From Patescibacteria group bacterium (lineage in GTDB: Bacteria; Patescibacteriota; WWE3; UBA101185; 2-01-FULL-41-18), in the NCBI GenBank assembly GCA_038064575.1, contig JBBTST010000005.1, positions 1,382 through 65,381 on the forward strand: 64,000 nucleotides of DNA, read 5' to 3'. Positions 1 through 64,000 of this stretch are shown piece after piece. The translations under genes were made by a program, and so were the position numbers. A model generated the notes under the pieces. That model was not told where the DNA came from, did no database searches, and was given only the letters and a program-made list of their open reading frames with translations. Numbering within the stretch: position 1 is the stretch's first letter; every line of letters starts with the position of its first letter.

Positions 1-579
1 TAACTGTTTCTCGTCATCAACTACAGATTTTTCATCTATTCCCACGCTTCCATGAATTTCGTTTAATTTACATATCAGAGGAAATTTCAATTGTCCGCTT
101 AATATATCTGAGGCTGTGTTAAAGAGTTGATATCTGGGAACAGGCAGCCCAATTAGCTCAAGTAGTTTTTTTGTAAAATATTTATTGTGGGTTATTGATA
201 AACCTAGCATACCGGTTCCGGTGTAAGGAATTTCCAAAAGTTCAAGCAGAGCTGCAATTGTAGGTTCTAATTCTTCATGGCCTTTAACCGACTGCACTAA
301 ATTAAAAACCATATCCGGCTTTTCCACCTCCAGTATTTTGGATAGTTCATTACTTCCGGGATACACTTTTGCCCTAATGCCAATCCTTTCAATTAATTCG
401 GCTATTTTTTTAGCCTCATCAATTACACCTACTTCAGAAATAAATTGCTCTTCACTTGGAAAGTATTCCCTTTTCACTTCTGAATACAGCACTCCAACAA
501 ATTTAGGCAAATCAATTTCTTGATTGCTTATATTTGTGCTAGTTGTTTGTACTGCTGTTTGGGTAAATTTATTTTCCAT
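1..579 (-). CDS. ATP-grasp D-alanine--D-alanine ligase-like protein. N-terminal 193 codons only; the gene runs off the left edge of the window.
   Basis: Minus-strand frame is open from an ATG at 577-579 to position 1 (193 codons, translated by hand). It resembles the N-terminal half of Ddl-family ATP-grasp enzymes and of its neighbour at 647-1660 and the paralogue at 43675-44754. Confidence 0.55.
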   Translation of the reverse strand, partial: MENKFTQTAVQTTSTNISNQEIDLPKFVGVLYSEVKREYFPSEEQFISEVGVIDEAKKIAELIERIGIRAKVYPGSNELSKILEVEKPDMVFNLVQSVKGHEELEPTIAALLELLEIPYTGTGMLGLSITHNKYFTKKLLELIGLPVPRYQLFNTASDILSGQLKFPLICKLNEIHGSVGIDEKSVVDDEKQL

Positions 580-646
580 AAACAATTGTTATAATTTTAA
601 TCTTATTGAAATTTATTTCAAGAATTTTCCACAAAAATAGTGTTAT

Positions 647-1660
647 TTATTTTTGAAATTTATATCTTTCCAACGCACTTTTAATAATTTCAGCAATCAG
701 ACTTTGATATGTACCGCCTTTTACTCTCCATGCAAGTGGAAGATAACTAATTTCTTTCTCATTTGGATTCATTCCAGGTAAACTGTTTACTTCCAAAAAG
801 TACAACTTACCATTTTTGCCCAGTCTAAAATCTATTCTGGAAGCATCTTTTATGTTTAGTTGTGAATTTATAACAAGGCAAGTTTGGTAAATTTCTTCTT
901 CCATTTTTTTTGAAATTTTGGCTGGGCAATAGTATGCATCTTCAAGTCTTTTTAAACTATCTTCATATAACCACTTTAGCTCATACCCGGCAATTTTTTT
1001 AAAACCGATTGGCAAAAAATCAAACCTTTGCTCTATAATTGGAAGAATTTGATCCCCAACACTTCCCACGGTAAATTCCCTTCCATCTATAAACTCTTCA
1101 ACCAGCAATTCCCTCACACCCTTTGTAATAAGCTCTTTAGCCCTCCTCCTAAGTTGACCATTGTTTTCAACCACATTCTTGTCAAAAATCCATTTGCTGG
1201 ATCCTTCGCAGTTTGGTTTGGCAATCAATGGAAATAAAATACCTGGCGGAATGCTAAATTTTAGATTTTTAATTAAAAAGCACTCAGGTGTGGTAACTCC
1301 CTTAGCTTTCAAAATAAGCTTAGTGTAGTATTTATTGAGAGTAATAGCGTGTGTTGTAGGGCTGGAGTGTGTGTAAGGTATGCCAAGCATCTCACAAAAA
1401 AGGGGTATCTGACTTTCTCTGGCATCACCTTTTATCCCTTCCGCTATATTAAAAACTAAATCAATTTTCTTACGGGCTTTTCTTAATTTGGCAAACGCTC
1501 TCTCATCAGCTTCAATTTTGAGCACTTTATGCCCCAACTGCTCAATAATCCCAACAATAGAGTTAATTACATACCTCGAATCAAATTCTATATCTTGTTG
1601 GCTTTTTGGGCTTAGTGACGGCGTGGATTGCTTAACATTAAAGCAGAAGGCTATAGTCAT
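647..1660 (-). CDS. ATP-grasp ligase of the D-Ala-D-Ala ligase (Ddl) family
   Basis: 337-aa ORF with Ddl-like N-terminal and central ATP-grasp regions. It lies in tandem with a second Ddl-like gene at 1-579. Confidence 0.6.
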   Translation of the reverse strand: MTIAFCFNVKQSTPSLSPKSQQDIEFDSRYVINSIVGIIEQLGHKVLKIEADERAFAKLRKARKKIDLVFNIAEGIKGDARESQIPLFCEMLGIPYTHSSPTTHAITLNKYYTKLILKAKGVTTPECFLIKNLKFSIPPGILFPLIAKPNCEGSSKWIFDKNVVENNGQLRRRAKELITKGVRELLVEEFIDGREFTVGSVGDQILPIIEQRFDFLPIGFKKIAGYELKWLYEDSLKRLEDAYYCPAKISKKMEEEIYQTCLVINSQLNIKDASRIDFRLGKNGKLYFLEVNSLPGMNPNEKEISYLPLAWRVKGGTYQSLIAEIIKSALERYKFQK

Positions 1661-1743
1661 AAAGCTTAATATACAATAATTTTATTGACAGATAAACAAA
1701 AATGCCTAAAAATGAGGTCAAATTTAAAAGGGGGTGATTACTA

Positions 1744-1938
1744 GTGGATTTTTATTCAGTAAAGCATAGAAAAATGGTATCAGTTCCTGACACTGATGTT
1801 AAAAAGAAAGTTTTTCAGGTAAAAGGCAAGCCCAGATACGCAGTAGTTGCAAAATCTACTGTTGAAGGAACAGCCGTTTCCTTAACTAAGTTTGTGAGCA
1901 AAGTAGATTATGACAAATTAACAGCTCCTATGGCCTAA
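1744..1938 (+). CDS. small hypothetical protein (64 aa)
   Basis: GTG start preceded by a strong Shine-Dalgarno-like AAAGGGGGTGA at 1731-1741. No recognisable domain. Confidence 0.3.
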   Translation: MDFYSVKHRKMVSVPDTDVKKKVFQVKGKPRYAVVAKSTVEGTAVSLTKFVSKVDYDKLTAPMA

Positions 1939-2045
1939 CTTTAGGTTTAGGATTCTTCTTGCAAGTGATCTGACTTGCAAGAAAAGGCTTAAACTTTTGA
2001 ATAGCCCTGAAGGACCCGGTTTTAATTTCTTGCTATAATTACCTT

Positions 2046-3659
2046 ATGGATGACAATATTGCCAAAAATGTGAACATTTTGATTGATGAGCTCTGCAAAC
2101 CACCGGATAAGAGCCTATTTGACAGCAAAACCAATAAAATTGAGGTCAGCTCCGCAACAAGTATGGTCTCTACTATCTACGAGCGCATCAGAAATGTAAT
2201 AGACTTCAAAGACGAACATTTCATCAGAAGATTTGCCATCCAGCGCTTTTTAAGAGTTTACCTTTCCTCAAAATCAAATCCGGAAGAAACTTCTGAGATT
2301 TTGTATAAGGACTTGCTCAGAGGAAAATATATCAATGAGTCACATGTTTCAGACAGAAGAGCAGAAGAGATCTCCCAAATACTCAAAAGATACGTTTTTG
2401 CAAAACAGACATTAAATGAACTTAGAATTTCTGATAACCAGGGAACACTGTGGGATTTTATGCTTGGTGTTGCAGCCTCAGAAATTGAAAATGTTATAGA
2501 TCCAAACTACAAACCTGAAGTTTTTATTAAGCTTATGGCCCAATACATTCTCAAAGCATTGAGAGGTTCTAATCTTGACCTTTCACCTGAACAGGAAGGT
2601 ATACATGTTTTTATAGCTTGCCACAAAGCTTTGGTCAGGTCGGATTATGCAATTTTAAGATACCACGCCCTCAGAATTTTATATCCTCAGTTCTTTGGTG
2701 TTTTTGATGAGCAAACTGTAAAGGCGGTTGTCAAGAGCCTTCCGGATACCAAAAAATATGTTGACGGCATAATAAAAAGCAGGACTCAGGAAGTGCTGTC
2801 AATCCAGGTGAGAAAGCTTGCGCCTCCTTTTAAGGTTTTGTATGGCACGCTTGAAAAAAACAAGGATCGGGTTAGTTCAATTCTATTCTCTCCCCCCTTG
2901 CTAAGAGATAAAGCAGATGAATTTATGGAATCTTATTATGTTGAGCTCAAAAAAAAATTAAGCTTAAGAATTACCAGAACCCTAATCTATCTATTCATAA
3001 CAAAAATGCTTTTGGCTATATTAATTGAGGCTCCTGTTGATTTATATATAATAAAGCACGTCAATTATATTTCACTTGCAATCAATACTTTCTTCCCTGT
3101 TTTGCTTTTTTTCTTTATAGCTAAAAAAATCACCATTCCTGGTAGAGACAATTCCAATAAAATCCATGAGCTTATTCACATGGTTGTATATGAGGATAAG
3201 CTTTTTGCATCAGATTTGGAAGAAGCCCTGTTTAGAAAAAGGTTGCACGCAAATTATAAAGATAAAAGTTGGCTTTCTCTTGTTTACGCTGCTCTCTACA
3301 TCCTTGTTTATGGATTGATTGCTGTACTTCTTAGTAAAATAGGTTTCAATGTCACAAGCATTTTCCTCTTTTACTTCTTTGTTTCGGTTTTAAGCTTTTT
3401 TGCTTGGAATATCAGAGCAAGGAGTAAAGACCTTCAAATTATTGGAAAGAGAGATAATGTAATTGAAGCTATTTTAAATGTGGTGGCTCTGCCTATATTA
3501 AAGGTTGGTCAAATACTATCAGTTGAAGTTGCCAGATTTAACTTTTTCTCTCTTGCTTTTGACCTTATTTTAGAAGCGCCTTTTAAGATAATTGTTCAAT
3601 CAATTGAAGATCTAATTGATTTTCTTAAATCAAAACATGAAGAAGTAGTAGAAAACTAA
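2046..3659 (+). CDS. hypothetical integral membrane protein (537 aa)
   Basis: Long ORF with several hydrophobic helices in the C-terminal half. No family recognised. Confidence 0.5.
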   Translation: MDDNIAKNVNILIDELCKPPDKSLFDSKTNKIEVSSATSMVSTIYERIRNVIDFKDEHFIRRFAIQRFLRVYLSSKSNPEETSEILYKDLLRGKYINESHVSDRRAEEISQILKRYVFAKQTLNELRISDNQGTLWDFMLGVAASEIENVIDPNYKPEVFIKLMAQYILKALRGSNLDLSPEQEGIHVFIACHKALVRSDYAILRYHALRILYPQFFGVFDEQTVKAVVKSLPDTKKYVDGIIKSRTQEVLSIQVRKLAPPFKVLYGTLEKNKDRVSSILFSPPLLRDKADEFMESYYVELKKKLSLRITRTLIYLFITKMLLAILIEAPVDLYIIKHVNYISLAINTFFPVLLFFFIAKKITIPGRDNSNKIHELIHMVVYEDKLFASDLEEALFRKRLHANYKDKSWLSLVYAALYILVYGLIAVLLSKIGFNVTSIFLFYFFVSVLSFFAWNIRARSKDLQIIGKRDNVIEAILNVVALPILKVGQILSVEVARFNFFSLAFDLILEAPFKIIVQSIEDLIDFLKSKHEEVVEN

Positions 3660-3662
3660 GCT

Positions 3663-4655
3663 TCAAACGCTCTTCTTATTTAGCATATTAACAGCAAAGT
3701 CGGTAAGAGTTCTGCCTGTTGTGGTTTTTCTTACAAGCCCTAATTTTATAAGATAAGGTTCAATAACCTCCTCAACAGTATGTTCATCTTCAGAAAGGGC
3801 AGCGGAAAGAGTACTCAGTCCTGCAGGTCCATTCTTAAATTTTTCATTTAATACCCTTAAGTATTTGATGTCCTCGCTTTCAAGTCCAAACTCATCAATT
3901 CCAAGAAAGCTCAAAATTTCATCAACAAAGCTTTTATTTAGATCTTTTTGGTGTACCTCGCTATAATCCCTCATTCTTTTGAGAATTCTGTTTGCAATTC
4001 TTGGTGTTCCCCTTGCTCTTTTGGCAATTTGCATTGCCAGGGCTTGATCAAGCTCCAACATCATTATCTTTGCGCTTCTTTTGAGAATTTTGCTTAACTC
4101 ATCATCAGTATAATAGTCAAGTCTAAAAACAGCACCAAACCTATCTCTCAAAGGGTTTGAAATGTTGCCAATTTTTGTTGTTGCTCCAACAAGAGTAAAT
4201 TTAGGCAGATCAAGTCTTACTGTTCTTGCAGATGGTCCCTTGCCAATAATTATGTCAATGGCAAAGTCCTCCATAGCAGGATAAATTGTTTCCTCAACAT
4301 TTTTTGTGAGCCTGTGGATTTCATCAATAAACAACACATCATTTTCTTCTAAATTAGTTAGTATTGAGGCAAGGTCCCCTGCTCTGGTTATAGCAGGTCC
4401 TGAAGTTATTTTAAGATTTGAGCCAATCTCATTTGCAATAATATGGGCAACCGTAGTCTTTCCAATTCCAGGAGGGCCATAAAACAGCACATGGTCCAAA
4501 TGCTCCTCCCGTTTTTTTGCAGCTTCAATCATAACAAGCAAATTATTAAGTATCTTTTTTTGCCCAACAAAATCAGTAAATTTTTTGGGTCTTAGCGTAT
4601 TGTCCGCCTCCAAAAGCTCATTTATCTTTTTTGTATCAATTTTTTCTTTTGTCAT
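3663..4655 (-). CDS. ruvB: Holliday junction branch migration ATPase RuvB
   Basis: Walker A GPPGIGKTT and the AAA+ RuvB signature region (LFIDEIHRL). It sits in the conserved ruvC-ruvA-ruvB arrangement. Confidence 0.9.
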   Translation of the reverse strand: MTKEKIDTKKINELLEADNTLRPKKFTDFVGQKKILNNLLVMIEAAKKREEHLDHVLFYGPPGIGKTTVAHIIANEIGSNLKITSGPAITRAGDLASILTNLEENDVLFIDEIHRLTKNVEETIYPAMEDFAIDIIIGKGPSARTVRLDLPKFTLVGATTKIGNISNPLRDRFGAVFRLDYYTDDELSKILKRSAKIMMLELDQALAMQIAKRARGTPRIANRILKRMRDYSEVHQKDLNKSFVDEILSFLGIDEFGLESEDIKYLRVLNEKFKNGPAGLSTLSAALSEDEHTVEEVIEPYLIKLGLVRKTTTGRTLTDFAVNMLNKKSV

Positions 4656-5202
4656 TTTTTAAACTTAATTTAATTCTTTGACTTAGAGGAAGAGTAGAAT
4701 CTATAGTCTCCCCCATTTGAGAAGCTTCTTTTTTGGTAAATCCCAGGCCCATGAGTGCATCTACAAGTTCATTATCGGTAGCATTTAGTGAAAGTTCGCT
4801 GATTTTGCCAAGTTTTGGTTGAAGTTCTAAAATTATTTTCTGTGCTAGTTTTTTCCCAATACCTGAAACTTCCGTAAAAAGCTGGGTTTGTGCCTTTTGT
4901 ATGGCTCTAACAATTTCAGAAACTCTAAAGGACTTTGTAATGTTCATAGCTGTCTTTGGCCCCACCCCTGATACACTCAGTAAATGCTCAAACATTTTCA
5001 AATCTTCTTCATTGATAAAGCCATACAAGCAGATACTATCTTCTTTTACCTCGGTGTGAATTTCAAAGTTCACACTTTCATTAATTGTAAGTGAGGAAAG
5101 AGTATCAGTTGAAATATAAACTTTATAACCAACCCCATTAACCAAAACAACAGCAAAATCATCTGTCTTCTTCAGTACTTTTCCGGAAAGGAAGGAAATC
5201 AT
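4636..5202 (-). CDS. ruvA: Holliday junction DNA helicase subunit RuvA
   Basis: 188 aa with an HhH-motif region (SGVGPKTAM...SGIGKKLAQKII). It overlaps the ruvB start by 20 nt. Confidence 0.85.
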   Translation of the reverse strand: MISFLSGKVLKKTDDFAVVLVNGVGYKVYISTDTLSSLTINESVNFEIHTEVKEDSICLYGFINEEDLKMFEHLLSVSGVGPKTAMNITKSFRVSEIVRAIQKAQTQLFTEVSGIGKKLAQKIILELQPKLGKISELSLNATDNELVDALMGLGFTKKEASQMGETIDSTLPLSQRIKLSLKNDKRKN

Positions 5203-5226
5203 AAGTGTTTTGACTATATCAGATGC

Positions 5227-5700
5227 TTATAAGATTGAGTAGCCGGCACATAAAGCTATTGCAAGCGCATCTGAAATATCATCAGGTTTTGGTATTTGTT
5301 TAAGCCTAAGACTGCTTTTAACCATACTTTCAACCTGCTTTTTATCAGCTCTTCCATAGCCGGTAATAGCAATTTTCACTTGCAAAGGAGTATATTCAAC
5401 CACTTTTATATTATTGATAATCGCTGTCAACAAAATTGCCCCGCTTGCTCTGCCAACGCTCATGGCTGTTTTTGGATTGGTGTTAAAAAAAAGAGACTCC
5501 AGAGCTAACAAATCAGGTCTTATAATCTTGAGTTTGCTATCCAGTGCCTTGTATATCTCAAATAGTCTTTCACCAATAGCTAAGTCTTTGGCAGTTTCTA
5601 TACAAAAGTACTCCAAAGCCTTAAAGGAGGTCTTTTTTGAACCTTCAATTACCCCCACACCAACTCTTGCAGTCCCCGGATCAATGCCAACAATTTTCAT
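5227..5700 (-). CDS. ruvC: crossover junction endodeoxyribonuclease RuvC
   Basis: 157 aa with the N-terminal MKIVGIDPGTARVGVGV motif typical of RuvC resolvases. Adjacent to ruvA. Confidence 0.85.
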   Translation of the reverse strand: MKIVGIDPGTARVGVGVIEGSKKTSFKALEYFCIETAKDLAIGERLFEIYKALDSKLKIIRPDLLALESLFFNTNPKTAMSVGRASGAILLTAIINNIKVVEYTPLQVKIAITGYGRADKKQVESMVKSSLRLKQIPKPDDISDALAIALCAGYSIL

Positions 5701-6785
5701 GCCTTAATAGTACTATATAAGTCGGATACTCTTCTCATAAGGCTGGAATAGAAAAACAAATTATGAATTGTTGCTAGCCTTAAAGCCAGTACATCTTTAA
5801 TTCTAAACAGATGATTTATATACGCTCTGGAATAGTTTTGACATGTGTAACAGCGGCAAAAGGTGCTTATAGGGCTAAAATCCTGCTCAAACTCTTTTTT
5901 ATTTATATAAATGTATGAAAAAAAACCTCTATCCTCCAAATTTGTCAGTTTCAAAGGCTCTTCATTAAACACATAAAGCCTTTTATGCCTGGCATCTCTT
6001 GTAGGCAGCACACAGTCAAAAATTTTATAACCCATTTTTGTACACTTTGCTATTTCATGCGGAAGTCCTACTCCCAGTGCATATTTTGGCTTGTTGTGAG
6101 GAATTAGTGAGGAAACATAGTTAAGATACTCACTATCAAGCTCATTGGTTCTGGTCATTGGCCACCCTCCAAACCCAAAGCCATCAAAACCTATTTCCAA
6201 AAGTTCCTCAGCGCATCTTTTTCTTAAGTCCTTGTGAGCCCCTCCCTGTATAACCGCAAATAAGAGCGGTTTGTTTGCTAAGTTGTGTATTTGAACCTGG
6301 TCCTCAAATCTATCCTTACATCTTTTGGCCCAGGCAATAGTTCGCTCAACGCTCACCTCAATTTCCGCTCTTGAAGCATCCATCTTGGGACAATCATCAA
6401 GGCAAATCATAATATCCGAACCAATTTTAAATTGAGTATCAATACACATCTCGGGCGTAAAAGCTATTTTTGGAGAATTTGGCGCAGTTAAGTTTATTCC
6501 TTCATCTGCCATAGTGCCAAACTTTTTGTTTTTTCTGATTAAAGAAAACACTTGAAAACCCCCCGAGTCTGAAATAACAAAACCATCATAGCTCATGAAT
6601 TTTTTTATACCTCCCGCTTTAGCTAAAATGTCAGAGCCGGGTGAAAACAATAAATGATAGGTGTTTACCACAATGCCTTTAGTGCTGGTATTTTGAAGAT
6701 CCGTAGAATCTATAGTTTTTAAAACGCCTCTTGTAGCATCAGGAAAAAAGTGTGGGTTTTTGATTAAGTTTGAAATGGAAGTCAT
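5697..6785 (-). CDS. tgt: queuine tRNA-ribosyltransferase
   Basis: 362 aa with a TIM-barrel TGT signature (FMSYDGF..SDSGGFQV) and a C-terminal zinc site (CxCxxC...H). Overlaps the ruvC start by 4 nt. Confidence 0.85.
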   Translation of the reverse strand: MTSISNLIKNPHFFPDATRGVLKTIDSTDLQNTSTKGIVVNTYHLLFSPGSDILAKAGGIKKFMSYDGFVISDSGGFQVFSLIRKNKKFGTMADEGINLTAPNSPKIAFTPEMCIDTQFKIGSDIMICLDDCPKMDASRAEIEVSVERTIAWAKRCKDRFEDQVQIHNLANKPLLFAVIQGGAHKDLRKRCAEELLEIGFDGFGFGGWPMTRTNELDSEYLNYVSSLIPHNKPKYALGVGLPHEIAKCTKMGYKIFDCVLPTRDARHKRLYVFNEEPLKLTNLEDRGFFSYIYINKKEFEQDFSPISTFCRCYTCQNYSRAYINHLFRIKDVLALRLATIHNLFFYSSLMRRVSDLYSTIKA

Positions 6786-6864
6786 GATCGCAACTTTATA
6801 TCAGTTTTTTGTTTACTTGAAAATAATATTAGGCTTATGGGGGATAAACCTAATATAAATGAGC

Positions 6865-7095
6865 TTAGAGTTTCCTGAGTTGAGGTATTGGTACAGCGTG
6901 AGCCTGACCATGAGGATAATCAAAGCCCCTAAATTTAACTGAAACTAAATGGGCTTTTCCTCTGGTTTGTTCGTGATCCACAACCTCACCCTCTGTACCA
7001 ACCATAACGCTCCTAAAAAAATCTGAGTGTGCTATTAACTCAACCCTAGTCCCTCTTTGCAAATCCTTTTTAGAAAGCTGAACCTGGTCTGTCAT
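6865..7095 (-). CDS. small hypothetical protein
   Basis: The ORF track lists a 109-aa frame overlapping the end of sodA. The internal Met (MTDQVQ...) gives a non-overlapping ~76-aa product just downstream of sodA. No domain recognised. Confidence 0.2.
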
Positions 7096-7744
7096 CTTCT
7101 TTTTTGTGTCTCCATTTCTTTCTGGTATTTTTAGCTTGCAGGTAAAGTTCTGTTGCCTTATCCCAGTTGATAATGTTCCACCAGGAAGCAACATAATCGG
7201 CTCGTCTGTTTTGGTAATTTAGATAATAAGCGTGCTCCCACACGTCCAAACCCAGTATCACATCCTCATGATCTATCACAGGAGAGTCCTGATTGGGTGT
7301 TGATTTAACCTCTAATTCATCATTTATATCTAACACAACCCATGCCCATCCGCTTCCAAATCTACCCAGAGCCACTTTTGTAAACACTTCTTTAAAACCG
7401 TCAAAGGAGCCATATTTAGCCTTCAGCGCATCCAAAAGCACTCCATCAGGCTCTTTCTTTGCATTGGGGGTAAGCATTGCCCAAAACAAACTGTGGTTGT
7501 AGTGTCCCCCGCCATTATTTCTGACAACGGTTCTAATGTCCTCAGGCACCTCATCCAAATTAGCAAGCATTTCCATAATAGTTTTTACATGCAGCTTATG
7601 ATGAAGTGCAAGTGCATTGTTTAAATTGGTAACATAGGCATCGTGATGTTTTGTATGATGAATTTCCATGGTTTTAGCATCAATAAACGGCTCTAAAGCA
7701 CTATAATCATATGTAAGTTTAGGCAGTTCAAATCTAAAAATCAT
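7070..7744 (-). CDS. sodA: Fe/Mn superoxide dismutase
   Basis: Metal ligand motifs are present: HHTKHH near the N-terminus and DVWEHAYY near the C-terminus. Confidence 0.85.
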
Positions 7745-7818
7745 AGTTTAAGCTTCTTATGACATTATATTTTGAAAATGAACTTTGGCAAGGAAGAAGT
7801 TTAAAAAAAGGCTCTCCC

Positions 7819-8970
7819 CTACTCTTCAACAATTTCTCCTTCAACAAGAGCCATTGTATCAAGTCCTTTTTCTTTTCGTAACTCCTCAATCTTTTTAAGG
7901 CTTCTATCAAGCATAGTTTTTCTGGTTGTAGTAAGTCCATTAAACTCTTCTTGAGTTTCTTCAATCTTCTTACCAAGTTTATCAAAGGCTTTTATATACA
8001 TTTCCCAATTCTTATAAAAGCCTGCAAGCAGCTGAATTATGTTGCTTGAGGTTTTTTCCAGATTAAAATTATCAATAGTCTGTCTTATCAAAGACAGAAT
8101 TGCATAAAGTGTAATTGGAGAACAAATCACAACTCTATTTTTAAGGGCATCGTCTAACAATGCCGAATCTGCCTCATTCAAAAATGAATAAATTTGTTCA
8201 TTGGGGATAAACACAAGCACATAATCAAGAGTCTTTTCTTGGGGATTAATATACTCCCTCCCGGTAACTGATTTGATTTGATTCCTAACATCTTTAGAAA
8301 AAGCGGTTTTATAATTTTCTCTCTCACTAGTATCTTCTGACTCTAAGTATTTCAGGTAGTTATCATACGGAAATTTAACATCCATATTTATTTTCATTCC
8401 CTGAGGGAGCAAAAATGTAAAATCAGGACGCTTAAGACTGGTATCCATTACTTTTTGTTTAATATAATTCACATTTTCAATAAATCCGGATAACCTTAAC
8501 ACATCTTCAGCCATTCTTTCACCCCAGTTTCCCCTTGATTTGGTGCCTGACAAGGCTCTTTTTAGCTCAAAGGTTGTTTCATGCAATTTGGAAGTTTCCT
8601 CAGTTGCTTTTTTTAATACATTTTGTAATTCTCCGTATTTTTCAGATCTATCTTTCTCAAGGCTGGTCATTAGGTTTTGCACTTTTTCAAGCTCCTTTTT
8701 CATGTCATCCCTCACATCACTTAAACTCTTATCTATCAATGATTTTTTTTCATCAAGTTCTTTTGTATTTTGATTTACATGGTTATAAAACTTTTCCCCG
8801 GCAATTTTGATAAATTCATCAGACGCCTTACTTAAAGCATCAAGTGATGTAGTGGACATAAAATCTTTAAGTGAATTATCAGAAGAAGGGTTTTTAAGCA
8901 GTTTTAAAAGAAGAATAGCAAACCCAAGTCCTATTAAAAACCCTATTATAAAGGCAAGTGCAAGTTCCAT
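7819..8970 (-). CDS. rmuC: DNA recombination protein RmuC
   Basis: 383 aa with an N-terminal TM helix, a long coiled-coil and a C-terminal RmuC-type nuclease-like region. Confidence 0.75.
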   Translation of the reverse strand: MELALAFIIGFLIGLGFAILLLKLLKNPSSDNSLKDFMSTTSLDALSKASDEFIKIAGEKFYNHVNQNTKELDEKKSLIDKSLSDVRDDMKKELEKVQNLMTSLEKDRSEKYGELQNVLKKATEETSKLHETTFELKRALSGTKSRGNWGERMAEDVLRLSGFIENVNYIKQKVMDTSLKRPDFTFLLPQGMKINMDVKFPYDNYLKYLESEDTSERENYKTAFSKDVRNQIKSVTGREYINPQEKTLDYVLVFIPNEQIYSFLNEADSALLDDALKNRVVICSPITLYAILSLIRQTIDNFNLEKTSSNIIQLLAGFYKNWEMYIKAFDKLGKKIEETQEEFNGLTTTRKTMLDRSLKKIEELRKEKGLDTMALVEGEIVEE

Positions 8971-9018
8971 GCTGTTATTTTACCAGTTTTTTTAAGTAAA
9001 TTTTTAAGTTCGGAAGGT

Positions 9019-9474
9019 TTATTTTTTCTTATCCCAATTGGCATCATTAGTGGCGCCACAAACACACTCTGTTTTCAAAAGGCTGTATTCCCCTCCCCCA
9101 CAGCCTTTGAGCGCAAGACAGGCACCAAGCATAGAAAGGGGAAGTTCCCACGTACCAAAGGGGAGCTTTGTGTGAACTAAAAAAATGGCAAAAACCATAT
9201 TAACAGCAAGTAGAAGAGCAAAGAACCGTGTATATACGCCAAGAATTATCATAAACCCGCCAATAAGTTCTAAAAAAGTTATGAAATAAGCCCAAAATAG
9301 TGGAAAAAGGAGCTTAAGATTAGTAAACATGGTTATAGTTTTTTCCATGTCTTCCAGTTTGGAATACCCATGTCTAATAAAGACAAATCCCACGGCAAGC
9401 CTTAGAGCTAATAACCCAATATTTTTCATGGTTGGAGTACAGCAATATGATTTCATATTTGGATAGTAATTCAT
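9019..9474 (-). CDS. DoxX family membrane protein
   Basis: 151 aa with four hydrophobic segments, matching the DoxX-like pattern. Confidence 0.55.
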   Translation of the reverse strand: MNYYPNMKSYCCTPTMKNIGLLALRLAVGFVFIRHGYSKLEDMEKTITMFTNLKLLFPLFWAYFITFLELIGGFMIILGVYTRFFALLLAVNMVFAIFLVHTKLPFGTWELPLSMLGACLALKGCGGGEYSLLKTECVCGATNDANWDKKK

Positions 9475-9513
9475 TCTTTACAGGAATTCAAGAAGGATGA
9501 AAGGGAGGTTGCC

Positions 9514-9936
9514 CTACCCAATCATCCTTTTGATAAACACCACTCCATTCAGAACAAAAAACTTAATTCCCGTAACTGAAGCTACGGCAATTAGGTTTGA
9601 AAGCTGAAAATGAAGACCTTTGGAAGTTGCCCAATCAAAAACCCAAACGCTTAACATTCCCAGGAAAATCATAATCAGCGCAAATTTCACCATTCTTTTT
9701 CCCAGCTCTTTTGGTGTGGCTTTTCTGTCACGCCAAGTGATTAAGGAATTCACAGCAAAACTCAAAGTGTAGGTTAGACAGGCTTCTGTGCGCTTTGCCA
9801 CAGACTCATCCCATCCATACACCCCTACAAATTGAGCCATTAGTTTGTAGCTTAATATGTAGATGAAAATTCCTATCAGCAAAAACCAAAAAAGCCTCTC
9901 AAGAAGTTTTAGCCCTTTCATGTCACTCTCCTTCAA
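9514..9936 (-). CDS. GtrA-like small membrane protein
   Basis: 140 aa with four predicted TM helices. Size and topology fit the GtrA family. Confidence 0.45.
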   Translation of the reverse strand: MKESDMKGLKLLERLFWFLLIGIFIYILSYKLMAQFVGVYGWDESVAKRTEACLTYTLSFAVNSLITWRDRKATPKELGKRMVKFALIMIFLGMLSVWVFDWATSKGLHFQLSNLIAVASVTGIKFFVLNGVVFIKRMIG

Positions 9937-10000
9937 GTGATTTTCAGGAATTTTACCCCAATCTTACCCTTTCTCAAAATCTGCTCTATACTTACCCAAT

Positions 10001-10936
10001 ATGCTGATTTCTGCCTTTTTGATCTTTGCCCTTTGTATAACCCTAGTTAAGTCTGCCGATTGGCTAATAAGCTCATCCTCCAGATTGGCAAAGCATTTTG
10101 GGCTTTCTGAATTTACCGTCAGTTTTTTTGTTATTGCATTTGCCACCTCTCTTCCTGAGTTTACTGTTGGAGTTGTCTCAGCGCTTGACAACAACCCATC
10201 TCTCTCACTTGGCAATGTTGTGGGATCAAACATAGCGGATCTCACTTTAATTCTTGCCCTTCCCATCCTGATTGGAGGAGGCATTTATACGTCAACACTT
10301 CTAAAAAGCAAAGATTTAATATACACCGTTTTTTTAGGTATTACACCATTTCTACTTCTCATGGATGGCGTGTTATCAAGACTTGATGGTCTGATCTTGA
10401 TATCGGGATACTTTTTTTATCTGGTTCTGGTTTTGAAAAAAAGTTCTTTTATGGAAAGGCTTGAAGAAAAAATCCTGCGAACCAATGTATACAAACAGTT
10501 TATTATTTTAAGTGTTTCAACGCTTCTATTACTTGCATCCTCAGATCTACTGGTAAAGGAGGCGGAAAGCTTAAGTATTAAACTCAACATTCCTCTAATA
10601 TTTATTGGTATAACTATTACAGCCATTGGTACTTCTCTTCCTGAATTGGCTTTTGGCCTTAAAGCCATCAAATCTGCTCACAAGTCAGAAGTGCTTGGAA
10701 ACGTAGCGGGGAGTGTAATAGCAAACTCAACTATTGTACTGGGAACAACGGCTCTTCTGACTCCCATTAGGCAGGAAAATATTTCCAATGCGTCCTTTCT
10801 CTCATTTTTTGTTATTCTTGCAATTTTTAGTGTGTTTTCAGTTACAAATAAGAGGATTGATAGGCTTGAAGCATTTATTCTACTTGTAATTTACATCATT
10901 TTTGTACTGGTGGAAAAAACTGTTGCCGGAATCTAA
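10001..10936 (+). CDS. Ca2+/Na+ antiporter (CaCA family)
   Basis: 311 aa with two alpha-repeat regions containing GNVVGSNIADL and GNVAGSVIANS, characteristic of CaCA exchangers. Confidence 0.7.
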   Translation: MLISAFLIFALCITLVKSADWLISSSSRLAKHFGLSEFTVSFFVIAFATSLPEFTVGVVSALDNNPSLSLGNVVGSNIADLTLILALPILIGGGIYTSTLLKSKDLIYTVFLGITPFLLLMDGVLSRLDGLILISGYFFYLVLVLKKSSFMERLEEKILRTNVYKQFIILSVSTLLLLASSDLLVKEAESLSIKLNIPLIFIGITITAIGTSLPELAFGLKAIKSAHKSEVLGNVAGSVIANSTIVLGTTALLTPIRQENISNASFLSFFVILAIFSVFSVTNKRIDRLEAFILLVIYIIFVLVEKTVAGI

Positions 10937-11859
10937 ATTGGCAAAGGCTGTCCAAGTCTTCCAAGCAACTTAAAAATAATGTTCCCATATTTTATATATG
11001 GGAATGGGTATCTATAAACTTCCCCGCCAAACTTCTTTTTAAAAAATGAAAAGCCTGCCCAAGTTTTTGTAAACTGTGGAAATCTCTCATCAGCTATGCC
11101 ATCCATGTCAAAGTTTTTCAACCCCTCTGATTTTAAAAATTTAATTATTTCCCAAAGTTGCAAATAATTAGCCAGGAGCTTTCTGCCTTCCTGCAAGGTT
11201 CCAAGTTCACTATAGTAACCGGTGTTTTGAAATATCAAAATAACGCCTGCCGATAAAATTTCGTTCTTTAAGTTTTTGGTTTCTACAAAAATAGCTTTTT
11301 TTCCAAAAGCCTTAAGCCTTTTCCTAAGGCTATTAAGGGTCGGAACCAACAAATGCCTCTCTTTTCCCGCCCTCTCAAAAAACTCCTGATACATTTTCAT
11401 CTCTTCTATAGTTGGAAATCTTTTAAAGCTGCACTTAATACCACTCTTCTGGGCTTTTTTAACTGAATATCTTGCGTCCTCTTTTAAGGCTTTGAAGAGA
11501 TCTTGCTCGTTTTTAGTTAGATCAACAACAATAGTAGAGGGCGTTAAAAGCGGGAAAAAATTAATTACGTAACCATGCCTTTTTAATAAAGCTATTTCCT
11601 TCTCAGCCGTTTTACTAAATACCATAGATTTTTCAGGTTCGTTTAGTTCAATCTTAATAAATAAAGCTTTATTCTCCTTGGCTAGACTGTCAATCTTTTT
11701 AAGCAGCTGAGTTGAAATAGTATTAGCCCTGTGAATCTTGATAACGCTTACAAAACCTATCTTTTTAATATAAACATATACCCCATCCACCAAAACAGCT
11801 TCCCAACCAAGCTCTTTCATATAATTTGCCCAGTTTCTAGATTGCCTTAAGTCTTTCAT
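10933..11859 (-). CDS. FemAB-family (GNAT-fold) aminoacyltransferase-like protein
   Basis: 308 aa with distant resemblance to FemABX / lipid II aminoacyl-transferase family proteins. Other peptidoglycan-type genes (Ddl paralogues) are present in the window. Confidence 0.4.
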   Translation of the reverse strand: MKDLRQSRNWANYMKELGWEAVLVDGVYVYIKKIGFVSVIKIHRANTISTQLLKKIDSLAKENKALFIKIELNEPEKSMVFSKTAEKEIALLKRHGYVINFFPLLTPSTIVVDLTKNEQDLFKALKEDARYSVKKAQKSGIKCSFKRFPTIEEMKMYQEFFERAGKERHLLVPTLNSLRKRLKAFGKKAIFVETKNLKNEILSAGVILIFQNTGYYSELGTLQEGRKLLANYLQLWEIIKFLKSEGLKNFDMDGIADERFPQFTKTWAGFSFFKKKFGGEVYRYPFPYIKYGNIIFKLLGRLGQPLPI

Positions 11860-11976
11860 TTGTGATTTCTGTTTTTGTGCAGGTTTTATTTGTCACTAGT
11901 ATCTAAAATGTGGGTACTTGTATATTAGTGACTGTATTGTAATATACCTCAAGTACAAATTTTTTTAAAGTAAGCA

Positions 11977-12552
11977 ATGACAAAATTAAAAATTAAAGTA
12001 ATTTTAGGAAGTACAAGACAGGGCAGATTTGGAGAAAAACCCGCAAAATGGATTTATCAAAAAGCAAAAAATGATGAGAGTCTTGATGTTGAGTTACTGG
12101 ATTTAAAAGACTTTCCTCTTCCATTCTTTGATGAGCCTGTTTCCCCCTCAATGATTAAGGAACCCTACAAACATCCAGTTGTAGCAAAATTCACCCAAAA
12201 AATTGCGGAAGCTGATAGTTTTATCATTGTAACCCCCGAGTATAATCACGGTTATTCAGCTGTACTTAAAAATGCACTGGATTATGTTTATAATGAGTGG
12301 AATAACAAGCCTCTAGCTTTTGTATCATATGGTGCTTTGGGGGGCGCAAGGGCTGTAGAACAGCTAAGACAAGTTGCGGTAGAGTTGCAAATGGCACCAA
12401 TAAGAGCAGCCGTACACATATCGGCCTTTTGGACTCTCCTTGATACCCAAGGAAATCTTAAAACTGAAAGTTTAGAAGAAAGCGGTAAAAACATGCTCGC
12501 GCAGCTGATCTGGTGGACAAAAGCCTTAAAAGATGCAAGATCAAAAGACTAA
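11977..12552 (+). CDS. NAD(P)H-dependent FMN reductase
   Basis: 191 aa flavodoxin-like protein with the ITPEYNH motif of the NADPH-dependent FMN reductase family. Confidence 0.7.
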   Translation: MTKLKIKVILGSTRQGRFGEKPAKWIYQKAKNDESLDVELLDLKDFPLPFFDEPVSPSMIKEPYKHPVVAKFTQKIAEADSFIIVTPEYNHGYSAVLKNALDYVYNEWNNKPLAFVSYGALGGARAVEQLRQVAVELQMAPIRAAVHISAFWTLLDTQGNLKTESLEESGKNMLAQLIWWTKALKDARSKD

Positions 12553-12593
12553 AACTCTCACCACTTAATACCAAAATAAGATAAAATGCCTCA

Positions 12594-13553
12594 GTGGCAA
12601 GCTTTTGGCAAAATTTGAAGTTAACTATTAAGCCTTTTTTTGTTTTGGCTCCTATGGATGGAGTTACTGATTATGTTTTCAGAGAAATAATTTCAGAAAC
12701 TGCAAAACCGGATGTTTTATTCACAGAATTCACAAGCGTAGATGCTCTTCTCTCAAAAGGTTATGAAAAGACCATTCCCAGACTCAAATTCTCACAAAGG
12801 CAGCGTCCTATTGTTGCGCAAATTTGGGGAACAAACCCACAATTTTTTTACAAGGTAGCCACAATTGTAAAAGATCTGGGATTTGACGGTATTGATATAA
12901 ATATGGGCTGTCCTGATAAAAATGTAATGAAGATAGGCTCAGGGGCCGCTCTCATAAACACTCCAAGCTTAGCTGCGGAAATTATCTTAGCTTCTAAGGA
13001 AGGGGCAAAAAAGCTTCCGGTAAGCGTTAAAACCCGACTGGCAAAAGATCCAAGAAATAACAGGTCCTGGTTCAACAGCCTGCTTAACCAAAATTTAGAT
13101 GCCCTTACTATTCATGGAAGAAGGGCAAAGGACTTATCTAAATCTTTGGTACAGTGGGATGAGATTTCCCAAGCTGTAAAAATGAGAAGTGACATGGGAT
13201 TAGACACAGTTATCATAGGAAACGGGGCTATCAAAAGTTTTACGGAAGCTTTGGAAGTACATACAAAATATGGTGTGGATGGGCTAATGATAGGTACAGG
13301 AGTTTTTTCAAATCCCTGGGTATTTGAAAAAGAGCCTAAAAATCATACAAAACAGGAACATTTAGACCTATTATTAAAGCATACTAAACTTTATTGCCAA
13401 ACCTATCAAAATCAAAGTAACTTTGCAGAGATGAGAAAATTCTTCAAAATTTATGCCAGAGCATTCTCCGGAGCTGATAAATTAAAAAAGCAGCTAATGA
13501 CAACCACTAACTATCAGGAGGTTGAAGATTTGGTTAAGCGTTTTCTTGAGTAA
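12594..13553 (+). CDS. dus: tRNA-dihydrouridine synthase
   Basis: 319 aa Dus family protein (LAPMDGVTD...GFDGIDINMGCP...). Confidence 0.8.
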   Translation: MASFWQNLKLTIKPFFVLAPMDGVTDYVFREIISETAKPDVLFTEFTSVDALLSKGYEKTIPRLKFSQRQRPIVAQIWGTNPQFFYKVATIVKDLGFDGIDINMGCPDKNVMKIGSGAALINTPSLAAEIILASKEGAKKLPVSVKTRLAKDPRNNRSWFNSLLNQNLDALTIHGRRAKDLSKSLVQWDEISQAVKMRSDMGLDTVIIGNGAIKSFTEALEVHTKYGVDGLMIGTGVFSNPWVFEKEPKNHTKQEHLDLLLKHTKLYCQTYQNQSNFAEMRKFFKIYARAFSGADKLKKQLMTTTNYQEVEDLVKRFLE

Positions 13554-13598
13554 AACACAAGTCCTTCCTGCTATAATCGCTCCTGCAGGCTAGCTAAT

Positions 13599-13687
13599 GG
13601 AGAAGTCGCATAGTGGTCGAGTGCAGCGGTTTACTAAACCGCCATACCCAAAAGGTATCGTGGGTTCGAATCCCACCTTCTCCGCCA
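13599..13687 (+). tRNA. class II tRNA with a long variable arm, Ser-like. The anticodon loop reads TTACTAA, giving an apparent anticodon ACU.
   Basis: Hand-folded cloverleaf: acceptor GGAGAAG/CTTCTCC, 3-bp D-stem, anticodon stem GCGGT/ACCGC, variable arm ATACC-CAAAA-GGTAT, T-arm GTGGG-TTCGAAT-CCCAC, and an encoded CCA. Confidence 0.7.
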
Positions 13688-13717
13688 GGATCTCGTCAAA
13701 AATGCTAGAATTTCATT

Positions 13718-14272
13718 ATGATACCCAATTTATTAACCAAGTCTTCAAATTGGAAAAAAGAAGCAGATAAAATTCTCAACAATTCGGATTTACTAAAAGT
13801 ACTGAGAAAATATGGAGAGGTTGAGTTTACAGGTAGTTACTCTTACGATTTAATGTTGTGCCCTGATGTAGATATGTTTTTGATTTTGGATACTTTATCA
13901 AAAACAAATGTAAAATCAATCGTTGATGCCTTAATAGATCAAGGCTTCTGGAATAGAATAAAATACACCAATTTCTTGGAGTTTCCGCATACTAGGTACA
14001 ATAATTCATTTTATATAGGGTTGAAAGCTGACATTAATGGAATAACCTGGAAAATGGATATCTGGCTTGTTTCCAAGGATTCCGTTACAGATTTTAGAGA
14101 AAATTGGGTCACTGATAAACTAACTAATGAATCCAAGCTTACAATACTAAATCTAAAAAAGAATAAGAAGGTAGATGAAAGTTCCTATGATATATACAAT
14201 GCAGTCTTAAACCATCAAATTAAAACTTACAAAGATTTCTTGAAGTGGAAAGTTTCTAAAAAGAGTGACTGA
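13718..14272 (+). CDS. nucleotidyltransferase-fold protein
   Basis: 184 aa with a minimal NTase signature, G-S...D-x-D (TGSYSYDLMLCPDVDMF). Confidence 0.4.
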   Translation: MIPNLLTKSSNWKKEADKILNNSDLLKVLRKYGEVEFTGSYSYDLMLCPDVDMFLILDTLSKTNVKSIVDALIDQGFWNRIKYTNFLEFPHTRYNNSFYIGLKADINGITWKMDIWLVSKDSVTDFRENWVTDKLTNESKLTILNLKKNKKVDESSYDIYNAVLNHQIKTYKDFLKWKVSKKSD

Positions 14273-14312
14273 TTTTAATAATTCCATTTGAAAAAAATTC
14301 CAAGCGCATCTT

Positions 14313-14324
14313 ACCTTCTCCGCC
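14313..14324 (+). repeat. 12-nt direct repeat ACCTTCTCCGCC, identical to the tRNA-Ser 3' acceptor end at 13675-13686
   Basis: Exact 12-mer duplicated 638 nt apart. It brackets the single NTase-fold gene. Confidence 0.6.
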
Positions 14325-14633
14325 GGTTTTGTTATGTTAATATAGTCGTGTGAGTGTAAATGATGACTTAGAAAAACTATCTGGTATATAATCACTTACT
14401 GAAGAAGAAAGTTTAACACTTATCAAGGATAAAAAAAAGAGCTTTTAACTGTGTTTTTGGATCACAGATTGTGGCTCGTGTTTGTGAAAGAATATGATAG
14501 TCCAGAGTGGTTAGCAGAACGTGAATCTGTTCCAAGAAGACGGACGTATATGCAAAGTAATTTTATAGAATCTGTTAACCTGGAAAAATAATACACTTAA
14601 TACCTATTTATTTGTTATACCATGTTGGAGTTC

Positions 14634-15905
14634 TTAATTTGGACTACCCGCCGTCTTTGGAATAGCCATAAGCATATTTGCTTGCGGATACCATCCCCCA
14701 CCCTTCTTCTGCCAGGCAAACCCCTCCGCACATGGGTCATTACTTCTAAATATAAATGGCGTTATTGCCACAATTCTTGCATCATTCAGCCAATAATTAG
14801 TAAAAGCATTTTTAAATCTTGCAGAAGTAGTTTCAGCAGCTAGCAAACTTTTTTGCGAGTACTGCACGCAACTGCTTTGCCCCTCTTTATGAAGCCAGCC
14901 CGTCTCAGTTATGAAGATGGGAAATGGTCCCACACCAAAATTATTTCTAAGTATATTCATTTCCCAGGTGTAATTATTGATTGTGTCTCTTGGACCGTAC
15001 CAACCGGGCAAATTATTAGGATCTCCGCTAAAGTTAGGGTGAGGATAAGAGTGTGTTGCCCAACCATCAATCTTTTTGAAAATTCCGGGAACTGTCTGAT
15101 TCATTTTAACTAAAAAGCTGTCTTCACTCATATATCTATCCTGTGATCTTGCACTGCTATTAAAAGCCGCAGGCATAATAAAAAAGTTATCACTCTTCTT
15201 TTTAAAAGCTTTAATTGCTTTATCAAGCGCTTTTGCGTATTCGTCAGGAGCAATTCGCTCACACCAGTAGTCTTTAGCATTGACCTCATTAAATACACTG
15301 ATGTATCTATATTTGGAAGGCCACTTTAACTTATTTAACATTTCGGCTAAACTGTCAAAATTCATTTTGTCCACTTTGCACTGGTTGTTGTTGTACAGCT
15401 GAACAATTGGAATCAACTGGCTTTTTGAAGCCTGGTCAAACATATCCTGCCATTTTGATTTGTCTCTGTCATTTATTTCCATGGTCAAAAGTACATACCC
15501 CCACTTCCCGCCATTGCTGTTAATAAGTTCGGCAGCATCCTTTATGTCTTTTGAAATGTTGTTAACATACATGCCAAATTTATTGTTTGGAGTGCCCCTG
15601 CCATAAAACACCTGTCCCCGTGCAGAATTAACACCAACAACTTTTGGGGTTTCTTTTCTCTCCTCAGGTTTTTCTAAAGGAATTGGTGGTTCTTTGGTTT
15701 CAACTATCCCAAGTTTAGCTTCGGCGCTTTGGGTAGTTTCTGTAGCTGAGGAACTGCTCTCTTTTGGAAGCACAGGACTTATAATGGCAGTTTTTTGATT
15801 TTGTATTTTTGTTGAAACAAAGATTCCTAACAGGGCTATAGTCAACACACTTAAAAAGACAAATACAACTCTAACGGTGACAAACCCAAATCTATTTTTT
15901 TGCAT
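14634..15905 (-). CDS. secreted glycoside hydrolase-like protein (clan GH-A-like)
   Basis: 423 aa with an N-terminal TM/signal anchor. NEVN (acid/base-like) and ITETGW (nucleophile-like) motifs are spaced as in GH5/GH26-type TIM-barrel glycosidases. Confidence 0.4.
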   Translation of the reverse strand: MQKNRFGFVTVRVVFVFLSVLTIALLGIFVSTKIQNQKTAIISPVLPKESSSSATETTQSAEAKLGIVETKEPPIPLEKPEERKETPKVVGVNSARGQVFYGRGTPNNKFGMYVNNISKDIKDAAELINSNGGKWGYVLLTMEINDRDKSKWQDMFDQASKSQLIPIVQLYNNNQCKVDKMNFDSLAEMLNKLKWPSKYRYISVFNEVNAKDYWCERIAPDEYAKALDKAIKAFKKKSDNFFIMPAAFNSSARSQDRYMSEDSFLVKMNQTVPGIFKKIDGWATHSYPHPNFSGDPNNLPGWYGPRDTINNYTWEMNILRNNFGVGPFPIFITETGWLHKEGQSSCVQYSQKSLLAAETTSARFKNAFTNYWLNDARIVAITPFIFRSNDPCAEGFAWQKKGGGWYPQANMLMAIPKTAGSPN

Positions 15906-16015
15906 AAACTTAGTGTCTCAAGAAAGAAAGCCCTTTGTCAAAAAACCAGGTTTTTATCACACTAGAACTCCCCTTTCCTGGTTGTCAAATTTTTAGATAT
16001 TAGGATAATAACTGG

Positions 16016-16630
16016 TTAGTTATACTTCCACTCTATTTGTTTGACTGAAGCTTCTTCTTCTCCCTTATTCTCCCACGGTAGATATACATTCAACGCATTA
16101 TTTGCAATTCCCAGCTTTTTAAATAGCGGATGAGTTGTTTCCCAATTGCTATTTACATCAAAAGCAAATGCTGAAGATAAAAAGTCATCATGATTTTCAA
16201 CAGAATGATCCTGGATTAACGATGCAAACACAAATTTACTCCCTGGATATTTGAGCTTAATTTCATTTGCGGCCAGAAATTTAGTTTTGCCGCCACAAGG
16301 GAAAGTATCGCAAAGCAGGAAAATAGGTGATTCAGGAAAATCAAAACTGGCAGTAGACAAATCAGCAAGCTTTTTAAGCTCATTTGAACCGTTATAAAGC
16401 ATATATTTGTATTGAATAGTAAGTATTTTGTATGTGTTTAGTTTATAAGCCAAAGGAATAGCGGTAAAAGCCCCTTCTCTTAAAATCGCAATCACTGCGT
16501 CTATTTTTAAGGCGTCTTTTGTTAATTTTGCTGACAGATCCTTCCATAGATCTTCAATAAGTATTCCATAATGTTCCCAAGTCAGAGGAAAAAAACTTTC
16601 GTTATTCATATTTAAGGCGTTGTGAACCAC
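16016..16630 (-). CDS. phosphoribosyltransferase-like protein
   Basis: 204 aa. IFLLCDTFPCGGKT resembles the PRPP-binding loop of type I PRTases. Confidence 0.35.
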   Translation of the reverse strand: MVHNALNMNNESFFPLTWEHYGILIEDLWKDLSAKLTKDALKIDAVIAILREGAFTAIPLAYKLNTYKILTIQYKYMLYNGSNELKKLADLSTASFDFPESPIFLLCDTFPCGGKTKFLAANEIKLKYPGSKFVFASLIQDHSVENHDDFLSSAFAFDVNSNWETTHPLFKKLGIANNALNVYLPWENKGEEEASVKQIEWKYN

Positions 16631-16859
16631 TTTTTTGTACTATCCAGGTATTCATTGCATCAAGATAGGAATTAATTATCTCACCAATTGTACCTTTAAA
16701 TTTCAACTGTAAAAAGAGGTATCTTAAGATTATAATGGGAACATGCCTGCCGTAGCAAAAAATCTTGATCAAATCCCATTAGATGAAGCCCCTTACGTGG
16801 AAGAAGCATCAATTGACAAAGATTTTGGTATAAAGCGTTGAAATGTAAAAAGGTTTTGA

Positions 16860-17642
16860 ATGAAAGTTAAATTCATCCCAACAAAAGATGAAAGAAATCT
16901 TGAGGTCAACAATCTTATAAAGACAAAGTTCCCCCATTTTTTAATTGAGCACTCTCCTGAACTCTTACTTGTTGTAGGCGGGGATGGTGCCTTATTACAC
17001 GCCATTCAAGAATATAACAACTTACAAATTCCATTCTTTGGCATTGCGGGAGGTACTCTTAATTTTATGATGAATCCCATTGAAGATCTTGAAAGCTTTC
17101 TCATGGATTTGATAACAAAAAATCCAATTCTTCATACAGTAGAAACAACTTCAATAAAAACGGCACTTCATAAACAGAAAGAAGAGAGAAAGTTCATAGG
17201 CTGGGCAGTTAACGACGTTGTTCTTGGCACAAGCATAATGGGCTATCACAAGTTTGTTATTAACTCAACAGATGGCTCCTTTGAAGATTTTGCCATAAAC
17301 GGCTCTGGAATTTGTTTAAGTACAGAGCTTGGTTCAACAGGTTATAATTTTAATCTTGGAGGCTCAATTCTTCCCATGGGAAGCAATCTCTGGTCACTAA
17401 ATGGCATAGTTTGCAACAGATACCTGGATGACATTCTTAAAACGCAAAGAATTACTTTTACCTGTGAGTCTAAGAGAGAACCTTCCATTCTATTTATAGA
17501 CGGTATGTACAAAGGACATGAACTAAATCAGGGTGATCAACTGATAGTAGAACAAGGCCAAATTATCAAATTAGCCTTCCTTCACACAGAAACTTTTATC
17601 ACAAAAAGAATTGAAATTGCCTCACGGTTCAGAAAACACTAA
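16860..17642 (+). CDS. nadK: NAD kinase
   Basis: 260 aa with a GGDGALLHA motif and NE/D short motif, as in the PpnK/NadK family. Confidence 0.75.
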   Translation: MKVKFIPTKDERNLEVNNLIKTKFPHFLIEHSPELLLVVGGDGALLHAIQEYNNLQIPFFGIAGGTLNFMMNPIEDLESFLMDLITKNPILHTVETTSIKTALHKQKEERKFIGWAVNDVVLGTSIMGYHKFVINSTDGSFEDFAINGSGICLSTELGSTGYNFNLGGSILPMGSNLWSLNGIVCNRYLDDILKTQRITFTCESKREPSILFIDGMYKGHELNQGDQLIVEQGQIIKLAFLHTETFITKRIEIASRFRKH

Positions 17643-17732
17643 CGGTTACTCAGCTAGCTCCTATAACCCAAATCCTCCTCTATAACCCTTCTTAAGCCTC
17701 TTTATCAGCCTAGTCCTGCTTTTTATTATATA

Positions 17733-18482
17733 ATGATGCATATGATCTACATTAAACTTTTGGTGTTACTATCTTTGATAGTAGCTTATCTGACATTTTC
17801 TTATGTCAGATTTTATCACTTTATAGGAGATGTAAATTTAAAAAGCCCATATCGGAGTAACCAACTCATGATTGGCACCAAACAAGAAAATAAACAAATT
17901 ACGTATGTAGCCTTAGGAGACAGTTTGACAGCAGGTGTGGGCAGTTCGGATTTCACAAAAACATTTCCTTATCTCTTTGCCTCAAAGCTTTCTCAAAACA
18001 ATGCAGTAGTCAAACTATTAAACTTAGGTTTGCCAGGTGGTACAACAACTGACGTTCTAAAAGATCAGCTTCCCCAAGCTATAAGTGAAAATCCAGAATA
18101 CATTACTCTTTTGATTGGCATAAATGACCTTCACAACAAGCAAACCCTAAGTACTTTTAAACAAAACTACTACTATATTTTATCTCAACTACTTACCAAA
18201 ACGCGCGCAAATATTACGGTAATAAATATCCCATACCTGGGCGCAAGTAAAATTGTTTATCCCCCCTTCAACCTGTTTTTAAATTATAGAACCAGGCAGT
18301 TTAATGAGGTCATTTCAATCCTCACCAACACTTCAACCCAAGCTGGAAGACTCAAGCTCATTGATTTATACACAAATACCTACTCTATAGCAAAACAAAA
18401 TCCCTCCTACTATTCAACTGATCTTTTCCACCCATCAGCAGAAGGCTATCTCATTTGGGGAGAGTTAATCAATGCAAATTAG
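17733..18482 (+). CDS. SGNH/GDSL family hydrolase
   Basis: 249 aa with a GDSLTAG block I after a signal anchor and a C-terminal DxxHP block. Confidence 0.65.
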   Translation: MMHMIYIKLLVLLSLIVAYLTFSYVRFYHFIGDVNLKSPYRSNQLMIGTKQENKQITYVALGDSLTAGVGSSDFTKTFPYLFASKLSQNNAVVKLLNLGLPGGTTTDVLKDQLPQAISENPEYITLLIGINDLHNKQTLSTFKQNYYYILSQLLTKTRANITVINIPYLGASKIVYPPFNLFLNYRTRQFNEVISILTNTSTQAGRLKLIDLYTNTYSIAKQNPSYYSTDLFHPSAEGYLIWGELINAN

Positions 18483-19566
18483 CGTCTTAGACCCTTTTTT
18501 CCAAACAGCTCTGTTTACATCTTTTTTTATGGCTCTCGTTATTTTTTCAGCCAAAAAAGACTTAAAACCCCATGACATGAACCACTCGCACACAAATGAG
18601 CTTAAAGGCGTAGCTATATTAATGGTGCTCTTTTCTCACATAGGTTATTTTTTATTTTCAGATCACACCTTTTTATATCCGCTCTCAGTAGCTGGAGGTG
18701 TTGGGGTAAATATCTTCTTATTTTTATCCGGCTTTGGCTTAACTAGCTCAGAAATTAAGTCAAACAAGCCCATTCTTCATTTTTATTTTAAGAGGTTAAG
18801 AAATATTTTTATTCCAATGTGGCTAACCCTGACCTCAGTTTTACTTTTGGATGCACACATATTGAATAAAACTTATAGCTTACACACCATACTACAAGGC
18901 GTTCTTGGTTTTTTCCCAAATTCAGACATTGATTCCGCCATTAACTCTCCTTTGTGGTATTTCACTTTGATTCTTTTTTATTACCTTATCTTTCCTCTAG
19001 CTTACATAAGAAATAAACCCTATTTATCTTCACTCATTATACTGTTGACAGGTTTTCTTATAACACGCCTTGATTTGCCTGTATCTAAAGACGTCTTAAA
19101 ATTATATCAATTGCACTATTTAGCCTTTCCTCTAGGTATGGCATTTGCCAATGCGTATCAAAAGAAACAGATTATAAAACTAAAAGACTATGTAGTAAAA
19201 CATACCTCCTCCTGGGTGGTATCTTATATTTCTTATTTTCTGATATTAATTCTGTCCTTTCTATTTGCATATACAGCCATTCATTCCAACATTGGTAAAA
19301 GCGTTTTTGCTGAGCAAATTACAAGCATGTTTACAATGCTTTCCTTAGTACTTATCTTTCTGATCAAAGACGTCCAATCAGATTTGTTGATTATCTTGGG
19401 AAAATATTCTTATGAAATATATCTGATCCAGTGGCCTCTCCTGTACCGATTTGATTTGATTTATAATCATACACCAGCCTTCTTGGGCACATTTCTTTAC
19501 ATCTTATTTTTCTTTGTCATTGGCTTTGTACTTAATAAGTTTGTAAAACACTATCATTCTGTCTGA
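18472..19566 (+). CDS. acyltransferase family 3 membrane protein
   Basis: 364 aa polytopic membrane protein with the N-terminal H-containing motif of the acyltransferase_3 family. Overlaps the previous gene by 11 nt. Confidence 0.55.
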   Translation: MQISVLDPFFQTALFTSFFMALVIFSAKKDLKPHDMNHSHTNELKGVAILMVLFSHIGYFLFSDHTFLYPLSVAGGVGVNIFLFLSGFGLTSSEIKSNKPILHFYFKRLRNIFIPMWLTLTSVLLLDAHILNKTYSLHTILQGVLGFFPNSDIDSAINSPLWYFTLILFYYLIFPLAYIRNKPYLSSLIILLTGFLITRLDLPVSKDVLKLYQLHYLAFPLGMAFANAYQKKQIIKLKDYVVKHTSSWVVSYISYFLILILSFLFAYTAIHSNIGKSVFAEQITSMFTMLSLVLIFLIKDVQSDLLIILGKYSYEIYLIQWPLLYRFDLIYNHTPAFLGTFLYILFFFVIGFVLNKFVKHYHSV

Positions 19567-19603
19567 GCAGGGCCATATAAACAGGAAGAAAGGTAGTTTT
19601 TTT

Positions 19604-19870
19604 CTAACTGCAGACATTCCTAAACAAAGTACTGTACATCAATGAATCCTCTGCAACATCCATACTATTATCATTGGCAAGAGTCTTTTCCAAATTAGTC
19701 AATATCTTGAAAATATATGGGGGTACTTCCTTTTTTTGTATAGTTTTGGCTCCGGCAATTGCCTCTAATTTGAAAATCTCCGCCATTTTAAAAGATTTAC
19801 GATTAATTCCAATAGCTACTCTTAGTAAATCCATAGAAATGGAAGAAAGAGTTAATTTCACATTATTCAT
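19604..19870 (-). CDS. small hypothetical protein (88 aa)
   Basis: Second gene of a translationally coupled pair. Its start ATG overlaps the upstream stop as ATGAATAA. Confidence 0.3.
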   Translation of the reverse strand: MNNVKLTLSSISMDLLRVAIGINRKSFKMAEIFKLEAIAGAKTIQKKEVPPYIFKILTNLEKTLANDNSMDVAEDSLMYSTLFRNVCS

Positions 19871-20105
19871 AAATCTCTTTGAAAAAATGTTTTGTTAAAC
19901 TGTCATATGTTTTTTTTATTTCTGGGCTTTGAATTTCGTTGCTGGTGTTATTGTCAATGTCTATAACAGTCTTAATATATATGTCAAAACGCTCTCGTAA
20001 CTGAGTTATCTCTTCTTTTGTAAATGGTGTGGCTCTAGTTAACATCATAAAAATGATCACCTGTTTAAAGAGCTTTATTTGAGATTTGCTCAGTCCGACC
20101 TTCAA
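19863..20105 (-). CDS. small hypothetical protein (80 aa)
   Basis: First gene of an overlapping two-gene module at the left edge of the accessory region. Confidence 0.3.
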   Translation of the reverse strand: MKVGLSKSQIKLFKQVIIFMMLTRATPFTKEEITQLRERFDIYIKTVIDIDNNTSNEIQSPEIKKTYDSLTKHFFKEIYE

Positions 20106-20165
20106 ATACTATATATCTATACTACAAAATTTGTTCATCACCGCAAGAGTGTTGACCAAATTTCA

Positions 20166-20232
20166 TGGCTGAGCATGGCTGTCTAGAACCTGTTTCATTC
20201 TCCAGGCTAGAAATGAGACAAATGAAACAGTA
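20166..20232 (+). repeat. Repeat A, a tRNA-3'-end-like direct repeat. It is the partner of repeat B at 24416-24482.
   Basis: About 67 nt and roughly 80 percent identical to copy B in the same orientation. On the minus strand it reads TTCTAGACAGCCATGCTCAGCCA, which looks like T-loop, T-stem 3' strand, acceptor 3' strand, discriminator and CCA. It contains a perfect 10-bp inverted repeat CTGTTTCATT/AATGAAACAG. Confidence 0.55.
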
Positions 20233-20272
20233 TAAAAGGTGTGTTCCAAGTTTATTATGTGTTTTTATTTAG

Positions 20273-20803
20273 TTACGGGGTTGGAACTATCTGTAGTTGT
20301 TGCTCAACTTGCTGATTAGATTCTGTACCAAAAGTTACGAGAAGTTTATCGCCGTCTTTTATCTCTTGAGTAAGTGCATTGTTGCTTTGTTCATCGTTTA
20401 TATAAAACTTTAAAGTTCCACGATTTCCATTGCAAAACGTTTCTTTAGTGCCAGTAGTTAGACATTCAGACGTTAACTTGAACGGAAGTGTTGAAAAGAA
20501 ATCATTCCAAGTTGTGCCTGACTTTTTAACCTGAACTATATTTGGATTACTTGCTTCAATATACGAATCTTGAGAGAGGTTGTGATACATGCTTGCAGTA
20601 AAAATACGAAAAGTTCCGTTGGTAAAGATCGCAAAAGACGCCTTGATATCGGTAATTGGAGTTGACGTATTCTCTGTAGCTTCCATAGAGGCCCTATCTT
20701 TGGGTAAAGATGACTCAGGCGCCGGTTGTTTATTCGAAAAAAAGTAGAATGCAAAAAGAATTACTAGGATAACTATTCCACTAATACCAATAATTTTACT
20801 CAT
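20273..20803 (-). CDS. secreted hypothetical protein with a signal anchor
   Basis: 176 aa with an N-terminal hydrophobic helix. No domain recognised. Confidence 0.4.
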   Translation of the reverse strand: MSKIIGISGIVILVILFAFYFFSNKQPAPESSLPKDRASMEATENTSTPITDIKASFAIFTNGTFRIFTASMYHNLSQDSYIEASNPNIVQVKKSGTTWNDFFSTLPFKLTSECLTTGTKETFCNGNRGTLKFYINDEQSNNALTQEIKDGDKLLVTFGTESNQQVEQQLQIVPTP

Positions 20804-20837
20804 ACCTTAATAATATCCTATTTAGAATATATTCGAA

Positions 20838-21395
20838 TCAATATTTTTCATCTTGAACAAAGCGTAGAGCTACAGAATTCATGCAATACCTTTTACCAGT
20901 TGGTTCTGGCCCATCATCGAAGACATGACCCAGATGTCCTCCACAAGTATCTAATACTTCAATTCTATCGTCCCCTAAACCTGTTTCTTTCCTAAGAACA
21001 ATCGCGTTTTCATCAATTGGAGCCCAAAAACTAGGCCAACCAGTACCTGAATCATATTTTTGTTCTGATCGAAAAAGTGGTTTATCACAGCCAACACTGT
21101 AGTATGTTCCTTTTCGTTTTTCATTGTTCAATTCACCTGTAAACGGTATTTCAGTTCCTGCCTCGCGCAGTACGCGATATTGCTCAGGATTTAATATCTT
21201 TTTCCACTCCATGTCCGTTTTTTGCTTATCAGGATCAAAATTACCTGAGATAATCTGACTTGTTGTATGTTGCGGAGATGAAGTCTTTGGCAAAGCATTT
21301 TCTTGTAGACGGCTTATTAAAATTACTGCTCCTACCAAAAGAACTATTAAGGTGATGTGAAGAAATCCATTTTTGTGATTAGAATGTGTGATCAT
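20838..21395 (-). CDS. msrB: peptide-methionine (R)-S-oxide reductase MsrB, membrane-anchored and extracytoplasmic
   Basis: The SelR/MsrB core is GTYYSVGCDKPLF...GWPSFW...HLGHVFDDGP...RYCMNS, with CxxC zinc ligands. An N-terminal TM helix is present. Confidence 0.8.
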   Translation of the reverse strand: MITHSNHKNGFLHITLIVLLVGAVILISRLQENALPKTSSPQHTTSQIISGNFDPDKQKTDMEWKKILNPEQYRVLREAGTEIPFTGELNNEKRKGTYYSVGCDKPLFRSEQKYDSGTGWPSFWAPIDENAIVLRKETGLGDDRIEVLDTCGGHLGHVFDDGPEPTGKRYCMNSVALRFVQDEKY

Positions 21396-21403
21396 TATCT
21401 AAA

Positions 21404-23131
21404 TTACCCAAAAGTAAATGCAAACACTTCAGTATTATCATCTTCAAACTCTAGTCTAAGTATATGTCTACCAGGTGCAGATAGGTTAATGAGTTTGTAG
21501 AGTGTATCTTTATCAACCGTCACCACACCGTTTATATTATGCTCTCCAAAATCTTGCATCTTGCCATCTAGATATACCTTTACTTTAGCAGGTGTTCCCT
21601 TCGTGCGCATAACTAAAAATACTTCTTTTGAATCAAAATTAAGTGTAAGCGTTGATCCTTTCTGGGGACTAGCATACTCTTCCATCACATTCCAACTACC
21701 TTCGAATGCGAATTCATTAGTCCCTATATTTGTTGGTGTCGAGTATGTACTTATTGTATTTTCCTTAATAGTTTCAGGTGAAGCAAAATGCTCAATTCTT
21801 CCATAGCCTAAATATAATTCTGGTGTTCTTGCCTGTATCTGATAAGTTGGATTATTTATTTCTAAAGATACATCAGTTGCCCCAGCCTCTTTTAAAAGCT
21901 CTTGAATTACCTTTTCGCTTTCGTCATACTCTCCCTCTCCAAAATGTGTGTAGCGTATATAGCCTTCTTTGTCGATAAAGTACTTAGCTGGCCAGTAACG
22001 ATTGTTATATGCTTTCCATGTAGAAAAATCATTGTCCTGAACAATTGGATAAGTAAGCTTGAAATCTTTGATTGCCTGGGCAACATTTTTCTCACTTTTT
22101 TCAAACTCAAATTCTGGGGCGTGCACACCTATAATAACTAAGCCCTTATCTTTATACTTCTCATTCCAATCTTTAAGATACGGCAGAGTTCTTTGACAGT
22201 TAATACATGAGTACGTCCAGAAATCGATAATAACAACCTTTCCTTTTAGTTGTTCAAGTGTCAGTGGTTCGCTGTTAAACCATATACCTCCTGCAATAAT
22301 TTCTGATGCCTTTACACCTTTATTATTAAGTAGCTTAAACATCGGTTTACCCATATCCTCTTTTTTAATTTCGTTGGTAGATTTTTTATCTAATTGCTCT
22401 CGGATCAATTCATTATCTTCAAATTTAGTAAGACCTGTGCCATATTGAGGAAAAGTGTTTAGGATATATGTTTGGAATCTACGATCCACATTAAAAAATA
22501 TTCCTATGGCCGTTATAATCATTATTATTCCAAACAGTTTTTGTATTTGACCTAAGTTTGAGAGTAGCCATGGTACCCGCCTAAGTGCATTTTGACCGCC
22601 TAAAATAATCAAAAACATAGGAATAGCTGTTCCAAGAGAATAAGCGAGAGTGATTAAGAAAGCATCAAGTGTGACAGTACCCGTTATAGCAAGAGATATT
22701 ACAGAAGCAAGGATTGGCCCAACACAGGGAGTCCAGAGTAGCCCAATAGACAAACCAATTATTAAACCTCCCCTAAAGCCAGTTTTACCTTGGTTATTGG
22801 GCATACCGCTCGAAAGTTTAGAAAATAAGTTTTCAATTACTAACTGGAATTTTGGAATAAGTAAAGACAGTCCAAAACCGGCGACAACAAGTATAGAAAC
22901 TAACCTAAGCGTTTCTGCAGGAATTCCACTGATGCGTACAATGGTAGAAAGAAAAAGCGTAAAGAAAGTAAAACTAAGGATAAATCCAACAACTACGCCA
23001 ATTGGGCGAGACTTCCCTGTATTAATACCACCGACACTTGATGTGAGAATAATTGGCAATACAGGGAGAATACATGGTGAAAGTACCGTTATAATACCTG
23101 CTAAAAATGCAAATGCTAAAAGTAATATCAT
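21404..23131 (-). CDS. CcdA/DsbD-like transmembrane electron transporter fused to a TlpA/ResA-like thioredoxin domain
   Basis: 575 aa. The N-terminal polytopic region carries the two conserved Cys of CcdA/DsbD-beta. The C-terminal periplasmic domain has a WTYSCINCQ thioredoxin-fold active site. Confidence 0.7.
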   Translation of the reverse strand: MILLLAFAFLAGIITVLSPCILPVLPIILTSSVGGINTGKSRPIGVVVGFILSFTFFTLFLSTIVRISGIPAETLRLVSILVVAGFGLSLLIPKFQLVIENLFSKLSSGMPNNQGKTGFRGGLIIGLSIGLLWTPCVGPILASVISLAITGTVTLDAFLITLAYSLGTAIPMFLIILGGQNALRRVPWLLSNLGQIQKLFGIIMIITAIGIFFNVDRRFQTYILNTFPQYGTGLTKFEDNELIREQLDKKSTNEIKKEDMGKPMFKLLNNKGVKASEIIAGGIWFNSEPLTLEQLKGKVVIIDFWTYSCINCQRTLPYLKDWNEKYKDKGLVIIGVHAPEFEFEKSEKNVAQAIKDFKLTYPIVQDNDFSTWKAYNNRYWPAKYFIDKEGYIRYTHFGEGEYDESEKVIQELLKEAGATDVSLEINNPTYQIQARTPELYLGYGRIEHFASPETIKENTISTYSTPTNIGTNEFAFEGSWNVMEEYASPQKGSTLTLNFDSKEVFLVMRTKGTPAKVKVYLDGKMQDFGEHNINGVVTVDKDTLYKLINLSAPGRHILRLEFEDDNTEVFAFTFG

Positions 23132-23134
23132 AGA

Positions 23135-23677
23135 TCACTTAATATTAGAAAGTAATTCGGTTATTTTTCCACCGTTCCATTTTGTAAGCTCGTTACCCTG
23201 TTCATCTATTTGGACAAAGGTATGTTGGTAAGTAATACCATATTTTTTAGCAAGATTTTTTTCGTCTTGATCAGTTTCAGGATCATTGTAATTTACTCTA
23301 ATAACTGTAACATCTTCTGGAATACTAGATTCATCTTCTTTGAAGCTTACATCTGCAGGTTTACATGTAGGACACCAGGATGCATAAAAAAATAAAACCC
23401 TTCGACTTGTTGCTGAACCGTCAAGTACCTCTTTACTGTACATTGCATATCGTGACTTGTTTATTTTGTTTTCCATCATTTTTTCCTCAATATCTTCAGC
23501 GTCTTTTTTCATCATGGAATTTTCTGTCTCTTTTTCTGTAGGTTCTGTTACCATCGTAGTTTCTTTTGTCTTCTCCATAGAACTTTCGTTTGATGTGTTT
23601 CGAGAAACAAAATAGAATACTAATCCTGCAACTACTACAAAACTTACTATTAAAATATTTTTTATTGAATTTTTCAT
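23135..23677 (-). CDS. secreted thioredoxin-like protein
   Basis: 180 aa with a signal anchor and a WCPTCK (CxxC) thioredoxin active site. Confidence 0.6.
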   Translation of the reverse strand: MKNSIKNILIVSFVVVAGLVFYFVSRNTSNESSMEKTKETTMVTEPTEKETENSMMKKDAEDIEEKMMENKINKSRYAMYSKEVLDGSATSRRVLFFYASWCPTCKPADVSFKEDESSIPEDVTVIRVNYNDPETDQDEKNLAKKYGITYQHTFVQIDEQGNELTKWNGGKITELLSNIK

Positions 23678-23744
23678 ATATTTCTAAAATGATCCTCTTT
23701 CTTAAATAAGAATAAAGTAGTTGAAAAGTAATGTCAAGTAGACT

Positions 23745-24098
23745 TTACATTCTGAAATGAGAATAAATTCTTGAGAGTAGTTTTGAAAAAATCATGGCGC
23801 AAAGAGCCATTACTAACCAGATATCAATATTGTGTTGTAATGCTTGTATGGTTATACCCAAGATTAGAGTACCAACACCGACGAGATAAGAGATTCTTCC
23901 TGCCGTCAGAATATGTATGGATTCGCGTTCATCTGAGGACTTTTCTCTAAATAAATATGCAGCGAACGTAAGAAAAGATAAGATAAAACCCACAATCAGC
24001 ATGGATACAACACTATCAGGCATGCTTAAGTTGCCTGGATTAAGAAAAATTATAGCAATCACGAGTATTCCGATAGCACTTATAGTTTCTATTATCAT
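23745..24098 (-). CDS. small membrane protein
   Basis: 117 aa with four hydrophobic segments. Its start overlaps the stop of the XRE regulator (ATGA). Confidence 0.35.
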   Translation of the reverse strand: MIIETISAIGILVIAIIFLNPGNLSMPDSVVSMLIVGFILSFLTFAAYLFREKSSDERESIHILTAGRISYLVGVGTLILGITIQALQHNIDIWLVMALCAMIFSKLLSRIYSHFRM

Positions 24099-24307
24099 AG
24101 TAATTTCTCAATTATAAACAATTTCTCAACTGATGTATTGAAATACTTTGCTATTTTTAGGGCGAGTAGTACCGAAGGAGTATAGTTGCCTTTTTCTATT
24201 GCAATAATAGTTTGTCTTGTAACATCAACAGCTTTAGCAAGATCCTCCTGCGTGACCTTGTTTTTAGCCCTATATTCTTGCACATAATTTTTAATCTGCT
24301 CTGTCAT
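24095..24307 (-). CDS. XRE-family helix-turn-helix transcriptional regulator
   Basis: 70 aa Cro/C1-type HTH (VTQEDLAKAVDVTRQTIIAIEKGNYTPSVLLALKIAKYF). Confidence 0.7.
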   Translation of the reverse strand: MTEQIKNYVQEYRAKNKVTQEDLAKAVDVTRQTIIAIEKGNYTPSVLLALKIAKYFNTSVEKLFIIEKLL

Positions 24308-24415
24308 TGCTTTTGTATTTTAACACTTTGGTTCGAAATGAAGATATTAGGATAGAGTTTTTATCAAGCCGTTGTAATGTATTCGAATGAGATGGGTCGC
24401 TTAGGGTGCTACTTT

Positions 24416-24482
24416 TGGCTGAGCATGTCGGTCTAGAACCCATTTTACTCTCTAGGATGTAAATGAGACAAATGAGACAGTA
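24416..24482 (+). repeat. Repeat B, a tRNA-3'-end-like direct repeat and partner of repeat A
   Basis: See repeat A. On the minus strand it reads TTCTAGACCGACATGCTCAGCCA. It sits immediately 3' of the Shedu-like gene. Confidence 0.55.
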
Positions 24483-24492
24483 CTCAACTGTG

Positions 24493-25653
24493 TTATAGCT
24501 TCTCACGCGATAAGTGCATAGAAGCATTACCTCTATCTAATAAGTCTTTATATGTAATCACTTCAATACCATGTAGTGCATGATTCATCTTTCTCAGAGC
24601 ATCTCTCTTATATATGTCCCAGTTAGTACTATCGCCAATTAAAATATAGGCATGGGGTTTGAGCAAAGATAGCTCAATATTATATATTTGAGCAATATTA
24701 GGTTCAATTTCTCTTCTTAGCCTATCAACTTCACTCAAGTAATTAATAACCTGTCCTATAGCAACATTTGTTTCTGCTGACCATCGCCATGCATTAGTAT
24801 GACTAGTGTCTTTAATAATAACCTCATCTGATGGGAGTTTAATTTCCAGAATGTCTACAAATCCATCTAGTGTAGGAAATAGGTAGTCGGGCATAATACC
24901 TGTTAGATTTATCTTTGCTTTCTCAATAGGTTTTTGGTAGTTCACACCAAATAACCAGTTATTTTTATAAATCCATTTTTGCCATGAATCGTCACCTGTA
25001 GTTTCCGAATAATTACCGTGTTCTAATCTCATACCGAGTTCATCGATCACATTCTGCTTTTTGCTTTGAATTCGTGCATATGTTAATTTTTGGATTAAAG
25101 TAGGATTTGATTCTGATAGATATACCCATACGTCTTCACCATATCCCGCATCAATAAGTTTCTTAACATAAGCAACTTTATTTTCGTCTGTTATTATGAC
25201 TTTTTCTGGATCAACTATAGTGTAAGAAGTTGCATCAAAATCAATTTCTTCAATACCTTTTATAAAATTTATTAATCCAAAGAAGTTTTCATGACACGAA
25301 TCCAAATCAACTCTTGCTTTAATAAGCTTGTCATCTTGCGTTTCCTTCGAGAAATTGCTAATTGCTTTATTAGAAATGTCTCTTATTTCAAATGAAAATC
25401 GTGGTGTAAACTTTCCATTTTCCTTTTTTATTAATGTAATTACACATGACTTTTCTACCTTAGCGGATTCCTCTAAGACAAATCTTTTTATAAGACCTTT
25501 TTTTGTATTTTTGAAGTACCAAAAACCATTGGTGCCAGTTTTGTCAATCTCAATTGTTGTTAAAGAATCAGAACCAACCACAAAATCTGTGTTTTCGTAA
25601 TCAGGTTCTACCGCCCACATTTTTAGTCGTTTTCGCTGATCATCAGTTAACAT
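24493..25653 (-). CDS. Shedu-like (DUF4263) PD-(D/E)xK nuclease, candidate antiphage effector SduA
   Basis: 386 aa. The C-terminal region carries MPDYLF...(14 aa)...DILEIK, a PD / ExK triad with the spacing seen in characterised SduA. A variable N-terminal domain is typical for Shedu. Confidence 0.5.
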   Translation of the reverse strand: MLTDDQRKRLKMWAVEPDYENTDFVVGSDSLTTIEIDKTGTNGFWYFKNTKKGLIKRFVLEESAKVEKSCVITLIKKENGKFTPRFSFEIRDISNKAISNFSKETQDDKLIKARVDLDSCHENFFGLINFIKGIEEIDFDATSYTIVDPEKVIITDENKVAYVKKLIDAGYGEDVWVYLSESNPTLIQKLTYARIQSKKQNVIDELGMRLEHGNYSETTGDDSWQKWIYKNNWLFGVNYQKPIEKAKINLTGIMPDYLFPTLDGFVDILEIKLPSDEVIIKDTSHTNAWRWSAETNVAIGQVINYLSEVDRLRREIEPNIAQIYNIELSLLKPHAYILIGDSTNWDIYKRDALRKMNHALHGIEVITYKDLLDRGNASMHLSREKL

Positions 25654-25784
25654 AATTTATTATAAATCCTAAAATAGAACCTTTATTCGGAAATTTATGC
25701 AGTTCTATCGTAGATAACTTTTTTACGCGTGCCATAAGGGCATTATACGAGACAGTTCATATTTGGTCACGTCTAATGGAGTGT

Positions 25785-27461
25785 CTACTTATTATCTGTT
25801 ACGCGAGCAACTAATTTCTTCCCATCCTCAGACCAAGATAGTTTTACGCTTCGTTCTGGTTTCCTAGGATATTTCTCTAAAAATTCTTTGTTTTCGGAAA
25901 TTAAATAGACTGTACAGTATGTTCTTCCATCAGGTCTTTTTAGTTTCCTGCCGTGTAAAATACCTTCTCGTTCAAGTTTACCTCTAGTAGCAGGCTGAAC
26001 ACTAAATTCGGACTTAATTTCGTATTCTTTAATCCAAATCTTATTATCATGATCCCAACTTAAAGATGGGATAATACCTTCCTTAATGTTTCTCCAACAA
26101 TCAGCACATCTTAAACCATCAAGATTCCACCATATTTTATTACTTTCTATTGTTTCTCTACATATAGCACAGGTATAGTGACCTTCCGTAGGTTCGAGAA
26201 AAAATCCCTCTGGTTCTTTTTCTAGTCTTCTCTTTCTGATGTTTTCTACAGCTTCTTGTTTGCCTTGGATTTTCGCCATTTGGACATAAGGGTGGTTTGC
26301 ATACTTAGACTTCTTTATAGGGTCAAAGTCCTGTTTCTTATCCTCTTTAACTTTTCCTGCTATTTCTAACAAATCCTCCTCTCGCTCATACCCTTTTAAT
26401 TTGCCAGAGATGTAACCTAATCTGTCACTAAGACCTTCATTCATTAAACGCCAGTTTGTATCTTCTAATTTTGTTTTTAATAGTTTTTGAAGATCATATT
26501 GTGAAGTCCTTTTATTACGAGTGGGGTCGGAATCTTGAAAAGAGAAAGGTACGATAACATGCCTATCAATTTCAGGTTTATCGAAAAAAAGCTTAGTATA
26601 TTTATGTTCATCTAAAATGCTACTAAGCATTGCTTCAAGATCCGCAATACTTAATCTTTTTAATCTTGATACTTTTTCATAAATTGGGTTATCAATCTCA
26701 CGCTTAACCTCTTCCTTTACAAAAGAAGCATACTCGGACGCTTCCATTAGTTCGATTGCTTCTGCTCCCTTTTCTTCATCAAGACAGAATTCACTTCTAT
26801 ATTTTTCAAGTAATGCTTTATCTTCGTCTTCTTTAGCTTTACGTTCTGCTCTGCTTTTTCCGAAATCGTTAACGTCTGTATTTTTATAGCCACAAGATTT
26901 ACAAACAGTTTTCCAAGTTATTACCTCCCCTTTTCTAGTTTGAGAAACTTTTACTTCTTTATTACACTTAGGACAAAGCTGTGGCTTAGATTCGTGGATT
27001 TCTCCGTTGTCGTAAACAGCAGTTTTCTTAGTACATTTTGTGCAGTCGAAAAAGAACAGTACTCTAAGAGGTTTATCTGTCCAATCGTTTTCTAGAGTCT
27101 TAAATGTTGTTTTCATAGCGGAGTTACAATCAGGACACCTTATGTCTTGTGGTTCAGAAGTATTATCGTATTTGTCTTGAAACTTTTGATCTCGGTCTAT
27201 CCACTCATTTAGTCGTGTCTTTTTATTTTGAAACTCTAAACCCTTTTTAACATACAGGCTTACATTTAACATGTATGAAAAGGCTTTATGTCGCTCTTCG
27301 TCTGGTTTGTCCTTTAACTTTTCATCGTTGGAGCTGTTTTGATAGGCTTTCTGGCATATGCGGATATGGTCTAGGCATTCTTTAATTGTGAATAAGTCGT
27401 ATAGATCAATATAGTATTGTTCAGATTTAAGGTGTTTTTCACCCCTATCTTTTTCTTCCAC
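25785..27461 (-). CDS. multi-zinc-ribbon protein of unknown function (558 aa)
   Basis: Six CxxC pairs form three predicted zinc ribbons: CPDC/CTKC, CPKC/CKSC and CAIC/CADC. No enzymatic motif recognised. Last gene of a tightly spaced three-gene operon with 12- and 17-nt gaps. Confidence 0.5.
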   Translation of the reverse strand: MEEKDRGEKHLKSEQYYIDLYDLFTIKECLDHIRICQKAYQNSSNDEKLKDKPDEERHKAFSYMLNVSLYVKKGLEFQNKKTRLNEWIDRDQKFQDKYDNTSEPQDIRCPDCNSAMKTTFKTLENDWTDKPLRVLFFFDCTKCTKKTAVYDNGEIHESKPQLCPKCNKEVKVSQTRKGEVITWKTVCKSCGYKNTDVNDFGKSRAERKAKEDEDKALLEKYRSEFCLDEEKGAEAIELMEASEYASFVKEEVKREIDNPIYEKVSRLKRLSIADLEAMLSSILDEHKYTKLFFDKPEIDRHVIVPFSFQDSDPTRNKRTSQYDLQKLLKTKLEDTNWRLMNEGLSDRLGYISGKLKGYEREEDLLEIAGKVKEDKKQDFDPIKKSKYANHPYVQMAKIQGKQEAVENIRKRRLEKEPEGFFLEPTEGHYTCAICRETIESNKIWWNLDGLRCADCWRNIKEGIIPSLSWDHDNKIWIKEYEIKSEFSVQPATRGKLEREGILHGRKLKRPDGRTYCTVYLISENKEFLEKYPRKPERSVKLSWSEDGKKLVARVTDNK

Positions 27462-27478
27462 TCTTCTATTTTACACGC

Positions 27479-27691
27479 TCAATTAATTTTTCTGAATCTG
27501 TACTTATCTTTTATATTGTCATGGAAATATGCACCGTGGGAGCTAGAATTCATTAAGCTTCGATAAACATTTTCCGGCACATTAAAATATTGGTATATAC
27601 CACCGTCGTTAAATTCTATTTCTAAAGTTGACGTTAAGCCATCATAACCAATGGAGTCTATATTAGATGAAGTTACGTTAGTTCGTTGCAT
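27479..27691 (-). CDS. KTSC domain protein
   Basis: 70 aa matching the KTSC signature SSNI.SIGYD..T.TLEIEF.DGGIYQY..VP..VY..LMN..S.G.YF..NIK..Y. Confidence 0.6.
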   Translation of the reverse strand: MQRTNVTSSNIDSIGYDGLTSTLEIEFNDGGIYQYFNVPENVYRSLMNSSSHGAYFHDNIKDKYRFRKIN

Positions 27692-27703
27692 GTCGTTATT
27701 TTA

Positions 27704-29197
27704 TCACTTCATTTGCTGAGCTGCCAGATAATCTTTAATTACCATGGTTGCTTTACAGTCATCCTCGTTGTAATCCAGAATCCTTTGTAATTTTTTTGGG
27801 TCTTGGTCTTTTAAATACTCGTTATACCACTGAATAGACAACGCTCCAGATGGTGTTTCATCCCTCCATTTAAACCCGAGATATTGGGCAATTTCTTTTA
27901 CTGAATAACTACCTAACGGCCAGTCTGTGTGGGGCAAAATCACATGGGTATATAAATCAACTGCTATTTCCTTATCAAAAAATGCTTCAAGTTCTTCTTC
28001 TGTTACAACATTAGGGTAAAGTTCTCTCATTTTCTTATAAATTGTTTTCTCATGCTGGGAGTAGTAATAAACTGCAAAATCATCTGTTGGTAATGATCGA
28101 ATGTATTCCCAAAATTCAATCCAAGCCTGTTTCTCGGCTTCTGGTGTTGTATCTGATGCTACAAAGGGTACAAATCGTTCACCATTTGGCGATCTTTCAT
28201 AAACTCCGTGCAAATAGACCATTTCTTGCGTTGGATCATCCTCAATATCAAAGTATAGTTCATAAGATTTTTGTGGAAATTCTAGATGTTTGTAAATCAC
28301 TGGTTTTGAATTGCTATTTAGGAGAAACGCTCTTTGCACTATTTTAGTTAAAGTTTTTTCAGCGATACCAGAAAGAAAATTCTTATCTGTAGCTTTCTTT
28401 GCCATAACCTCGGCTACATTTACATTTATAATATCTTCAACGCGTTCAATGCCTAAGTCTTCATTTAGTTTATCCCTTTTACTTCTTCCTAAATAAAAAA
28501 TAGTTGTTAAGTCGTGTGTATTTTTAGCCCATGTTTTGCAACTTTTATACCAAGGGCAGAGTTTACAAATTCCTGCCATTGCAGGTTTGTTTTGTATTTT
28601 ATTATCAAGCATTAACTCTACTTCATTTCTTATTTCATAATAGAACTGCCACCAAGTATTTTTGTTCTTTATACCTATTTCATTTTGAAGATCGTAAATC
28701 ACTTCTTGATTGTGAATATCTATAATTCTAGCTTTATCAGAGTTAGCAAATCCAAGCTTTTTTAGGATCTCCACATAGTGACATAGCTGCACAGCATAGT
28801 GTTTTTTGTATTTTTCTTCACCTTCTTCATCAGATCCTTCAAATCCGCGTCCACTCTTTATATCTATAGGAGTATATGTACCATCCTCATTACTTTTTAG
28901 TAGATCCGGAATTCCTAAAAGATTTTCGTGCATTAATACACCTTGATAAATAAGACCCGTGCCTTTTTTCATTTCTTCGATTGTTTCTTCAAAGCGTTGT
29001 TCGTAGCTCCCTTCAGATAAGTTTGCTAATTGGCCTAATGTAGAAACCACTTTACCTTCGTGTAATACTCCCTTATCCCAAAGCAATTGCACAAATGGGT
29101 TTGGTTCTGGGTTCTTTTCTTCTTGTGGACCGTACTTATCCCTCCACACTCGGTGCGTACATTGTAAGTAGTTGTACAAAGTTGAAGCGGATATCAT
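27704..29197 (-). CDS. TM0106-family RecB/Cas4-like Fe-S nuclease
   Basis: 497 aa. N-terminal Cys (LQCTHRVWRDKYGP) plus CKLCPWYKSCKTW give a four-Cys Fe-S cluster pattern as in Cas4/AddB. Nuclease motifs GIPDLL...IDIKS are present. The C-terminal half is RNase-H-like, as in TIGR03491 proteins. Confidence 0.65.
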   Translation of the reverse strand: MISASTLYNYLQCTHRVWRDKYGPQEEKNPEPNPFVQLLWDKGVLHEGKVVSTLGQLANLSEGSYEQRFEETIEEMKKGTGLIYQGVLMHENLLGIPDLLKSNEDGTYTPIDIKSGRGFEGSDEEGEEKYKKHYAVQLCHYVEILKKLGFANSDKARIIDIHNQEVIYDLQNEIGIKNKNTWWQFYYEIRNEVELMLDNKIQNKPAMAGICKLCPWYKSCKTWAKNTHDLTTIFYLGRSKRDKLNEDLGIERVEDIINVNVAEVMAKKATDKNFLSGIAEKTLTKIVQRAFLLNSNSKPVIYKHLEFPQKSYELYFDIEDDPTQEMVYLHGVYERSPNGERFVPFVASDTTPEAEKQAWIEFWEYIRSLPTDDFAVYYYSQHEKTIYKKMRELYPNVVTEEELEAFFDKEIAVDLYTHVILPHTDWPLGSYSVKEIAQYLGFKWRDETPSGALSIQWYNEYLKDQDPKKLQRILDYNEDDCKATMVIKDYLAAQQMK

Positions 29198-29290
29198 GAG
29201 CGCAATACTCCAGTCCTTATATTGATCTGTAATTTTGATTCTTTCATATACGCATTATAGTACTAGTTAAGTCCGTAGAAACTAGTTGCT

Positions 29291-29704
29291 TTATACCCTC
29301 CTAATTTTATCTATCAAAAACTTTATATAGTAACCTTTGCTAGATTTGACCTGTATGTACATATCATTTAGTAAATAGTTTCCAAAATGTCGTGGTTCAT
29401 TGTCTTGTCGATAATAGAAAGTTATAGGGGCTCTCTTTTTGTATTGGTTAGTTAGATACTCTTTAATGTAGTCTAAATCCTGCTCTCTATTAAACCTATC
29501 TACCGTATTTCTGGCATGTTTGAGGGGTTTTGGAATCTCAGCTTTTTTTGGGATATTATTTTTGGTATTAAAGTCCCAATGTTTCGCACAATTAGGACAC
29601 TTAAAAACACTGCCCTTACTTAGGTTTAATTTTAAAGTAATACCACAGGTGCAAACCACAAATTTGTAGGAATTGTTTTCGTTAGTTTTTATATTGTAAG
29701 GCAA
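29291..29704 (-). CDS. small zinc-ribbon protein. The annotated start is TTG; the frame stays open upstream to 29908.
   Basis: 137 aa with a CTCG...CPNC ribbon. The same frame stays open for 68 more codons upstream with no ATG/GTG/TTG. That stretch encodes a second ribbon, CDIC-x17-CLDC, and overlaps the end of the helicase gene. Confidence 0.45.
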   Translation of the reverse strand: MPYNIKTNENNSYKFVVCTCGITLKLNLSKGSVFKCPNCAKHWDFNTKNNIPKKAEIPKPLKHARNTVDRFNREQDLDYIKEYLTNQYKKRAPITFYYRQDNEPRHFGNYLLNDMYIQVKSSKGYYIKFLIDKIRRV

Positions 29705-29889
29705 TCGCTTTCGAAAAGCGTGTAAAGTTATGCCATGTGTGCTTTCATAGCAGTCTAAGCAATTATTAATAGTTTTATATGGAAACTGTTTGGCAGCAAA
29801 TATCTTATTACAAATATCGCAAGCTCTACTAACGCCATTCTCAAGATCTTCAATTTGAGCGTGTATGTTCTCAATTGTATTTGAAATTA

Positions 29890-32800
29890 TTATTTTTTTT
29901 TTACTATTTCATTAATTCTAGCGTCTAGTGTTGCAACCGGATCTTTACCTATATTAAATCTGTTTATTCTTAAAAAGCTGTAACCGTAGCCTTCTAGAAC
30001 TTTTTGTCTATATATGTCTTCACTGTTCATGTAACTTATATAGTTTGAGGCATTCACATTTTCTAGTTGCGTAAAATGTTCCCTAAAACCATCATACTCA
30101 ACAATTATCTTTTTGTTTTTAAAAATTAGTAAGAAGTCGACTTTATATTCTGGATATGTATATTCTCTAGATAATTGTTTAAGATACTTACCTAAATCGA
30201 ATTGGGGTATAAATTCTATAGTATCCTTGTTGTCTTTATAAAACTTAGTCAAATAGAATATTTCTTGAATTTTAACTTCCATTGGGGAATTTGGATCTGT
30301 ACCTCCTATGATGGTGTTTTTTCCGTTTATCAGTTCATCTCTGTAGTGTATTAGTGCATTCCTAAGCTCACCTTTAAACTCCTCAATTGGTTTACTAAGC
30401 ACAAAATGAATACAATCTTTCGCTCTACTAAACCCTACATTCAGGCGCTGTGCTTTGACATTGTCCTTATTTTCATCAAACAGTACAGGAAATATCCAAT
30501 TAAGCATGTCCTTTTCTTTTGTTGCTACCATAGAATAGAAAATATAATCACGTTCTTCCCCCTGACATGTGTCGAATGTCATGATTTTCAATTTACGATC
30601 ACTAAACAACCATTCCCTTTCCTCTAGCTTGTTCAATACATCAAATAAAAGTGTCACTTGTTCTCTATGTGGAGTTATTATTCCAATAGTTTTAGTGAAG
30701 CCATCTGCCTTTAGTTGCTTAATTACATTAACTATATGCTTTATTTCCAGTTCATTTGTATTGCTATTTTTATCAAGTTTCCCATCATGTTTAATTACAT
30801 CAAACTTAATAACTTCGGTTAGTGGAACACCTCTAATTTTCATACTTTGCAACGTATTATGATAAAAGTATTTATCTGAATAAGATATTATTTCAGGGTA
30901 ACATCGAAAGTGTTTTTGTAATTGACACTGGTAGTTTCTAATAAAACGTGAAAATTTCAGTATTGAGTTCTTAATGTCAAAGTTATCTCTTACCTTTGTT
31001 TCCCAGCCCATCTTATCTTCTCCATTTATCTTTTCTGCTCTAAAAACCTCCTTTATACGTGTTTTATATTGCTGATTGGTTACAGTGCTTGCATTGCCCG
31101 CTTTTACATTCGAAAACTGCTTATCATCTCCTAAAACAATTACTTGTTTACCTCGAATTAGGGCAGGCAAGGCTTGAGATATACTCACTTGAGATGCTTC
31201 ATCGATAATAATTAGATCAAATAAATCTTTTTCTAACGGTATGTATTCAGCATAATCTCTTATTCCAGCTAAAATGCAGGGAAAAGCTTTTTTTAAATTT
31301 TTAAACAGTGCTATAGGGAATTCTTGTTTATTTTTAAGTATAGTTTTAAGTGTATTAACCTCCCCTGCATTATCTTGAGAATACTCGATTATTCTTTTGT
31401 CCAAGAAATAGGTCATTTGAGCAGTTATTAATTGCTCTACAGTCTCAATTCTAGTTATATAGTCATCCGCAGGTGCATTTGTAAAACTGTTTGTTAGCTT
31501 CGATTCTAGATGTTTATAATCAATGATTTCTCCTAATAATTCTTCTGACTTTTCCAACAGAAGAAAATCAAATTCATTTATGTTACCTTCAATATTTATA
31601 TTTAACTCTTTAGCCAGTCCTGGATGTAATTCTATAAATTCCTCCACATACTCAAAGTTTTTGGAAAGCTTAGCTAACACCAAACATGAATTACAATATT
31701 CTTTGATTCTTTCAGTATTGATATCATTTTTTATAACATCAGTGCTTAATTCCTTATCGATAATTTTAAGTCCTTCGTTCTCTAAATAAACAAAGCCGGC
31801 ATTTAACTCGCTTGAGATACGCTCTAAATTTAGTATGTCTACATAACAGAGCAATAATTTTGGATTAAGATTCTTAAGAGCATCAAAGTTAACAATTATA
31901 TTGTGTATTTCCTTTATATCTGTGAAAAACTCATCAAACGCATTAATATAATCAGAATTCTTGTAATTACTTAAAAGCTGAAAGACATTATCAAATGTTT
32001 CGCGTTTTCTACTTACAATCTTAGATTGAATAAAATAAAGTAGGTCATATAAGTATGTTATAGAGTCGAGTTTTTTTTCAGGATTCTCAATATTAAAGTA
32101 GTTAAATGTTTTCTTAAGCTCTCTTGTTAAATCATTAAGTTCACTCTTATTGAAAAAAAAGCCAAAAATAGGTTTACGCAAACTTTTAACATTCTTTATA
32201 TATTTATTAAGCGCATTCAGTGCTGTGTCTAGATCGATGTCAGGATCCACATATAAATCATGTAGCTTACCAAGATCGTTAGAATACTTTTGGTTAAACT
32301 TCAATGCGTTTTGAAAAAGATTCTGTACAAAAACTACGTCACCATAAACATATTCCAGTTCTGAAAACAAGTTACTTTTTAACCATTGTTTGTATAGAGG
32401 CCACTCACTAAGGGCTTTTAGAGAAATAATATGATTGAAGATAGCTTCGACCCGTAATATATGTTTTATAGATAATAAGTTACTTGCCTTATCCTTCCCC
32501 AATACAGGACCTAATTCTCTATAAGCATCATTTGTTTTCTTACCTTCTAGAGAACTAATGATTTGTTTTGAAGTTTCAACATTTTTTAAAAGTTCTTGTA
32601 GTTTTTCTGTATTCTTCTCATTTATAAAACTTTTGCTGTAATTGGCATTTGTGTGAAAAGACAGTTGTTCAAGTAGTTCTTTTAATTTTGGTAACTTTTC
32701 TAAACCTTCTAGGTCTTCGTTTTTAATTAGATCGTTTTCAAATGAAAGCTTATTTTCTAGTTCAAAGTACCTAATAATATCGTCAATACTAATTGCGTCA

Positions 32801-34551
32801 AAGTGCTTAATAGTTGTCTCTAAATCATTTTTTAGCTTAGTAAGTAAGAGATCTTTCTGTTGTACGGTCGATTCTTGTGTCTTTTTATATGCTAGATAAT
32901 GATTCTTTATTTTTTGAATTGTCTGACCTTGGACAATTTTATAAAACTTGTTTCCGGACCCACCTAATCTTAAAATGGGATTCTGAAAATCCTCTTCGTG
33001 CCTAATCTTATTTAATGTCCCCGCAATTTTTTCCTCTACAACATCTAAAGCCTCTTTTTTATCGGAAAGTACAAGGACTGATTTTTCCTCTAGTAAAGCT
33101 TTACATATGATTGCTGTGATTGTGTGACTTTTACCAGTTCCTGGGGGGCCTTCAAGTATCATAAATTTACAATCGGGTTTTTGCAGTGCCATCAATACTT
33201 GTTTCTGCTCATCATTAAGTGGAATTGGACTTTCAACAATAAGCTTAGTAGAGCAGCTCAGTTCCTGCCATTCTGTATCAATCTCATCAATAAAAGATTT
33301 CGGATTTTCCTTTATAAACCCATCTAATAAATGCGTGAAGTCTTCTATAAGTTCACCATCATCGTTTAGTATTTTCTCATAATCATTAATGAGTGCTTCA
33401 TCAGATTTGTCAAAAAGAAATATATAACATTTATTAGACAACCCTGTAATTAAACTTAGTCCTTTTTGCAATCTGGCATCCTGTATATCTATTGTCAGAC
33501 CTAACTCTAAAAAGTTTTCTATTTTTCTTACTATTGTTGTTACTTTATCAAAAAAATCATCTTCACTATTAATATAAATAACTCTTTCAAAATCTACGGC
33601 AAGTGTAGACTTTCTGTTTGATTGGCGATTGAATTCCTGCACTACAAAATCTAAACCTTGTGAATTTACATATATTCTATGTTCAAAATTTAATATAAAT
33701 CTGTCCTCATCTTTTTCTACATGTATAGGCATATAGAATAGTGGAAAAGTTTCATTACCCAAAGATAGCTCAAAGAAATAAAAGTAAATTTCCGTTTTAT
33801 CTATCAATTTACCGTTCCTATATATTTGATATAGCTCGGAAAATAAATCGCTTACAGCACTATTTTCGAAAAACATTGTTAGCTTTGCCTTCAGACTTTC
33901 CAAAGGTATGATCTCTTCTAAAGCGCTAACGATATCGAAATCAACAGCACCTTCTTTTACTTCAAATATTTTCTGTAGTAGATCAGTTAATTGATTTTCT
34001 ACATCGCCAAAAAGAGTATCTATGATATCTGTCTCAAGCTGAAATTTACTGTTTTCGTCCGCCAAGCCGAGATTTTCTAGTGGTTTATCTAAATCTTGTA
34101 AAAATGGGTAGATTAATACTTTCGAATAAGAGCTTTTAATTGAACTGATGCCTTCTTCCAAATACTGATCATACGAATCATTGTACTTAGTTTTGCAGTC
34201 ATAAATGCGTTTTTCTATCTCTATATGTGCCTGAGTGATATCTTTGCTTTTTAATGCTTCAACTCTAGAAATTATTAGTTTTAATAGTGATGTTGGAATT
34301 TTAGTAGTATATTCATTTTTTTTAACTACTAAAGATTGATTTTCAAAAGATTTGGCAAATTGCTTGAGAAGAGCCTGCTTAAAATCAATAAATTTATCTA
34401 AATCTACTGCGACTTTCAAACCATTGTTTGTTTTCTGTATTGTATTTCTTTTTGGCACTCTTCTCTTCTTGAAGTCAGTTTCAAGAAAGTTCATAAAGTA
34501 TTTTGCAACCTCTTTAACAAAGTTGTTTGGTTCAGTGACTGCTTTTGCCAT
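29890..34551 (-). CDS. giant UPF1/DNA2-like SF1B helicase with a C-terminal DUF559/Vsr-like PD-(D/E)xK endonuclease domain
   Basis: 1553 aa. Walker A is LEGPPGTGKSHTI and motif II is IIIDEASQV...VLGDDKQF. A second RecA-like domain is IMTFDTCQGEERDYIFYSMV. The C-terminus, VDFLL...IIVEYDGFREH, has the DUF559 / REase_MTES_1575-type fold. There is a long N-terminal alpha-rich region of about 450 aa. Confidence 0.75.
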   Translation of the reverse strand: MAKAVTEPNNFVKEVAKYFMNFLETDFKKRRVPKRNTIQKTNNGLKVAVDLDKFIDFKQALLKQFAKSFENQSLVVKKNEYTTKIPTSLLKLIISRVEALKSKDITQAHIEIEKRIYDCKTKYNDSYDQYLEEGISSIKSSYSKVLIYPFLQDLDKPLENLGLADENSKFQLETDIIDTLFGDVENQLTDLLQKIFEVKEGAVDFDIVSALEEIIPLESLKAKLTMFFENSAVSDLFSELYQIYRNGKLIDKTEIYFYFFELSLGNETFPLFYMPIHVEKDEDRFILNFEHRIYVNSQGLDFVVQEFNRQSNRKSTLAVDFERVIYINSEDDFFDKVTTIVRKIENFLELGLTIDIQDARLQKGLSLITGLSNKCYIFLFDKSDEALINDYEKILNDDGELIEDFTHLLDGFIKENPKSFIDEIDTEWQELSCSTKLIVESPIPLNDEQKQVLMALQKPDCKFMILEGPPGTGKSHTITAIICKALLEEKSVLVLSDKKEALDVVEEKIAGTLNKIRHEEDFQNPILRLGGSGNKFYKIVQGQTIQKIKNHYLAYKKTQESTVQQKDLLLTKLKNDLETTIKHFDAISIDDIIRYFELENKLSFENDLIKNEDLEGLEKLPKLKELLEQLSFHTNANYSKSFINEKNTEKLQELLKNVETSKQIISSLEGKKTNDAYRELGPVLGKDKASNLLSIKHILRVEAIFNHIISLKALSEWPLYKQWLKSNLFSELEYVYGDVVFVQNLFQNALKFNQKYSNDLGKLHDLYVDPDIDLDTALNALNKYIKNVKSLRKPIFGFFFNKSELNDLTRELKKTFNYFNIENPEKKLDSITYLYDLLYFIQSKIVSRKRETFDNVFQLLSNYKNSDYINAFDEFFTDIKEIHNIIVNFDALKNLNPKLLLCYVDILNLERISSELNAGFVYLENEGLKIIDKELSTDVIKNDINTERIKEYCNSCLVLAKLSKNFEYVEEFIELHPGLAKELNINIEGNINEFDFLLLEKSEELLGEIIDYKHLESKLTNSFTNAPADDYITRIETVEQLITAQMTYFLDKRIIEYSQDNAGEVNTLKTILKNKQEFPIALFKNLKKAFPCILAGIRDYAEYIPLEKDLFDLIIIDEASQVSISQALPALIRGKQVIVLGDDKQFSNVKAGNASTVTNQQYKTRIKEVFRAEKINGEDKMGWETKVRDNFDIKNSILKFSRFIRNYQCQLQKHFRCYPEIISYSDKYFYHNTLQSMKIRGVPLTEVIKFDVIKHDGKLDKNSNTNELEIKHIVNVIKQLKADGFTKTIGIITPHREQVTLLFDVLNKLEEREWLFSDRKLKIMTFDTCQGEERDYIFYSMVATKEKDMLNWIFPVLFDENKDNVKAQRLNVGFSRAKDCIHFVLSKPIEEFKGELRNALIHYRDELINGKNTIIGGTDPNSPMEVKIQEIFYLTKFYKDNKDTIEFIPQFDLGKYLKQLSREYTYPEYKVDFLLIFKNKKIIVEYDGFREHFTQLENVNASNYISYMNSEDIYRQKVLEGYGYSFLRINRFNIGKDPVATLDARINEIVKKK
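29893..29902 (-). repeat. A10 homopolymer on the coding strand (T10 on plus), directly abutting the helicase stop codon
   Basis: Minus-strand sequence is GTA-A10-TAA. The A-run forms the terminal KKK codons of the helicase. One extra A, or a -1 slip, enters the start-less zinc-ribbon frame. Confidence 0.8.
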
Positions 34552-34815
34552 ACAGTTATTTTATCACTACTACAACATTTGGATACTATAGTATAGTAGA
34601 CACTTTTCTACACTTATCAACAGATATGCTGTCACAACAACGAATAGTGCTTGACCTGTGATTTTATTAATGCTAATTTGTATTTAGTTCTTTTGGAACT
34701 TGCGTTTGGGCGCGCACTAAAAATCCCAACTTTATAGATAAACAATCGCCTATAACAGGCACGTAGATACCACTTATAGATAACTAAGTTAATAAATTTA
34801 ATTAATGGAGGTCAT

Positions 34816-36168
34816 ATGACTAACAAACTTAGTGGTATCAATGATGCCAAGCTACAAATATTTAATTTGAACATAAAGGATATTAATCCTTCCGCCTATA
34901 ACCCTCGAAAATGGGATAAGTATAAAATTGACCAATTAACCAAAAGTATTACTGACTTTGGTGTTGTAGATCCTTTAGTAATTAATTCCGCCGAAAACAG
35001 AAAGAATATAGTTATTGGCGGTCATTTTAGACTTAAAGTCTTAAAAGAAATGGGATATATCGAAGTCCCATGTGTGTATGTAAATATCCCTGAGATTGAA
35101 CGTGAAAAAGAATTAAATTTAAGACTAAACAAAGCCGTTGGTGATTGGGATTTCAAACTTCTGGCTGAGTTTGATACATCCCTTTTATCAAACGTTGGTT
35201 TTTCAAGCGAAGAGTTAGATCAAATATTTGATATTGATGATTCACCAGAGCAATTTGATTTAGAAAAAGAACTTAATAAACTAAACATTAAAAATATCAC
35301 TATTAAAAAAGGCGATGTAATTTCTCTTGGAAATAGTAAATTAATGTGTGGGGATTCTACAGTCGAGGAGGATATGTTAAAGCTGATGAATGGAGAGAAA
35401 GCAGACATGTGCTTCACAGACCCACCCTATCTATTGGATTATTTAAACGGAAAAAAGAAAGGTGGTAAAGCAACAACAGGATTTGGAGCCAAAAGAAATC
35501 GCCGTTATCTCGAAACAGACACATTACCAGATGACTTCACAGAGAAATGGATGGCGAACATTAATAAAATCCAAAACGATAGTTTCTCCATAATAGTCTA
35601 CGAAAATTGGAAGAACATAAGAACTATTTGGGGAGAACTTGAGAAATATTGGAAGGTAAAAAACATGATTGTTTGGAGATTACCCAACAGGGTGCAGGGT
35701 TTTTCTGGTAAATATAGATTCTTTTCCAAACATGATATTGCTATGGTTGGAGCTTCACCTAACACAGATATTGAGTTCAACATGGAAACAGAGCCAGATG
35801 GTTTGCAGGAGGAATATGAAACAGCTCTTTATGCGATATCAGGTAAACCACAATGGGAAAGCTATAAAAAAGGCAAGAAGTATCAGCCAACAGACTTTAT
35901 TGATTACAAAGCCTCCGATGAAAAGAGCTCTGGGCAAGGAGTAGTATTTGGTACTAAGCCAATCGAAATATTAATACCATACATAAAAGTATTAACTAGA
36001 AGAAATGAATTAATCGTTGAACCTTTTGGTGGTAGTGGATCTACTCTTATTGCAGCAACAAAAATGAGACGTAGGTGTTATGTAATGGAGAAATCTCCTG
36101 TTTATGCTGAAGTTATTGTTAAAAGATGGGAGAAGTTAACTGGTTTAAAGGCGAAAGTTAATGCCTAA
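34816..36168 (+). CDS. ParB-like nuclease domain / DNA (amino) methyltransferase fusion
   Basis: 450 aa. The N-terminal ParB/Srx fold is present (DPLVIN...GGHFRLKVLKEMGY). The C-terminal MTase has motif IV DPPY (MCFTDPPYL) and motif I FGGSGST, a beta-class order consistent with N6-adenine (or N4-cytosine) methylation. Confidence 0.75.
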   Translation: MTNKLSGINDAKLQIFNLNIKDINPSAYNPRKWDKYKIDQLTKSITDFGVVDPLVINSAENRKNIVIGGHFRLKVLKEMGYIEVPCVYVNIPEIEREKELNLRLNKAVGDWDFKLLAEFDTSLLSNVGFSSEELDQIFDIDDSPEQFDLEKELNKLNIKNITIKKGDVISLGNSKLMCGDSTVEEDMLKLMNGEKADMCFTDPPYLLDYLNGKKKGGKATTGFGAKRNRRYLETDTLPDDFTEKWMANINKIQNDSFSIIVYENWKNIRTIWGELEKYWKVKNMIVWRLPNRVQGFSGKYRFFSKHDIAMVGASPNTDIEFNMETEPDGLQEEYETALYAISGKPQWESYKKGKKYQPTDFIDYKASDEKSSGQGVVFGTKPIEILIPYIKVLTRRNELIVEPFGGSGSTLIAATKMRRRCYVMEKSPVYAEVIVKRWEKLTGLKAKVNA

Positions 36169-36538
36169 GCGTACTAAATATGTTGAGGATAAAATACAGG
36201 AGGATAAGGACAGACTCCTAGCTGAATTGGAAAAAATGCCTGTAGTTGAGGTAGCTTGTAAAAGAACTGGTATATGTAGAGCTACCTACTATCGTTGGAT
36301 TAATGAAGACAAGGCTTTTAGCCAATCAGCACGTATAGCTCAAATAGAAGGTATTAAGTTAATAAATGACGCAATGGAATCTACACTAATTTCGTTAGCT
36401 TTAGAAAATAGAAGCATGGGTGCTATCAGGTTTTGGCTTGAAAATAGACACGCTGATTACAAGCAAAACAAAGAGCTAGAGAGGTCTAGGAAGCTGAAGA
36501 ATAATTTTACTAAGCTATCCAGACCGGATATCTATTAG
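36161..36538 (+). CDS. terminase small subunit-like HTH DNA-binding protein
   Basis: 125 aa with an N-terminal HTH (VACKRTGICRATYYRWINED) and a C-terminal RFWLENRHADY, reminiscent of phage TerS (Terminase_2-like) proteins. It overlaps the MTase stop by 8 nt, consistent with an operon. Confidence 0.4.
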   Translation: MPKRTKYVEDKIQEDKDRLLAELEKMPVVEVACKRTGICRATYYRWINEDKAFSQSARIAQIEGIKLINDAMESTLISLALENRSMGAIRFWLENRHADYKQNKELERSRKLKNNFTKLSRPDIY

Positions 36539-36569
36539 TAGATAGCGTTATTTTGTTATAATCACATTA

Positions 36570-36690
36570 GAAAAATTAACAGCCGCGAAAAAAAATCCAC
36601 TGTAAAAAGTGGTGCATGGAACCTGAAAAGGGGCTACCCTATTGGGTTTCATGCTTCGCGGCTGTTACTACAAGGGTAGTCCCTTTTTGT
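36570..36690 (+). other. structured RNA-like element ending in a U-tract (candidate ncRNA / attenuator / intrinsic terminator)
   Basis: It is preceded by an extended -10 promoter, TGTTATAAT, at 36553-36561. An 11-bp outer stem pairs ACAGCCGCGAA with TTCGCGGCTGT. It encloses a CCACT/AGTGG hairpin and a 10-bp stem GCATGGAACC/GGTTTCATGC. A loop segment, GGGCTACCCT, is complementary to the downstream AGGGTAGTCCC, which is followed by TTTTTGTTTG. Confidence 0.35.
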
Positions 36691-36782
36691 TTGTGGTAAC
36701 AATTAGCGAACTCATGCAAAACCTTGCATATATACCTTTGTAGCGTCATCAATGTCGCAGTAATAATTTATAGGAGGTATAT

Positions 36783-37325
36783 ATGTATTTATACGAGGCT
36801 AAAAAATTTAATGTTAAGTACATTACAGGTATAGGAGCAGTCACTAAGCCTACAGATAGTTATTTGTTATCTATAGAAAGTGAAGGAATAAAACTTTGGC
36901 GTCTTCTATCACCAACAGTATTAATAAAATGGACAGATATTCAGAAAATTTCCTCAGAAACACAAAATGAAGCATCCAAGTCCTTATCAATGGGCAAAGC
37001 TGCAGTAGGTTTAGTATTACTGGGACCGCTCGGTGCCTTAATAGGAGCAGGAATGGGGTCTAAAAAGCCACTCTTTGTTTCTATTTCTTACAAAGACTCG
37101 TATGGAGAAATTTGCGAGTGCTTGGTGCAAACTAAACAAGCACATGAAATAGCTACGAAACTAAACAACGAGAGAAAAGAATATTATAGAAAAAACAATA
37201 TTCCACTAACAACTGAAACGGTTTCAAATTTAGATCAGCTTGAAAAGCTAGCAGAACTTAAAGATAAAGGTGTTATTTCTTCGGATGAGTTTGAGGCTAA
37301 GAAGAAACAATTACTAGACTTGTAA
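36783..37325 (+). CDS. SHOCT-domain protein
   Basis: 180 aa with a central hydrophobic Gly-rich segment and a C-terminal SHOCT motif (LEKLAELKDKGVISSDEFEAKKKQLL). Confidence 0.5.
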   Translation: MYLYEAKKFNVKYITGIGAVTKPTDSYLLSIESEGIKLWRLLSPTVLIKWTDIQKISSETQNEASKSLSMGKAAVGLVLLGPLGALIGAGMGSKKPLFVSISYKDSYGEICECLVQTKQAHEIATKLNNERKEYYRKNNIPLTTETVSNLDQLEKLAELKDKGVISSDEFEAKKKQLLDL

Positions 37326-38111
37326 ATTTCTAGCTAATCTTTCTGAGTCAGTGGTTTCTTTTTGTTTTATTTGAGCATAAATTTCCTGTTTTTTCTTTTC
37401 CCTGTCGGCAATGGCGATTTCATGCTCGATGATCCGATAACCTTGTAGAGCTTTTTTAAAAGCAGTTCTATCACTTTCTCTTTCTAACAAAAGTACTATG
37501 TATGCATTTAAAGATATATTTTCATCTAATGCGATATTCTTAAGAAAACTAGCTAACCCTTCCATATTTTCTGCTAAGTGCTCAAAATTTTTCACAGCAA
37601 CATTAATACCTGAAAGTAATGCAGTATTTAGACTATCTAATAACCTATTAATAGTTTCCGTATCTGTATTTATTCGCTCAATTGTTAACCAGTAGTCAGA
37701 CACTTCGTTTATTAGATTTATATCACCTAAATCTAGTTCTATGTCCTCAAGAATTTTAAGCTTTGGAAATCTATGAGCTGGCATTACTGGAGGATTCTGT
37801 CTTAGTTTCTGTACTGAACTTTCAAGAGAATATACAAGCCTACTGATGTTATCCTGCTGTTTTACAATTGTATATTCAACCCTTACCAAGGCATCATGAT
37901 GCCTTTTATATCTAGTCCGCCTTTTGTCTTGTTCACTGGAAAGTCTTTCAAACAAAAATGCAAAGAATGCTCCCGAAAAGCCTCCTAAAAAAGCAATCCA
38001 TGCTTCTCTGGAAAAGTTTTGATTAGTCTGATTAATAAGGGTTTCTAGATTAGATATTAGTTTATCCATATCTTGAATGTTTATTTGCTGTTGTGACTGA
38101 AACCAATGCAT
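37314..38111 (-). CDS. hypothetical protein with an N-terminal TM helix
   Basis: 265 aa, coiled-coil rich, with no domain recognised. Convergent with the SHOCT gene, overlapping by 12 nt. Confidence 0.35.
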   Translation of the reverse strand: MHWFQSQQQINIQDMDKLISNLETLINQTNQNFSREAWIAFLGGFSGAFFAFLFERLSSEQDKRRTRYKRHHDALVRVEYTIVKQQDNISRLVYSLESSVQKLRQNPPVMPAHRFPKLKILEDIELDLGDINLINEVSDYWLTIERINTDTETINRLLDSLNTALLSGINVAVKNFEHLAENMEGLASFLKNIALDENISLNAYIVLLLERESDRTAFKKALQGYRIIEHEIAIADREKKKQEIYAQIKQKETTDSERLARNLQV

Positions 38112-38171
38112 GCGAGGATTTTACCACTACCTATGGACTTTCTTAAGTTATTGCGTCATCCATTGGTATAG

Positions 38172-39467
38172 ATGACGCAGAATACAATCTCGCCAAAATA
38201 CTGTTTATACGCTCGTAAAAGCTCCGAATCGGACGAGAGGCAAGCCATGTCAATCGATTCACAAATCAAGGAAATGACGGCACTAGCCGAAAAAGAAGGT
38301 ATAGAAATAGTAGATATAAAGCAGGAAAGCCATTCGGCAAAGATTTCAGGTTCCAGACCACTATTTCTAGAAATGATAAAGGAGCTAAACTACGGAAAGT
38401 ACAATGCTATTCTAACCTGGGCACCTGATAGGTTAAGCAGAAACGCTGGGGATTTAGGCTCACTAGTAGACCTTATGGACAGGGTTAAGCTCTTACATAT
38501 AAGGACTATATCTCAATCTTTTTCAAACAATCCAAACGAAAAGTTTCTACTGATGATTCTCTGCTCACAAGCAAAGCTTGAAAATGACAACAGAGGTTTA
38601 AATGTCAAAAGAGGTATAAGAACAAAATGTGAGATGGGCTGGCGACCCTGCCCTGCTCCTATTGGTTATATCAACTATTCTCATGGCGGAACTAAAAAGG
38701 TAATGGTAAACAAAGAGGTAGCCCCATTAGTAAAAGAACTTTTCGATTTAGTAGCTACGAAAAAGTACAGCGGTAGGGACATAAAAAAGTATCTGGATAA
38801 AGATGGAAGATTAAACAAAGCTACTGGAAAGAAAATACCATTAAGCATGATTTACAGAATGCTAAAAACACCTTTCTACTACGGTGAGTTCCAATATCCA
38901 GAAGGTGATGGCCCTTGGTATAAAGGTGCTCACGAACCAATTATTCCAAAATGGCTCTTTGATAAAGTCCAACAAAAGCTGGTAGTACCTAGAAAGTCTA
39001 AGTGGGGCGCTAAAGACTTTTTATTTAAGAATGTTTTCAGGTGCGCTTACTGCGGAGCAACCATAGTAGGAGAAGAAAAATTCAAGATGCTTAAAGTAGG
39101 CCAGAAACGAACTTATATTTACTATCACTGCACAAAACAAGTAGATGCAGAGTGTCCCGAAATGTATGTAGCAGAAAACATACTAATTGGATCCTTGATT
39201 AGCTACATACAGCTTATTGAAGTAAAAAAGCCAGACACATTACAACTAACAAATGAAGTAAAAAAGAGCATGAGGAAGTTTTCAGGTCTAAGAGCGCATT
39301 TACTAACTGAACAAAATGTAACGTTACCTGCAGAGTTAACATTTACTGAATACCTAAAATACATTATTTACAACGGAACGGATACTGAGAAACACGAAGT
39401 AATTGAATCACTTCCAAAACCACTATATATACATAATGGCACTATTTATTCACATCCTTTAGGATAA
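38172..39467 (+). CDS. large serine recombinase (resolvase/integrase family)
   Basis: 431 aa. The N-terminal resolvase catalytic domain has the nucleophile serine context YARKSSESDE...SIDSQ. A recombinase domain and a C-terminal zinc ribbon (CAYCG...YYHCTKQ) follow, as in large serine recombinases. Confidence 0.8.
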   Translation: MTQNTISPKYCLYARKSSESDERQAMSIDSQIKEMTALAEKEGIEIVDIKQESHSAKISGSRPLFLEMIKELNYGKYNAILTWAPDRLSRNAGDLGSLVDLMDRVKLLHIRTISQSFSNNPNEKFLLMILCSQAKLENDNRGLNVKRGIRTKCEMGWRPCPAPIGYINYSHGGTKKVMVNKEVAPLVKELFDLVATKKYSGRDIKKYLDKDGRLNKATGKKIPLSMIYRMLKTPFYYGEFQYPEGDGPWYKGAHEPIIPKWLFDKVQQKLVVPRKSKWGAKDFLFKNVFRCAYCGATIVGEEKFKMLKVGQKRTYIYYHCTKQVDAECPEMYVAENILIGSLISYIQLIEVKKPDTLQLTNEVKKSMRKFSGLRAHLLTEQNVTLPAELTFTEYLKYIIYNGTDTEKHEVIESLPKPLYIHNGTIYSHPLG

Positions 39468-39484
39468 AAAGTTATACTGTTAGC

Positions 39485-39952
39485 ATGGAATATAAATTAA
39501 CCCCAGAGATAATTACGTTGCACAGATATTTTATTTGGGCGGACAGAATGCGTGTGCATTTTGATGAAGTTTTAAGTAATAATAAAAATACAACAACTAT
39601 AGAAACTGAAGAATTTATAGAGAAGAAAAAAGGTATTGATACATTCTTATACATGTCCTTATGGTACGGAACATTTTATGTACTTATTGAGGGTTGGATT
39701 GAACTAGGATTGTCTGACCCAGAAATAGATACATTTTTAAAATCTCCAAACGTTAATTTACTAAGACGTTATAGGAATGGAGCATTTCATTTTCAAAAAG
39801 ATTATTTCGACAAACACTTCACAGAATTGATGACTGAAGGTGAAGACTTTGCAAATTGGTCACGAGACCTACGAGATCACATTAGTAGATGGTTTTTAGA
39901 CATTCATAGGCAATCGAAAGAGGAACAGGGACTCGAACCGTCAAGCACATGA
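39485..39952 (+). CDS. hypothetical protein (155 aa)
   Basis: ORF immediately downstream of the recombinase. No domain recognised. Confidence 0.3.
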   Translation: MEYKLTPEIITLHRYFIWADRMRVHFDEVLSNNKNTTTIETEEFIEKKKGIDTFLYMSLWYGTFYVLIEGWIELGLSDPEIDTFLKSPNVNLLRRYRNGAFHFQKDYFDKHFTELMTEGEDFANWSRDLRDHISRWFLDIHRQSKEEQGLEPSST

Positions 39953-40054
39953 GTTTATCAAGCAACAAAAGGCAAAAGTACGTTTCGGAAGATTTTGAAA
40001 ATTGTGGATAATATCAAGCCTTAACAAGCTATTCTAGGCTCTGTGATCGCGTTT

Positions 40055-40128
40055 ATGCAGTTCTTGGCTGGGGAGCAGGGATTCGAACCCCAATAGGCAG
40101 CTCCAAAAGCTGCTGTCCTACCATTAGA
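40055..40128 (-). tRNA. tRNA-Gln (anticodon UUG)
   Basis: Hand-folded. A U1-A72 acceptor (TGGGGAG/CTCCCCA) with discriminator G and encoded CCA, as in bacterial tRNA-Gln. The anticodon stem is GCAGC/GCTGC with loop TTTTGGA. T-arm is GGGGTTCGAATCCC. Confidence 0.85.
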
Positions 40129-40276
40129 CGACTCCCCATCATTTCAAAACACCTTCAAATACCAAGAAGATTATATCATTTAGATGTAACTACTAATTAA
40201 TATAGGAAAACTAGCATTTTCTTCTGGTATCTATTCTAACAATTATATAGTCCGCAAACTTTGCTATAATTTTCTT

Positions 40277-40669
40277 GTGCTCACACAATACAAAATCTTT
40301 ATTTATAGCTCAAACCCTGACAAGTTGGTAAAATTTTACACAGAAGTTTTGGGTTGCCGAATTGTTAAAAAGCTCGAATATGAACTTGATTATGGCTATA
40401 CTCTTGAACTTTCACCAGGTGGTATGCAAATCTGGTTAGCCAAACACTCTAAGATTAAAGGTAAAAATAAAGACCCTTTTAGATACATACTGAATATTTA
40501 CACAGATAACATTAACTTTTATTTGAAAAAGGCAAGAAGCTATTTGGGAGTTACAGTTGTGGCAGAGCCTTTCCCCATGGGACCCATCATCCCAGGTGAA
40601 ACAAGGTGGGTATGCACACTATTGGATCCTGAAAACAATTGTATTCAACTAATGGGTAAACTTGAGTAA
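40277..40669 (+). CDS. VOC (glyoxalase/bleomycin-resistance/dioxygenase) family protein
   Basis: 130 aa with a single paired beta-alpha-beta-beta-beta module pattern. Sits between tRNA-Gln and tRNA-Val. Confidence 0.5.
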   Translation: MLTQYKIFIYSSNPDKLVKFYTEVLGCRIVKKLEYELDYGYTLELSPGGMQIWLAKHSKIKGKNKDPFRYILNIYTDNINFYLKKARSYLGVTVVAEPFPMGPIIPGETRWVCTLLDPENNCIQLMGKLE

Positions 40670-40685
40670 TAATTATAACCCTATA

Positions 40686-40762
40686 TGGTGGGCCAGCATG
40701 GGCTCGAACCATGGACCTTCGCGATGTAAACGCGACGCTCTAACCAACTGAGCTACTAGCCC
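40686..40762 (-). tRNA. tRNA-Val (anticodon UAC)
   Basis: Acceptor GGGCTAG/CTGGCCC with one G-U pair, D-arm GCTCAGTTGGTTAGAGC, anticodon stem TCGCG/CGCGA with loop TTTACAT, T-arm GGTTCGAGCCC, and an encoded CCA. Confidence 0.85.
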
Positions 40763-40808
40763 TCACCAATTAAGAGCAATTATAACCAAATTATTAACTT
40801 TTGAAAGT

Positions 40809-41186
40809 TCAAATCATCTCCCAAATTCCAACAACCATTCCCTCCGTATCTGTAACTCTTGCGTAATAACCCATATCTCCTACCTTCATTTTAGGCATCA
40901 GTTCTTTACCACCCGCTTTAACCACTTTTTTCAGATAATCATCAACAGACGGCACGTTTATAACCAAAACTGGATTCATTCCGCCATTGTCCTTTTCGAC
41001 CATCATTCCCCCATTTATTGCCCCTGCTTCCTTAGGCATTTGATTTTCGTCAACCTCAACCGTATGAACAATCGTGTAATTCATCTCCGGCATATCCTGA
41101 AATTTCCACCCAAAGACGCTTTCATAAAATTTTTTACTCCTTTGCTTGTCCTTTGCAGGGATTTCAAAATGTACTACTGAATTCAT
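40809..41186 (-). CDS. VOC (glyoxalase/bleomycin-resistance) family protein
   Basis: 125 aa with VOC-type N-terminal (VHFEIP..D...FY) and C-terminal halves. Confidence 0.55.
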   Translation of the reverse strand: MNSVVHFEIPAKDKQRSKKFYESVFGWKFQDMPEMNYTIVHTVEVDENQMPKEAGAINGGMMVEKDNGGMNPVLVINVPSVDDYLKKVVKAGGKELMPKMKVGDMGYYARVTDTEGMVVGIWEMI

Positions 41187-41264
41187 ATAGATACCTTTAA
41201 ATATATACTCACACTAGAATAGTGAATTCTTTACCAAAAGTCCATCCTAAACTTTACTTTCAAC

Positions 41265-41294
41265 TGGTGGTCTATTGTGAATGAAATTGCGAAC
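41265..41294 (+). repeat. 30-nt junction repeat TGGTGGTCTATTGTGAATGAA(A/G)TTGCGAAC, copy 1
   Basis: A second copy lies at 42619-42648. Both begin with TGGTGG (CCACCA on the minus strand), the same hexamer that ends tRNA-Phe. Confidence 0.6.
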
Positions 41295-41301
41295 CTTTTC
41301 A

Positions 41302-42525
41302 TTAAGAATCAAATGAATACGCAATTTTGTTAAACTTCTTATTTAGGTTCAACACTGTTGTTCTAACGTCCAGACCTTTCAGAGCCTGATCCACTACTTT
41401 AGCTAGCTCATTAGCATCTGTTTCTTTAAATCCCCTTCTAGTCAATTCTTGTGTTCCAATTCGTATAAATAATCTACCACCCAAAGGAGAATCAAAATTA
41501 GTAGAAATATTATTTTTTACCAATCGAGTGTATAGCTCAATACTCTCTCCCATATTATCTATAAACACATGGAACTGATGGTTATTTGAGTATTCACCGT
41601 TGTTTGCCTTTCTTACCTCATAACCTAATTCGGTAAATTTACTCGCCATGCTTCTTGAATTGCTAACAATTTGTTTTGCGTAATCTTGCCCAAACTCTTT
41701 CATTTCCAAAATTGTTATTGCTAGAGAAATTAAATGTGGCATATGTGGTGTTGAATATAAACAACCGTCTATAATGGCATTTCCTTTATCTGCTAATGCT
41801 TTATCTCTAAAGGCAATCATCCCTTTATGAGGTCCTGGTAGTGTTTTATGTGTATTTGCACATATAACATTCGCACCTTCAAGTAATGGGGCTTGAAATT
41901 GCTGACCCATTATTAAACCCATGGTGTGGCTTGCATCATAAATTATTATTACTTCATTCCCAATAGCCTCACGTAATTCTTTTAAATTGTGTGGATTAAG
42001 ATAATAAGAAACATCTAAATATATAGCTTTGGCATCTAGCTTTTTTACTAATTCTGAGGTCTTTTCTACATCAAATCTCAAATTTTTTAAATCATAGACC
42101 ACATAATCATGTTTTCTACCTACTCTTTCTAGTATACGTGCTGTTGCAAAATGCCCGCCGGCGTCTTTAGGCACAGTTAACACCATTTCGCCTGGGTTTG
42201 TGACTGACAAAATTGCAGACATCATTGCATGAACACCAGACAAAACATTCAAATTTACTGCATCTGCTGATAGCATTTCTTTAGCTGCCTCTGTTGCAAG
42301 GTGTATTAACTCCTCGACACTTTTAAATCCCAGTCCTAAGAAGTCTCCCATAGCAACTACTGCATTGGCATCTCCTCCACCAAAGTAATATCTATTTGAA
42401 ATACTGGAAGCTAGGAACATACGCGCTGTATTAGATATTCTATTTTCGTTTGCAGTTAAATGGATAAAGGAATCATTTCTGGCTACTTCGTTTGATATAC
42501 CATCTAAAACATGCTTAATTTTCAT
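41302..42525 (-). CDS. divergent serine hydroxymethyltransferase-like PLP-dependent enzyme
   Basis: 407 aa. THKTLPGPHKGMIAF matches the SHMT PLP-lysine motif T(T)HKTLRGPRGG. N-terminal LTANENRIS...SNRYYFGG parallels SHMT IASENFTS...RYYGG. The rest is divergent. Confidence 0.5.
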   Translation of the reverse strand: MKIKHVLDGISNEVARNDSFIHLTANENRISNTARMFLASSISNRYYFGGGDANAVVAMGDFLGLGFKSVEELIHLATEAAKEMLSADAVNLNVLSGVHAMMSAILSVTNPGEMVLTVPKDAGGHFATARILERVGRKHDYVVYDLKNLRFDVEKTSELVKKLDAKAIYLDVSYYLNPHNLKELREAIGNEVIIIYDASHTMGLIMGQQFQAPLLEGANVICANTHKTLPGPHKGMIAFRDKALADKGNAIIDGCLYSTPHMPHLISLAITILEMKEFGQDYAKQIVSNSRSMASKFTELGYEVRKANNGEYSNNHQFHVFIDNMGESIELYTRLVKNNISTNFDSPLGGRLFIRIGTQELTRRGFKETDANELAKVVDQALKGLDVRTTVLNLNKKFNKIAYSFDS

Positions 42526-42544
42526 AACTAAAGTATTTTAACAC

Positions 42545-42609
42545 TAAAAAGTTCGACTTCCCACTCTCTATCAAGGCAGAAACTACAGGATTATATTGTT
42601 AGGACAAAG
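42545..42609 (+). repeat. 65-nt leader repeat, copy 1 (identical copy at 43471-43535)
   Basis: Exact 65-nt identity. Each copy lies immediately 5', in gene orientation, of a minus-strand cassette gene. It is followed by 3 variable nt and then ATTTGATGGTGG. Confidence 0.7.
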
Positions 42610-42618
42610 CGTATTTGA

Positions 42619-42648
42619 TGGTGGTCTATTGTGAATGAAGTTGCGAAC
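42619..42648 (+). repeat. 30-nt junction repeat, copy 2
   Basis: See the copy at 41265-41294. One mismatch (A/G). Confidence 0.6.
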
Positions 42649-43445
42649 TATTTCAGTTCTTTAACAGACTCCCACATTGAAAGCAATTTAGATACGCTAT
42701 TTTCGTAAGCATTGTTTTCCAATTTAAACTCCTCATTCAATTTCAGCTTCTCCGCTTCTGTGATATGAAGCCATTCTTCGTATCTTTCTATTCGTGAAGC
42801 ATGTCGCTCTGTATTTTTGAGAATATTTCTTTTAGATTCTATTGGGCAATTTGGATCCTCATATAAAAGTCTTTTTGTTTTCATCATGTTTTGCAAATCA
42901 AATATCATCAATCTTTGTTTGTTATCTCCCTCATTTACTACCGCTATATTATCTGGGTGAAAATCATCAAATACACCCATCTCTACTAGTGCTTTTTTAG
43001 AACCCCATATTAACCGCACCATCTGTGCCCTCAGTTCAGGGTTTTGTTCAAAATATTTATCAAATCTATTATCGTATTTCTCTTTGGAATCTTGCGATTC
43101 AATAACCTTTTCTAAAGTATCACCTTTAAATCTTTTTTGAATTGTAAAATATACCTTATTACCTTCTTTATCATTTCCTAACACCCAATGAGTAGGAATA
43201 AAATTATCTCCAAATATTAATTCAGATTGTAAAAATTGTTGAGTCGCTTGTAGTTCCTTAATATTTGTTTCCGATTGGCTCATTTCATAGGCTTTTTCGT
43301 GTTTTGTAGTCCCATCCGGTTTCAATGGGTTGAATTCCTTTATAACCCACTCTGGACCCAACTCTTTTACTATTGATTCAAAACCTCTACCAAGTTCTTG
43401 ACCAGGTGTTTGTTCAAATGGAAAATTCTCAATATTATGACTCAT
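42648..43445 (-). CDS. protein-kinase-like (APH/choline-kinase-like) fold protein
   Basis: 265 aa. It has a Gly-rich loop LGRGFESIV, a Lys in WVIKEF, a catalytic-loop-like FHPDNIAV and a DFG-equivalent IFDLQ. Confidence 0.45.
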   Translation of the reverse strand: MSHNIENFPFEQTPGQELGRGFESIVKELGPEWVIKEFNPLKPDGTTKHEKAYEMSQSETNIKELQATQQFLQSELIFGDNFIPTHWVLGNDKEGNKVYFTIQKRFKGDTLEKVIESQDSKEKYDNRFDKYFEQNPELRAQMVRLIWGSKKALVEMGVFDDFHPDNIAVVNEGDNKQRLMIFDLQNMMKTKRLLYEDPNCPIESKRNILKNTERHASRIERYEEWLHITEAEKLKLNEEFKLENNAYENSVSKLLSMWESVKELK

Positions 43446-43470
43446 ATAAATATTTTACATCTTTTAAAAT

Positions 43471-43535
43471 TAAAAAGTTCGACTTCCCACTCTCTATCAA
43501 GGCAGAAACTACAGGATTATATTGTTAGGACAAAG
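43471..43535 (+). repeat. 65-nt leader repeat, copy 2
   Basis: Identical to 42545-42609. It abuts ATTTGATGGTGG, which runs directly into the 3' end of tRNA-Phe. Confidence 0.7.
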
Positions 43536-43544
43536 AGGATTTGA

Positions 43545-43620
43545 TGGTGGGAAGGGCGAGAATCGAACTCGCATAGCCGGTTTTTCAGACCGGTGCAATG
43601 ACCAACTTTGCTACCTTCCC
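43545..43620 (-). tRNA. tRNA-Phe (anticodon GAA)
   Basis: Acceptor GGGAAGG/CCTTCCC, anticodon stem CCGGT/ACCGG with loop CTGAAAA, T-arm GAGTTCGATTCTC, discriminator A, and an encoded CCA. Confidence 0.85.
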
Positions 43621-43674
43621 ATTTAATCAAATGGGGTTTAGGCAATAACAGCGCCTGTTTTACCCACACAATCT

Positions 43675-44754
43675 TTAGGATTCTATCAGATTTGCTTTTT
43701 CTAAGAAAGAAGTTGAAGGCTGTTTTACACTTTCATACTCTTCTACAGCACTATCAATAATAAGTTGCACAAAAAGCTCATAACTAAGCCCCGCAGCTGC
43801 AAGTTTAGAGGCCATAACACTCTTATCAAGTCCCGGATTAACATTTACTTCTATAACATAAGGCACATTATCTTTTGACAGTCTTAAATCTAGTCTAAAA
43901 TACCCGGTGATATCAAAGGTTTTTTGTGTTTTATACACTATATCCTGTATTCCCCCAAGTACAGAATCAGTTAATTCCGCAGGACAAGCTTCATCACAAT
44001 AGCTATTAGGTCCCCATTTGTGCTCAAAGTCACAAATATTCCATTTTCTGTTAGCATCAGGTATAAAAAGCCCTTCCAGAACAGGTAATATAACCAGATC
44101 TCTCCCTTTTTTGACAGTAAAAACTTCCAATTCTCTTCCCTCTATATATTCTTCTGCCAATGTTGCATCTTTATATTCTTCCTTAATTATATTTATTCTA
44201 TCTTTCAACTCATTAAAGTTCTTAACCACAGATTCTTGAGTAATACCAATACTGGAGTCAGCACTGTTTGGTTTTGTGATTAGAGGATACCTAAGACTGT
44301 ACTTCAAATAATCCTCACTGCTAATGAAGAGTTGATAGTTTGGTGTGGGGATTTTGTATTTAACCAGATAATCTTTGGTTCTTGCCTTATCTATTGTAAT
44401 AGCACCGGAAAATGAAGAAGAGCCGGTCATAGGTATACCAAGCGCTTCAATAAAAGTTGTGATGGAACAAAACGAATTAGGCAGGTCATCAAACCCCTCC
44501 AACAAGTTAAAAATAAGATCAGCTTTTAAGTTTGGCAATATATTTAGAGTTTTTCTTGTAACATTGACTAGATCTGCTTCATAACCAAGCTTCAATAAAC
44601 ACTCATACACATCTTTAGCGCATTGAAAGTTATCATCGTCCGCAAGTTTATCTAAAGGATTCCCTTTCTTTACTTCATTAATAGAGTTATATAAAACTGC
44701 AATTTTTTTTATTAAGGCAGGCATAATTATTATACTAAAAATGATAACGCACAT
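43675..44754 (-). CDS. ATP-grasp ligase of the D-Ala-D-Ala ligase (Ddl) family, third paralogue
   Basis: 359 aa with a Ddl-like N-terminal KIAVLYNS...LIFNLLEG and a central ATP-grasp region. Confidence 0.6.
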   Translation of the reverse strand: MCVIIFSIIIMPALIKKIAVLYNSINEVKKGNPLDKLADDDNFQCAKDVYECLLKLGYEADLVNVTRKTLNILPNLKADLIFNLLEGFDDLPNSFCSITTFIEALGIPMTGSSSFSGAITIDKARTKDYLVKYKIPTPNYQLFISSEDYLKYSLRYPLITKPNSADSSIGITQESVVKNFNELKDRINIIKEEYKDATLAEEYIEGRELEVFTVKKGRDLVILPVLEGLFIPDANRKWNICDFEHKWGPNSYCDEACPAELTDSVLGGIQDIVYKTQKTFDITGYFRLDLRLSKDNVPYVIEVNVNPGLDKSVMASKLAAAGLSYELFVQLIIDSAVEEYESVKQPSTSFLEKANLIES

Positions 44755-44813
44755 TTATAACTAAATGCAACGTTTATCTTTTGAATTATATGTTTTAAAA
44801 TTGGTATACACTT

Positions 44814-45455
44814 ATGAAAAGTTTAAAAATAAATATTGATCTTTTTATCATGGCAATCACAATCTTTTGCATAATTCTCTATTTCTTTAGGGTTGTCATA
44901 GCTCAAAATTTTAACTATCACTTCTTAATTTGGAATTTAACCTTGGCGCTTATTCCCTACAAAGCTTCACAATACATAAAGTCAAAAGACACCGTTTTCT
45001 TTACACTCAGCTTTATAGTTTGGCTTGCCTTCTTTCCAAACGCTCCTTATCTTGTAACAGATGTTATTCATGCAGGTCTTCTTATGGACACTGTTCCAAT
45101 ATTTTATAACTACTTTATGTTGGTAAGTTATGCCTTATTGGGTCTTTTACTCTGTTTCCGCTCTATGGAACTCACTTTTAATACACTAAAGCATAAATTC
45201 ATTTTTGTTACAGCCATAAAATTTTATTTCTTTACTTATTTATTTTCCGCAATTGCTATCTTTATTGGCAGATTTATGAGGTGGAATAGTTGGGATCTTC
45301 TATTTAACTTAAGTTTTATTTACAAAGACTTTATAAATATCTTTGCTGATTCGTACCTTTTGCTTTTCTTACTCTTATCAATATCCTCAAGTATGCTCTT
45401 TTTTTATTTTTGTCAGCTTTTATACACTAAAATTACTTCCAGATATCTGAATTGA
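44814..45455 (+). CDS. polytopic membrane protein, hypothetical
   Basis: 213 aa with about six hydrophobic helices. Confidence 0.45.
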   Translation: MKSLKINIDLFIMAITIFCIILYFFRVVIAQNFNYHFLIWNLTLALIPYKASQYIKSKDTVFFTLSFIVWLAFFPNAPYLVTDVIHAGLLMDTVPIFYNYFMLVSYALLGLLLCFRSMELTFNTLKHKFIFVTAIKFYFFTYLFSAIAIFIGRFMRWNSWDLLFNLSFIYKDFINIFADSYLLLFLLLSISSSMLFFYFCQLLYTKITSRYLN

Positions 45456-45476
45456 CCTCTGGCGCACCGGTGGGAT

Positions 45477-46343
45477 ATGAAAATTCCTCAGGAGCAAGAG
45501 GGAGATGGGACTCGACCAAGAGTACAGTCATGGTATTATATTTATGTGATCAAAAGGATATTCCAGAACATTTTTACAATTTTAGTTTTTATGACTTTAA
45601 TTACTAACTTGGTACTTGGATTTTTAATTGTTAGTAATTACAAATCTCAAACTTCTGTCAACGGTAATTCTGCTCAGGTTTCAGATTACGATTATTCAAA
45701 AATAAATTTAGTGAGAGATTCAGTAACTGAACTAATGAAAAAAACGCATTTTGAGAGGAGAAACGAATTCTTTAGAAGAAATGCTAAATATTTTAGAACT
45801 AAAAATAACATCAAAGAGTTAACTTTGGAATTTGGTTTTGACAGACCTTCATCATATGATTTTTCTAATAATTACACTTATTTGATGAGCGCCTGTTATT
45901 ACGATGAGTCACAAGACTGTGTAGGACCAGAACTGACAAATGCAGGCATTGAAGTGACACAAGACGAGAGTATAAGTACAGTAGAAATTCAAGAAATTTA
46001 TTTTGTGCAACTAAATAACAATCCAGTATATTTTGTAACCATGAAAACTGATGTAGGAATTAGATATGCATTATTTTATCCAGGAGACATTTCCAAGCCT
46101 GGATTGTCATATTATTCATATTTATCCAACTATAAGGTAATAAACTCTAGTCCGGACAACCATGAAATATTTAGTGTAGTAAAAAGTATGGATAAAGATA
46201 TGGTATTTGCACATTCCGTTAGAGATGAGGATGTCTCTGGTGTTAGGCATTCATTAAAAATAAATATAGTAGACAATAAAGTGGACGTTGAATTGGAGCG
46301 GGAGACGGGGCTCGAACCCGCAGCCTCTACCTTGGCAAGGTAG
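45477..46343 (+). CDS. hypothetical secreted/membrane-anchored protein. The ORF as listed reads about 50 nt into the antisense of tRNA-Gly.
   Basis: 288 aa with an N-terminal TM helix. The last ~16 codons (..VELERETGLEPAASTLAR) are the reverse complement of tRNA-Gly. The true C-terminus is uncertain. Confidence 0.3.
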   Translation: MKIPQEQEGDGTRPRVQSWYYIYVIKRIFQNIFTILVFMTLITNLVLGFLIVSNYKSQTSVNGNSAQVSDYDYSKINLVRDSVTELMKKTHFERRNEFFRRNAKYFRTKNNIKELTLEFGFDRPSSYDFSNNYTYLMSACYYDESQDCVGPELTNAGIEVTQDESISTVEIQEIYFVQLNNNPVYFVTMKTDVGIRYALFYPGDISKPGLSYYSYLSNYKVINSSPDNHEIFSVVKSMDKDMVFAHSVRDEDVSGVRHSLKINIVDNKVDVELERETGLEPAASTLAR

Positions 46344-46368
46344 CGCTCCACCATTGAGCTACTCCCGC
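46294..46368 (-). tRNA. tRNA-Gly (anticodon GCC)
   Basis: Acceptor GCGGGAG/CTCCCGC, anticodon stem CTACC/GGTAG with loop TTGCCAA, T-arm GCGGGTTCGAGCCCCGT, discriminator U, and an encoded CCA. Confidence 0.85.
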
Positions 46369-46407
46369 AATTTTTTGATTAAACTTAACCGTTTCAAAAG
46401 TACTTTC

Positions 46408-46494
46408 TGGTGGGCGAGAGAGGACTCGAACCTCCACAGATTTTACTCCATATGCACCTCAAGCATACGCGTATGCCAATTCCGCCACTCGCCC
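46408..46494 (-). tRNA. tRNA-Leu (anticodon GAG), class II
   Basis: Acceptor GGGCGAG/CTCGCCC, anticodon stem TATGC/GCATA with loop TTGAGGT, a long variable arm, T-arm GGAGGTTCGAGTCCTCT, and an encoded CCA. Confidence 0.8.
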
Positions 46495-46552
46495 ATACTG
46501 CCCAAAACTTAAGAATATTAACACAAATTCCAGGCCCTCAGGAAAAGCTTTT

Positions 46553-46640
46553 TGGTGCTGAAGGTGGGAGTTGAACCCACACCTCCTTTTGGGAGACTGC
46601 CCTCTGAAGACAGCGTGTCTGCCAATTCCACCACTTCAGC
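46553..46640 (-). tRNA. tRNA-Leu (anticodon CAG), class II
   Basis: Acceptor GCTGAAG/CTTCAGC, anticodon stem CTGTC/GGCAG (one G-U) with loop TTCAGAG, variable arm TCTCC-CAAAA-GGAGG, T-arm GTGGGTTCAACTCCCAC, and an encoded CCA. Confidence 0.8.
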
Positions 46641-46749
46641 AAAATTCAAAAGCCCTGTTATTATATCCCAGAGTCTGTTTATTCAAAAGTAATCACATGT
46701 TAGAATTGTTGGCGTCAGACAGCCCTGCACTTGCTGTTTTAACAGGCTT

Positions 46750-46824
46750 GAGTCCGTAGCTCAACGGTAGAGCAGCTCCCTCTTAAGGAGTTGGTTGAGA
46801 GTTCGAATCTCTCCGGGCTCACCA
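46750..46824 (+). tRNA. tRNA-Lys (anticodon CUU)
   Basis: Acceptor GAGTCCG/CGGGCTC (one G-U), D-arm GCTCAACGGTAGAGC, anticodon stem GCTCC/GGAGT with loop CTCTTAA, T-arm GAGAGTTCGAATCTCTC, and an encoded CCA. Confidence 0.8.
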
Positions 46825-46866
46825 CTATAATTTCCACTTTTCCTCAAACATATTATACTTCTATAA

Positions 46867-47994
46867 ATGCTTAAAATCGGTCATCTTCTTTTTTATGCTG
46901 AAACCCTTCACGTTATATACTTAATTCTTCTCAATTCAGCCAAAACTCATTTGATGGGCATTCCTCCAAGAAAGGAAGAGGATCTTACTACCATGGCTAA
47001 AAACATACTCTTGGAAAATTTGCATTTCCCATTGGTTTATGCCGGTCAGGGCCACTTTAAGCTTATGTGGCTTGCGGATTTTGCTATGGCCTTTAATGGG
47101 CTGTTCAAAGTAATTGAGGCTGACAAGCTAAAAAGAGTCATTCAGTTTATGATTAACACCTCTTATAAACAAAATCATGTTTTTACTTCTTACTCCAACA
47201 AAGCAGGCTTTGATGCCCCATATTCAAGGGCAGACAGTCTCCCTTGGCTGTTACATTGTGTCAGCCAGCACACAACACTCACTAACACTAAAGATCTTCT
47301 CAATGCAAACAGGCAAAAACTTGAGCTCTTACTTTCAGGCTATGAAGAAACTTATTGTGACAAAGACGGACTTATAAAAGATTCTGTTGTGGGAGACTGG
47401 ATTGATACTATAAAAAGACCTTCTTCTACTTGGAATAATATTCTCGCTCTTTACACCTTTAAAATGGCAAGGCACTTAAATCTAAAGACAGCAGTAAGCT
47501 TGGAAAAGCTTGAAATTAAACTATTAGAACAGCGCTACAAAGATGGCTACTTGTTGGATTACTTTGACTCAGCATTTTCAAGCCTAGATTCAGCCGTGTT
47601 AGCTTTATATTTAGAGCTTTTTGATAAAACTGTTAGAACAAACCTTGCCCTAAAGCTTAAAAACGCTTCAAATACAACCTCAATCCCGTGCGCAATTAAG
47701 CCGGCCCTTCAAAACTATCCTAAAAGCATAACCCCCCTCGTAACTAGACTAACTTGTGATGGGTACCACTCCAAAGCTTGCTGGCCTCACCTGGGACTAA
47801 TGTACCTAAATGGTCTAAGAAGTCTTAATATTCCTTACACAAATGAACTGGACTCCATAGAAAAAGTATTTTGGAAACACAAAAACTTTGTTGAAGTTGT
47901 GTCAGATGATGGGAATTTTTTTAAAAAGATCTTAACATCCGACCACAGTTTCACAATGGCAGCAGGGCAATATCTTGAACTAATATCAGCTTAG
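46867..47994 (+). CDS. hypothetical protein (375 aa)
   Basis: Long ORF following the tRNA cluster. Alpha-helical, with no motif recognised. Confidence 0.4.
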   Translation: MLKIGHLLFYAETLHVIYLILLNSAKTHLMGIPPRKEEDLTTMAKNILLENLHFPLVYAGQGHFKLMWLADFAMAFNGLFKVIEADKLKRVIQFMINTSYKQNHVFTSYSNKAGFDAPYSRADSLPWLLHCVSQHTTLTNTKDLLNANRQKLELLLSGYEETYCDKDGLIKDSVVGDWIDTIKRPSSTWNNILALYTFKMARHLNLKTAVSLEKLEIKLLEQRYKDGYLLDYFDSAFSSLDSAVLALYLELFDKTVRTNLALKLKNASNTTSIPCAIKPALQNYPKSITPLVTRLTCDGYHSKACWPHLGLMYLNGLRSLNIPYTNELDSIEKVFWKHKNFVEVVSDDGNFFKKILTSDHSFTMAAGQYLELISA

Positions 47995-47997
47995 TAT

Positions 47998-49098
47998 TTA
48001 AGGCATTTTATATAACAGCCTGTACTGAGGAGTTCTTATACTAAGCGGATTGACAACTCCCAAAATATTATTAAATTTATAGCTTAACCCTGAAAACAGT
48101 TGGTCTATAAAAGAGCCCGACTTTATCTTAACAACTTTGTACTTTTGTAAATTCGCTTTTAATGCAGTTGCTGCAATAGCACTATCTAAAGTCCCAACCT
48201 CATCAATAAGCCCTGCATTTTTTGCAGCAATTCCGGAGTAAATTTTTCCCTCTGCCAATTCGGAGGCTTTCTCAAAAGGTATTTTCCTGCCCTCTGAAAC
48301 TCTGCTTAAAAACATATTGTAGGCATCATTTATCATTAAATCTATCATTTCATGTTCTTCTTTTGTCATTTCCCTGGAATCGCTTAGTATATCTTTATAT
48401 TTTCCGGCTTTAAAAGTATTCTTTTTCACGCCTACTTTTTCATATAAGCCCTCAAGGTTATAAGCTTCCATAATTACTCCAATTGAACCTGTTATTGTTG
48501 CAGGATTGGCTATTATATAGTCTCCCGCTGAGGAGATATAGTATCCCCCGGAAGCTGCTATATCACCCATCAGAACAACTATTGGAATATCCTTCTCTTT
48601 TTTAAAATCTTTAATCACTTCAAATATTCTGTCTGAAGCTACCGCTGAACCTCCGGGAGAAGAAACATAAATCAATAAAGCTTTGAAATCCTTATCTGCT
48701 CTAACAATATTAAGGAAATTTTCTACTCCAACTGGAGTGATAGCTTTTAATCCTCCAATAAAAGGTTGGTTTGCCACCTCTTCTTCCACAATTTCTCCGC
48801 TTAGTTCCAGGTAGGCTATTTTGTCTTCTCCTCCGTAGTCTCTATACACCTCCTGAGAGGAGTCTTTATAATCGGTTAAAATTTTGTCTCCGGAAACACC
48901 TATTAACCCAGTGACTATTGCAAATAACACAAGCAGATAACCTAGCACAATTGAAGCCATGCTTCCAATTCCTCTAAAAGTCCACTTTAGCATCTCAGAA
49001 ATAAGTTTTAGAATAAAAGAGAAAAATCTTTCAAAAATATCCTTCTCCTTTGGATTTTGCAGTTCATTTGAATTTAAAGGGGCAGAGTCAATTAGCAT
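47998..49098 (-). CDS. sppA: signal peptide peptidase SppA (S49 family)
   Basis: 366 aa with an N-terminal TM helix and a ClpP/crotonase-fold S49 region carrying the SppA serine context (SSPGGSAVASD...SGGYYISSAGD...GSIGV). Confidence 0.7.
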   Translation of the reverse strand: MLIDSAPLNSNELQNPKEKDIFERFFSFILKLISEMLKWTFRGIGSMASIVLGYLLVLFAIVTGLIGVSGDKILTDYKDSSQEVYRDYGGEDKIAYLELSGEIVEEEVANQPFIGGLKAITPVGVENFLNIVRADKDFKALLIYVSSPGGSAVASDRIFEVIKDFKKEKDIPIVVLMGDIAASGGYYISSAGDYIIANPATITGSIGVIMEAYNLEGLYEKVGVKKNTFKAGKYKDILSDSREMTKEEHEMIDLMINDAYNMFLSRVSEGRKIPFEKASELAEGKIYSGIAAKNAGLIDEVGTLDSAIAATALKANLQKYKVVKIKSGSFIDQLFSGLSYKFNNILGVVNPLSIRTPQYRLLYKMP

Positions 49099-49230
49099 AT
49101 ATAAGCTTGGTAATTATAACCCAAAAGATTAGACAACATAAGGAGTAGTATTTTCAAGCCCCTCATTTAGTGTTACTTATACTTTTACATAGTGTTTTTA
49201 AATGCGCACCCTCACTTCCACCTTCTCACA

Positions 49231-49306
49231 TGGTGCGCCCTAGAGGATTTGAACCCCTAACCCCTTCGTCCGAAGCGAAGTGCTCTATCCATTGAGCTAA
49301 GGGCGC
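49231..49306 (-). tRNA. tRNA-Arg (anticodon UCG)
   Basis: Acceptor GCGCCCT/AGGGCGC, anticodon stem CTTCG/CGAAG with loop CTTCGGA, T-arm GGGGTTCAAATCCTC, and an encoded CCA. Confidence 0.85.
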
Positions 49307-49356
49307 ATCAAAAGCTTCAATTGCCATTTATTATACCGCATTGTACTATTTAGGCT

Positions 49357-49809
49357 ATGTCTGAGGAAAAAAAGAAGGTTTTGGTTTTGCTTCTAGCTTC
49401 TGCATCAGTTCTATTAAGTATTGCGTATTTATACTTCCAAAAACCTGCTGCAAAATCAGTAGCAGAAAAAAAGGAAGAAAAAAATCAAAAACCTTCAAGG
49501 TTTAGAATTGATCTGACTATAATAAATGGCAAAACCCTTCAAAATTTTCAACCTAAGGTGGATGAAGGCTCTACCATACTTGATTTCATGGAAGATCTAA
49601 GGCAAAAAGATGAGCTAAAATATGAGATCACCAAATATTCTTATGGAAACATAATAGAATCCATAAATACTGTAGAAAATAACAAACAATTGGGCATGTC
49701 TTGGAAGCTATACATTAATAATAATCTTTCAGAAGAACTAATAGACAAGACTAAAGTTGATAGAGATAATAAATATAAGTGGATATATGAGAAAGATACA
49801 CAAAAATGA
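49357..49809 (+). CDS. membrane-anchored hypothetical protein
   Basis: 150 aa with an N-terminal TM helix. No domain recognised. Confidence 0.4.
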   Translation: MSEEKKKVLVLLLASASVLLSIAYLYFQKPAAKSVAEKKEEKNQKPSRFRIDLTIINGKTLQNFQPKVDEGSTILDFMEDLRQKDELKYEITKYSYGNIIESINTVENNKQLGMSWKLYINNNLSEELIDKTKVDRDNKYKWIYEKDTQK

Positions 49810-50189
49810 GTGAGCTAAATGACATGTTAAACTCTCACCACCCTAAAAGGCACGCCAGAAGGTTCTATCACGCCTTTAAAGGCTTGGAGCATGTGTTTAG
49901 AAATGAAGCTAATTTTAGGATACATGTGGTGGCAGCTGTTACTGCGTCTCTTCTTGCCTCTTACCTTAACTTCTCAACCACAGAATGGCTGGTCCTTGTA
50001 TTAACCATGGGCTTTGTTCTGATTACTGAGATTCTTAATACCCTGATTGAAGAAATGATAGACCACCTAATCACTGAGCATCATGAAGCTGCAAGAATAA
50101 TAAAAGACGTTGGTGCAGCATCTGTTTTAATGGCTGCTATTATAAGTGTGGTTTCAGGAGCACTCTTATTTATTCCCAAGCTTTTTTAA
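49806..50189 (+). CDS. dgkA: diacylglycerol / undecaprenol kinase DgkA
   Basis: 127 aa with three TM helices and the DgkA motif EILNTLIEEMID. Overlaps the upstream gene by 4 nt. Confidence 0.7.
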   Translation: MSELNDMLNSHHPKRHARRFYHAFKGLEHVFRNEANFRIHVVAAVTASLLASYLNFSTTEWLVLVLTMGFVLITEILNTLIEEMIDHLITEHHEAARIIKDVGAASVLMAAIISVVSGALLFIPKLF

Positions 50190-50804
50190 CAATTGATTTA
50201 GTTTTAGCTTAAGCTCCCTCCTGTTTTCCTCTTCAGAAAGTATGTGAGCAACCCCCGGCAATACGGATAGAACTATTATTAAAACAAGTATAGGAAGCAG
50301 GTATTTATCAACATCCGGTATCAAAGCCCCCAGGAAATAGCCAAGCAGAGTCAAACCAAAAGCCCATATAATCCCGCCAATAACATTGTAAGAAACAAAA
50401 GTCTTATAGTGCATGTCTGCAGCTCCGGCTACAATTGGCGCAAAAGTCCTTACTGCGGGAACAAATCTGGCCAATATAATTGTCTTGCCACCATGTTTTT
50501 CATAAAATTTCTTGGCTGACTCTAAATGCCTCTTTTTAAACAGCAAACTATCTTCTTTATTAAATACCTTATTTCCAAGCTTTCTTCCAAACCAGTACCC
50601 TACGGAATCTCCGGAAATTGCAGCTATTGTAAGAAGAGGCAATAATATATAAATATTTAGTAGGTTTTGTGAGGCCAAAAAACCTGCCGTAAACAAAAGG
50701 CTATCTCCCGGTAAAAAAAACCCAAAAAAAAGACCAGATTCAGCAAAAACTATTGAAAAAAGCCCAAGATAACCCGTACTTCTAATAAGTTCTTCCAAAT
50801 GCAT
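50166..50804 (-). CDS. DedA family membrane protein
   Basis: 212 aa with a DedA/SNARE-associated pattern (GYLGLFSIVFAESGLFFGFFLPGDSLLF). Confidence 0.7.
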   Translation of the reverse strand: MHLEELIRSTGYLGLFSIVFAESGLFFGFFLPGDSLLFTAGFLASQNLLNIYILLPLLTIAAISGDSVGYWFGRKLGNKVFNKEDSLLFKKRHLESAKKFYEKHGGKTIILARFVPAVRTFAPIVAGAADMHYKTFVSYNVIGGIIWAFGLTLLGYFLGALIPDVDKYLLPILVLIIVLSVLPGVAHILSEEENRRELKLKLNQLLKKLGNK

Positions 50805-50826
50805 TGTAAGATTCTACACTAAACTT

Positions 50827-51354
50827 TTATTTGGTGCAGGCGTTAGCATTCCAAAGTCCCCTACCCTCTTCTTCCGCTAACTTCTGAGCTTTTTTAAACT
50901 CGATTTGAAACTTATACGGGTACTTATAGGTATATTCGTAAGCATACCCTTCTTTAATCATAAGTTCATTAATAAAGGGGCCATCTTGTAGGTACGCATA
51001 CCTTAACAACCTCCCATATCTATCAACCACATCCTGCGACTCATCCAAGTCAAGTCGAACATACTTATTATATATAAGCTCTTTTGCCTTAGAACTTGCC
51101 TCTTTACCAAAACACTCAACTTTTCTTCTTGGATCTACTGTTTCAGGAGTATTAACACCTATAAGTCTAATTCTTTGTTTTTTGCCTTGAATTACTACAT
51201 CAAACGTATCCCCATCAACTACTTTTTGAACAAGATAATAAGCTTGCCCATCAGTACCTTGCACTTCACTAGGCCTGCCAAATGAGGCAATAACATAAAT
51301 CAAAAGGCTCGTAGCCAAAGCCAAAACAATCAGAACCTTTTTTTGTTTTGTCAC
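50827..51354 (-). CDS. secreted thermonuclease (SNase-like)
   Basis: 175 aa with a signal anchor and an SNase fold (VVDGDTFDV...RLIGVNTPE...RYGRLL.Y). Confidence 0.65.
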   Translation of the reverse strand: MTKQKKVLIVLALATSLLIYVIASFGRPSEVQGTDGQAYYLVQKVVDGDTFDVVIQGKKQRIRLIGVNTPETVDPRRKVECFGKEASSKAKELIYNKYVRLDLDESQDVVDRYGRLLRYAYLQDGPFINELMIKEGYAYEYTYKYPYKFQIEFKKAQKLAEEEGRGLWNANACTK

Positions 51355-51381
51355 AAATGCATTTTAGTATATTTTGAATTT

Positions 51382-52095
51382 TTAGAACACGGGATTTAAT
51401 GAGTAAATCATATAAAATCCTAGTATCAGCAAGAAAAGCCCTATGCCAAGCCTCATAAGACCTCTATGCTCTTTCCTCCAGCTCTCCAAAGCGTCAGAGG
51501 AAGTGCCAAAATAAGCAATACCAATGATTACAAACAAAGGCAGCACAAAAATCAAATTATACAGAAGCAGCAAAGGAACAGCAGATGAATAAAGACCCTT
51601 AGACAAAAGTCCAAGAATTGCAAGATATGGAGCGCCCGTACAAGGAAGCTCAACAGCAACAACAAAAAGCCCTAACATAACGGTAGTTGCAATTAATAAA
51701 AATGGATGGCTTTGCTCCATTTTCTCCATTTTACTCGTGTACATTTTAATTCTCTCAGCTCCACCTGGGAGAATCTGAAGAGAAAAGCCTTTCCCATACC
51801 AAAAGTAGTCCTTAATTTCCAAAAGACCCGCAACTATAGCTATAAGTGCCGCCATCCAATAAAAAAAGTTAGAAACTCCGGTTGATGCTGTAAATTTCAG
51901 TATTCCTATACCAAGCACCAAATATGCTACATATACAACAGATGTATACAATAGGCCAAAAAGTACCATTTTTTTAGCACTTTTAAAAAGCTTTGTCATG
52001 AAGGCTATCAAAAAAATCAGGACTCCAAAGACACAAGGATTGATACTATCTACCAAAGCTGCCACAATTACTATAGGAAGTGTTATTTCTTGCAT
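51382..52095 (-). CDS. cytochrome c-type biogenesis / thiol-disulfide transporter CcdA-like protein
   Basis: 237 aa with six TM helices and conserved Cys in TM1 (NPCVFGV) and TM4 (LPCTGAPY). Confidence 0.65.
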   Translation of the reverse strand: MQEITLPIVIVAALVDSINPCVFGVLIFLIAFMTKLFKSAKKMVLFGLLYTSVVYVAYLVLGIGILKFTASTGVSNFFYWMAALIAIVAGLLEIKDYFWYGKGFSLQILPGGAERIKMYTSKMEKMEQSHPFLLIATTVMLGLFVVAVELPCTGAPYLAILGLLSKGLYSSAVPLLLLYNLIFVLPLFVIIGIAYFGTSSDALESWRKEHRGLMRLGIGLFLLILGFYMIYSLNPVF

Positions 52096-52101
52096 AGCTA
52101 T

Positions 52102-52935
52102 TTACTTTTCCTCTAACAATACATCCGCAAAGGCGGCAAGGCTCTCAAGCTTTTGCAAGCCCTCCAACCTTTTAATTTCAACCCCATCTTGTTCAATTAT
52201 AAAAGTGGGCGTCTTTGTTACTCTCATTTTAAGACACCTTCCAGGATCGCCTCCGGGCCCATCCGGATGGCACTCAACTGCATTTAGTTTAGTATAGGCT
52301 TTACCTAACAACAGTTCTTGACGCTTACAGTTACTGCATTTAAAAGACTTATAATAAATTACGCCTTTTGCATTCATTGCCTCAACAAAAGGTGTGTAAT
52401 CCTTTTTTGTAGAATTTCCGGTCTGAGCAAAGAAAGTTACACCTGAAAGCACTACACCGGCTATAACCACAGGAATAGATAATCTGGCAATATTAGAAAA
52501 ATTCTCTTTCATTGCCAAGAATGACGTTATAAGAATTAGTAGCATTAATATTTTTGAGGTTTCACACAGCACACAATAGGAATTGATAAATAATATTTCA
52601 GTGAGTGTAAAATAAAGCGATGGTATCAAAACAAGAAGAGTCAAAAAGAAAAGGGCTTGAAAGGCATCTCTGGTTTTTTTAAAAAGTACCCATAAAAGAG
52701 CAAAACCAAAGTAACCCATACCAAGAACAGAGATAGGAAGACCAAAGACTTCCGAATAAATACTTGTAGTAACAACATCGCATGAAATTTTTTCAGAAAT
52801 ATCACAGAAAGACCTGGCCAAAGTAAAGTGAATATAGGTCAAATAAGCCATTATCACAAACCCAGCCAAAGACACCACACCCACTACCACCCTAGGTACC
52901 CTATTTTGCTTATCTAATTCATGAGTCAATGCCAT
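52102..52935 (-). CDS. vitamin K epoxide reductase (VKOR) fused to a thioredoxin-like domain
   Basis: 277 aa. The VKOR TM core has a CxxC pair (CVLCETSK) and a loop Cys pair. The C-terminal Trx-like domain has CSNCKRQ. Confidence 0.65.
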   Translation of the reverse strand: MALTHELDKQNRVPRVVVGVVSLAGFVIMAYLTYIHFTLARSFCDISEKISCDVVTTSIYSEVFGLPISVLGMGYFGFALLWVLFKKTRDAFQALFFLTLLVLIPSLYFTLTEILFINSYCVLCETSKILMLLILITSFLAMKENFSNIARLSIPVVIAGVVLSGVTFFAQTGNSTKKDYTPFVEAMNAKGVIYYKSFKCSNCKRQELLLGKAYTKLNAVECHPDGPGGDPGRCLKMRVTKTPTFIIEQDGVEIKRLEGLQKLESLAAFADVLLEEK

Positions 52936-53397
52936 CTATTTATTTTTTTTACTAATAAAATACAACAAAGCCAAGGGTGCTCCCCAGTTTGCCCATCTCT
53001 CAACAAAATCCCAAATCGGTTCCTTTACTAAAGGTCTTAGAAGAGCCGTAAAGAATCCCCATACAATAGCCCATAATAGAGCCGGTTTCATAGGCTTAAC
53101 CAAAATACTTAATGCTATAAGTATATCAAAAGCACCCACTAACATAAGCATTGTTGTAGCCATAGGGGTATCAACACCTGTCAATTTTGAAATCCAGCCA
53201 ATCCATTGAGCTTTTTTTTGAAGCGCAAAAATTCCATGTCCAAAAAACTCTCCAAACACTGCTACCCTTAGAGCCCAAACAACATATTTCTCCTGTAGGT
53301 ATTTTTCCATAAAATCCCCTTTCAGTAATTTTAAGTACTTATAATATTCTGTATCACAAAATAACACATGTAAAGGGGATATAACGCATAGACACAA
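52936..53397 (-). CDS. DoxX family membrane protein
   Basis: 153 aa with four TM helices. Immediately upstream of the VKOR fusion, with no gap. Confidence 0.5.
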   Translation of the reverse strand: MCLCVISPLHVLFCDTEYYKYLKLLKGDFMEKYLQEKYVVWALRVAVFGEFFGHGIFALQKKAQWIGWISKLTGVDTPMATTMLMLVGAFDILIALSILVKPMKPALLWAIVWGFFTALLRPLVKEPIWDFVERWANWGAPLALLYFISKKNK

Positions 53398-53440
53398 GCT
53401 AATATGACCTCTTACTAACTGTAACTTTAAAGTGGGTGGT

Positions 53441-53968
53441 TTATGATTCTAAATAGTCCAAAACGCCATTCTTATTTATATCATCACTGTTTTTAAAACT
53501 GAAGTCATCTTCTGAAGGGTGTTTATCAAAAACATTTGGTACCCCATCCATATCCAAATCCGTAAAATACTCTGCCTGGCTTACCAGTGGATCGGGATCA
53601 AGAGCATCCACTATACCGTCAAAGTCAGAATCACTGTCAAATCCCTGGTCTACTACGGTAACATAGGTGATTACCTGAGGAGTCTGAATCACTGTTTCAA
53701 CTTGTACTTCCTTTTGCTTTGGTACTGTTTCAGTTCTTACTTCAATATATTCTTCCTCTGCTTCTTTTTTAACTTTCCCTTCACCCTCATCTTCATCTTC
53801 TTCATCCTCTTTCTCATCTTCCCTGTCTTCTTCTTCACTTTTTTCACCTTTCTCTTCTTCCTCCGCATGGGCTCTTTGCACAAAGAAACTTGAGTTTCCA
53901 TTACTAAAAACCAGTACTAAACTAAATACAAAAATTAGGAATAGTATATAACTGGTTTTTATTTTCAT
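53441..53968 (-). CDS. secreted acidic protein with calcium-binding type-3-like repeats
   Basis: 175 aa with a signal peptide, an E/D-rich stretch, and DxDxDGxxDxxD repeats (DSDSDFDGIVDALDPD, DLDMDGVPNVFD, DINKNGVLD). Confidence 0.4.
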   Translation of the reverse strand: MKIKTSYILFLIFVFSLVLVFSNGNSSFFVQRAHAEEEEKGEKSEEEDREDEKEDEEDEDEGEGKVKKEAEEEYIEVRTETVPKQKEVQVETVIQTPQVITYVTVVDQGFDSDSDFDGIVDALDPDPLVSQAEYFTDLDMDGVPNVFDKHPSEDDFSFKNSDDINKNGVLDYLES

Positions 53969-53969
53969 A

Positions 53970-54392
53970 TTAAGACGCTTTCGTACTTTTTGTAACCTTT
54001 GGCTTAGAAGTTTTTATACTTACTGCAGAGCTGGTCTTGACGGGGGCAGAACTCTTTTTTGTTTGAACCTGCGCCGTGGAGGGCTTGGACGGGGTTGTTG
54101 AGGAGGCGATTGATCTTGTATGCTCCTTAACTTTTCCTGGTTGCTCCCTTAATATCTGTTCATACTGAGTCTTAGCTTCCGCCATTAACTTTGAGTACTC
54201 CAATTTGATTTTATTTTTCTCAGCTTCAAATTCCTGCTTAGCAAGATCCTGTTCCCAAGAAAGCTTAGCAGCCCTTTCCAGTTCTTTTTGCATTTTTTTA
54301 TTTTTCTCAGCAAAAGATACACCAATAAAGGAACCAATCAGTAGAACTAAGGTCAGTATCAATGCAAGTACTCTAACTTTTATCTTTGTCAT
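53970..54392 (-). CDS. secreted hypothetical protein, S/T/K-rich
   Basis: 140 aa with a signal anchor, a coiled-coil and a low-complexity C-terminus. Confidence 0.35.
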   Translation of the reverse strand: MTKIKVRVLALILTLVLLIGSFIGVSFAEKNKKMQKELERAAKLSWEQDLAKQEFEAEKNKIKLEYSKLMAEAKTQYEQILREQPGKVKEHTRSIASSTTPSKPSTAQVQTKKSSAPVKTSSAVSIKTSKPKVTKSTKAS

Positions 54393-54435
54393 ACTAACTA
54401 GAATACCAAACAGTAAATTAAGAGTAGATTAAGAC

Positions 54436-55203
54436 TTACTTAAATAAGTAGGTATCTTCCAGATCAGAATAAGAACTGTCAAATGAATGCTCTTTAAGCC
54501 AAGCTTTAGCTATAACTTTAAAAGAACACTTTTTATTTATAATATGCTCTCCTTCCTCACTTTCCTCTTCCTCCTTGTCATCCTTATCTTCCTCATGATC
54601 ATCATCCTCATCATGATTACTTTTTTTGAAGGTGGTAACAGTAAAATTAAACTGTTGTTTGTTTCCTTTTTTAAGCTCAAGTTGTACCTTGTCTTGATCC
54701 TCATCTATTATCACATTGGTTAACAAACCATCATATAGTATTAAGGCTGTATTATCCTCATCCAAAAATATTTTTAATTTTGCATTGGAACAATAACTAT
54801 TATCCACTATATCTTTAATTTCCAGATTATAGTAAAAATCTAACAACCCCTCATTCTTCACAATTAGAGTTTCTGCTTTAGTTTTTGATCTTTCTTCCTC
54901 ACAGTCGTCATCTTCTTCCCCATCCCTTCTATCCATACCTTTCCACTCATTTTCATGTTCTTTCCTATCATTATCTTCGTTGTCATCAGACTCATCATCA
55001 TCTTCCTTGTCACACTCCTCCTTATCATGGTTATCTTCTTTTTTATTCTGTTTTTTTAAACTTAAATCCAAAGTAAGAGCAGAAAGATTGTTTTCTTCAG
55101 TAAACTCCGTATCAGCATAATAAGAGGATGTGCTTGGAATAAAAAATAAATAGGTTAAAAACAAAAGAATGGTTGACTTTAGCAATAGACTTTTGATTTT
55201 CAT
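54436..55203 (-). CDS. secreted acidic (D/E-rich) protein
   Basis: 255 aa with a signal peptide and two long D/E-rich low-complexity segments. Confidence 0.4.
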   Translation of the reverse strand: MKIKSLLLKSTILLFLTYLFFIPSTSSYYADTEFTEENNLSALTLDLSLKKQNKKEDNHDKEECDKEDDDESDDNEDNDRKEHENEWKGMDRRDGEEDDDCEEERSKTKAETLIVKNEGLLDFYYNLEIKDIVDNSYCSNAKLKIFLDEDNTALILYDGLLTNVIIDEDQDKVQLELKKGNKQQFNFTVTTFKKSNHDEDDDHEEDKDDKEEEESEEGEHIINKKCSFKVIAKAWLKEHSFDSSYSDLEDTYLFK

Positions 55204-55204
55204 T

Positions 55205-55789
55205 CTAAATTAAAGATGATATCTTTTCCTTACTTTTTTTCTTTCCTGAAATAGTCTTTAACACTTGAACCTTTATATTCAAAAGCTCAGAATAAATGAT
55301 TATGGTTGCAGGAATTATAATTAGAGATATAAATCCTGGTAGTGTTTTCACAAAAAGCAGTGGAAATCCAACTAAAGGCACACTAAAAATCACTTTTCCC
55401 AACACACTCTCTGCACTAATTTGCCCTGAATCATCAGCATCATTTGAATCACCTTTAGTAGAAAAAGTTACAGGTTTTAAGGCTTGGTCTCTTTTAACTT
55501 TGGAAATTCTGTGTGTAGTAGTCTCCTTAGATCTGGAAGTGTTTCTAAAAGTAATTACATCCCCAATTGCATAATTTTCAAATTGTTTAACAACAATCAA
55601 ACTTCCCATAGGAACAGACGGGAACATAGATCCAGACTGAACACTAAAAACTTTAACTTTAAAAGGTATTTCAAGATTTGAAAGGAAGAGTACAAGTGCT
55701 ACAAAAGCAAGAATCAAGAGTAAACACCAATACAATCCTCCTAAAACTTTTTTTATCATTTTGCTTCCAAAGCGGTGGGAGTTACCCAC
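55205..55789 (-). CDS. SipW-like (archaeal/ER-type) signal peptidase I
   Basis: 194 aa with an N-terminal TM helix and SGSMFPS (catalytic Ser context of SipW/Spc21-type S26 peptidases). It sits 3' of two TasA-like substrate genes. Confidence 0.6.
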   Translation of the reverse strand: MGNSHRFGSKMIKKVLGGLYWCLLLILAFVALVLFLSNLEIPFKVKVFSVQSGSMFPSVPMGSLIVVKQFENYAIGDVITFRNTSRSKETTTHRISKVKRDQALKPVTFSTKGDSNDADDSGQISAESVLGKVIFSVPLVGFPLLFVKTLPGFISLIIIPATIIIYSELLNIKVQVLKTISGKKKSKEKISSLI

Positions 55790-55822
55790 CGCTCAAAGAA
55801 TATCAATTAACTAACAACTTAC

Positions 55823-56662
55823 CTATAAAACCACACATCTAAAATCTGTGTTGTTTCTGGATTGAACTGCTCTGAATGTAACATCCGCGGTCAGACTGTC
55901 TGACTGGGCGGTGTTATCAACCAGGCTTCCATTACAGGTAAAGCCTGCACCTCTTGGAAGCTGAGTAGCCCCATCTATAGAAGTTGGACCATTTGTAGTC
56001 AGGTTGTCCTGTGTAACTTTAGTTTCAGTTATGGCACCAAAGCACCACCCTTTTCCTATGTATCTTGTGGAGTCTCCGGGTAGGACGTTATTGGTGTCCC
56101 CCCAGATATTGGTTGAAGAATCAGCCAACGCCACTGTTGCTGTCTGGTTGACGGCAAGAGCTCCCAACGGACCTCCTGGAAGAGTAGTCTCATTTGTTTC
56201 AAGTACATTATCCCCATCATCTGCCCACCACAGAAAGTTGACTTGGTCTGCAAGCTCCCCTTCTCCAATACCCAATAATCCTGGAGAGGTGTCCCCTGCT
56301 TGACCTTCAGGCTCAGTTAAGCCGTTGTCATCATCACTCGTTAAAGTAACATCAGCACAAAGCCAGGAATCATTATTATTTACATGAGCACTGATTGTAT
56401 CTTCTCCATAATCTCCGGGTTTAAGATCCCTGAAGTCAAAAAACTTCTGAATGGTTAAATCAGAGATTGTCCAGGTTGTATTAGGAGAAGTTACTCCATT
56501 GTAATAACTTGTATTATCTATTTGAAGGTCAATAGACCCGGCAGCCAACACATTTCCGGTGGATGTTTCAGTGTCCTGAAAAAATGCCCTTGTACCGGCT
56601 ACAGCAATTACAGCCGTTGTTGAAACCACTAATAAACTTGATAGAATCTTTTTCATTTTCAC
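55823..56662 (-). CDS. TasA/camelysin-like protein with a SipW-cognate signal peptide
   Basis: 279 aa. The N-terminus ends in AGTRAFFQDTETSTGNVLAAGSIDLQ, matching the SipW-cognate motif (A-F-F-x-D-x-E-x-S...AG.(I/L)DL). Confidence 0.6.
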   Translation of the reverse strand: MKMKKILSSLLVVSTTAVIAVAGTRAFFQDTETSTGNVLAAGSIDLQIDNTSYYNGVTSPNTTWTISDLTIQKFFDFRDLKPGDYGEDTISAHVNNNDSWLCADVTLTSDDDNGLTEPEGQAGDTSPGLLGIGEGELADQVNFLWWADDGDNVLETNETTLPGGPLGALAVNQTATVALADSSTNIWGDTNNVLPGDSTRYIGKGWCFGAITETKVTQDNLTTNGPTSIDGATQLPRGAGFTCNGSLVDNTAQSDSLTADVTFRAVQSRNNTDFRCVVL

Positions 56663-56684
56663 CTCCTTTTTAAGAAACTTTTAA

Positions 56685-58004
56685 TTACAATTGATTCGCG
56701 CAGGAATCAGTTTTTTTAGCATCAATCGCATCTATATCATATCCATCTGCAGTTGCTGCATGAATTGCTGGATTTGTGGTATCGGTAAGCCTTATATATA
56801 AAATCCAGGAAAATCCGGTTGGGGAAAAATCTTTAAGACCAATCCCAGCTCCCCCTTCACTTGATTGACTTGTCACTTCTCCAATAGATGTAAAATTAAC
56901 TCCATCCGGACTTACTTCAACCAAAGCTTTTTCAAGAGGAAATGTAGCTCTTCCATTAGTTATTTCATGAAAAGAAAGATCAAACCCATCAACATTTACA
57001 ACAGGTTGGTTAAATTTAACCACCAATGACCCGCCAAACCCCAAACTAAAAAAACCTGTTCCCAAAGCCCCATTTCCATCAGGTACGCCCAAGGCATTTG
57101 AAGGCGTACTTCTTGCCGGCAATACGTCTGAACCATCTTTTCTATTGCCCTGGTTGCTGGCAAACACACTATTGGCAAACACATTCTCCGCTATTACACA
57201 ATCCTCCCCTTGACACTTAAAAGTAGCATTGTTTCTAGCCTGAACCGCCGTAAAAGTTATATCTGCCTTCAAACTGTCAGACTGGGTTATGTTATTTTCC
57301 GCGCTTCCACTGCAGTCAATACCGGGATCAATCAAAGGGTTATTATTCCCGGGCGTAACGGCAGATAAGCTCATATTCCCAAAACACCAAGCCTTTCCTA
57401 TATAGTAAGTTTGGTCTGCCTTTGCAGGTTCACCATTTACACCTCCCAATTTATTTTTTATAGAATCTGCCAAAGTCCAGGTAGCATTCAGAACATTCTT
57501 TGCTAGCCCTTGCGCAATTTGAGAAGAGGAGGAAGCCTCATCAGTTTCTAACACATTATCTCCATCATCCCTCCAGAATATAAATTTTATATGAGAAGCA
57601 AGTTCACCATCAAATAAATTTCCACCATCTTCTTCAGCATCACCATCTCCAAGTTCAGGTTCAGTTGAAGATTTATCATCATCCTCAGTTAGAGTTAAAT
57701 TTGCACAAAGCCAAGCCGGGTTTGTGTTTACATGAAGAGAAATTGTATCTTCTCCATAATCTCCGGGTTTCAAATCCTTAAAATCTAAAAATCTTTCCAC
57801 TGTTAAATCTTTTAATTCCCATGAAGTCTCAGGAGAAGCCTCCCCGTTATAATAACTTGTATTGTCTATCTTAAGATCTATTTCTCCTGCTGATAAATTG
57901 TTGTTGGTTGAAGTTTCGGGATCTGAAAAAAATGCATTGGTCCCCGCAATGGCAGATGCAGAAGCAATCAGTATAGCAAGAATGCTAACAGGCAGTTTTT
58001 TCAT
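56685..58004 (-). CDS. TasA/camelysin-like protein with a SipW-cognate signal peptide (longer paralogue)
   Basis: 439 aa. Its N-terminus, AGTNAFFSDPETSTNNNLSAGEIDLKIDNTSYYNG, parallels the downstream paralogue. Confidence 0.6.
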   Translation of the reverse strand: MKKLPVSILAILIASASAIAGTNAFFSDPETSTNNNLSAGEIDLKIDNTSYYNGEASPETSWELKDLTVERFLDFKDLKPGDYGEDTISLHVNTNPAWLCANLTLTEDDDKSSTEPELGDGDAEEDGGNLFDGELASHIKFIFWRDDGDNVLETDEASSSSQIAQGLAKNVLNATWTLADSIKNKLGGVNGEPAKADQTYYIGKAWCFGNMSLSAVTPGNNNPLIDPGIDCSGSAENNITQSDSLKADITFTAVQARNNATFKCQGEDCVIAENVFANSVFASNQGNRKDGSDVLPARSTPSNALGVPDGNGALGTGFFSLGFGGSLVVKFNQPVVNVDGFDLSFHEITNGRATFPLEKALVEVSPDGVNFTSIGEVTSQSSEGGAGIGLKDFSPTGFSWILYIRLTDTTNPAIHAATADGYDIDAIDAKKTDSCANQL

Positions 58005-58264
58005 GTGGACCTATATTTTCAAAAACCCAAAATTATAGCAAGCAATTTTTATTAGCTCTTTTTAATTTATTATAATCAAAAAGGGAAATGACTTGATTTA
58101 TAGTCTTTACTATTGGCAAAATCAAATACACCTCACGGGAAGCTTTAAAGGTTAAGTTAAACTAAAGATCCTCCAAAATAAGTTTTCTGACTAAAACCAT
58201 TAGTCCAACTATTTTAAACCCAACACTATTGTCAAAGTATAAAATGTTTGAAATTTCTGTTCTC

Positions 58265-58342
58265 TGGGGTGGCTGATGGGACTTGAACCCACAACATCCT
58301 CCTCCACAGGGAGGCGCTCTAACCAATTGAACTACAGCCACC
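58265..58342 (-). tRNA. tRNA-His (anticodon GUG)
   Basis: An encoded G(-1) precedes acceptor GTGGCTG/CAGCCAC. Anticodon stem CCTCC/GGAGG with loop CTGTGGA, T-arm GTGGGTTCAAGTCCCAT, discriminator C, and an encoded CCA. Confidence 0.85.
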
Positions 58343-58433
58343 ACGCAATTAACTTAAAAAACTAAAGAGATTATACAAAATATCTCCCTTTAAGTCTAAG
58401 TTTTGCTGTGGTTATTGGATTTTTGCCTTTTAC

Positions 58434-59840
58434 CTACTTAATGTCCCAATTTTTAAAATCTGCAAACCTACCGTGTGAATAATATGTATTGGAAAGAGCA
58501 TCTCCTGGGATCTCAATTCTGTCTGAATGATAGTATTTTAGGATTGGGTGATACAAAAACACAACCGGCGCGTTTTCAAATATAACCTCCTGAAAAACTC
58601 CGTAATGTTTTTTTCTGTTCTCCACCTCAATTGCATTTCTACCCTCTTCCAAAGATCTATCAAGCCTTACATTATCAAACCCGGATAAATTTAAACCCGG
58701 AGCATCAGATCTGGTGGAATGCCATAGAGCATATCTATCCGGGTCTCTTGATACCTCCTGACCATATAGAAGCACTTCAAATTCCCTTTTCTCAACAAGA
58801 TCTTTTTCTATATCTTCTGAACTTTTAGGTTTCAAAGCAAGTTCCACGCCAACCTTTGCCCAAGACTTCTGAATTAGCTTTCCCAGTTCCATCTGATCTG
58901 AAGAATTAGGAACTATCATTTCAAGCTTCAAATTCAAGTTATCAGTGTAGTTTGCATCATACTCATTAAAGTTAAGCTCCCCACTGGTATAGCTGTTTTG
59001 ACTTATAGGACCCTTAACTTCTACGCCTTTCCTTTTAATCAATTCAGCTATGGGTGTTGCTTTAGCTAATTTTTTTCTAAGCTCGCTTTTTTCCAGCTTC
59101 TCATTTCTAGTATTAAAAATTAACGAATAATATATTCCTCCCAAGGGAAATTCCAATTTTTGTAAGTTTTTATAAACTAATGATTCAGGAGAAATAAAAC
59201 CGTCAATCTCTCCAAGTTTAAAAGCTGTAAATAGCTGATCGTTATTTTCATAATATCTGACAGCAATTCTTGGTATTTTGTAGGTTGCAACTTTACTTTG
59301 CAGTAAAACCTCCTTCACTATAGGACCTTCCTTTTTAATCCTGACAATTTGATATGGTCCCGAGGAAACAGGCTCAAGAGCAGTTCCTAAGCCAGTAGCA
59401 GGAATAACCCCTTGCGTCAGAATGTGCGGAAAGGGAGAAAATTTGTTAGGAAGACTGTACCTAATAGTATATTTATTGATTTTATCCGTGGCTATTTCTT
59501 TAAGATTGGGAGCAGTAAATGCCGAATACAAAAGATCATCAGCAGTTATTTCATTTCCATTTGACCATTTTTGCCCTTTTTTTAAATAAACAGTGTATTC
59601 CAAACCATCATCCGACACATCCAATGAATCCGCCAGATCCTCAGTCAAGACCCCCTCCTTATCATAGGTAAACAAACCCCTAAAAAGCATTTTGGAAATA
59701 GTTTTATCATTCTCGTTCAAAGCTTCATGTGGAAAAAAGGAGGTCGGTTGACCCACAAAGCCTTCAATATAGGTTTTTTGAGGGTAAAAAGTAACAAAAA
59801 GAGCTGTTAAAAAAGAGAGAGACTGACTTAATATATTCAT
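58434..59840 (-). CDS. ABC transporter substrate-binding protein (family 5, peptide/nickel type)
   Basis: 468 aa with a signal anchor. Overall organisation matches SBP_bac_5 proteins. Confidence 0.65.
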   Translation of the reverse strand: MNILSQSLSFLTALFVTFYPQKTYIEGFVGQPTSFFPHEALNENDKTISKMLFRGLFTYDKEGVLTEDLADSLDVSDDGLEYTVYLKKGQKWSNGNEITADDLLYSAFTAPNLKEIATDKINKYTIRYSLPNKFSPFPHILTQGVIPATGLGTALEPVSSGPYQIVRIKKEGPIVKEVLLQSKVATYKIPRIAVRYYENNDQLFTAFKLGEIDGFISPESLVYKNLQKLEFPLGGIYYSLIFNTRNEKLEKSELRKKLAKATPIAELIKRKGVEVKGPISQNSYTSGELNFNEYDANYTDNLNLKLEMIVPNSSDQMELGKLIQKSWAKVGVELALKPKSSEDIEKDLVEKREFEVLLYGQEVSRDPDRYALWHSTRSDAPGLNLSGFDNVRLDRSLEEGRNAIEVENRKKHYGVFQEVIFENAPVVFLYHPILKYYHSDRIEIPGDALSNTYYSHGRFADFKNWDIK

Positions 59841-60004
59841 AGTACTTGGGAAGTTTTGACTTTAAGATTATAACAAATGCTGACCAAAGAGTCTTTTTTG
59901 CTTGAAGCTTTACCCATTCAGAAGCTTGAGGGTATTTGAGAATGCTGATAGAATTTGCAGGTCTTAAGCGGCAGGAGCTTTGTTACTTTTTAATCTGCAG
60001 TCTA

Positions 60005-60081
60005 GGCCCCGTCGTCTAGCGGTCAAGGACGTCGCCTTTTCAGGGCGAATATCGCGGGTTCGAATCCCGCCGGGGTCACCA
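60005..60081 (+). tRNA. tRNA-Glu (anticodon UUC)
   Basis: Acceptor GGCCCCG/CGGGGTC (one G-U), D-arm with TCTAGCGGTCAAGGA, anticodon stem TCGCC/GGCGA with loop TTTTCAG, T-arm GCGGGTTCGAATCCCGC, and an encoded CCA. Confidence 0.85.
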
Positions 60082-60088
60082 CTAAAGA

Positions 60089-61117
60089 TCAGTAAATTCT
60101 AAAAACTCTCCTATCCAAACTAACACAGGGGTTCCCTTTGATTACAGTGATTTCTCCGTTCTCAAGATCTGCCAAAAAAGAAAAAACGGTTTTTATGTCT
60201 TTATCATGTCTACAAACCGCATTATTACCCTCCGAGGTTCCATGATATGAAAGTATTTCTACCAAGTCATCAATGTTAACAGCCTTTTGATATCTATTTA
60301 GAAGATCAAGAATTTTTTTACATCTGTTGCAAGAGTTAACGTAGTCTAAAGAAAGTTTATCATCCCTCTCGTATTTATTCATTTTCTCTGACAGGTAGTG
60401 ATTTGTGTGTGCTAAAAAGCCATCAGTCATTTTAAGCAGCTCAAAATCAGTGGCGGAGCCTTCTATACTTAAAGCCTCACCTGATTTAGAAGAAATAATA
60501 GTGTTATAAGAAGATGCTCTATGGGAGTGAAGCGTAACATTTACGGCATCTTCAAAAGTTTCCTGCGCCATTGCAACTCTAGCCAACAAAAGTCTTGGTA
60601 TACCTACCCTATCATCATTTGGGCTAACTTCATTACCTGTCACACAAAGCCCAAGGCAATTTATACCTACACTCACAAAGATCCCACAAACCCCTACACT
60701 TAGCTGTCTTGGTTCTTCCGGTATATTCCAATCAACTATAACCAGCATTTCTTCATATAAGGGACTTAGGTCATTGTTGTGCCCAACAAGCATTCTCCCC
60801 TGGTTAACCAGCACATCACTACATTTTCCAAAGGGTGTCTTAACTGTGTAAAGCTCCTCTATGCTACAAATAAACAACTCCAAAAAGTCTACTCCGGCGC
60901 CCTTAGCTGCTCCTTCTAGCTCATCAATCACCCAAGGAAAGTAAACTTTGGTAATCTTTAAACACTTGTTTGCAAGCTTCAAACACTTCTCCCACGAGTG
61001 AATAGTCACTAAATACTCTTTATAGTCCCTAACCATTTCTTTAAAACTGGCAGGATACTTGTTTCCAAGTTGGAAGCCACAAGCGTAGTGGGTTCCTTCA
61101 ACCCTAATATATTCCAT
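60089..61117 (-). CDS. C45-family (acyl-CoA:6-APA acyltransferase / choloylglycine hydrolase-like) Ntn-hydrolase
   Basis: 342 aa. The internal nucleophile context is FGKCSDVLV...GHNND, typical of self-processing Ntn hydrolases of the C45/C59 type. Confidence 0.4.
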   Translation of the reverse strand: MEYIRVEGTHYACGFQLGNKYPASFKEMVRDYKEYLVTIHSWEKCLKLANKCLKITKVYFPWVIDELEGAAKGAGVDFLELFICSIEELYTVKTPFGKCSDVLVNQGRMLVGHNNDLSPLYEEMLVIVDWNIPEEPRQLSVGVCGIFVSVGINCLGLCVTGNEVSPNDDRVGIPRLLLARVAMAQETFEDAVNVTLHSHRASSYNTIISSKSGEALSIEGSATDFELLKMTDGFLAHTNHYLSEKMNKYERDDKLSLDYVNSCNRCKKILDLLNRYQKAVNIDDLVEILSYHGTSEGNNAVCRHDKDIKTVFSFLADLENGEITVIKGNPCVSLDRRVFRIY

Positions 61118-61151
61118 TTGAGAAGTATAACATTGAAGTTTAAGAGCTAAG

Positions 61152-62324
61152 TTAAAAACTGAACAGGTCTAAAATTCTTGAGACAAACCCCTGATCATTT
61201 CTAACAAAAGTACCGGTGGACGCATCATATACTAAGCTTGAAGGTATATTAAGCGTAAATAAACCTAGCAACTTCTCAGATTTAGTTCCTGTAACAACAT
61301 ACTCAAGATTTTTTGGTTGGTTGATTTGGGAATCCAAGGAAACCCCACCTACTGAGTCCAAATCATCAGAAGCCTGGGCTCTTTGTACTACACTATCAGG
61401 CATAGCTTTTAACTCAACATCTCCTGATGGAGTTTTAACAAATATTTTACCGGTAGCATCATCAACTGACATTGGAAACTTTGATAAAGCATCAACACCC
61501 TGTCTTGATACTACAAAGTTGTTCTGGTTTAGCCTAATTCTAAGCCTGCTTTCAGAAGAGGCTTCATTGTCATCATCCCCTGTTCTTACAATTAGTTCGT
61601 TTTTCTTAACATTAAATCTAACTCTGGAAAGCTCGGTATCCCCTGCCTTAACTTTAAGCTCCACTCTCTTCCCATCCTCAGTTTTTAATTCAAAATCAGA
61701 AAGCTTGGTACCGGTAGCATCATACACTTTAACTCTACTCTCTTCTTTTCCATTCTCATTTTCATACTTTTCAACTCTTATTTTATTTCCTTCGGCATCA
61801 AAGGTCTTTATCTCATATTTATATTTACCATCATCTTCAACTTCAGTTTCTATTATTGAAACAGTACCATCAGGGTTAACAACTCTTCTTTTAGATTCGT
61901 TCTCATCTTCCTTACCATCATCTTCATCCTCATTCTCATCTTCCACCTCTGTTGAAGATCTGGTACGTAAATTTCCTGAGCCTGAATTACTTGACCTATC
62001 ATCCTCATCCTTATCGTCATCCTTATCCTCGTCAGCGTCTTCATTTTCATCGTCTTTATCTTCAGTATCGTTATCATCTTCATCCCTTTCATCATTATCA
62101 TTGTCATCCGAGTCATTGTCCTTGTCATCTCCACCACTATCGCTATCACCATCGTCATCATCAGAATCACTTCCCTTACTTAAAACGGATCCTGATTCTT
62201 TTTTTGAATTACTATAAACACCAACAAAAGACCCAACGCTTAACAAAAGAAGTACTAATAAAACCGGGAGCAATGTTATATACAGAGAGATTGATGATTG
62301 TTTTATTTTTTTAGGCAGATTCAT
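61152..62324 (-). CDS. secreted acidic protein with a long D/E/N-rich low-complexity region
   Basis: 390 aa with a signal anchor, about 120 aa of D/E/N/S repeats, then a beta-rich C-terminal region. Confidence 0.45.
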   Translation of the reverse strand: MNLPKKIKQSSISLYITLLPVLLVLLLLSVGSFVGVYSNSKKESGSVLSKGSDSDDDDGDSDSGGDDKDNDSDDNDNDERDEDDNDTEDKDDENEDADEDKDDDKDEDDRSSNSGSGNLRTRSSTEVEDENEDEDDGKEDENESKRRVVNPDGTVSIIETEVEDDGKYKYEIKTFDAEGNKIRVEKYENENGKEESRVKVYDATGTKLSDFELKTEDGKRVELKVKAGDTELSRVRFNVKKNELIVRTGDDDNEASSESRLRIRLNQNNFVVSRQGVDALSKFPMSVDDATGKIFVKTPSGDVELKAMPDSVVQRAQASDDLDSVGGVSLDSQINQPKNLEYVVTGTKSEKLLGLFTLNIPSSLVYDASTGTFVRNDQGFVSRILDLFSF

Positions 62325-62363
62325 AGTTTAATTAAAGTTGAATCCATTCCATTTGTCAATAAT

Positions 62364-63452
62364 CTAATCTACTATGTAACTTTTAATATCAGAAAGTGCG
62401 TCTCTAACTTTATTTTTAAATGACGAACTCTCAGTCATTATACTTATCAGGGAGGCGGCAAGTTTGTGTGGATCGTGCCTGAGTAAACTTCTGACAGATT
62501 TATCCACCGGAGACTTCTCAAACTTAAAGTCGGATAAGAAATCTCCCCTTATTTGAAACCTTCCTTGAAGTTCAAGCTTTTCCAGATCATTCTCAACAAC
62601 TTTCTCGTCATCTTTTTCATAGTACTCAGTTGCAAATTTAGGAATTTGGCTGTCATTAATAAGTATAAAGTTAATTTTTTTGCCCAAATACCTTTCAATA
62701 TCCAACACATGATCTGAAGCTTTATAGTCAGTGGTTTGCCCTTTTTTGGTAACAAGATTAACTATATAGATAAGCTTAGCTTCACTTTTGAGAAGGGTAT
62801 CTCCAAAACCTTTTGTAATGATATTTGGTATCACACTTGTGTATAAATCTCCCGGGCCAAATATTATAAAATCCGCTTCCTCCAAAGCTTTTTTTGCAGG
62901 GAGAGCCAGCTGTGCTCCCGGGTCTAAGTAAGCTTTCCTTATCCTTGAGTTAGTTTTTTGAGCCTTATCTATTAAGCCCTCACCTTTCACTATTTCTCCG
63001 TCTTCATATTCAACACACAGGTGTGCTTTATCTAAAGTTACTGGGAGCACTTTTCCTTTAGTTCCAAGTATAAAGGAGGCATGCTCCAAAACCTCATCAT
63101 AATCTTTTGCAATCTTTTCAAGAGCCGTAATAAAAATGTTTCCAAAGTTGTGTCCTAACAAGTCCCCACTCTCAAATCTATACAAAAATAACTTTCTCCA
63201 AAGGTCTGGTGCTTCCGACAAAGCAACCAAACACTGCCTTAGATCCCCAGGCGGAAGCACTCCTAATTGATCTCTAAGCCTTCCTGTTGATCCGCCGCTA
63301 TCCATCATTGACACAACTGCTGAAATATCAAGATTGTAATTTTTTAAACCTGTTAGTACTGTATAAGTTCCTGTACCACCGCCAATCACAACCACTTTTT
63401 TCATAAGATTTTTATAAGAAACAATACAATTATACCTCTTTATGCTTACCAA
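62364..63452 (-). CDS. YvcK/CofD-like protein (gluconeogenesis factor / UPF0052)
   Basis: 362 aa with the N-terminal VVIGGGTGTYTVLTGLK...MDSGGSTGRLRD signature of the YvcK/CofD family. Confidence 0.75.
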   Translation of the reverse strand: MVSIKRYNCIVSYKNLMKKVVVIGGGTGTYTVLTGLKNYNLDISAVVSMMDSGGSTGRLRDQLGVLPPGDLRQCLVALSEAPDLWRKLFLYRFESGDLLGHNFGNIFITALEKIAKDYDEVLEHASFILGTKGKVLPVTLDKAHLCVEYEDGEIVKGEGLIDKAQKTNSRIRKAYLDPGAQLALPAKKALEEADFIIFGPGDLYTSVIPNIITKGFGDTLLKSEAKLIYIVNLVTKKGQTTDYKASDHVLDIERYLGKKINFILINDSQIPKFATEYYEKDDEKVVENDLEKLELQGRFQIRGDFLSDFKFEKSPVDKSVRSLLRHDPHKLAASLISIMTESSSFKNKVRDALSDIKSYIVD

Positions 63453-63536
63453 CAGTTTATAAATGTTATAATTCCGCTTGAAAGTAAATAAGATAAAAGC
63501 TAAACTTTCGTAGTTTAAAAATCGGTAAAGTCCATG

Positions 63537-63611
63537 AGGGGGCGTAGCTCAGTGGTAGAGCAGCGGCCTTTTAAGCCGCGTGTCGTGAGTTCGATCCTCA
63601 CCGCCCTCACC
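63537..63611 (+). tRNA. tRNA-Lys (anticodon UUU)
   Basis: Acceptor GGGGGCG/CGCCCTC (one G-U), D-arm GCTCAGTGGTAGAGC, anticodon stem GCGGC/GCCGC with loop CTTTTAA, T-arm GTGAGTTCGATCCTCAC, and an encoded CCA. Confidence 0.85.
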
Positions 63612-63624
63612 AATAAACAGTCCG

Positions 63625-64000
63625 TCACAACAAAGTAAATGTATCTTCCCAAATTACTTTCATGTCTAATTGGTTAACAGCATCTGTATGAAAAACAGCG
63701 TGGATATTATTTAGAACCACACTTTTGTTTAATACACTTGAAAGTAGTGATTTAAGGGTCTTAGTTAACTTTTTAACATCAACATCTTGTATTGTAAAAT
63801 TACCAATTGAAATGTGCGGCTTAAAACACTCAAAAACCCTTGCATAGCCATACTTATTCAAATACTCAAGTTCTTTTTGGCTGAAGTGGCCACTGTTCAC
63901 ACGTTCTAAATCCTTTGCTCTCACACAATTATCCCTATAAGCATTTAACAAATTATTTATATCTTCGTGTAATTTTCTTATATCCTTTCCCAATACTTCA
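63625..64000 (-). CDS. 2H phosphoesterase (LigT-like) protein, C-terminal part. The gene continues beyond the right edge.
   Basis: H-x-S-x motif FKPHISIG, typical of the second 2H-family motif. The frame is open to the window end. Confidence 0.4.
   Translation of the reverse strand, partial: EVLGKDIRKLHEDINNLLNAYRDNCVRAKDLERVNSGHFSQKELEYLNKYGYARVFECFKPHISIGNFTIQDVDVKKLTKTLKSLLSSVLNKSVVLNNIHAVFHTDAVNQLDMKVIWEDTFTLL

What the first reader, a model, noticed from the sequence alone, without database searches (positions are those of the whole stretch)
29704..29911. A10 homopolymer at the helicase stop codon can fuse the 1553-aa helicase-nuclease to a start-less zinc-ribbon ORF: candidate phase-variation or -1 frameshift switch
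On the coding (minus) strand the helicase ends GTA-AAAAAAAAAA-TAA. This is T10 at plus 29893-29902, with the stop at 29890-29892.

The downstream ORF is annotated from a TTG at 29704. Its frame stays open upstream to a TGA at 29909-29911. I translated that stretch codon by codon. It contains no ATG, GTG or TTG for 68 codons. It still encodes a clean zinc ribbon, CDIC-x17-CLDC.

The downstream frame is the -1 frame of the helicase. An 11th A, whether from genomic, transcriptional or reading slippage, gives GTA AAA AAA AAA ATA ATA ATT and reads straight into it. So does a -1 ribosomal slip on the A AAA AAA motif. Either event would append about 204 aa with two zinc ribbons to the helicase-nuclease.

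A coding zinc ribbon with no start codon, placed exactly after a 10-mer homopolymer, is hard to explain by chance. It points to a contingency (phase-variable) locus or programmed frameshift inside a defence-type gene.

The alternative is a sequencing indel in the homopolymer. In that case the true gene is a single 1757-aa ORF.
Basis: seen in the sequence. Interest (0 to 1): 0.75.

Follow-up and report, generated by a model that had tools for sequence, protein, structure and literature searches.

The report
Conserved poly-A frameshift in a helicase-nuclease
A run of ten A's at the end of a large helicase-nuclease gene of a Patescibacteria genome is a conserved recoding site, found in more than 50 diverged relatives, where slippage by one base should add a zinc-ribbon and WYL-like sensor tail to a fraction of the protein, so one gene probably makes two versions of the enzyme.

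Summary
The 1553-aa helicase-nuclease ORF (minus strand) ends GT-A10-TAA. The -1 frame stays open across the run and encodes 200 more residues. It has no ATG, GTG or TTG for 68 codons.

The run is neither chance nor error. Four independent assemblies of this locus all read A10. Among 160 related loci, 56 non-redundant ones share the layout: a run of at least nine A's (A9 in 49, A10 in 6, A12 in 1), a 0-frame stop 0-48 nt later, a closed +1 frame, and a homologous tail of 93-327 aa in the -1 frame. Of these, 49 have no canonical start before the first zinc-ribbon cysteine.

T-A9 is invariant in 53/53 aligned loci, including a synonymous site. Codon-position conservation switches from the 0 frame to the -1 frame at the run. 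The sister clade carries a homologous tail in frame without a long run. A few nested relatives are in frame yet keep A9-A11.

No conserved RNA structure flanks the run. Best reading: programmed recoding, by RNA-polymerase slippage and/or a -1 ribosomal slip on A_AAA_AAN, giving tail-less and tailed isoforms. Phase variation, sequencing error and a separate gene are disfavoured. It is a new member of a known kind of mechanism. No expression data exist.

The parts
29890..34551 (-). 0-frame ORF, 1553 aa. It has an N-terminal region of unknown function, an SF1 helicase core (AAA_11 and AAA_12) and a C-terminal Vsr/DUF559-like endonuclease domain. NCBI lists it as MEK7595367.1, 'AAA domain-containing protein', Patescibacteria group bacterium.
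32533..33219 (-). Helicase motor, N-terminal half (Pfam AAA_11, residues 445-673).
   Evidence: E 1.2e-18
30403..30954 (-). Helicase motor, C-terminal half (Pfam AAA_12, residues 1200-1383).
   Evidence: E 5.2e-23
29893..30246 (-). Vsr/DUF559/MTES_1575-like endonuclease domain (residues about 1436-1553). The D...EYDGxxxH motif is invariant in relatives. The domain ends in V-K-K-K, which is encoded by the A-run.
   Evidence: JGI names relatives 'very-short-patch-repair endonuclease'.
29893..29902 (-). Slippery run A10 (GT-A10-TAA), the recoding site. It contains in-phase A_AAA_AAA heptamers. It exceeds the 9-nt length at which bacterial RNA polymerase slips efficiently.
   Evidence: PMC5009743 and PMC1088944 for the 9-nt length.
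29890..29892 (-). 0-frame stop codon TAA, directly after the run. It ends the tail-less isoform.
29909..29911 (-). TGA that closes the -1 frame 4 codons upstream of the last in-run -1 codon. The tail frame therefore cannot be entered from further upstream.
29291..29893 (-). -1-frame tail coding region: 200 aa plus stop. There is no ATG/GTG/TTG before the TTG at 29704. GenBank annotates only a 137-aa fragment (MEK7595366.1).
29750..29821 (-). Zinc ribbon 1 of the tail (CDIC-x16-CLDC, tail residues 25-48). It lies a fixed 24-27 codons after the run in all relatives.
29588..29653 (-). Zinc ribbon 2 of the tail (CTC-x15-CPNC, tail residues 81-102). This insert is variable and is absent in some relatives, for example L006.
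29294..29479 (-). C-terminal WYL-like Sm/SH3 beta-barrel domain of the tail (tail residues about 139-200). It ends in the signature ...KGYYIKFLIDKIRRV.

Best explanation
The A-run is a programmed recoding site at the boundary between the endonuclease domain and a C-terminal tail.

Standard decoding of the DNA sequence gives a 1553-aa tail-less helicase-nuclease that stops at the TAA after the run. In a fraction of expression events the frame shifts by -1 inside the run. The result is a 1753-aa isoform that carries a helix, one or two zinc ribbons and a WYL-like beta-barrel, most likely a nucleic-acid or ligand-binding module.

I think the main route is transcriptional slippage: RNA polymerase realigns on the T-run of the template strand and inserts one extra A. 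A -1 tandem ribosomal slip on the in-phase A_AAA_AAA/G/C heptamer probably contributes as well.

Shown: the conservation of the run, of the frame relation and of the coding tail, and the lack of an independent start. Inferred: that the shift happens, at which level it happens, its efficiency, and what the two isoforms do.

I put 0.85 on programmed recoding of either kind. The 0.5 given as confidence is for transcription being the main level.
For: 1. Reproducibility. A10 is read in four assemblies of the locus, from one ENA assembly and three Logan run assemblies. Six further locus pairs have identical tails in the metagenome and genome collections, and each pair reads the same run length.

2. 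Conservation of the layout. There are 56 non-redundant loci, in 30 clusters below 80% nt identity with a median pairwise identity of 56%. Run lengths are A9 x49, A10 x6 and A12 x1. The 0-frame stop lies 0-48 nt after the run. The +1 frame closes within 2-18 codons. The -1 frame runs on for 93-327 aa.

3. No independent start. 49/56 loci have no ATG/GTG/TTG between the upstream stop of the -1 frame and the first Cys, and 55/56 have no ATG. In L037 and L099 a TAA in the -1 frame overlaps the start of the run, so entry into that frame must occur inside the run.

4. Nucleotide-level selection. T-A9 is invariant in 53/53 aligned loci, including the wobble base of the Val/Leu codon. In the same genes GTA is 25% of Val codons and AAA 79% of Lys codons, which gives about 0.16 per lineage by chance. 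Codon-position diversity switches from 0-frame phase to -1-frame phase exactly at the run.

5. The fused protein is the family norm. The sister clade (about 95 loci) carries a homologous N-terminal tail segment in frame (..NIHETIEGLQNGEMKECPKCK..), with runs of 8 A's or fewer.

6. Features that favour the transcriptional route.
- The run is always at least 9 nt long. That is the length at which bacterial RNA polymerase slips efficiently and at which selection against such runs appears (PMC5009743, PMC1088944).
- There is no conserved RNA structure or Shine-Dalgarno-like stimulator.
- Nested in-frame relatives keep A9-A11, and both alternative frames close within 0-14 codons. This is the Thermus dnaX layout.
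- The site persists in MAGs labelled as several phyla.
Against: - There are no expression data of any kind: no RNA-seq, no ribosome profiling, no proteomics. Neither the trans-frame protein nor heterogeneous mRNA has been observed.
- The run also forms perfect in-phase -1 heptamers, A_AAA_AAG in 28 loci and A_AAA_AAC in 24. IS1 shows that such a motif can work without a stimulator (PMC4066793). The ribosomal route therefore explains the same data nearly as well.
- The invariant wobble A also creates a second in-phase heptamer, so it does not discriminate between the two routes.
- RNA-polymerase slippage thresholds depend on the organism (PMC1088944) and are unknown for Patescibacteria.
- MAG taxonomic labels may be unreliable.
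- Only the best 80 loci of each scan were examined.
Confidence: 0.5

Rival explanations
1. Purely translational programmed -1 ribosomal frameshifting. The mRNA carries the templated A10 (A9 in most relatives). A fraction of ribosomes slip back one base on the in-phase heptamer, A_AAA_AAA here and A_AAA_AAG or A_AAA_AAC in relatives. They then continue into the tail frame.
For: - An in-phase X_XXY_YYZ heptamer is present in all 56 loci.
- A_AAA_AAG is associated with high frameshifting efficiency in E. coli, and IS1 uses A_AAA_AAC with no known stimulator (PMC4066793).
- The 0-frame stop lies directly at or near the site in several loci, including the window.
- Ribosomes are also reported to slide on iterated AAA codons (PMC4363877, title and abstract only).
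Against: - No conserved downstream hairpin or pseudoknot and no upstream Shine-Dalgarno-like element was found.
- Only 6-7 A's are needed for a heptamer, yet every locus keeps at least 9.
- In-frame relatives also keep A9-A11.
Confidence: 0.33
2. DNA-level phase variation (a contingency locus). Slipped-strand mispairing during replication changes the run length. This switches the tail ON and OFF heritably in subpopulations.
For: - A homopolymer of 9-12 nt in a coding region is mutable in principle (PMC1088944, PMC3711429).
- The gene sits among defence-like and restriction-modification-like genes.
- Both in-frame and out-of-frame states exist among relatives.
Against: - No run-length polymorphism was seen. 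Four assemblies of this locus all read A10. Six locus pairs with identical tails from different collections read the same run length.
- 49/56 runs are exactly A9. Where I compared A10 loci base by base with A9 loci (window, L005, L006), the run starts at the same codon position and needs the same -1 shift. For the window and L005 the extra A sits where A9 loci have G or C.
- None of the 53 loci whose run starts at codon position 3 is in the ON length.
- In the two cases examined, the in-frame state arises by changes outside the run, for example an extra T upstream in L091.
- Real contingency loci show broad length distributions (my own knowledge).
Confidence: 0.07
3. Two separate genes. The tail ORF is translated on its own, from a non-canonical start (ATA or ATT) or by termination-reinitiation after the helicase stop.
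For: - Near-cognate ATA/ATT codons follow the run in the window.
- Gene callers annotate short separate ORFs in nearly all relatives.
- A few loci have a TTG at the conserved Leu of the LHxQI motif.
Against: - 49/56 loci have no canonical start, and no Shine-Dalgarno-like element is conserved.
- Conservation in the -1 frame begins at the run itself, with a fixed spacing of 24-27 codons to the first Cys.
- The homologous tail is covalently fused in the sister clade and in seven nested in-frame relatives.
- The invariant A-run would be left unexplained.
Confidence: 0.05
4. An artefact or decay: a sequencing or assembly indel in the homopolymer (true gene a single ORF), or a pseudogene.
For: Homopolymers are error-prone in some sequencing chemistries. 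One related contig (L005) shows an assembly artefact elsewhere in the gene.
Against: - The same frame break occurs in 56 non-redundant loci from many projects and assemblers.
- Four assemblies of this locus agree.
- Both halves show a coding pattern of codon-position conservation, each in its own frame.
Confidence: 0.03

Closest known systems
Thermus thermophilus dnaX (transcriptional slippage on A9 giving tau and gamma)
   Same: - A run of nine A's in the sense strand near the 3' part of the gene.
- Slippage yields two isoforms with a common N-terminus, with or without a C-terminal module.
- No RNA stimulator is needed.
- The nested in-frame relatives here (A9-A11, both alternative frames closing within 0-14 codons) have the same layout (PMC1088944, PMC5009743).
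   Different: - In the window and 55 other loci the long form is the trans-frame product and the short form is the templated one. That reversed arrangement is only proposed for some dnaX genes (PMC5009743, PMC3711429).
- The protein family is different.
- Nothing has been tested experimentally here.
E. coli dnaX -1 programmed ribosomal frameshift (A_AAA_AAG)
   Same: The same slippery heptamer, in phase, occurs in 28 of 56 loci. There are two isoforms, and a 0-frame or -1-frame stop lies close to the site.
   Different: - E. coli dnaX has an upstream Shine-Dalgarno-like element and a downstream hairpin (my own knowledge). None is conserved here.
- In dnaX the shift truncates the protein. Here it extends it.
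IS-element transposase recoding (IS1 A_AAA_AAC; IS3 family OrfAB; A8/A9 runs in Deinococcus IS elements)
   Same: A -1 fusion of an upstream ORF to a start-less downstream ORF at an A-rich run. Both ribosomal and transcriptional routes are documented, and IS1 has no established stimulator (PMC4066793, PMC1088944).
   Different: This is not a transposase or a mobile-element gene. The upstream product is a large helicase-nuclease, and the appended part is a zinc-ribbon and WYL-like tail.
Phase-variable restriction-modification and defence genes with homopolymer tracts
   Same: A homopolymer inside a gene that lies in a defence-like context. Frame state decides whether a domain is made.
   Different: The tract length is fixed across lineages and replicate assemblies, not polymorphic. 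The OFF-type frame is conserved over deep divergence.
SF1 helicases with an accessory WYL domain (Thermotoga elfii PIF1) and WYL sensors DriD, CapW, BrxR
   Different: - Sequence matches to Pfam WYL are only marginal (3/39 members, best E 0.054).
- Here the domain is attached through recoding.
- Ligand binding is untested.
Anti-phage helicases Hhe, ProA, Mokosh MkoA, PDC-S37
   Same: They share the UPF1/DNA2-like SF1 helicase core. The neighbourhood contains nuclease and methyltransferase genes.
   Different: Matches cover only the helicase core and fall far below family cut-offs: ProA 154 bits against 1500, Hhe 86 against 2000. The window gene is not a member of these families.

Membership tests
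Programmed transcriptional realignment site (Thermus dnaX / IS type) | A homopolymeric A or T run of about 9 nt or more in the coding region | tested here: met
   A10 in the window. A9 to A12 in all 56 frameshifted loci and in 7 in-frame relatives of the same clade.
Programmed transcriptional realignment site (Thermus dnaX / IS type) | The run is conserved at nucleotide level beyond what the protein requires | tested here: met
   T-A9 is invariant in 53/53 loci, including a Val/Leu wobble site. Chance expectation is about 0.16 per lineage, and there are 30 clusters below 80% nt identity.
Programmed transcriptional realignment site (Thermus dnaX / IS type) | mRNA population heterogeneous in run length, with the trans-frame protein detected | not testable with these tools
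   No transcript or proteome data are available.
Programmed -1 ribosomal frameshift site | Slippery heptamer X_XXY_YYZ in phase with the 0 frame | tested here: met
   GTA AAA AAA AAA (window). A_AAA_AAG x28 and A_AAA_AAC x24 in relatives.
Programmed -1 ribosomal frameshift site | A -1 ORF that overlaps the site, lacks its own start and is conserved as coding sequence | tested here: met
   49/56 loci have no ATG/GTG/TTG. Codon-position conservation switches to the -1 phase at the run.
Programmed -1 ribosomal frameshift site | A stimulatory element: a downstream hairpin or pseudoknot, or an upstream Shine-Dalgarno-like sequence. This is usual but not obligatory. | tested here: not met
   RNAalifold finds no consensus structure within -45 to +100 nt of the run, and the mean z-score of individual folds is -0.11. 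The window's own downstream 106 nt give z = 0.09. No Rfam frameshift element is found. No conserved Shine-Dalgarno-like sequence is seen.
Phase-variable contingency locus | Tract-length polymorphism between closely related genomes or assemblies, with both ON and OFF lengths | tested here: not met
   Four assemblies all read A10. Six locus pairs with identical tails read the same run length, and 49/56 runs are exactly A9. The in-frame relatives L091 and L167 differ by changes outside the run. Read-level heterogeneity could not be tested.
WYL domain (tail C-terminus) | Sm/SH3-like beta-barrel with the WYL-type sequence signature | tested here: inconclusive
Hhe / ProA / Mokosh MkoA anti-phage helicases | Full-length match above the curated family cut-off | tested here: not met
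   NCBIfam ProA scores 154 bits against a cut-off of 1500, and Hhe 86 against 2000. PADLOC hits cover only residues about 1090-1385.
Vsr/DUF559-like endonuclease (helicase C-terminus) | Match to DUF559 or MTES_1575 and a conserved catalytic-type motif | tested here: inconclusive
   Pfam hits fall below gathering thresholds (MTES_1575 16 bits against 38.2; DUF559 15.1 against 20.6). D37, E50, D52 and H57 are invariant in alignment A4. Some relatives pass PF18741.

The most novel reading that the evidence does not exclude
The slippage ratio may be more than a fixed leak. It could be the functional design of a defence enzyme.

One version: a sub-stoichiometric tailed subunit carrying a WYL-like ssDNA or ligand sensor assembles with tail-less subunits, as tau and gamma do in the clamp loader, and licenses or restrains the nuclease.

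A second version: the ratio itself responds to infection, through nucleotide-pool imbalance or through damage to or shortage of tRNA-Lys. The A-run would then act as a built-in sensor that switches the enzyme's form.

Either version would be a recoding-based regulatory principle for an immune-type protein. It would be conserved across Patescibacteria and other phyla and would have arisen at least twice (the S clade and L100).
Probability: 0.15. Interest if true: 0.85.

Novelty: new member of a known kind. Interest (0 to 1): 0.66.

Why it matters
Well-supported recoding sites in non-mobile bacterial genes are few, to my knowledge (dnaX, prfB and a handful of others). This one is conserved over deep divergence in a large helicase-nuclease family that is abundant in Patescibacteria and also occurs in MAGs labelled Spirochaetota and Gammaproteobacteria. 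A separate frameshifted case in the sister clade comes from a MAG labelled Actinomycetota.

Three consequences follow.

1. Annotation is wrong for the whole clade. Gene callers report a truncated helicase plus orphan 'hypothetical' ORFs of 40-250 aa.
2. One gene probably yields two enzyme forms, with and without a zinc-ribbon and WYL-like sensor tail. That gives a concrete handle on how such enzymes are regulated.
3. The clade offers a natural comparison for separating transcriptional from ribosomal slippage, because it contains both out-of-frame members (A9, A10 or A12) and in-frame members (A9-A11).

The four papers I text-searched did not describe this case. Antonov 2013 and Baranov 2005 contain no 'helicase' at all. 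The one mention in the Atkins 2016 main text is the RNA helicase HrpA. I did not search supplementary tables of recoding surveys.

Tried and rejected
1. Sequencing error. Rejected: four assemblies agree and 55 other loci share the frame break.

2. Independent initiation of the tail ORF. Rejected as the main route: there is no canonical start in 49/56 loci and no conserved Shine-Dalgarno-like sequence.

3. RNA stimulators. RNAalifold on 53 anchored junctions, shuffle z-scores, Rfam at permissive E-value and a single-sequence fold all found nothing.

4. Filing the helicase under Hhe, ProA, Mokosh or PDC-S37. Rejected: only the helicase core matches, far below cut-offs.

5. A conserved operon partner. 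The downstream RecB-like (TM0106 family) nuclease and the upstream ParB-methyltransferase recur next to homologues in only about 7-9 of 160 loci, mostly in the other clade. They are not obligatory partners.

6. A phage origin. Only 2 close relatives occur in 2.9 million viral contigs, and both have the in-frame tail.

7. Sequence searches of the tail against the PDB gave nothing significant. Only fold comparison pointed to WYL.

8. Literature searches for this case found the mechanism but not this family.

9. I could not discriminate transcriptional from ribosomal slippage by computation. The invariant wobble A also creates a second in-phase heptamer.
Full report
**The observation**

On the minus strand the 1553-aa ORF 34551..29890 ends ...ATA GTA AAA AAA AAA TAA. 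The A10 is at 29902-29893 and the stop at 29892-29890. The -1 frame is open from a TGA at 29911-29909 to a stop at 29293-29291. Its first ATG/GTG/TTG is the TTG at 29704, which is 68 codons in.

An mRNA with one extra A, or a -1 ribosomal slip, gives a 1753-aa protein whose last 200 residues come from this frame. The first zinc ribbon is CDIC-x16-CLDC rather than x17. The tail is 200 aa rather than about 204. The fused product is 1753 aa rather than 1757.

Runs of at least nine A's are rare in this window. There are two sites, against 19.1 +/- 6.75 matches expected from dinucleotide shuffles.

**What the gene is**

The ORF has an SF1 helicase core (Pfam AAA_11 and AAA_12) and a C-terminal Vsr/DUF559/MTES_1575-like endonuclease domain. 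The Pfam scores for that domain fall below threshold, but the D..EYDG..H motif is invariant among relatives.

PADLOC and NCBIfam match only the helicase core of MkoA, PDC-S37, Hhe and ProA, far below family cut-offs. The gene is therefore not a member of those anti-phage families.

GenBank lists the helicase as MEK7595367.1 and a 137-aa fragment of the tail as MEK7595366.1, both from a Patescibacteria group MAG. Neighbouring genes are a TM0106-family RecB-like nuclease, a ParB-N6/N4 methyltransferase and a SduA_C (Shedu-type) protein. The context looks like a defence island. The defence role itself is inferred.

**It is not an error**

The same locus occurs in one ENA assembly and in three Logan run assemblies. 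All four read A10.

**Orthologues**

A word-based search with the tail found only three clusters. Their contigs showed the same arrangement:
- L005 has CT-A10-TAA.
- L006 has GT-A9-C with the 0-frame stop 19 nt later.
- In both, the tail is in the -1 frame and is open across the run.

A search with the helicase C-terminus gave two kinds of relative:
- Those at about 57-68% identity all end a few residues after VKKK or VKKN.
- Many of those at about 50% identity continue in frame into ..NIHETIEGLQNGEMKECPKCK.., which is homologous to the window's -1-frame IENIHAQIEDLENGVSRACDICNK. The rest of that in-frame tail contains topoisomerase-type zinc fingers.

I then fetched 160 loci with the nuclease domain as query, 80 from metagenomes and 80 from GTDB species genomes, and analysed the junctions by script.

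**The comparative result**

Fifty-six non-redundant loci, including the window, have the frameshifted layout.
- Run length is A9 in 49, A10 in 6 and A12 in 1.
- The run starts at the third position of a Val/Leu codon in 53 loci and at position 1 in 3.
- The next base is G in 28, C in 24 and T in 4.
- The 0-frame stop lies 0-48 nt after the run.
- The +1 frame closes within 2-18 codons.
- The -1 frame continues for 93-327 aa, with the first zinc-ribbon Cys a fixed 24-27 codons after the run.

Forty-nine of the 56 have no ATG/GTG/TTG anywhere between the upstream stop of the -1 frame and that Cys, and 55 have no ATG. In L037 and L099 a TAA in the -1 frame overlaps the first A's of the run, so that frame can only be entered inside the run.

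In 53 junctions aligned on the run, T-A9 is 100% invariant. Other wobble positions upstream have A in 0-79% of loci, with a mean of 42%. In the same genes GTA is 25% of Val codons and AAA 79% of Lys codons. V-K-K-K would therefore be spelled as an A9 run in only about 16% of lineages by chance. The set contains 30 clusters below 80% nt identity.

Mean pairwise diversity by codon position is 0.47, 0.18 and 0.57 upstream, in 0-frame phase. Downstream it is 0.50, 0.34 and 0.57 in -1-frame phase. The same downstream data phased on the 0 frame give a non-coding pattern. The tail is therefore coding, starting from the run itself.

**Evolution**

A neighbour-joining tree was built from the 300 residues up to the RINxFN motif plus the next 15 codons, ending before the run. 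It splits the family in two.
- In the first clade every member has a run of at least nine A's. This clade includes the window and all frameshifted loci in the tree except one.
- In the sister clade the zinc-finger tail is in frame, and runs are short or absent: no run of six or more A's in 64 of the 100 in-frame loci (four of which belong to the first clade), and never more than 8 in this clade.

The exception is L100, from a MAG labelled Actinomycetota. It lies inside the sister clade and has its own A10 with the tail in the -1 frame. That suggests an independent gain.

Within the first clade a few loci are in frame yet keep the long run:
- L091 has TGT-A9-G.
- The code-25 group L105, L115, L137 and L167 has TTC-A10.
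- L168 and L169/L170 have A11.

In all of them a +/-1 slip ends translation within 0-14 codons. The long A-run at the domain boundary is thus the constant feature. Which isoform is the templated one can flip.

An exhaustive profile search found 62 representatives of the tail family among 1.84 billion proteins. Nearly all are orphan ORFs of 42-250 aa, and only one is a full-length in-frame fusion (P0170, 1713 aa, the protein of L169). Two of the shorter representatives, P0160 and P0177, are fragments that run in frame from the nuclease domain into the tail. This shows how consistently annotation misses the fusion.

**Mechanism**

Two known mechanisms fit: RNA-polymerase slippage that inserts one A, and a -1 tandem ribosomal slip on A_AAA_AAA/G/C.

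No conserved structure or Shine-Dalgarno-like element accompanies the site.
- RNAalifold finds nothing from -45 to +100, and the mean z-score of individual folds is -0.11.
- The window's own downstream 106 nt give z = 0.09.
- Rfam finds no frameshift element.
- The upstream consensus has no Shine-Dalgarno-like sequence.

Published work bears on both routes.
- Bacterial RNA polymerase slips efficiently on runs of 9 A or T.
- Selection against such runs sets in at about 9 nt.
- Thermus dnaX uses an A9 run to make two isoforms at about 1:1 (PMC5009743, PMC1088944).
- A_AAA_AAG is among the most shift-prone heptamers in E. coli.
- IS1 uses A_AAA_AAC without a known stimulator (PMC4066793).

Four features lead me to favour transcription as the main level, at about 0.5 against about 0.33 for a purely ribosomal route:
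- the universal minimum of 9 A's;
- the missing stimulators;
- the dnaX-like in-frame variants;
- persistence of the site in MAGs labelled as several phyla.

The sequence data cannot separate the two routes. The invariant wobble A also creates a second in-phase heptamer.

Phase variation is unlikely. There is no length polymorphism among four assemblies of this locus or six locus pairs with identical tails. The length distribution is very narrow. The in-frame relatives I compared (L091, L167) differ by changes outside the run.

**What the tail is**

An AlphaFold2 model built with a 39-sequence alignment has a mean pLDDT of 85.9. It shows a helix, a zinc ribbon, a second zinc ribbon that is variable among relatives, a linker, and a helix followed by a five- or six-stranded barrel.

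The F[LR]ID[KR]IR signature ends 39 of 56 tails, and six more contain RTFRxDRM. Pfam WYL matches are marginal. I therefore call the domain WYL-like rather than a proven member.

From the PDB entry descriptions (DriD and CapW bound to ssDNA), the title of the Thermotoga elfii PIF1 preprint (10.1101/163188) and my own knowledge, WYL domains act as ssDNA or ligand sensors and can serve as an accessory ssDNA-binding module on an SF1 helicase.

The likely outcome of the recoding is two enzyme forms, a helicase-nuclease without and with a nucleic-acid-binding sensor tail. What the ratio is for is not known. It could set the stoichiometry of a mixed complex, limit a toxic or autoimmune form, or respond to conditions.

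**Verdict**

The frameshift or slippage reading is supported by strong comparative evidence. The sequencing-error, separate-gene and phase-variation readings are disfavoured.

The mechanism is of a known kind. Its use in this helicase-nuclease family, its depth of conservation and its apparent independent recurrence were not described in the literature I could search.

Limits of this work:
- There are no expression data.
- Only the best 80 loci per collection were examined.
- The tree is neighbour-joining with midpoint rooting.
- MAG taxonomy is taken at face value.

Noticed in passing
window 2949-2957 (+), inside ORF 2046-3659: This is the only other run of at least nine A's in the 64-kb window. 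It lies in frame (GAG CTC AAA AAA AAA TTA) within a 537-aa ORF. Such runs are about sevenfold depleted in the window overall. I did not check whether this one is conserved or used.
   Followed up: partly
window 27704-29197 (-), 34816-36168 (+), 24493-25653 (-): Three genes flank the helicase: a TM0106-family RecB-like nuclease (497 aa, DUF2779/RNase_H_2), a ParB_N-N6/N4 methyltransferase fusion (450 aa) and a SduA_C (Shedu-type) protein (386 aa). Homologues of the first two, at 58-75% identity, sit next to helicase homologues in about 7-9 other loci, mostly in the in-frame clade. They may form a loosely linked defence or modification module.
   Followed up: partly
L100 (Actinomycetota MAG JACUUO010000139.1), junction TTA GTA-A10-TTG TAA: A member of the in-frame, topoisomerase-zinc-finger-tail clade has acquired its own A10 run, with the tail in the -1 frame. 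This appears to be an independent origin of the same recoding layout.
   Followed up: partly
L105, L115, L137, L147, L162, L167; proteins P0013, P0014, P0017, P0160: Homologues labelled Gracilibacteria, Peribacteria or unclassified have in-frame TGA at conserved Gly positions (genetic code 25). Database translations show W instead of G, or truncate. In this group (L105, L115, L137, L167) the tail is in frame behind TTC-A10. The sister locus L147 has TTC-A12-TAA with the tail in the -1 frame.
   Followed up: partly
L005 2327-2560 (JGI Ga0255658_140677): The contig carries an inverted duplication of a helicase segment: mirror ORFs encode ...MTFDTCQGEERDYIFYSMVATKEKD... on the minus strand. It splits the helicase gene and is most likely an assembly chimera. 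The junction with the A10 run is unaffected.
   Followed up: no
tails of L008-L027 and others; alignment A5 columns about 140-240: Many tails carry one or two extra zinc ribbons of the pattern CPxCxSxxxxKKGxRxGKQRYxCxxCGxNW between the first ribbon and the WYL-like domain. Members match InsA- and IS1595-type transposase zinc-ribbon models. The window has a shorter CTC...CPNC version. A few tails end instead in a topoisomerase-type zinc finger (L010, L026).
   Followed up: no
window 25785-27461 (-), 558 aa: This large ORF downstream of the KTSC gene has no family assignment apart from a faint ZPR1 zinc-finger hit. A 40%-identical homologue lies near the helicase homologue in L108.
   Followed up: no

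What the first reader, a model, noticed from the sequence alone, without database searches (positions are those of the whole stretch)
29890..34551. Giant (1553 aa) UPF1/DNA2-like SF1B helicase fused to a C-terminal DUF559/Vsr-like restriction-endonuclease fold
Seven helicase motifs of the UPF1/DNA2/NAM7 type are recognisable, including GPPGTGKS, DEAS plus GDDKQ, and QGEERD. An alpha-rich N-terminal region of about 450 aa looks like the DUF4011-type extensions of bacterial giant helicases.

The last ~80 aa carry VDFLL...IIVEYDG..EH, the hallmark of the DUF559 / REase_MTES_1575 PD-(D/E)xK fold.

Helicase-nuclease single-chain proteins of this architecture are recurrent in defence islands. This one sits between an orphan ParB-methyltransferase and the Cas4-like nuclease operon. 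That placement suggests a restriction-like or abortive-infection effector whose self/non-self discrimination could be supplied by the neighbouring methyltransferase.
Basis: partly seen in the sequence, partly recalled or inferred. Interest (0 to 1): 0.65.

Follow-up and report, generated by a model that had tools for sequence, protein, structure and literature searches.

The report
Helicase-nuclease gene with hidden frameshifted tail
The giant helicase-nuclease gene is real and sits on a mobile defence-type island. Its conserved zinc-finger tail lies in a different reading frame, can apparently be made only by slipping on a run of ten A's, and has been missed by gene annotation.

Summary
The 1553-aa ORF (29890-34551, minus strand) is real. 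It is a UPF1/DNA2-type SF1 helicase with a ~500-aa variable insert between Walker A and motif II. Its C-terminal domain is Vsr/DUF559-like, with weak but consistent support. The N-terminal 440 aa are a family-specific domain and were not detectably DUF4011.

The domain order matches the anti-phage protein Hhe, but the protein fails every Hhe, ProA, PDC-S37 and Mokosh membership threshold.

The helicase ORF ends on an A10 run. A conserved 200-aa tail follows immediately in the -1 frame: two zinc ribbons plus a small domain that sits where sister proteins carry WYL. This tail has no usable start codon.

Among relatives from at least four phyla, all 69 split loci have an A9-10 run and the tail in the -1 frame. 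48 of 56 unique junctions have no ATG/GTG/TTG before the first zinc-binding cysteines. Sister lineages have the tail fused in frame. Elsewhere in the same genes, 0 of 40 KKK motifs are encoded as AAA-AAA-AAA.

The best reading is transcriptional slippage or a -1 ribosomal frameshift that yields a short and a long isoform.

The ParB-methyltransferase co-occurs in only 13 of 82 loci, as part of a serine-recombinase mobile module. It is not an obligate partner.

The parts
29890..34551 (-). Zero-frame ORF of 1553 aa: the short isoform of the helicase-nuclease
   Evidence: ORF list and translation. It is 100% identical to a database protein from a Patescibacteria MAG. The same protein is seen on 8 independently assembled contigs.
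33232..34551 (-). N-terminal family-specific alpha/beta domain (aa 1-440)
   Evidence: Conserved in all 120 top homologues. No Pfam hit in 14 of 14 members. The AlphaFold model has pLDDT 80, with no fold match in PDB or BFVD. A profile search finds 553 clusters at 50% identity; in the 150 listed, the domain lies at the N-terminus of proteins of roughly 1100-1700 aa (one of 2367 aa) or of shorter, probably partial, sequences.
32827..33231 (-). First part of RecA-like domain 1, with Walker A (GPPGTGKS)
   Evidence: Pfam AAA_11, AAA_19 and AAA_30. Column conservation is 0.84-0.90.
31282..32826 (-). Variable insert of about 515 aa between Walker A and motif II
   Evidence: This is the least conserved part of the protein, at 0.37-0.53. 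Its length ranges from about 200 to 600 aa among relatives. Hhe has an equivalent, longer insert.
30382..31281 (-). Motif II (DEAS), motif III (GDDKQ) and RecA-like domain 2 (QGEERD, VGFSRAK)
   Evidence: Pfam AAA_30 and AAA_12. PDB hits to Upf1/NAM7, SEN1 and DNA2. BLASTP alignment to Hhe.
29893..30381 (-). Vsr/DUF559-like PD-(D/E)xK nuclease domain (aa 1391-1553)
   Evidence: 7 of 7 members match DUF559 and MTES_1575. The motif residues are invariant. It aligns with the MTES_1575 domain of Hhe. The AlphaFold model has pLDDT 69. Its weak fold hits are nearly all PD-(D/E)xK nucleases, and none is significant.
29893..29902 (-). A10 homopolymer (T10 on the plus strand): the proposed slippage site, encoding KKK just before the stop codon at 29890-29892
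   Evidence: Sequence read directly. It is one of only two runs of 9 or more A/T in the window, against 19.1 +/- 6.8 expected. An A9-10 run is present in 69 of 69 split relatives. In the same genes, 0 of 40 other KKK motifs are all-AAA.
29291..29893 (-). Tail in the -1 frame: 200 aa plus a stop codon, read from the A-run; the long isoform would be about 1753 aa
   Evidence: The frame is open from the A-run, with no ATG/GTG/TTG until the TTG at 29704. It is homologous to the genes just downstream of relatives and to in-frame extensions of 19 of 120 relatives. Public gene calls leave this region empty.
29705..29875 (-). Zinc ribbon 1 of the tail (C25, C28, C45, C48)
   Evidence: A profile built from the fused relatives' extensions plus three split-locus tails (this window's included) matches at E 5e-28. 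In nearly all of 56 unique junctions the first cysteine lies exactly 27 residues after the start of KKK.
29570..29662 (-). Zinc ribbon 2 of the tail (C81, C83, C99, C102; CPNC..HW)
   Evidence: Sequence read directly. The equivalent segment of a relative hits the Zn_Ribbon_TF and Zn_ribbon_8 families.
29294..29521 (-). C-terminal tail domain (FYYR...YYIKFLIDKIRRV), in the position where sister proteins have WYL
   Evidence: Profile match at E 1e-31. No Pfam or PDB match. In P0004 and P0031 the same position holds a true WYL domain scoring 37-40 bits. hhalign against those WYL domains gives E 0.008 in register but low probability.
27704..29197 (-). TM0106-family RecB/Cas4-like nuclease with an RNase H-fold domain; a recurrent neighbour and possibly part of the system
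   Evidence: TIGR03491 at 247 bits against a cut-off of 97; also RNase_H_2. This family or the related DUF2779 architecture is found in 13 of 82 genome loci and 7 metagenome loci, often directly downstream.
25785..27461 (-). 558-aa protein of unknown function, on the same strand; a recurrent neighbour in 6 loci
   Evidence: No family hit. Homologues lie near family members in L015, L016, L024, L043 and L044.
34816..36168 (+). ParB-N6/N4 DNA methyltransferase, divergently transcribed; part of the mobile-element module and not an obligate partner
   Evidence: Pfam ParB_N and N6_N4_Mtase. Present in 13 of 82 loci, always with the HTH gene at 36161-36538.
38172..39467 (+). Large serine recombinase marking the right end of the island, next to tRNA-Gln at 40065-40138
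   Evidence: Pfam Resolvase, Recombinase and Zn_ribbon_recom. tRNA scan. Homologues lie within 10 kb of family members in 22 of 82 genome loci.
24493..25653 (-). Shedu (SduA) defence gene at the left end of the island
   Evidence: PADLOC SduA at E 1.6e-80 and Pfam SduA_C at E 1e-18.

Best explanation
This is a horizontally mobile helicase-nuclease of the same architectural kind as the anti-phage protein Hhe. From N- to C-terminus it has an orphan N-terminal domain, a UPF1-like SF1 helicase with a large variable insert, and a Vsr-like nuclease domain.

Its conserved C-terminal tail has two zinc ribbons and a small domain that sits where sister proteins carry WYL. The tail is encoded in the -1 frame and has no start codon of its own.

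I propose that slippage on the A10 run at the end of the nuclease domain puts part of the product into the -1 frame. The slippage would most likely be RNA polymerase adding one A, or otherwise a -1 ribosomal shift on A_AAA_AAA. The gene would then make a short isoform of 1553 aa and a long isoform of about 1753 aa in a set ratio.

What is shown:
- the domains
- the conserved run
- the constant -1 frame
- the missing start codon
- the in-frame fusions in sister lineages

What is inferred:
- that slippage actually occurs, and its mechanism
- that the protein translocates on single-stranded nucleic acid of an invader and cuts DNA with the Vsr-like domain
- that the tail acts as a nucleic-acid-binding, ligand-binding or regulatory module
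For: Domains.

Recoding:
1. The gene just downstream of four relatives is homologous to the window's downstream ORF (E 1e-17 to 1e-26). It is fused in frame in 19 of 120 relatives.
2. In the window the -1 frame is open from the A-run and encodes the whole first zinc ribbon upstream of the first ATG/GTG/TTG.
3. In 21 genome and 48 metagenome split loci the tail is always in the -1 frame and the run is always A9-10. Only one locus is +1, and it has A8. Fused loci outside the close clade have runs of 2-8.
4. 48 of 56 unique junctions have no canonical start between the run and the first CxxC. The KKK-to-Cys spacing is fixed at 27 residues. The -1-frame peptide right after KKK matches the in-frame fusions.
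5. In the same 55 genes, 0 of 40 other KKK motifs are AAA-AAA-AAA, although 76% of Lys codons are AAA. There are only 2 other runs of A9 or longer in 181 kb. The window has 2 such sites against 19 expected.
6. The same A10 junction appears in an independent assembly, and the 1553-aa product appears on 8 contigs.
7. Bacterial RNA polymerase slips efficiently on runs of 9 A/T. [quoted passage not shown]

Mobility and defence context:
- Shedu and a serine recombinase lie in the island.
- McrBC and an AAA_15 ATPase lie next to relatives.
- The best PADLOC and NCBIfam hits are anti-phage helicases.
- The taxonomic spread is patchy.
- Only 1 hit was found in 2.9 million viral contigs.
Against: - No transcript or protein data exist, so slippage is inferred from sequence only.
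- No conserved RNA hairpin follows the run. This removes one classical hallmark of ribosomal frameshifting, although polymerase slippage does not need a hairpin.
- Rare start codons (ATA, ATT) do follow the run in the window, so independent initiation is not formally excluded.
- At least four lineages have switched between the fused and split states, so the run also mutates at the DNA level.
- A defence role has not been tested for this family. All scores against curated anti-phage models are far below cut-off and cover only the helicase core.
- The nuclease fold match is weak: no Foldseek hit at E <= 0.001.
- The WYL-like nature of the window's tail domain is unproven.
Confidence: 0.62

Rival explanations
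1. DNA-level phase variation. The A-run is a contingency locus that gains and loses an A during replication. This switches cells between a fused (tail ON) and a split (tail OFF) state, and no slippage during expression is needed.
For: Run length sets the frame within sub-clades: L129 with A10 is fused, L023/L127/L128/L130 with A9 are -1, and L159 with A8 is +1. At least four fused lineages are nested among split relatives. Homopolymer phase variation of restriction-modification genes is established knowledge.
Against: - The states are heavily skewed: 69 loci at -1, 1 at +1, and 6 fused with a long run.
- No near-identical pair was found in different states. The closest such pairs are at most 79% identical.
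- A10 split loci (the window, L010, L011, L095) keep the -1 frame through compensating sequence.
- A permanently OFF tail would not stay conserved at E 1e-23 to 1e-31.
Confidence: 0.12
2. Two separate genes. The tail is an independent small protein translated by reinitiation after the helicase stop codon, or from a rare start codon (ATA/ATT/CTG). The A-run merely encodes a lysine patch.
For: Eight of 56 junctions have a GTG or TTG 15-60 nt after the run. Gene callers used GTG starts in L001 and L003. The window has ATA ATA ATT right after the run.
Against: - 48 of 56 junctions lack a canonical start before the first zinc-binding cysteines.
- Conservation in the -1 frame begins at the run itself, upstream of the zero-frame stop, and matches the in-frame fusions.
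- A lysine patch does not need AAA-only codons. Such runs are avoided elsewhere in the same genes, at 0 of 40.
- The frame relation is always -1.
Confidence: 0.12
3. Artefact or decay. The split is a homopolymer sequencing or assembly error, or a recent inactivating frameshift in a formerly fused gene.
For: Homopolymers are error-prone in some sequencing chemistries. Fused relatives exist.
Against: - The same junction appears in an independent assembly, and the same product appears on 8 contigs.
- There are 56 unique junctions from many studies and at least four phyla, all in the same configuration.
- The tail remains intact and conserved.
Confidence: 0.03
4. Not a defence gene. The helicase-nuclease serves the mobile element itself, or host DNA repair, for example by processing replication or recombination intermediates. 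It would work together with the TM0106/DUF2779 nuclease.
For: It recurs next to serine recombinases (22 of 82 loci), terminase-like genes and Cas4-like/RNase H-fold nucleases. A Priestia plasmid homologue lies beside UmuC/YolD-type damage-repair genes. No member has been tested for defence.
Against: - Many loci have no mobile-element genes nearby, and their contexts are unrelated.
- Only 1 hit was found in 2.9 million viral contigs.
- The nearest characterised relatives by profile are anti-phage helicases.
- Shedu, McrBC and AAA_15 ATPase genes are neighbours.
Confidence: 0.2

Closest known systems
Hhe (DUF4011 helicase with Vsr-like nuclease; NCBIfam NF042953, PADLOC Hhe)
   Same: The domain order is the same. 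An N-terminal domain of about 430 aa is followed by Walker A near residue 450, a very long insert before motif II, RecA2, and a Vsr/MTES_1575-type nuclease. BLASTP against Vibrio europaeus Hhe gives 27% identity over 493 aa, including the nuclease domain, at E 3e-23.
   Different: - The score is 86 bits against a cut-off of 2000.
- No DUF4011 was detected in 14 of 14 members. Only a 15-column motif is shared, at E 0.11.
- There is no DUF3320.
- It has a zinc-ribbon/WYL-position tail instead, reached by a frame change.
CoCoNuT type III-B CnuH (UPF1-like helicase fused to a Vsr-like nuclease; PMC11090510)
   Same: A UPF1-like SF1 helicase with a helical insert, fused directly to a Vsr-like PD-(D/E)xK nuclease.
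   Different: CoCoNuT systems are defined by the associated McrB/McrC homologues. None is present in the window, and only one relative (L005) has McrBC downstream. No OB or SmpB-like domains were found.
Mokosh MkoA/MkoC and the PADLOC candidate PDC-S37
   Same: These are the best PADLOC hits, at E 1e-39 to 1e-42, over the UPF1-like helicase core.
   Different: The matches cover only the helicase core. There is no PLD nuclease, and the N-terminal domain and tail are different.
dnaX tau/gamma recoding (Thermus 9-base run transcriptional slippage; E. coli A_AAA_AAG -1 frameshift)
   Same: A lysine-codon homopolymer or heptamer within a gene yields two products with different C-termini. Many relatives carry exactly GTA AAA AAA AAG.
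   Different: Here the slipped product is the longer one. The gene is a mobile helicase-nuclease rather than a replication factor. No stimulatory hairpin was found, and nothing has been shown experimentally.
WYL-domain modules of defence systems (BrxR/CapW-type regulators; PIF1-WYL helicases)
   Same: Sister proteins P0004 and P0031 carry a true WYL domain, scoring 37-40 bits, at the position of the window's tail domain. In P0031 a weak wHTH-like hit precedes it.
   Different: The window's own tail domain gives no WYL hit. It is attached to the enzyme rather than being a separate repressor.

Membership tests
UPF1/DNA2-like SF1B helicases | AAA_11 and AAA_12 domains with Walker A, DEAS-type motif II and motifs III-VI | tested here: met
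   AAA_11 at 68 bits and AAA_12 at 82 bits, both above the cut-off of 27. The motifs are read in the translation. The nearest PDB sequences are Upf1/NAM7, IGHMBP2, SEN1 and DNA2.
DUF559 / Vsr-like (REase_MTES_1575) nuclease domain | Profile match above the curated cut-off | tested here: inconclusive
   In the full protein the matches are DUF559 at 15.1 bits and MTES_1575 at 16 bits, both below cut-off. With the domain alone, DUF559 scores 21.2 against 20.6 (just above) and MTES_1575 scores 22 against 38.2 (below). All 7 members match both families.
DUF559 / Vsr-like (REase_MTES_1575) nuclease domain | Conserved acidic and His residues of the hD..(I/V)ExDG..H core and the D..R...L...G motif | tested here: met
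   D1472, E1485, D1487, H1492, D1512 and R1515 are invariant in the family. They align with the same motif of Hhe.
DUF559 / Vsr-like (REase_MTES_1575) nuclease domain | Restriction-endonuclease-like fold | tested here: inconclusive
Hhe anti-phage protein | NCBIfam equivalog score of at least 2000 bits | tested here: not met
   86.3 bits, covering the helicase core only.
Hhe anti-phage protein | N-terminal DUF4011 domain | tested here: not met
   0 of 14 members hit DUF4011 at E <= 10. hhalign against the N-terminus of a true Hhe gives 15 columns at E 0.11. That Hhe itself scores 112 bits for DUF4011.
ProA anti-phage protein (NF058533) | Equivalog score of at least 1500 bits | tested here: not met
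   154 bits, covering residues 1033-1381 only.
Mokosh | UPF1-like helicase together with a PLD-family nuclease | tested here: not met
   Only the helicase core matches MkoA/MkoC. There is no PLD domain in the protein or its neighbours.
CoCoNuT type III-B | Conserved association with CnuB/McrB and CnuC/McrC genes | tested here: not met
   No McrB/McrC hit among the nine annotated neighbour ORFs spanning 24493-29704 and 34816-39952. Of the five relatives' contexts inspected with Pfam gene tables, only L005 has them.
Programmed -1 frameshift / transcriptional slippage cassette | Conserved slippery homopolymer or heptamer at the junction of two overlapping frames | tested here: met
   An A9-10 run is present in 69 of 69 split loci. 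Such runs are avoided elsewhere in the same genes and in the window.
Programmed -1 frameshift / transcriptional slippage cassette | Downstream frame conserved, lacking its own start, and homologous to in-frame fusions | tested here: met
Programmed -1 frameshift / transcriptional slippage cassette | Stimulatory RNA structure 5-9 nt downstream (for the ribosomal type) | tested here: not met
   Of the 17 relatives' junctions folded, most have z-scores between -1 and +1.3 and show no shared hairpin; the window's own junction was not folded.
Programmed -1 frameshift / transcriptional slippage cassette | Direct detection of slipped mRNA or of the trans-frame protein | not testable with these tools
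   No transcriptome or proteome data are available for these uncultured organisms.
WYL domain (PF13280) in the tail | Profile match above 21.8 bits | tested here: not met
   There is no WYL hit for the window's tail or for 10 of its homologues. The threshold is met only by the sister proteins P0004 and P0031. hhalign gives E 0.008 with low probability.

The most novel reading that the evidence does not exclude
A family of mobile helicase-nucleases found in Patescibacteria, Spirochaetota, Pseudomonadota and Atribacterota uses a conserved A9-10 slippage site. The site attaches a zinc-ribbon/WYL-position sensor tail to only a fraction of the enzyme molecules. If so, recoding would set the stoichiometry of a putative immune effector. 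The tail-coding region is almost invisible in protein databases because it has no start codon.
Probability: 0.6. Interest if true: 0.78.

Novelty: new variant of a known kind. Interest (0 to 1): 0.68.

Why it matters
Helicase-nuclease fusions are a common but poorly understood class of bacterial immune proteins. A conserved recoding site inside one would be a new way to regulate such an enzyme or set its subunit ratio. I found no report of this in the searchable literature.

There is also a practical lesson. About 600 bases of conserved coding sequence are left unannotated in public records of this family. Only three truncated protein entries were found among 5.8 billion. Homopolymer-linked frame changes may therefore hide functional domains of defence genes, especially in uncultured lineages.

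A distant cultured homologue on a Priestia megaterium plasmid could serve to test the enzyme's function. The short A-run junction makes the recoding idea cheap to test in a reporter.

Tried and rejected
- **DUF4011 and DUF3320 in the N-terminus.** No Pfam hit in 14 members. The profile comparison to a true Hhe was not significant.
- **PDB sequence search with the C-domain and tail-domain profiles.** Nothing was found.
- **WYL assignment of the window's tail domain.** Not supported.
- **Downstream frameshift-stimulating hairpin.** None is shared.
- **Methyltransferase as an obligate partner.** Rejected, because it is present in only 13 of 82 loci.
- **Housekeeping helicase.** Rejected on distribution and on the variable contexts.
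- **Phage gene.** Only 1 of 2.9 million viral contigs has it.
- **Promoter and terminator scan.** Counts were not above chance.
- **Rfam.** Only tRNAs were found.
- **att-type direct repeats flanking the island.** None was convincing.
- **Literature searches** for PDC-S37, ProA, Hhe and frameshifting in defence helicases. No description of this family or of its recoding was found.
Full report
**Observation.** The window holds an uninterrupted 1553-codon ORF on the minus strand at 29890-34551. Pfam finds the UPF1/DNA2-type helicase domains AAA_11 (445-673) and AAA_12 (1200-1383), plus AAA_30 around motif II. The nearest solved sequences are Upf1/NAM7, IGHMBP2, SEN1 and DNA2. Walker A (GPPGTGKS, near residue 469) and motif II (DEAS, near residue 1115) are separated by an insert of about 500 aa. 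This insert is the least conserved part of the protein, at 0.37-0.53 column conservation against 0.8-0.9 in the cores. The protein is 100% identical to a database entry from a Patescibacteria MAG.

**C-terminal domain.** In the full protein the DUF559 and MTES_1575 matches are sub-threshold (E 0.02 and 0.013). Scanned alone, the last 163 aa score 21.2 bits for DUF559 against a cut-off of 20.6. All seven diverse family members match both DUF559 and MTES_1575, and five also match the PD-(D/E)xK family DUF1064. The expected residues are invariant: D1472, E1485, D1487, H1492 and D1512..R1515. BLASTP aligns the domain with the MTES_1575 domain of a genuine Hhe protein. An AlphaFold model (pLDDT 69) gave no significant Foldseek hit. 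Its weak hits are almost all PD-(D/E)xK nucleases. I accept a Vsr/DUF559-like nuclease domain as likely, on sequence grounds.

**N-terminal domain.** The first 440 aa are conserved in all 120 top homologues. They give no Pfam hit in any of 14 members, DUF4011 included. The model (pLDDT 80) has no match in PDB or BFVD. Against the DUF4011-bearing N-terminus of Vibrio Hhe only a 15-column motif aligns, at the same position but not significantly (E 0.11). A profile of the domain finds 553 clusters at 50% identity among 1.84 billion representatives. In the 150 listed hits it lies at the N-terminus of proteins of roughly 1100-1700 aa (one of 2367 aa) or of shorter, probably partial, sequences. It is a family-specific domain. 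A very distant link to DUF4011 is possible but unproven.

**A hidden tail.** In four unrelated genomic contexts, the gene just downstream of the helicase is homologous to the window's downstream ORF (E 1e-17 to 1e-26). In 19 of 120 relatives the same sequence is fused in frame to the helicase. Reading the window directly shows three things:
- The helicase ends GTA AAA AAA AAA TAA, an A10 run at 29893-29902.
- The -1 frame is open from the run to 29291.
- That frame encodes 200 aa: zinc ribbon 1, zinc ribbon 2, and a C-terminal domain (FYYR...YYIKFLIDKIRRV).

The first ATG/GTG/TTG in that frame is the TTG at 29704, downstream of the whole first zinc ribbon. Public gene calls leave this region empty, both in this genome and in its nearest relative. 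A search of 5.8 billion proteins with the tail found only three truncated entries.

**Comparative test.** Scanning species genomes and metagenomes with the nuclease-domain profile gave 160 loci. The results are as follows:
- All 21 genome and 48 metagenome loci with a split arrangement carry the tail in the -1 frame and have an A9 or A10 run at the junction.
- One locus is +1, with A8.
- Fused loci have runs of 2-8, apart from six close relatives with in-frame A9-10.
- Of 56 unique split junctions, 48 have no canonical start between the run and the first CxxC.
- The first cysteine lies exactly 27 residues after the start of KKK in nearly all of them.
- The -1-frame peptide directly after KKK (consensus x-Q-N-x-x-[IV]-L-E-x-L-H-x-Q-I) matches the in-frame fusions, while the zero-frame tails are short and variable.
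- In the same 55 genes, none of 40 other KKK motifs is encoded AAA-AAA-AAA, although 76% of Lys codons are AAA. Only two other runs of A9 or longer occur in 181 kb.
- The window has two runs of 9 or more A/T against 19.1 +/- 6.8 expected.
- The same A10 junction is seen in an independent assembly, and the 1553-aa product is seen on eight contigs.

The split loci come from Patescibacteria, Spirochaetota, Pseudomonadota and Atribacterota. The run is therefore under selection at the nucleotide level, and the tail can only be read by changing frame at it.

**Mechanism.** Bacterial RNA polymerase slips efficiently on runs of nine A or T. Thermus dnaX exploits such a run. A_AAA_AAG, which is present in frame in many relatives, is the E. 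coli dnaX ribosomal shift site (PMC5009743). No shared downstream hairpin was found. The window also encodes both tRNA-Lys species, the situation the review links to polymerase slippage rather than ribosomal slippage. I therefore favour transcriptional slippage, with a -1 ribosomal shift as the alternative. Either would give a 1553-aa and a ~1753-aa isoform. DNA-level phase variation is a real rival, because run length sets the frame within sub-clades. However, the 69:1 bias towards -1, and the absence of near-identical pairs in different states, argue for a stable, selected configuration.

**The tail domain.** In sister proteins P0004 and P0031 the position of the window's C-terminal tail domain is occupied by a genuine WYL domain (37-40 bits). 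The window's version gives no Pfam or PDB hit. The hhalign match to those WYL domains is only suggestive. Its role as a ligand or nucleic-acid sensor is an inference from position.

**Context.** The gene lies in a ~16-kb block between thioredoxin/MsrB genes and tRNA-Gln. From left to right the block holds:
- Shedu (PADLOC E 1.6e-80)
- a 558-aa unknown protein
- a small KTSC ORF
- a TM0106-family RecB/Cas4-like nuclease with an RNase H fold
- the tail and the helicase
- a divergent ParB-methyltransferase
- a small HTH protein
- a SHOCT protein
- a large serine recombinase

Among 82 genome loci, a serine recombinase lies within 10 kb in 22. The ParB-methyltransferase is present in 13, always with the HTH gene and often with a terminase-like gene. 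A TM0106/DUF2779 nuclease is present in 13, often directly downstream. The 558-aa protein is present in 6. Other relatives sit beside ribosomal protein genes, EF-G or McrBC. Only one of 2.9 million viral contigs carries the family. This is the pattern of a horizontally moving accessory gene. It is neither a housekeeping helicase nor a core phage gene. The methyltransferase is best explained as cargo of the same mobile module.

**Comparison with known systems.** The domain order and the alignment (27% identity over 493 aa, E 3e-23) make Hhe the closest named relative. Even so, the protein fails the Hhe, ProA, PDC-S37 and Mokosh thresholds, and the matches cover only the helicase core. CoCoNuT type III-B also fuses a UPF1-like helicase to a Vsr-like nuclease (PMC11090510), but it is defined by McrBC partners that are absent here. 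Literature searches found no description of this family or of recoding in a defence helicase. The library is incomplete, so this is absence of evidence only.

**Verdict.** It is wrong or unsupported on DUF4011 and on the methyltransferase link. The main result is the conserved slippage-dependent tail. It makes this a new variant of the Hhe-like helicase-nuclease kind, and it can be tested experimentally.

Noticed in passing
window 20166-20232 and 24416-24482: A 67-nt direct repeat, 84% identical. One copy lies just past the 3' end of the Shedu gene at the left edge of the island. The other lies 4.2 kb away, on the far side of the thioredoxin/MsrB genes. It has no Rfam match and its function is unknown.
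   Followed up: no
window 42511-42624 / 43437-43550 and 41265-41301 / 42619-42655: Repeated 114-nt and 37-nt segments (86-92% identical) lie at the starts of consecutive minus-strand ORFs between tRNA genes. They could be duplicated gene starts or regulatory regions.
   Followed up: no
window 2949-2957: This is the only other run of nine A's in the 64-kb window. It lies in frame as KKK inside the 537-aa ORF at 2046-3659. Long A/T runs are otherwise strongly depleted: 2 sites against about 19 expected.
   Followed up: partly
window 27479-27691 (minus strand): A 70-aa KTSC-domain ORF sits between the TM0106 nuclease and the 558-aa protein. It is called in the public annotation but falls below my ORF length filter.
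   Followed up: no
window 24493-25653 (minus strand): A clear Shedu (SduA) defence gene lies in the same island.
   Followed up: partly
proteins P0082, P0084, P0087-P0100 (database entries); loci L020, L126, L132, L138: Some relatives have W where the family has an invariant G (for example LEWYWY for LEGYGY). They come from genomes where TGA is read as an amino acid (genetic code 25 translated as code 4). In these lineages the tail is fused in frame with an A10 run.
   Followed up: partly
L168 (Priestia megaterium Y11 plasmid NZ_CP065336.1, 22497-26600): A distant family member of 1367 aa, with a single zinc ribbon fused in frame. It sits on a complete plasmid of a cultured bacterium, beside UmuC-like and YolD-like genes. 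It is a possible experimental handle.
   Followed up: partly
L007, L011, L016, L043, L059 (5 kb or less from the helicase): A recurrent module of ParB-methyltransferase, small HTH protein, a ~500-aa terminase-like protein (weak Terminase_6C hit) and a serine recombinase. This suggests a family of small phage-derived integrative elements in Patescibacteria. The window's copy lacks the terminase-like gene.
   Followed up: partly
L119 (about 30 nt after the A-run): One relative has a stop codon in the tail frame nine codons after the run, while its near-identical relatives L118 and L120 do not. This may be a decaying copy.
   Followed up: no
window, whole: Twelve tRNA genes are scattered singly or in small groups across 64 kb of a low-GC (about 35%) genome. 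Both tRNA-Lys species are among them, at 46750-46824 and 63538-63612.
   Followed up: no

Follow-up and report, generated by a model that had tools for sequence, protein, structure and literature searches.

A candidate accretion hot spot at tRNA-Phe in a WWE3 chromosome, with modules bounded by a tRNA-end-like element

Gene order and repeats beside tRNA-Phe

The stretch of 64 kb analysed here, referred to as the window, comes from WWE3 (Patescibacteria), an uncultured groundwater bacterium, and contains a tRNA-Phe locus at which two short sequences are repeated around protein-coding genes. Reading away from the tRNA, the order is tRNA-Phe, B, a kinase-like gene, A, B, an SHMT-like gene and A, where B is a leader repeat and A a 30-nt junction element (Table 1). 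The tRNA, the leaders, the junction elements and the ORFs all lie where a sequence-only reading of the window had placed them. The CCA of tRNA-Phe is encoded, and the tRNA ends in ...GTTCGATTCTCGCCCTTCCCACCA, i.e. CCCACCA. Three independent Hainich groundwater assemblies give the same layout with at least 99.95% identity, a Logan contig runs across the middle junction and a 104.7-kb contig (NCBI source) also has the kinase gene, so that misassembly can be dismissed as the source of the layout. The Hainich population yielded no strain without the kinase module, and its contigs are all at least 99.95% identical.

Table 1. Positions of genes, tRNAs and repeats around tRNA-Phe, counted from the first nucleotide of the window
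Feature	Position	Strand	Remarks
ddl-like ATP-grasp gene	43675..44754	-	Pfam Dala_Dala_lig_C; backbone, upstream of tRNA-Phe
tRNA-Phe(GAA)	43545..43620	-	ARAGORN and Rfam, 72.6 bits; anchor of the array
B copy 1, leader before the kinase-like gene	43462..43544	-	65-nt identical core 43471-43535
Predicted own proximal promoter of the kinase gene, GATGTAAAATATTTAT	43446..43461	-	-10 box TAAAAT 6 nt before ATG
Kinase-like (APH/ePK-fold) gene, 265 aa	42648..43445	-	Rare accessory family
A copy 1, GTTCGCAACTTCATTCACAATAGACCACCA	42619..42648	-	30-nt element after the kinase gene
B copy 2, native promoter and leader of the SHMT-like gene	42536..42618	-	Identical core 42545-42609
SHMT-family PLP enzyme gene, 407 aa	41302..42525	-	Pfam SHMT 6e-30; widespread Patescibacteria family
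A copy 2, GTTCGCAATTTCATTCACAATAGACCACCA	41265..41294	-	7 nt past the SHMT stop codon
VOC/bleomycin-resistance-like gene, 125 aa	40809..41186	-	Pfam Ble-like_N and Glyoxalase
tRNA-Val(TAC)	40686..40762	-	Far boundary of the variable interval; synteny in relatives
VOC/glyoxalase-like gene, 130 aa	40277..40669	+	Second variable interval, tRNA-Val to tRNA-Gln
tRNA-Gln(TTG)	40065..40138	-	End of the conserved tRNA cluster
Large serine recombinase, 431 aa	38172..39467	+	Pfam Resolvase, Recombinase, Zn_ribbon_recom; just past tRNA-Gln

The repeats are real and far beyond chance. The identical 65-nt core of B lies inside an 89-nt repeat of 95.5% identity (42536-42624 and 43462-43550), and a 64-nt search pattern taken from the leader matched twice in the window, with none expected (100 shuffles). 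The two copies of the junction element TGGTGGTCTATTGTGAATGAARTTGCGAAC differ by one mismatch, and again none would be expected by chance. Exact, 3-mismatch and blastn-short searches of the 64-kb window recovered no third copy of either repeat: the two B and two A copies are all at this locus, and A is absent after the other ~60 genes. Within these 64 kb, the repeats are therefore not a generic promoter and terminator, an explanation that the sequence-only reading had named as fatal to its proposal, although copies of A or B may be commoner genome-wide; the only generic part of B is an extended -10 box at its 3' end. The first G of A copy 1 also belongs to the stop codon TAG of the kinase gene, A copy 2 is followed by unique sequence (GTTGAAAG...), and the 125-aa VOC gene has neither A nor B of its own.

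The TATAAT within B had been proposed as a promoter carried by each cassette, but it lies ~70 nt upstream of the start codons. The kinase and SHMT genes each appear to possess their own -10 box (TAAAAT or TGTTAAAAT) 6-9 nt before the ATG, a geometry that recurs in 13 of the 62 ORFs of the window. In B copy 2, the extended -10 box TGTTAAAAT begins 18 nt before the ATG, and the proximal promoter of the kinase gene is kept upstream of kinase homologues elsewhere.

The 265-aa kinase-like protein has no sequence match in Pfam, NCBIfam or PDB and belongs to a rare family, with only 8 clusters among 5.8 billion sequences. Its assignment is borne out at the level of fold: the AF2 model (pLDDT 82, pTM 0.81) shows a bilobal kinase fold, for which Foldseek against PDB returned APH(2'')-IVa, APH(2'')-IIIa and B-Raf (probability 0.99-1.0, E ~1e-5) with TM-scores of only 0.25-0.45. 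H163, N166, D161 and D183 are invariant in the family alignment, five of the eight members have Gly in place of the Asp of HPDN, and membership of the APH sequence family, with its conserved HxDxxxxN catalytic loop, was not found for this protein. The profile scores of the SHMT-like protein mark it as a predicted divergent SHMT-fold PLP enzyme (Pfam SHMT 104.6 bits, cut-off 27; NCBIfam SHMT 205 against a cut-off of 335; fluorothreonine transaldolase 256 against a cut-off of 650). As for the resistance function that had been suggested for the cargo, we found nothing beyond superfamily-level fold and domain matches.

The interval in related genomes

The conserved backbone of the region consists of tRNA-Gly, ddl, tRNA-Phe, a variable interval, tRNA-Val, a second variable interval and tRNA-Gln, and in all relatives the ddl-like gene keeps its synteny with tRNA-Gly and tRNA-Phe. 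In seven related loci, zero to eight genes are found between tRNA-Phe and tRNA-Val: the two tRNAs are separated by 0 nt in L026 and L027, by one ORF in L023 and L025, by four ORFs in L084, by at least six genes in L087 and L088 and by eight genes in L085. These genes are unrelated, which bears out the suggestion that genes are gained and lost on the 3' side of tRNA-Phe. Since related genomes hold quite different genes at this site, we regard it as a real insertion hot spot. The 125-aa VOC gene has no homologue at the relatives' loci (tblastn). Packing is tight in this clade, with the stop codon of the ORF abutting tRNA-Val in L023 and tRNA-Phe abutting tRNA-Val in L026. In addition, partial duplications of tRNA 3' ends were found in L023 (24 nt) and in L085 (19 nt of tRNA-Phe and 49 nt of tRNA-Val); displaced tRNA fragments are described as classical marks of integration into a tRNA gene (PMC4383910).

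Wider searches added little to this set. Scanning a genome collection with a ddl profile yielded two loci only, and a 20-mer from B had no match in this collection, whose genomes do not include this species. The degenerate pattern CCACCA...AACAATAT...TAGTTT gave 53 matches in metagenomes, all of which we attribute to chance because none is accompanied by a tRNA, A or the right part of B.

The SHMT-like gene is part of the older content of the interval. It belongs to a family of at least 689 proteins from Patescibacteria, the majority with 58-88% identity, and in two relatives the orthologue occupies the same place behind tRNA-Phe (88% amino acid identity in L085, 86% in L088), flanked by an orthologous B and an A-like trailer. 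The gene is thus not the accessory cassette that it had been taken for. In L085, the 3' end of tRNA-Phe is present as a copy, behind which come a colinear orthologue of B (~70% identical, by eye), the SHMT gene and a diverged A-like trailer, and there is no kinase gene. In L088, which has the orthologous, less diverged A trailer, the order is A, CCACCA, B, SHMT, A, with an HD-domain gene in the place of the kinase gene and a partial A after a further ORF. As the SHMT orthologues come with orthologous B and A, the 'leader' and the 'junction' are the SHMT gene's own flanks. It follows that the cassettes do not each bring their own leader and junction, as had been assumed; rather, the flanks of the SHMT-like gene have been copied around the kinase gene. 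The ends of the B copies are as predicted by an insertion that duplicated the B core: the tRNA-proximal end of copy 1 (TCAAAT-CCT) matches the orthologous tRNA-linked B of L085, and the right end of copy 2 (GTGTTAAAATAC) agrees with the B linked to the SHMT gene in L085 and L088. When the window is compared with L088, the right part of B shows 95% identity along 41 nt and the left part matches in short patches only.

The kinase-like gene, on the other hand, is a newcomer at the locus. In other lineages, it is found after tRNA-Leu(taa) (L014, L020, L022). DNA homology with the kinase homologue of L013 ends 2 nt past the stop codon and 15 nt before the ATG, and hence about where A and B begin. 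The tRNA-Leu(taa) locus of L020 has the same architecture as the locus in the window: an insert of 4.2 kb upstream of the kinase gene lies between the copies of a 71-nt direct repeat (80% identical), which is composed of 11 nt of the tRNA 3' end and a leader with GGAGTCGARCTTTT at its end. The kinase protein had no tblastn match in 50,697 phage records, and scans of a viral collection with A or B segments returned nothing or chance matches; a phage or plasmid origin was rejected on these grounds.

The junction element and tRNA 3' ends

The A family has the form (AAATA)GTTCGCA-N16/17-CCACCA. All copies start at, or at most ~17 nt past, a stop codon and end in CCACCA, as tRNAs do. A aligns with the 3' end of tRNA-Phe at GTTCG and CCACCA, and in the window these two blocks, CCACCA and the GTTCG 24 nt upstream of it, are all that the two have in common. 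In sequence, the conserved ends of A mimic a tRNA 3' end, one by the T-loop GTTCG and the other by the ACCA terminus. A is not a plain displaced tRNA fragment, because only GTTCG and CCACCA are common to both and A is 5-6 nt longer; the last 20 nt of any tRNA, with up to 3 mismatches allowed, have no match elsewhere in the window. The sequence CCACCATCAAAT, which had been described as shared by the tRNA end and the unit boundaries, is indeed present at the tRNA end and the middle junction, but the third junction reads CCACCAGTTGAA.

Several other identities for A were considered and rejected. The T-stem and acceptor pairings of a tRNA 3' half or minihelix cannot be drawn, and where A seems to pair with the end of the ORF before it, the pairing is not kept from one copy to the next. 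Neither frames nor peptides are conserved between copies, as read-through translation would require, and the ATAA-N6-TTAT organisation of a dif/Xer-like site cannot be read from the sequence. We also rejected a riboswitch or other structured RNA within B or A: neither has a match in Rfam at the gathering score or at E values up to 10, where only the tRNAs match, and both fold no better than shuffled sequence (Z-scores -0.8 to +1.4).

About nine copies of A were recovered from four lineages, in which A-like elements follow five different genes; A-type elements thus bound different genes in other genomes as well, in line with the sequence-only reading. In related loci, they occupy the place of the displaced tRNA 3' fragment. 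Scans of viral, metagenome and genome collections gave no further copies. A second type of the element is 97% identical between L029, where it follows the kinase gene, and two copies in L020, which flank a 200-aa ORF, despite only 58% identity between the L029 and L020 kinases. The kinases of L029, where A is present, and L013, where it is absent, are 84% identical; this pair is ambiguous as an insertion polymorphism, as A may have decayed in the L013 flank. Copies of A are more alike within a genome than between orthologues (CACAATAG in the window, CACGATAG in L088), so that local gene conversion fits as well as mobility.

Origin of the module and comparison with known systems

We propose, with a probability of about 0.5, that the locus is a tRNA-anchored accretion hot spot in the WWE3 chromosome, with a pseudo-tRNA-end element as the boundary of its modules. 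The ancestral state would have been tRNA-Phe-CCACCA, B, the SHMT-like gene and A, with B serving as promoter and leader of this gene and A as its 30-nt trailer. The rare kinase-like gene, residing after tRNA-Leu(taa) in other lineages, would then have been placed between tRNA-Phe and B as a module with its own proximal promoter and a copy of A behind it, joined via CCACCA to a copy of B. Modules might enter through recombination at the tRNA-end-like core, either by a site-specific recombinase acting in trans or by Campbell-type integration of a circular kinase-A-CCACCA-B molecule via homology in B. The architecture, the orthology of B and A with the flanks of the SHMT gene, the variability of the interval and the recurrence of A are observed, and we infer from them a circular intermediate, the point of crossover and any recombinase. 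A tyrosine or serine recombinase for the CCACCA core had been suggested as a thing to look for. No tyrosine recombinase was found among the ~50 window ORFs scanned or annotated (~46 against Pfam, and those of 47998-53445 by their precomputed annotation), and the large serine recombinase 4 kb away is the sole recombinase that the window yielded. Homologues of it lie beside tRNA-Gln in L028 and L085, and no recombinase in the window could be tied to A or B. The modules contain only kinase-like, SHMT-like and VOC genes, with no integrase next to the tRNA.

The structure seen in the window could also arise without a dedicated system, by CCACCA-primed tandem duplication and gene replacement or conversion. 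To this end, slippage or unequal exchange involving the CCACCA of the tRNA end and that at the end of A would duplicate B-SHMT-A, the kinase gene would replace one SHMT copy via short homologies (TCGAACTTTTT upstream, (T)AGTT downstream), and conversion would keep the repeats identical. CCACCA is indeed present at both breakpoints. The junction between B and the kinase promoter falls at GTCGAACTTTTT, which also occurs upstream of kinase homologues (L014, L020, L029) and of SHMT genes (L085, L088), and that between the kinase gene and A at TAGTT, also present in the A-less homologue of L013. In addition, the within-genome copies have common variants that are missing from orthologous copies, and the perfect run of 65 nt amid scattered mismatches resembles a conversion tract. 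However, such a course requires the precise replacement of one ORF, and the HD-domain gene before A-B in L088, where a partial A also follows a third gene, and the non-SHMT gene past the A-B junction in L029 mean that replacement must have recurred. It also leaves the nearly identical type-2 elements beside divergent kinases unexplained, and we consider local rearrangement without a mobile module somewhat unlikely.

A further possibility, which we regard as quite unlikely, is that selection maintains A and B as cis-acting signals for expression and that they are not recombination scars. B would then be a common promoter and operator co-regulating the kinase-like and SHMT-like genes, and A, by imitating the 3' end of a tRNA, would let the mRNAs of this tRNA-punctuated transcription unit undergo the same processing or stabilisation as the tRNAs next to them. 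The similarity of the right part of B to that of L088 may exceed neutral conservation, and the motif TCGMRCTTTT is found upstream of both gene families in several genomes and only three times in the window. The position of A at or shortly past stop codons, its tRNA-like terminus and the flush arrangement of genes and tRNAs in the clade (L023, L026) would also suit such a role, as would a small hairpin that, read from the sequence, both types of A could form just before CCACCA from different sequences. Yet these hairpins have only 4-5 bp, a terminator scan found nothing at A, and the bases past A are not T-rich (TCAAAT follows CCACCA in one copy, GTTGAA in the other). The lack of a significant fold and of an Rfam match, and the absence of A after the ~60 other genes of the window, also speak against expression signals, which would not account for the presence of copies beside different genes.

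A true integron or integron-like platform, with an IntI-type integrase capturing cassettes at attI and attC, is very improbable and effectively refuted: single-gene units parted by a repeated element give an architectural resemblance only, to which the A-B composite adds imperfect inverted ends (AGTTCGCAACTTC and GAAGTCGAACT), but there is no intI, no attC-type site and no tyrosine recombinase among the ORFs covered, the R''(RYYYAAC)/R'(GTTRRRY) cores are missing from A-B (the composite ends read TTCGCAAC and GTCGAAC, and type-2 A is without AAC), the genes are not promoterless cassettes under a common Pc promoter and appear to have their own -10 boxes, the copy before the first gene has 89 nt in common with the next junction, unlike an attI x attC product, and the SHMT unit is ancestral and syntenic.

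The accretion hot spot that we favour resembles several known systems in part. As in tDNA islands, which are catalogued by Islander (PMC4383910), insertion is directly 3' of a tRNA with a repeat from the tRNA 3' end, content varies between relatives, accretion is in tandem and related loci hold displaced tRNA fragments of 19-49 nt. Unlike in tDNA islands, the repeat in the window has only CCACCA in common with the tRNA and then continues for 83 nt into the leader of the downstream gene, A stands in the place of the displaced fragment without being a copy of the tRNA end, and the modules are single-gene units of ~1 kb without an integrase, with no tyrosine integrase found nearby. With integron cassette arrays, the locus has in common tandem single-gene units, a short repeated element and different genes at equivalent positions; it differs in the lack of intI, attC cores and a folded structure, in genes that are not promoterless, in a repeated element that is the native flank of a conserved housekeeping-type gene, and in being anchored at a tRNA and not at attI. 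pdif modules are Xer-dependent, have dif-like flanking sites and are found on Acinetobacter plasmids. Like them, the modules described here are small, without their own recombinase and bounded by sites of ~28-30 nt on which a host recombinase would act in trans, whereas A has no ATAA-N6-TTAT, the repeats are direct and not inverted, and the locus is chromosomal and next to a tRNA. REP/BIME-type repeats are likewise short conserved elements just past stop codons with several copies per region, but A is not palindromic, occurs only twice in 64 kb and is linked to variable loci flanked by tRNAs. Organelle tRNA punctuation and 't-elements' also place tRNA-end-like sequences at mRNA boundaries, with tRNAs and ORFs abutting; A differs in that no tRNA-like fold can be drawn, and the likeness here is one of sequence alone. 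A search of the literature on CPR integrons and tRNA-linked islands found nothing specific.

The genomes of Patescibacteria (CPR) are tiny, and the ways in which they acquire genes are poorly known. The locus provides a concrete and recurrent route, in which small promoter-bearing modules are taken up into the gaps of a conserved cluster of tRNAs (Phe-Val-Gln, with Leu in other lineages), and in several divergent genomes the limits of the modules are marked by a short element similar to the 3' end of a tRNA. It also corrects a tempting mis-annotation, as the cargo is no demonstrated resistance island. Should A prove to serve as an expression signal, it would be informative about the way in which mRNAs are set apart within leaderless transcription units punctuated by tRNAs; should it prove to be a site of recombination, a new minimal cassette system would be defined, with A as a practical means of detecting accessory genes in CPR metagenomes. 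One might speculate further, although we think it unlikely, that A is the attachment site of an undescribed gene-capture system of Patescibacteria, in which single-gene modules with promoters are inserted serially at tRNA 3' ends by a recombinase encoded elsewhere and the pseudo-tRNA-end of each module re-creates the target. Such a tRNA-end capture system would be a functional analogue of the integron, built on tRNA-end mimicry.

Layout of the tRNA-Phe locus

The repeated leader and junction element that the sequence-only reading had described at tRNA-Phe were confirmed in position and are reproduced in independent assemblies. The window is assigned to candidate division WWE3 (Patescibacteria) by source names and its closest homologues. 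Two minus-strand genes, coding for a protein-kinase-like protein and an SHMT-family PLP enzyme, are each preceded by a copy of a leader repeat (B) and followed by a short element ending in CCACCA (A). The leader repeat is 89 nt long and 95.5% identical between its copies, begins at CCACCA and encloses a run of 65 identical nucleotides (42545-42609 and 43471-43535). No further copies of A or B were found elsewhere in the 64-kb window, and none are expected by chance. The arrangement is present at an identity of at least 99.95% in three independent Hainich groundwater assemblies, the middle junction is bridged by one short-read contig, and the kinase-like gene is also located on a 104.7-kb contig with an NCBI source. 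As these agree, an assembly artefact can be ruled out as the origin of the layout. The species' MAGs include the NCBI locus tags AAB443_02160 and AAB443_02165, located on 104.7-kb and 67.6-kb contigs. Logan unitigs from several runs (L004-L006, L009, L011, L012) stop inside the B repeats (window 42545-43500 and 42574). Breaks in short-read graphs at these repeats may explain why contexts of such modules, for instance that of contig L029, are frequently truncated in public assemblies.

Features of the tRNA-Phe locus and of the block beyond tRNA-Gln
Feature	Position	Strand	Remarks
tRNA-Phe(GAA)	43620-43545	minus	3' end reads ...GTTCGATTCTCGCCCTTCCCACCA
Leader B, copy 1		minus	between tRNA-Phe and 265-aa ORF
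265-aa kinase-like ORF	43445-42648	minus	
Element A, copy 1	42648-42619	minus	30 nt, GTTCGCAACTTCATTCACAATAGACCACCA
Leader B, copy 2		minus	between A copy 1 and 407-aa ORF
407-aa SHMT-family ORF	42525-41302	minus	
Element A, copy 2	41294-41265	minus	one mismatch to copy 1
Unique sequence		minus (as read)	78 nt, between A copy 2 and VOC/Ble-like ORF
125-aa VOC/Ble-like ORF	41186-40809	minus	followed by tRNA-Val
Large serine recombinase	38172-39467		block beyond tRNA-Gln
SHOCT protein	36783-37325		block beyond tRNA-Gln
ParB_N-N6/N4 methyltransferase fusion	34816-36168		block beyond tRNA-Gln
1553-aa AAA_11/AAA_12 helicase	29890-34551		block beyond tRNA-Gln
RNase_H_2-domain protein	27704-29197		block beyond tRNA-Gln
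Shedu SduA_C protein	24493-25653		block beyond tRNA-Gln

Related loci, located via SHMT orthologues and the adjacent ddl-like gene, have a common backbone of tRNA-Gly, ddl (or GH57), tRNA-Phe, tRNA-Val and tRNA-Gln, and DNA-level alignment among them is limited to these backbone elements. Between tRNA-Phe and tRNA-Val, there is nothing in L026 and L027 (0-nt spacer), one ORF in L023 and L025, three genes in the window, four ORFs in L084, one of them coding for an HD-domain protein, and eight genes in L085; in L087 and L088, at least six genes follow tRNA-Phe before the contig ends short of tRNA-Val. The gain and loss suspected from the sequence is thus borne out by zero to eight genes in place of an invariant content, and as gene content differs among relatives, the interval is a real gain-and-loss hot spot. 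Gene packing is extreme in the clade of L026 and L023: the two tRNA genes abut directly in L026 (2374-2526), and an ORF stop codon directly precedes the first base of tRNA-Val in L023 (7134-7137). A second D-Ala-D-Ala-ligase-like ATP-grasp gene lies at 647-1660 of the window, 43 kb from the ddl-like gene at tRNA-Phe.

A resident SHMT-like gene and a newcomer

The 407-aa ORF codes for a divergent PLP enzyme of the SHMT fold, with 689 matches in Patescibacteria at E below 1e-20; the 120 matches listed are all 58-88% identical to it. This profile fits a core gene and not an accessory one. In L085, whose SHMT is 88% identical at the amino acid level, the sequence behind tRNA-Phe begins with a 121-nt insert and continues with 19 nt exactly duplicated from the tRNA 3' end and then a B orthologue, which is colinear, about 70% identical as estimated by eye, and holds CCACCAT.AAT-CCT and ...GTGAAGTCGCACTTTTTAGTGCTAAAATAC. 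The SHMT gene and a diverged A-like trailer come next, and the kinase-like gene is absent from this locus. The order in L088 (86% amino acid identity) is tRNA-Phe, a 197-aa ORF, a partial A, an HD-domain ORF, a full A, B, SHMT and A, where the full A terminates in CCACCA directly before B, and the right part of B matches the window at 95% identity across 41 nt. As B and A accompany the SHMT orthologues in both genomes, they are therefore the native upstream and downstream flanks of the SHMT-like gene, inherited with it behind tRNA-Phe. Furthermore, the tRNA-side end of B copy 1 (CCT) equals that of the tRNA-linked B in L085, and the gene-side end of B copy 2 (GTGTTAAAATAC) equals that of the SHMT-linked B in L085 and L088. 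The two copies in the window are mosaics, as expected if an insertion duplicated the B core.

For the 265-aa protein, no match was found in Pfam, NCBIfam or PDB sequences, and its family is tiny, with only 8 clusters among 5.8 billion sequences. Its AlphaFold model (pLDDT 82, pTM 0.81) retrieved aminoglycoside phosphotransferases and eukaryotic-type kinases in Foldseek with a probability of about 1, and a protein-kinase-like fold is therefore predicted. Residues D161, H163, N166 and D183 are invariant across the family (alignment A4; window gene 42648-43445). The canonical HxD aspartate is not conserved and is replaced by glycine in most members, and the protein may be an atypical kinase or a pseudokinase. 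Nothing points to a substrate. DNA homology to a 76% identical relative in L013 begins 15 nt before the ATG and stops 2 nt beyond the stop codon, its limits falling approximately where A and B begin. In three other lineages, the gene is found directly after tRNA-Leu(taa) (L014) or downstream of it, behind an EamA gene (L022) or a 4.2-kb insert (L020). The kinase-like gene is a newcomer at the window locus. Of the two cassettes proposed in the sequence-only reading, one, the SHMT-like gene, is a conserved gene already resident at the site, and it is its flanks that were copied; support for a resistance-island cargo is limited to superfamily labels.

The TATAAT noted in the leader is present, but lies about 70 nt upstream, and it is an extended -10 box nearer the ATG (TGTTAAAAT, starting 18 nt before it) that forms the 3' end of B. 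In 11 of 62 window ORFs, TGnTAnnnT begins 15-19 nt ahead of the start codon, and in 13 of 62 it lies within 12-40 nt (e.g. 2046, 13718, 40277, 41302-42525), against a background rate of 4.5%. This pattern suggests that leaderless or near-leaderless promoters and mRNAs are common in this WWE3 genome. Shine-Dalgarno sequences are often missing at window ORFs.

Boundary elements and displaced tRNA fragments

The architecture of the window is repeated at another tRNA in L020, in which a 71-nt direct repeat (80% identical), made up of the last 11 nt of tRNA-Leu and a leader ending ...GGAGTCGARCTTTT, is located on both sides of the insert upstream of the kinase-like gene. One motif, GTCGAACTTTT, terminates the repeat in L020 as well as in the window. 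The window contains just three copies of it, and several genomes have it upstream of kinase homologues and also of SHMT orthologues. A further 84-nt direct repeat in L020 (5015-5098 and 8277-8360, 79% identical) links the 3' end of a NUDIX gene with the region just downstream of the kinase homologue, annotated as a truncated methyltransferase, and could be another duplication boundary in that island.

In the short contig L029, a kinase gene 78% identical to that of the window is followed, at exactly the same stop-codon junction, by a diverged A (TAGTTCGCACATCCTGACAGATGGCCCACCA), a B-like stretch and a different gene. This second type of A is present twice in L020, on both sides of a 200-aa ORF, and is 97% identical to the L029 copy, with the kinases only 58% identical. 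All copies of A have in common a 5' (AAATA)GTTCGCA and a 3' CCACCA, and it is these stretches that can be aligned with tRNA-Phe, at its T-loop and its terminus. A occupies exactly the position of a true displaced tRNA fragment in L085.

Displaced tRNA fragments of 19, 24 and 49 nt were found at the L085 and L023 loci; such fragments are described as a classical sign that a tRNA gene has served as an integration site (PMC4383910). In L023 (6256-6526), a 171-nt insert separates tRNA-Phe from an exact copy of its last 24 nt, and the corresponding region in L085 (9692-9907) holds the 121-nt insert, which opens with a canonical hairpin-plus-T-tract terminator. The inserts are unrelated in sequence, neither has an Rfam match, and they resemble scars or miniature elements produced by integration at tRNA genes. 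Also in L085 (16438-16559), a 49-nt 3' segment of tRNA-Val, which starts in the anticodon loop and extends beyond the CCA, is tandemly duplicated 73 nt downstream at 98% identity.

Origin of the arrangement

We propose that a circular kinase-A-CCACCA-B molecule recombined with a resident tRNA-CCACCA-B, which would yield tRNA-B-kinase-A-B-SHMT-A; the exchange could have been site-specific, at the CCACCA core, or homologous and of the Campbell type, inside B. This is the best explanation, with a probability of roughly 0.5, and it would account for the mosaic B ends, the different genes before the same A-B junction in L088 and L029, the parallel tRNA-Leu event in L020 and the conservation of A across genomes. 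A cognate recombinase did not emerge: the only one found in the window is the large serine recombinase beyond tRNA-Gln, homologues of which adjoin tRNA-Gln in L085 and in L028, in the latter with the ORF overlapping the tRNA, and no tyrosine recombinase was found among the approximately 50 window ORFs examined. The block containing the serine recombinase (24493-39467) resembles an integrated mobile or defence element.

The same end product could arise by local tandem duplication via two CCACCA microhomologies if a gene was then replaced and the repeats underwent conversion. This route fits the 65-nt stretch of identity, which looks like a conversion tract, and the closer similarity of A copies within than between genomes. 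We consider it less likely than the insertion; it would need to have happened repeatedly, with different genes. Less probable still, though compatible with both insertion and duplication, is that B acts as a shared operator and A as a tRNA-end-like 3' signal: such roles would explain the conservation of both elements but leave their distribution unexplained, and neither element has fold or Rfam support. An integron is highly improbable: no intI was found among the window ORFs examined, attC cores and structure are lacking, and the genes have predicted promoters of their own.

Taken together, the locus is a variable site that is anchored at a tRNA and has repeated boundaries between modules, a variant of tDNA-associated accretion. 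The novelty, modest but real, lies in a short boundary element similar to a tRNA 3' end that recurs after unrelated genes in several Patescibacteria lineages.
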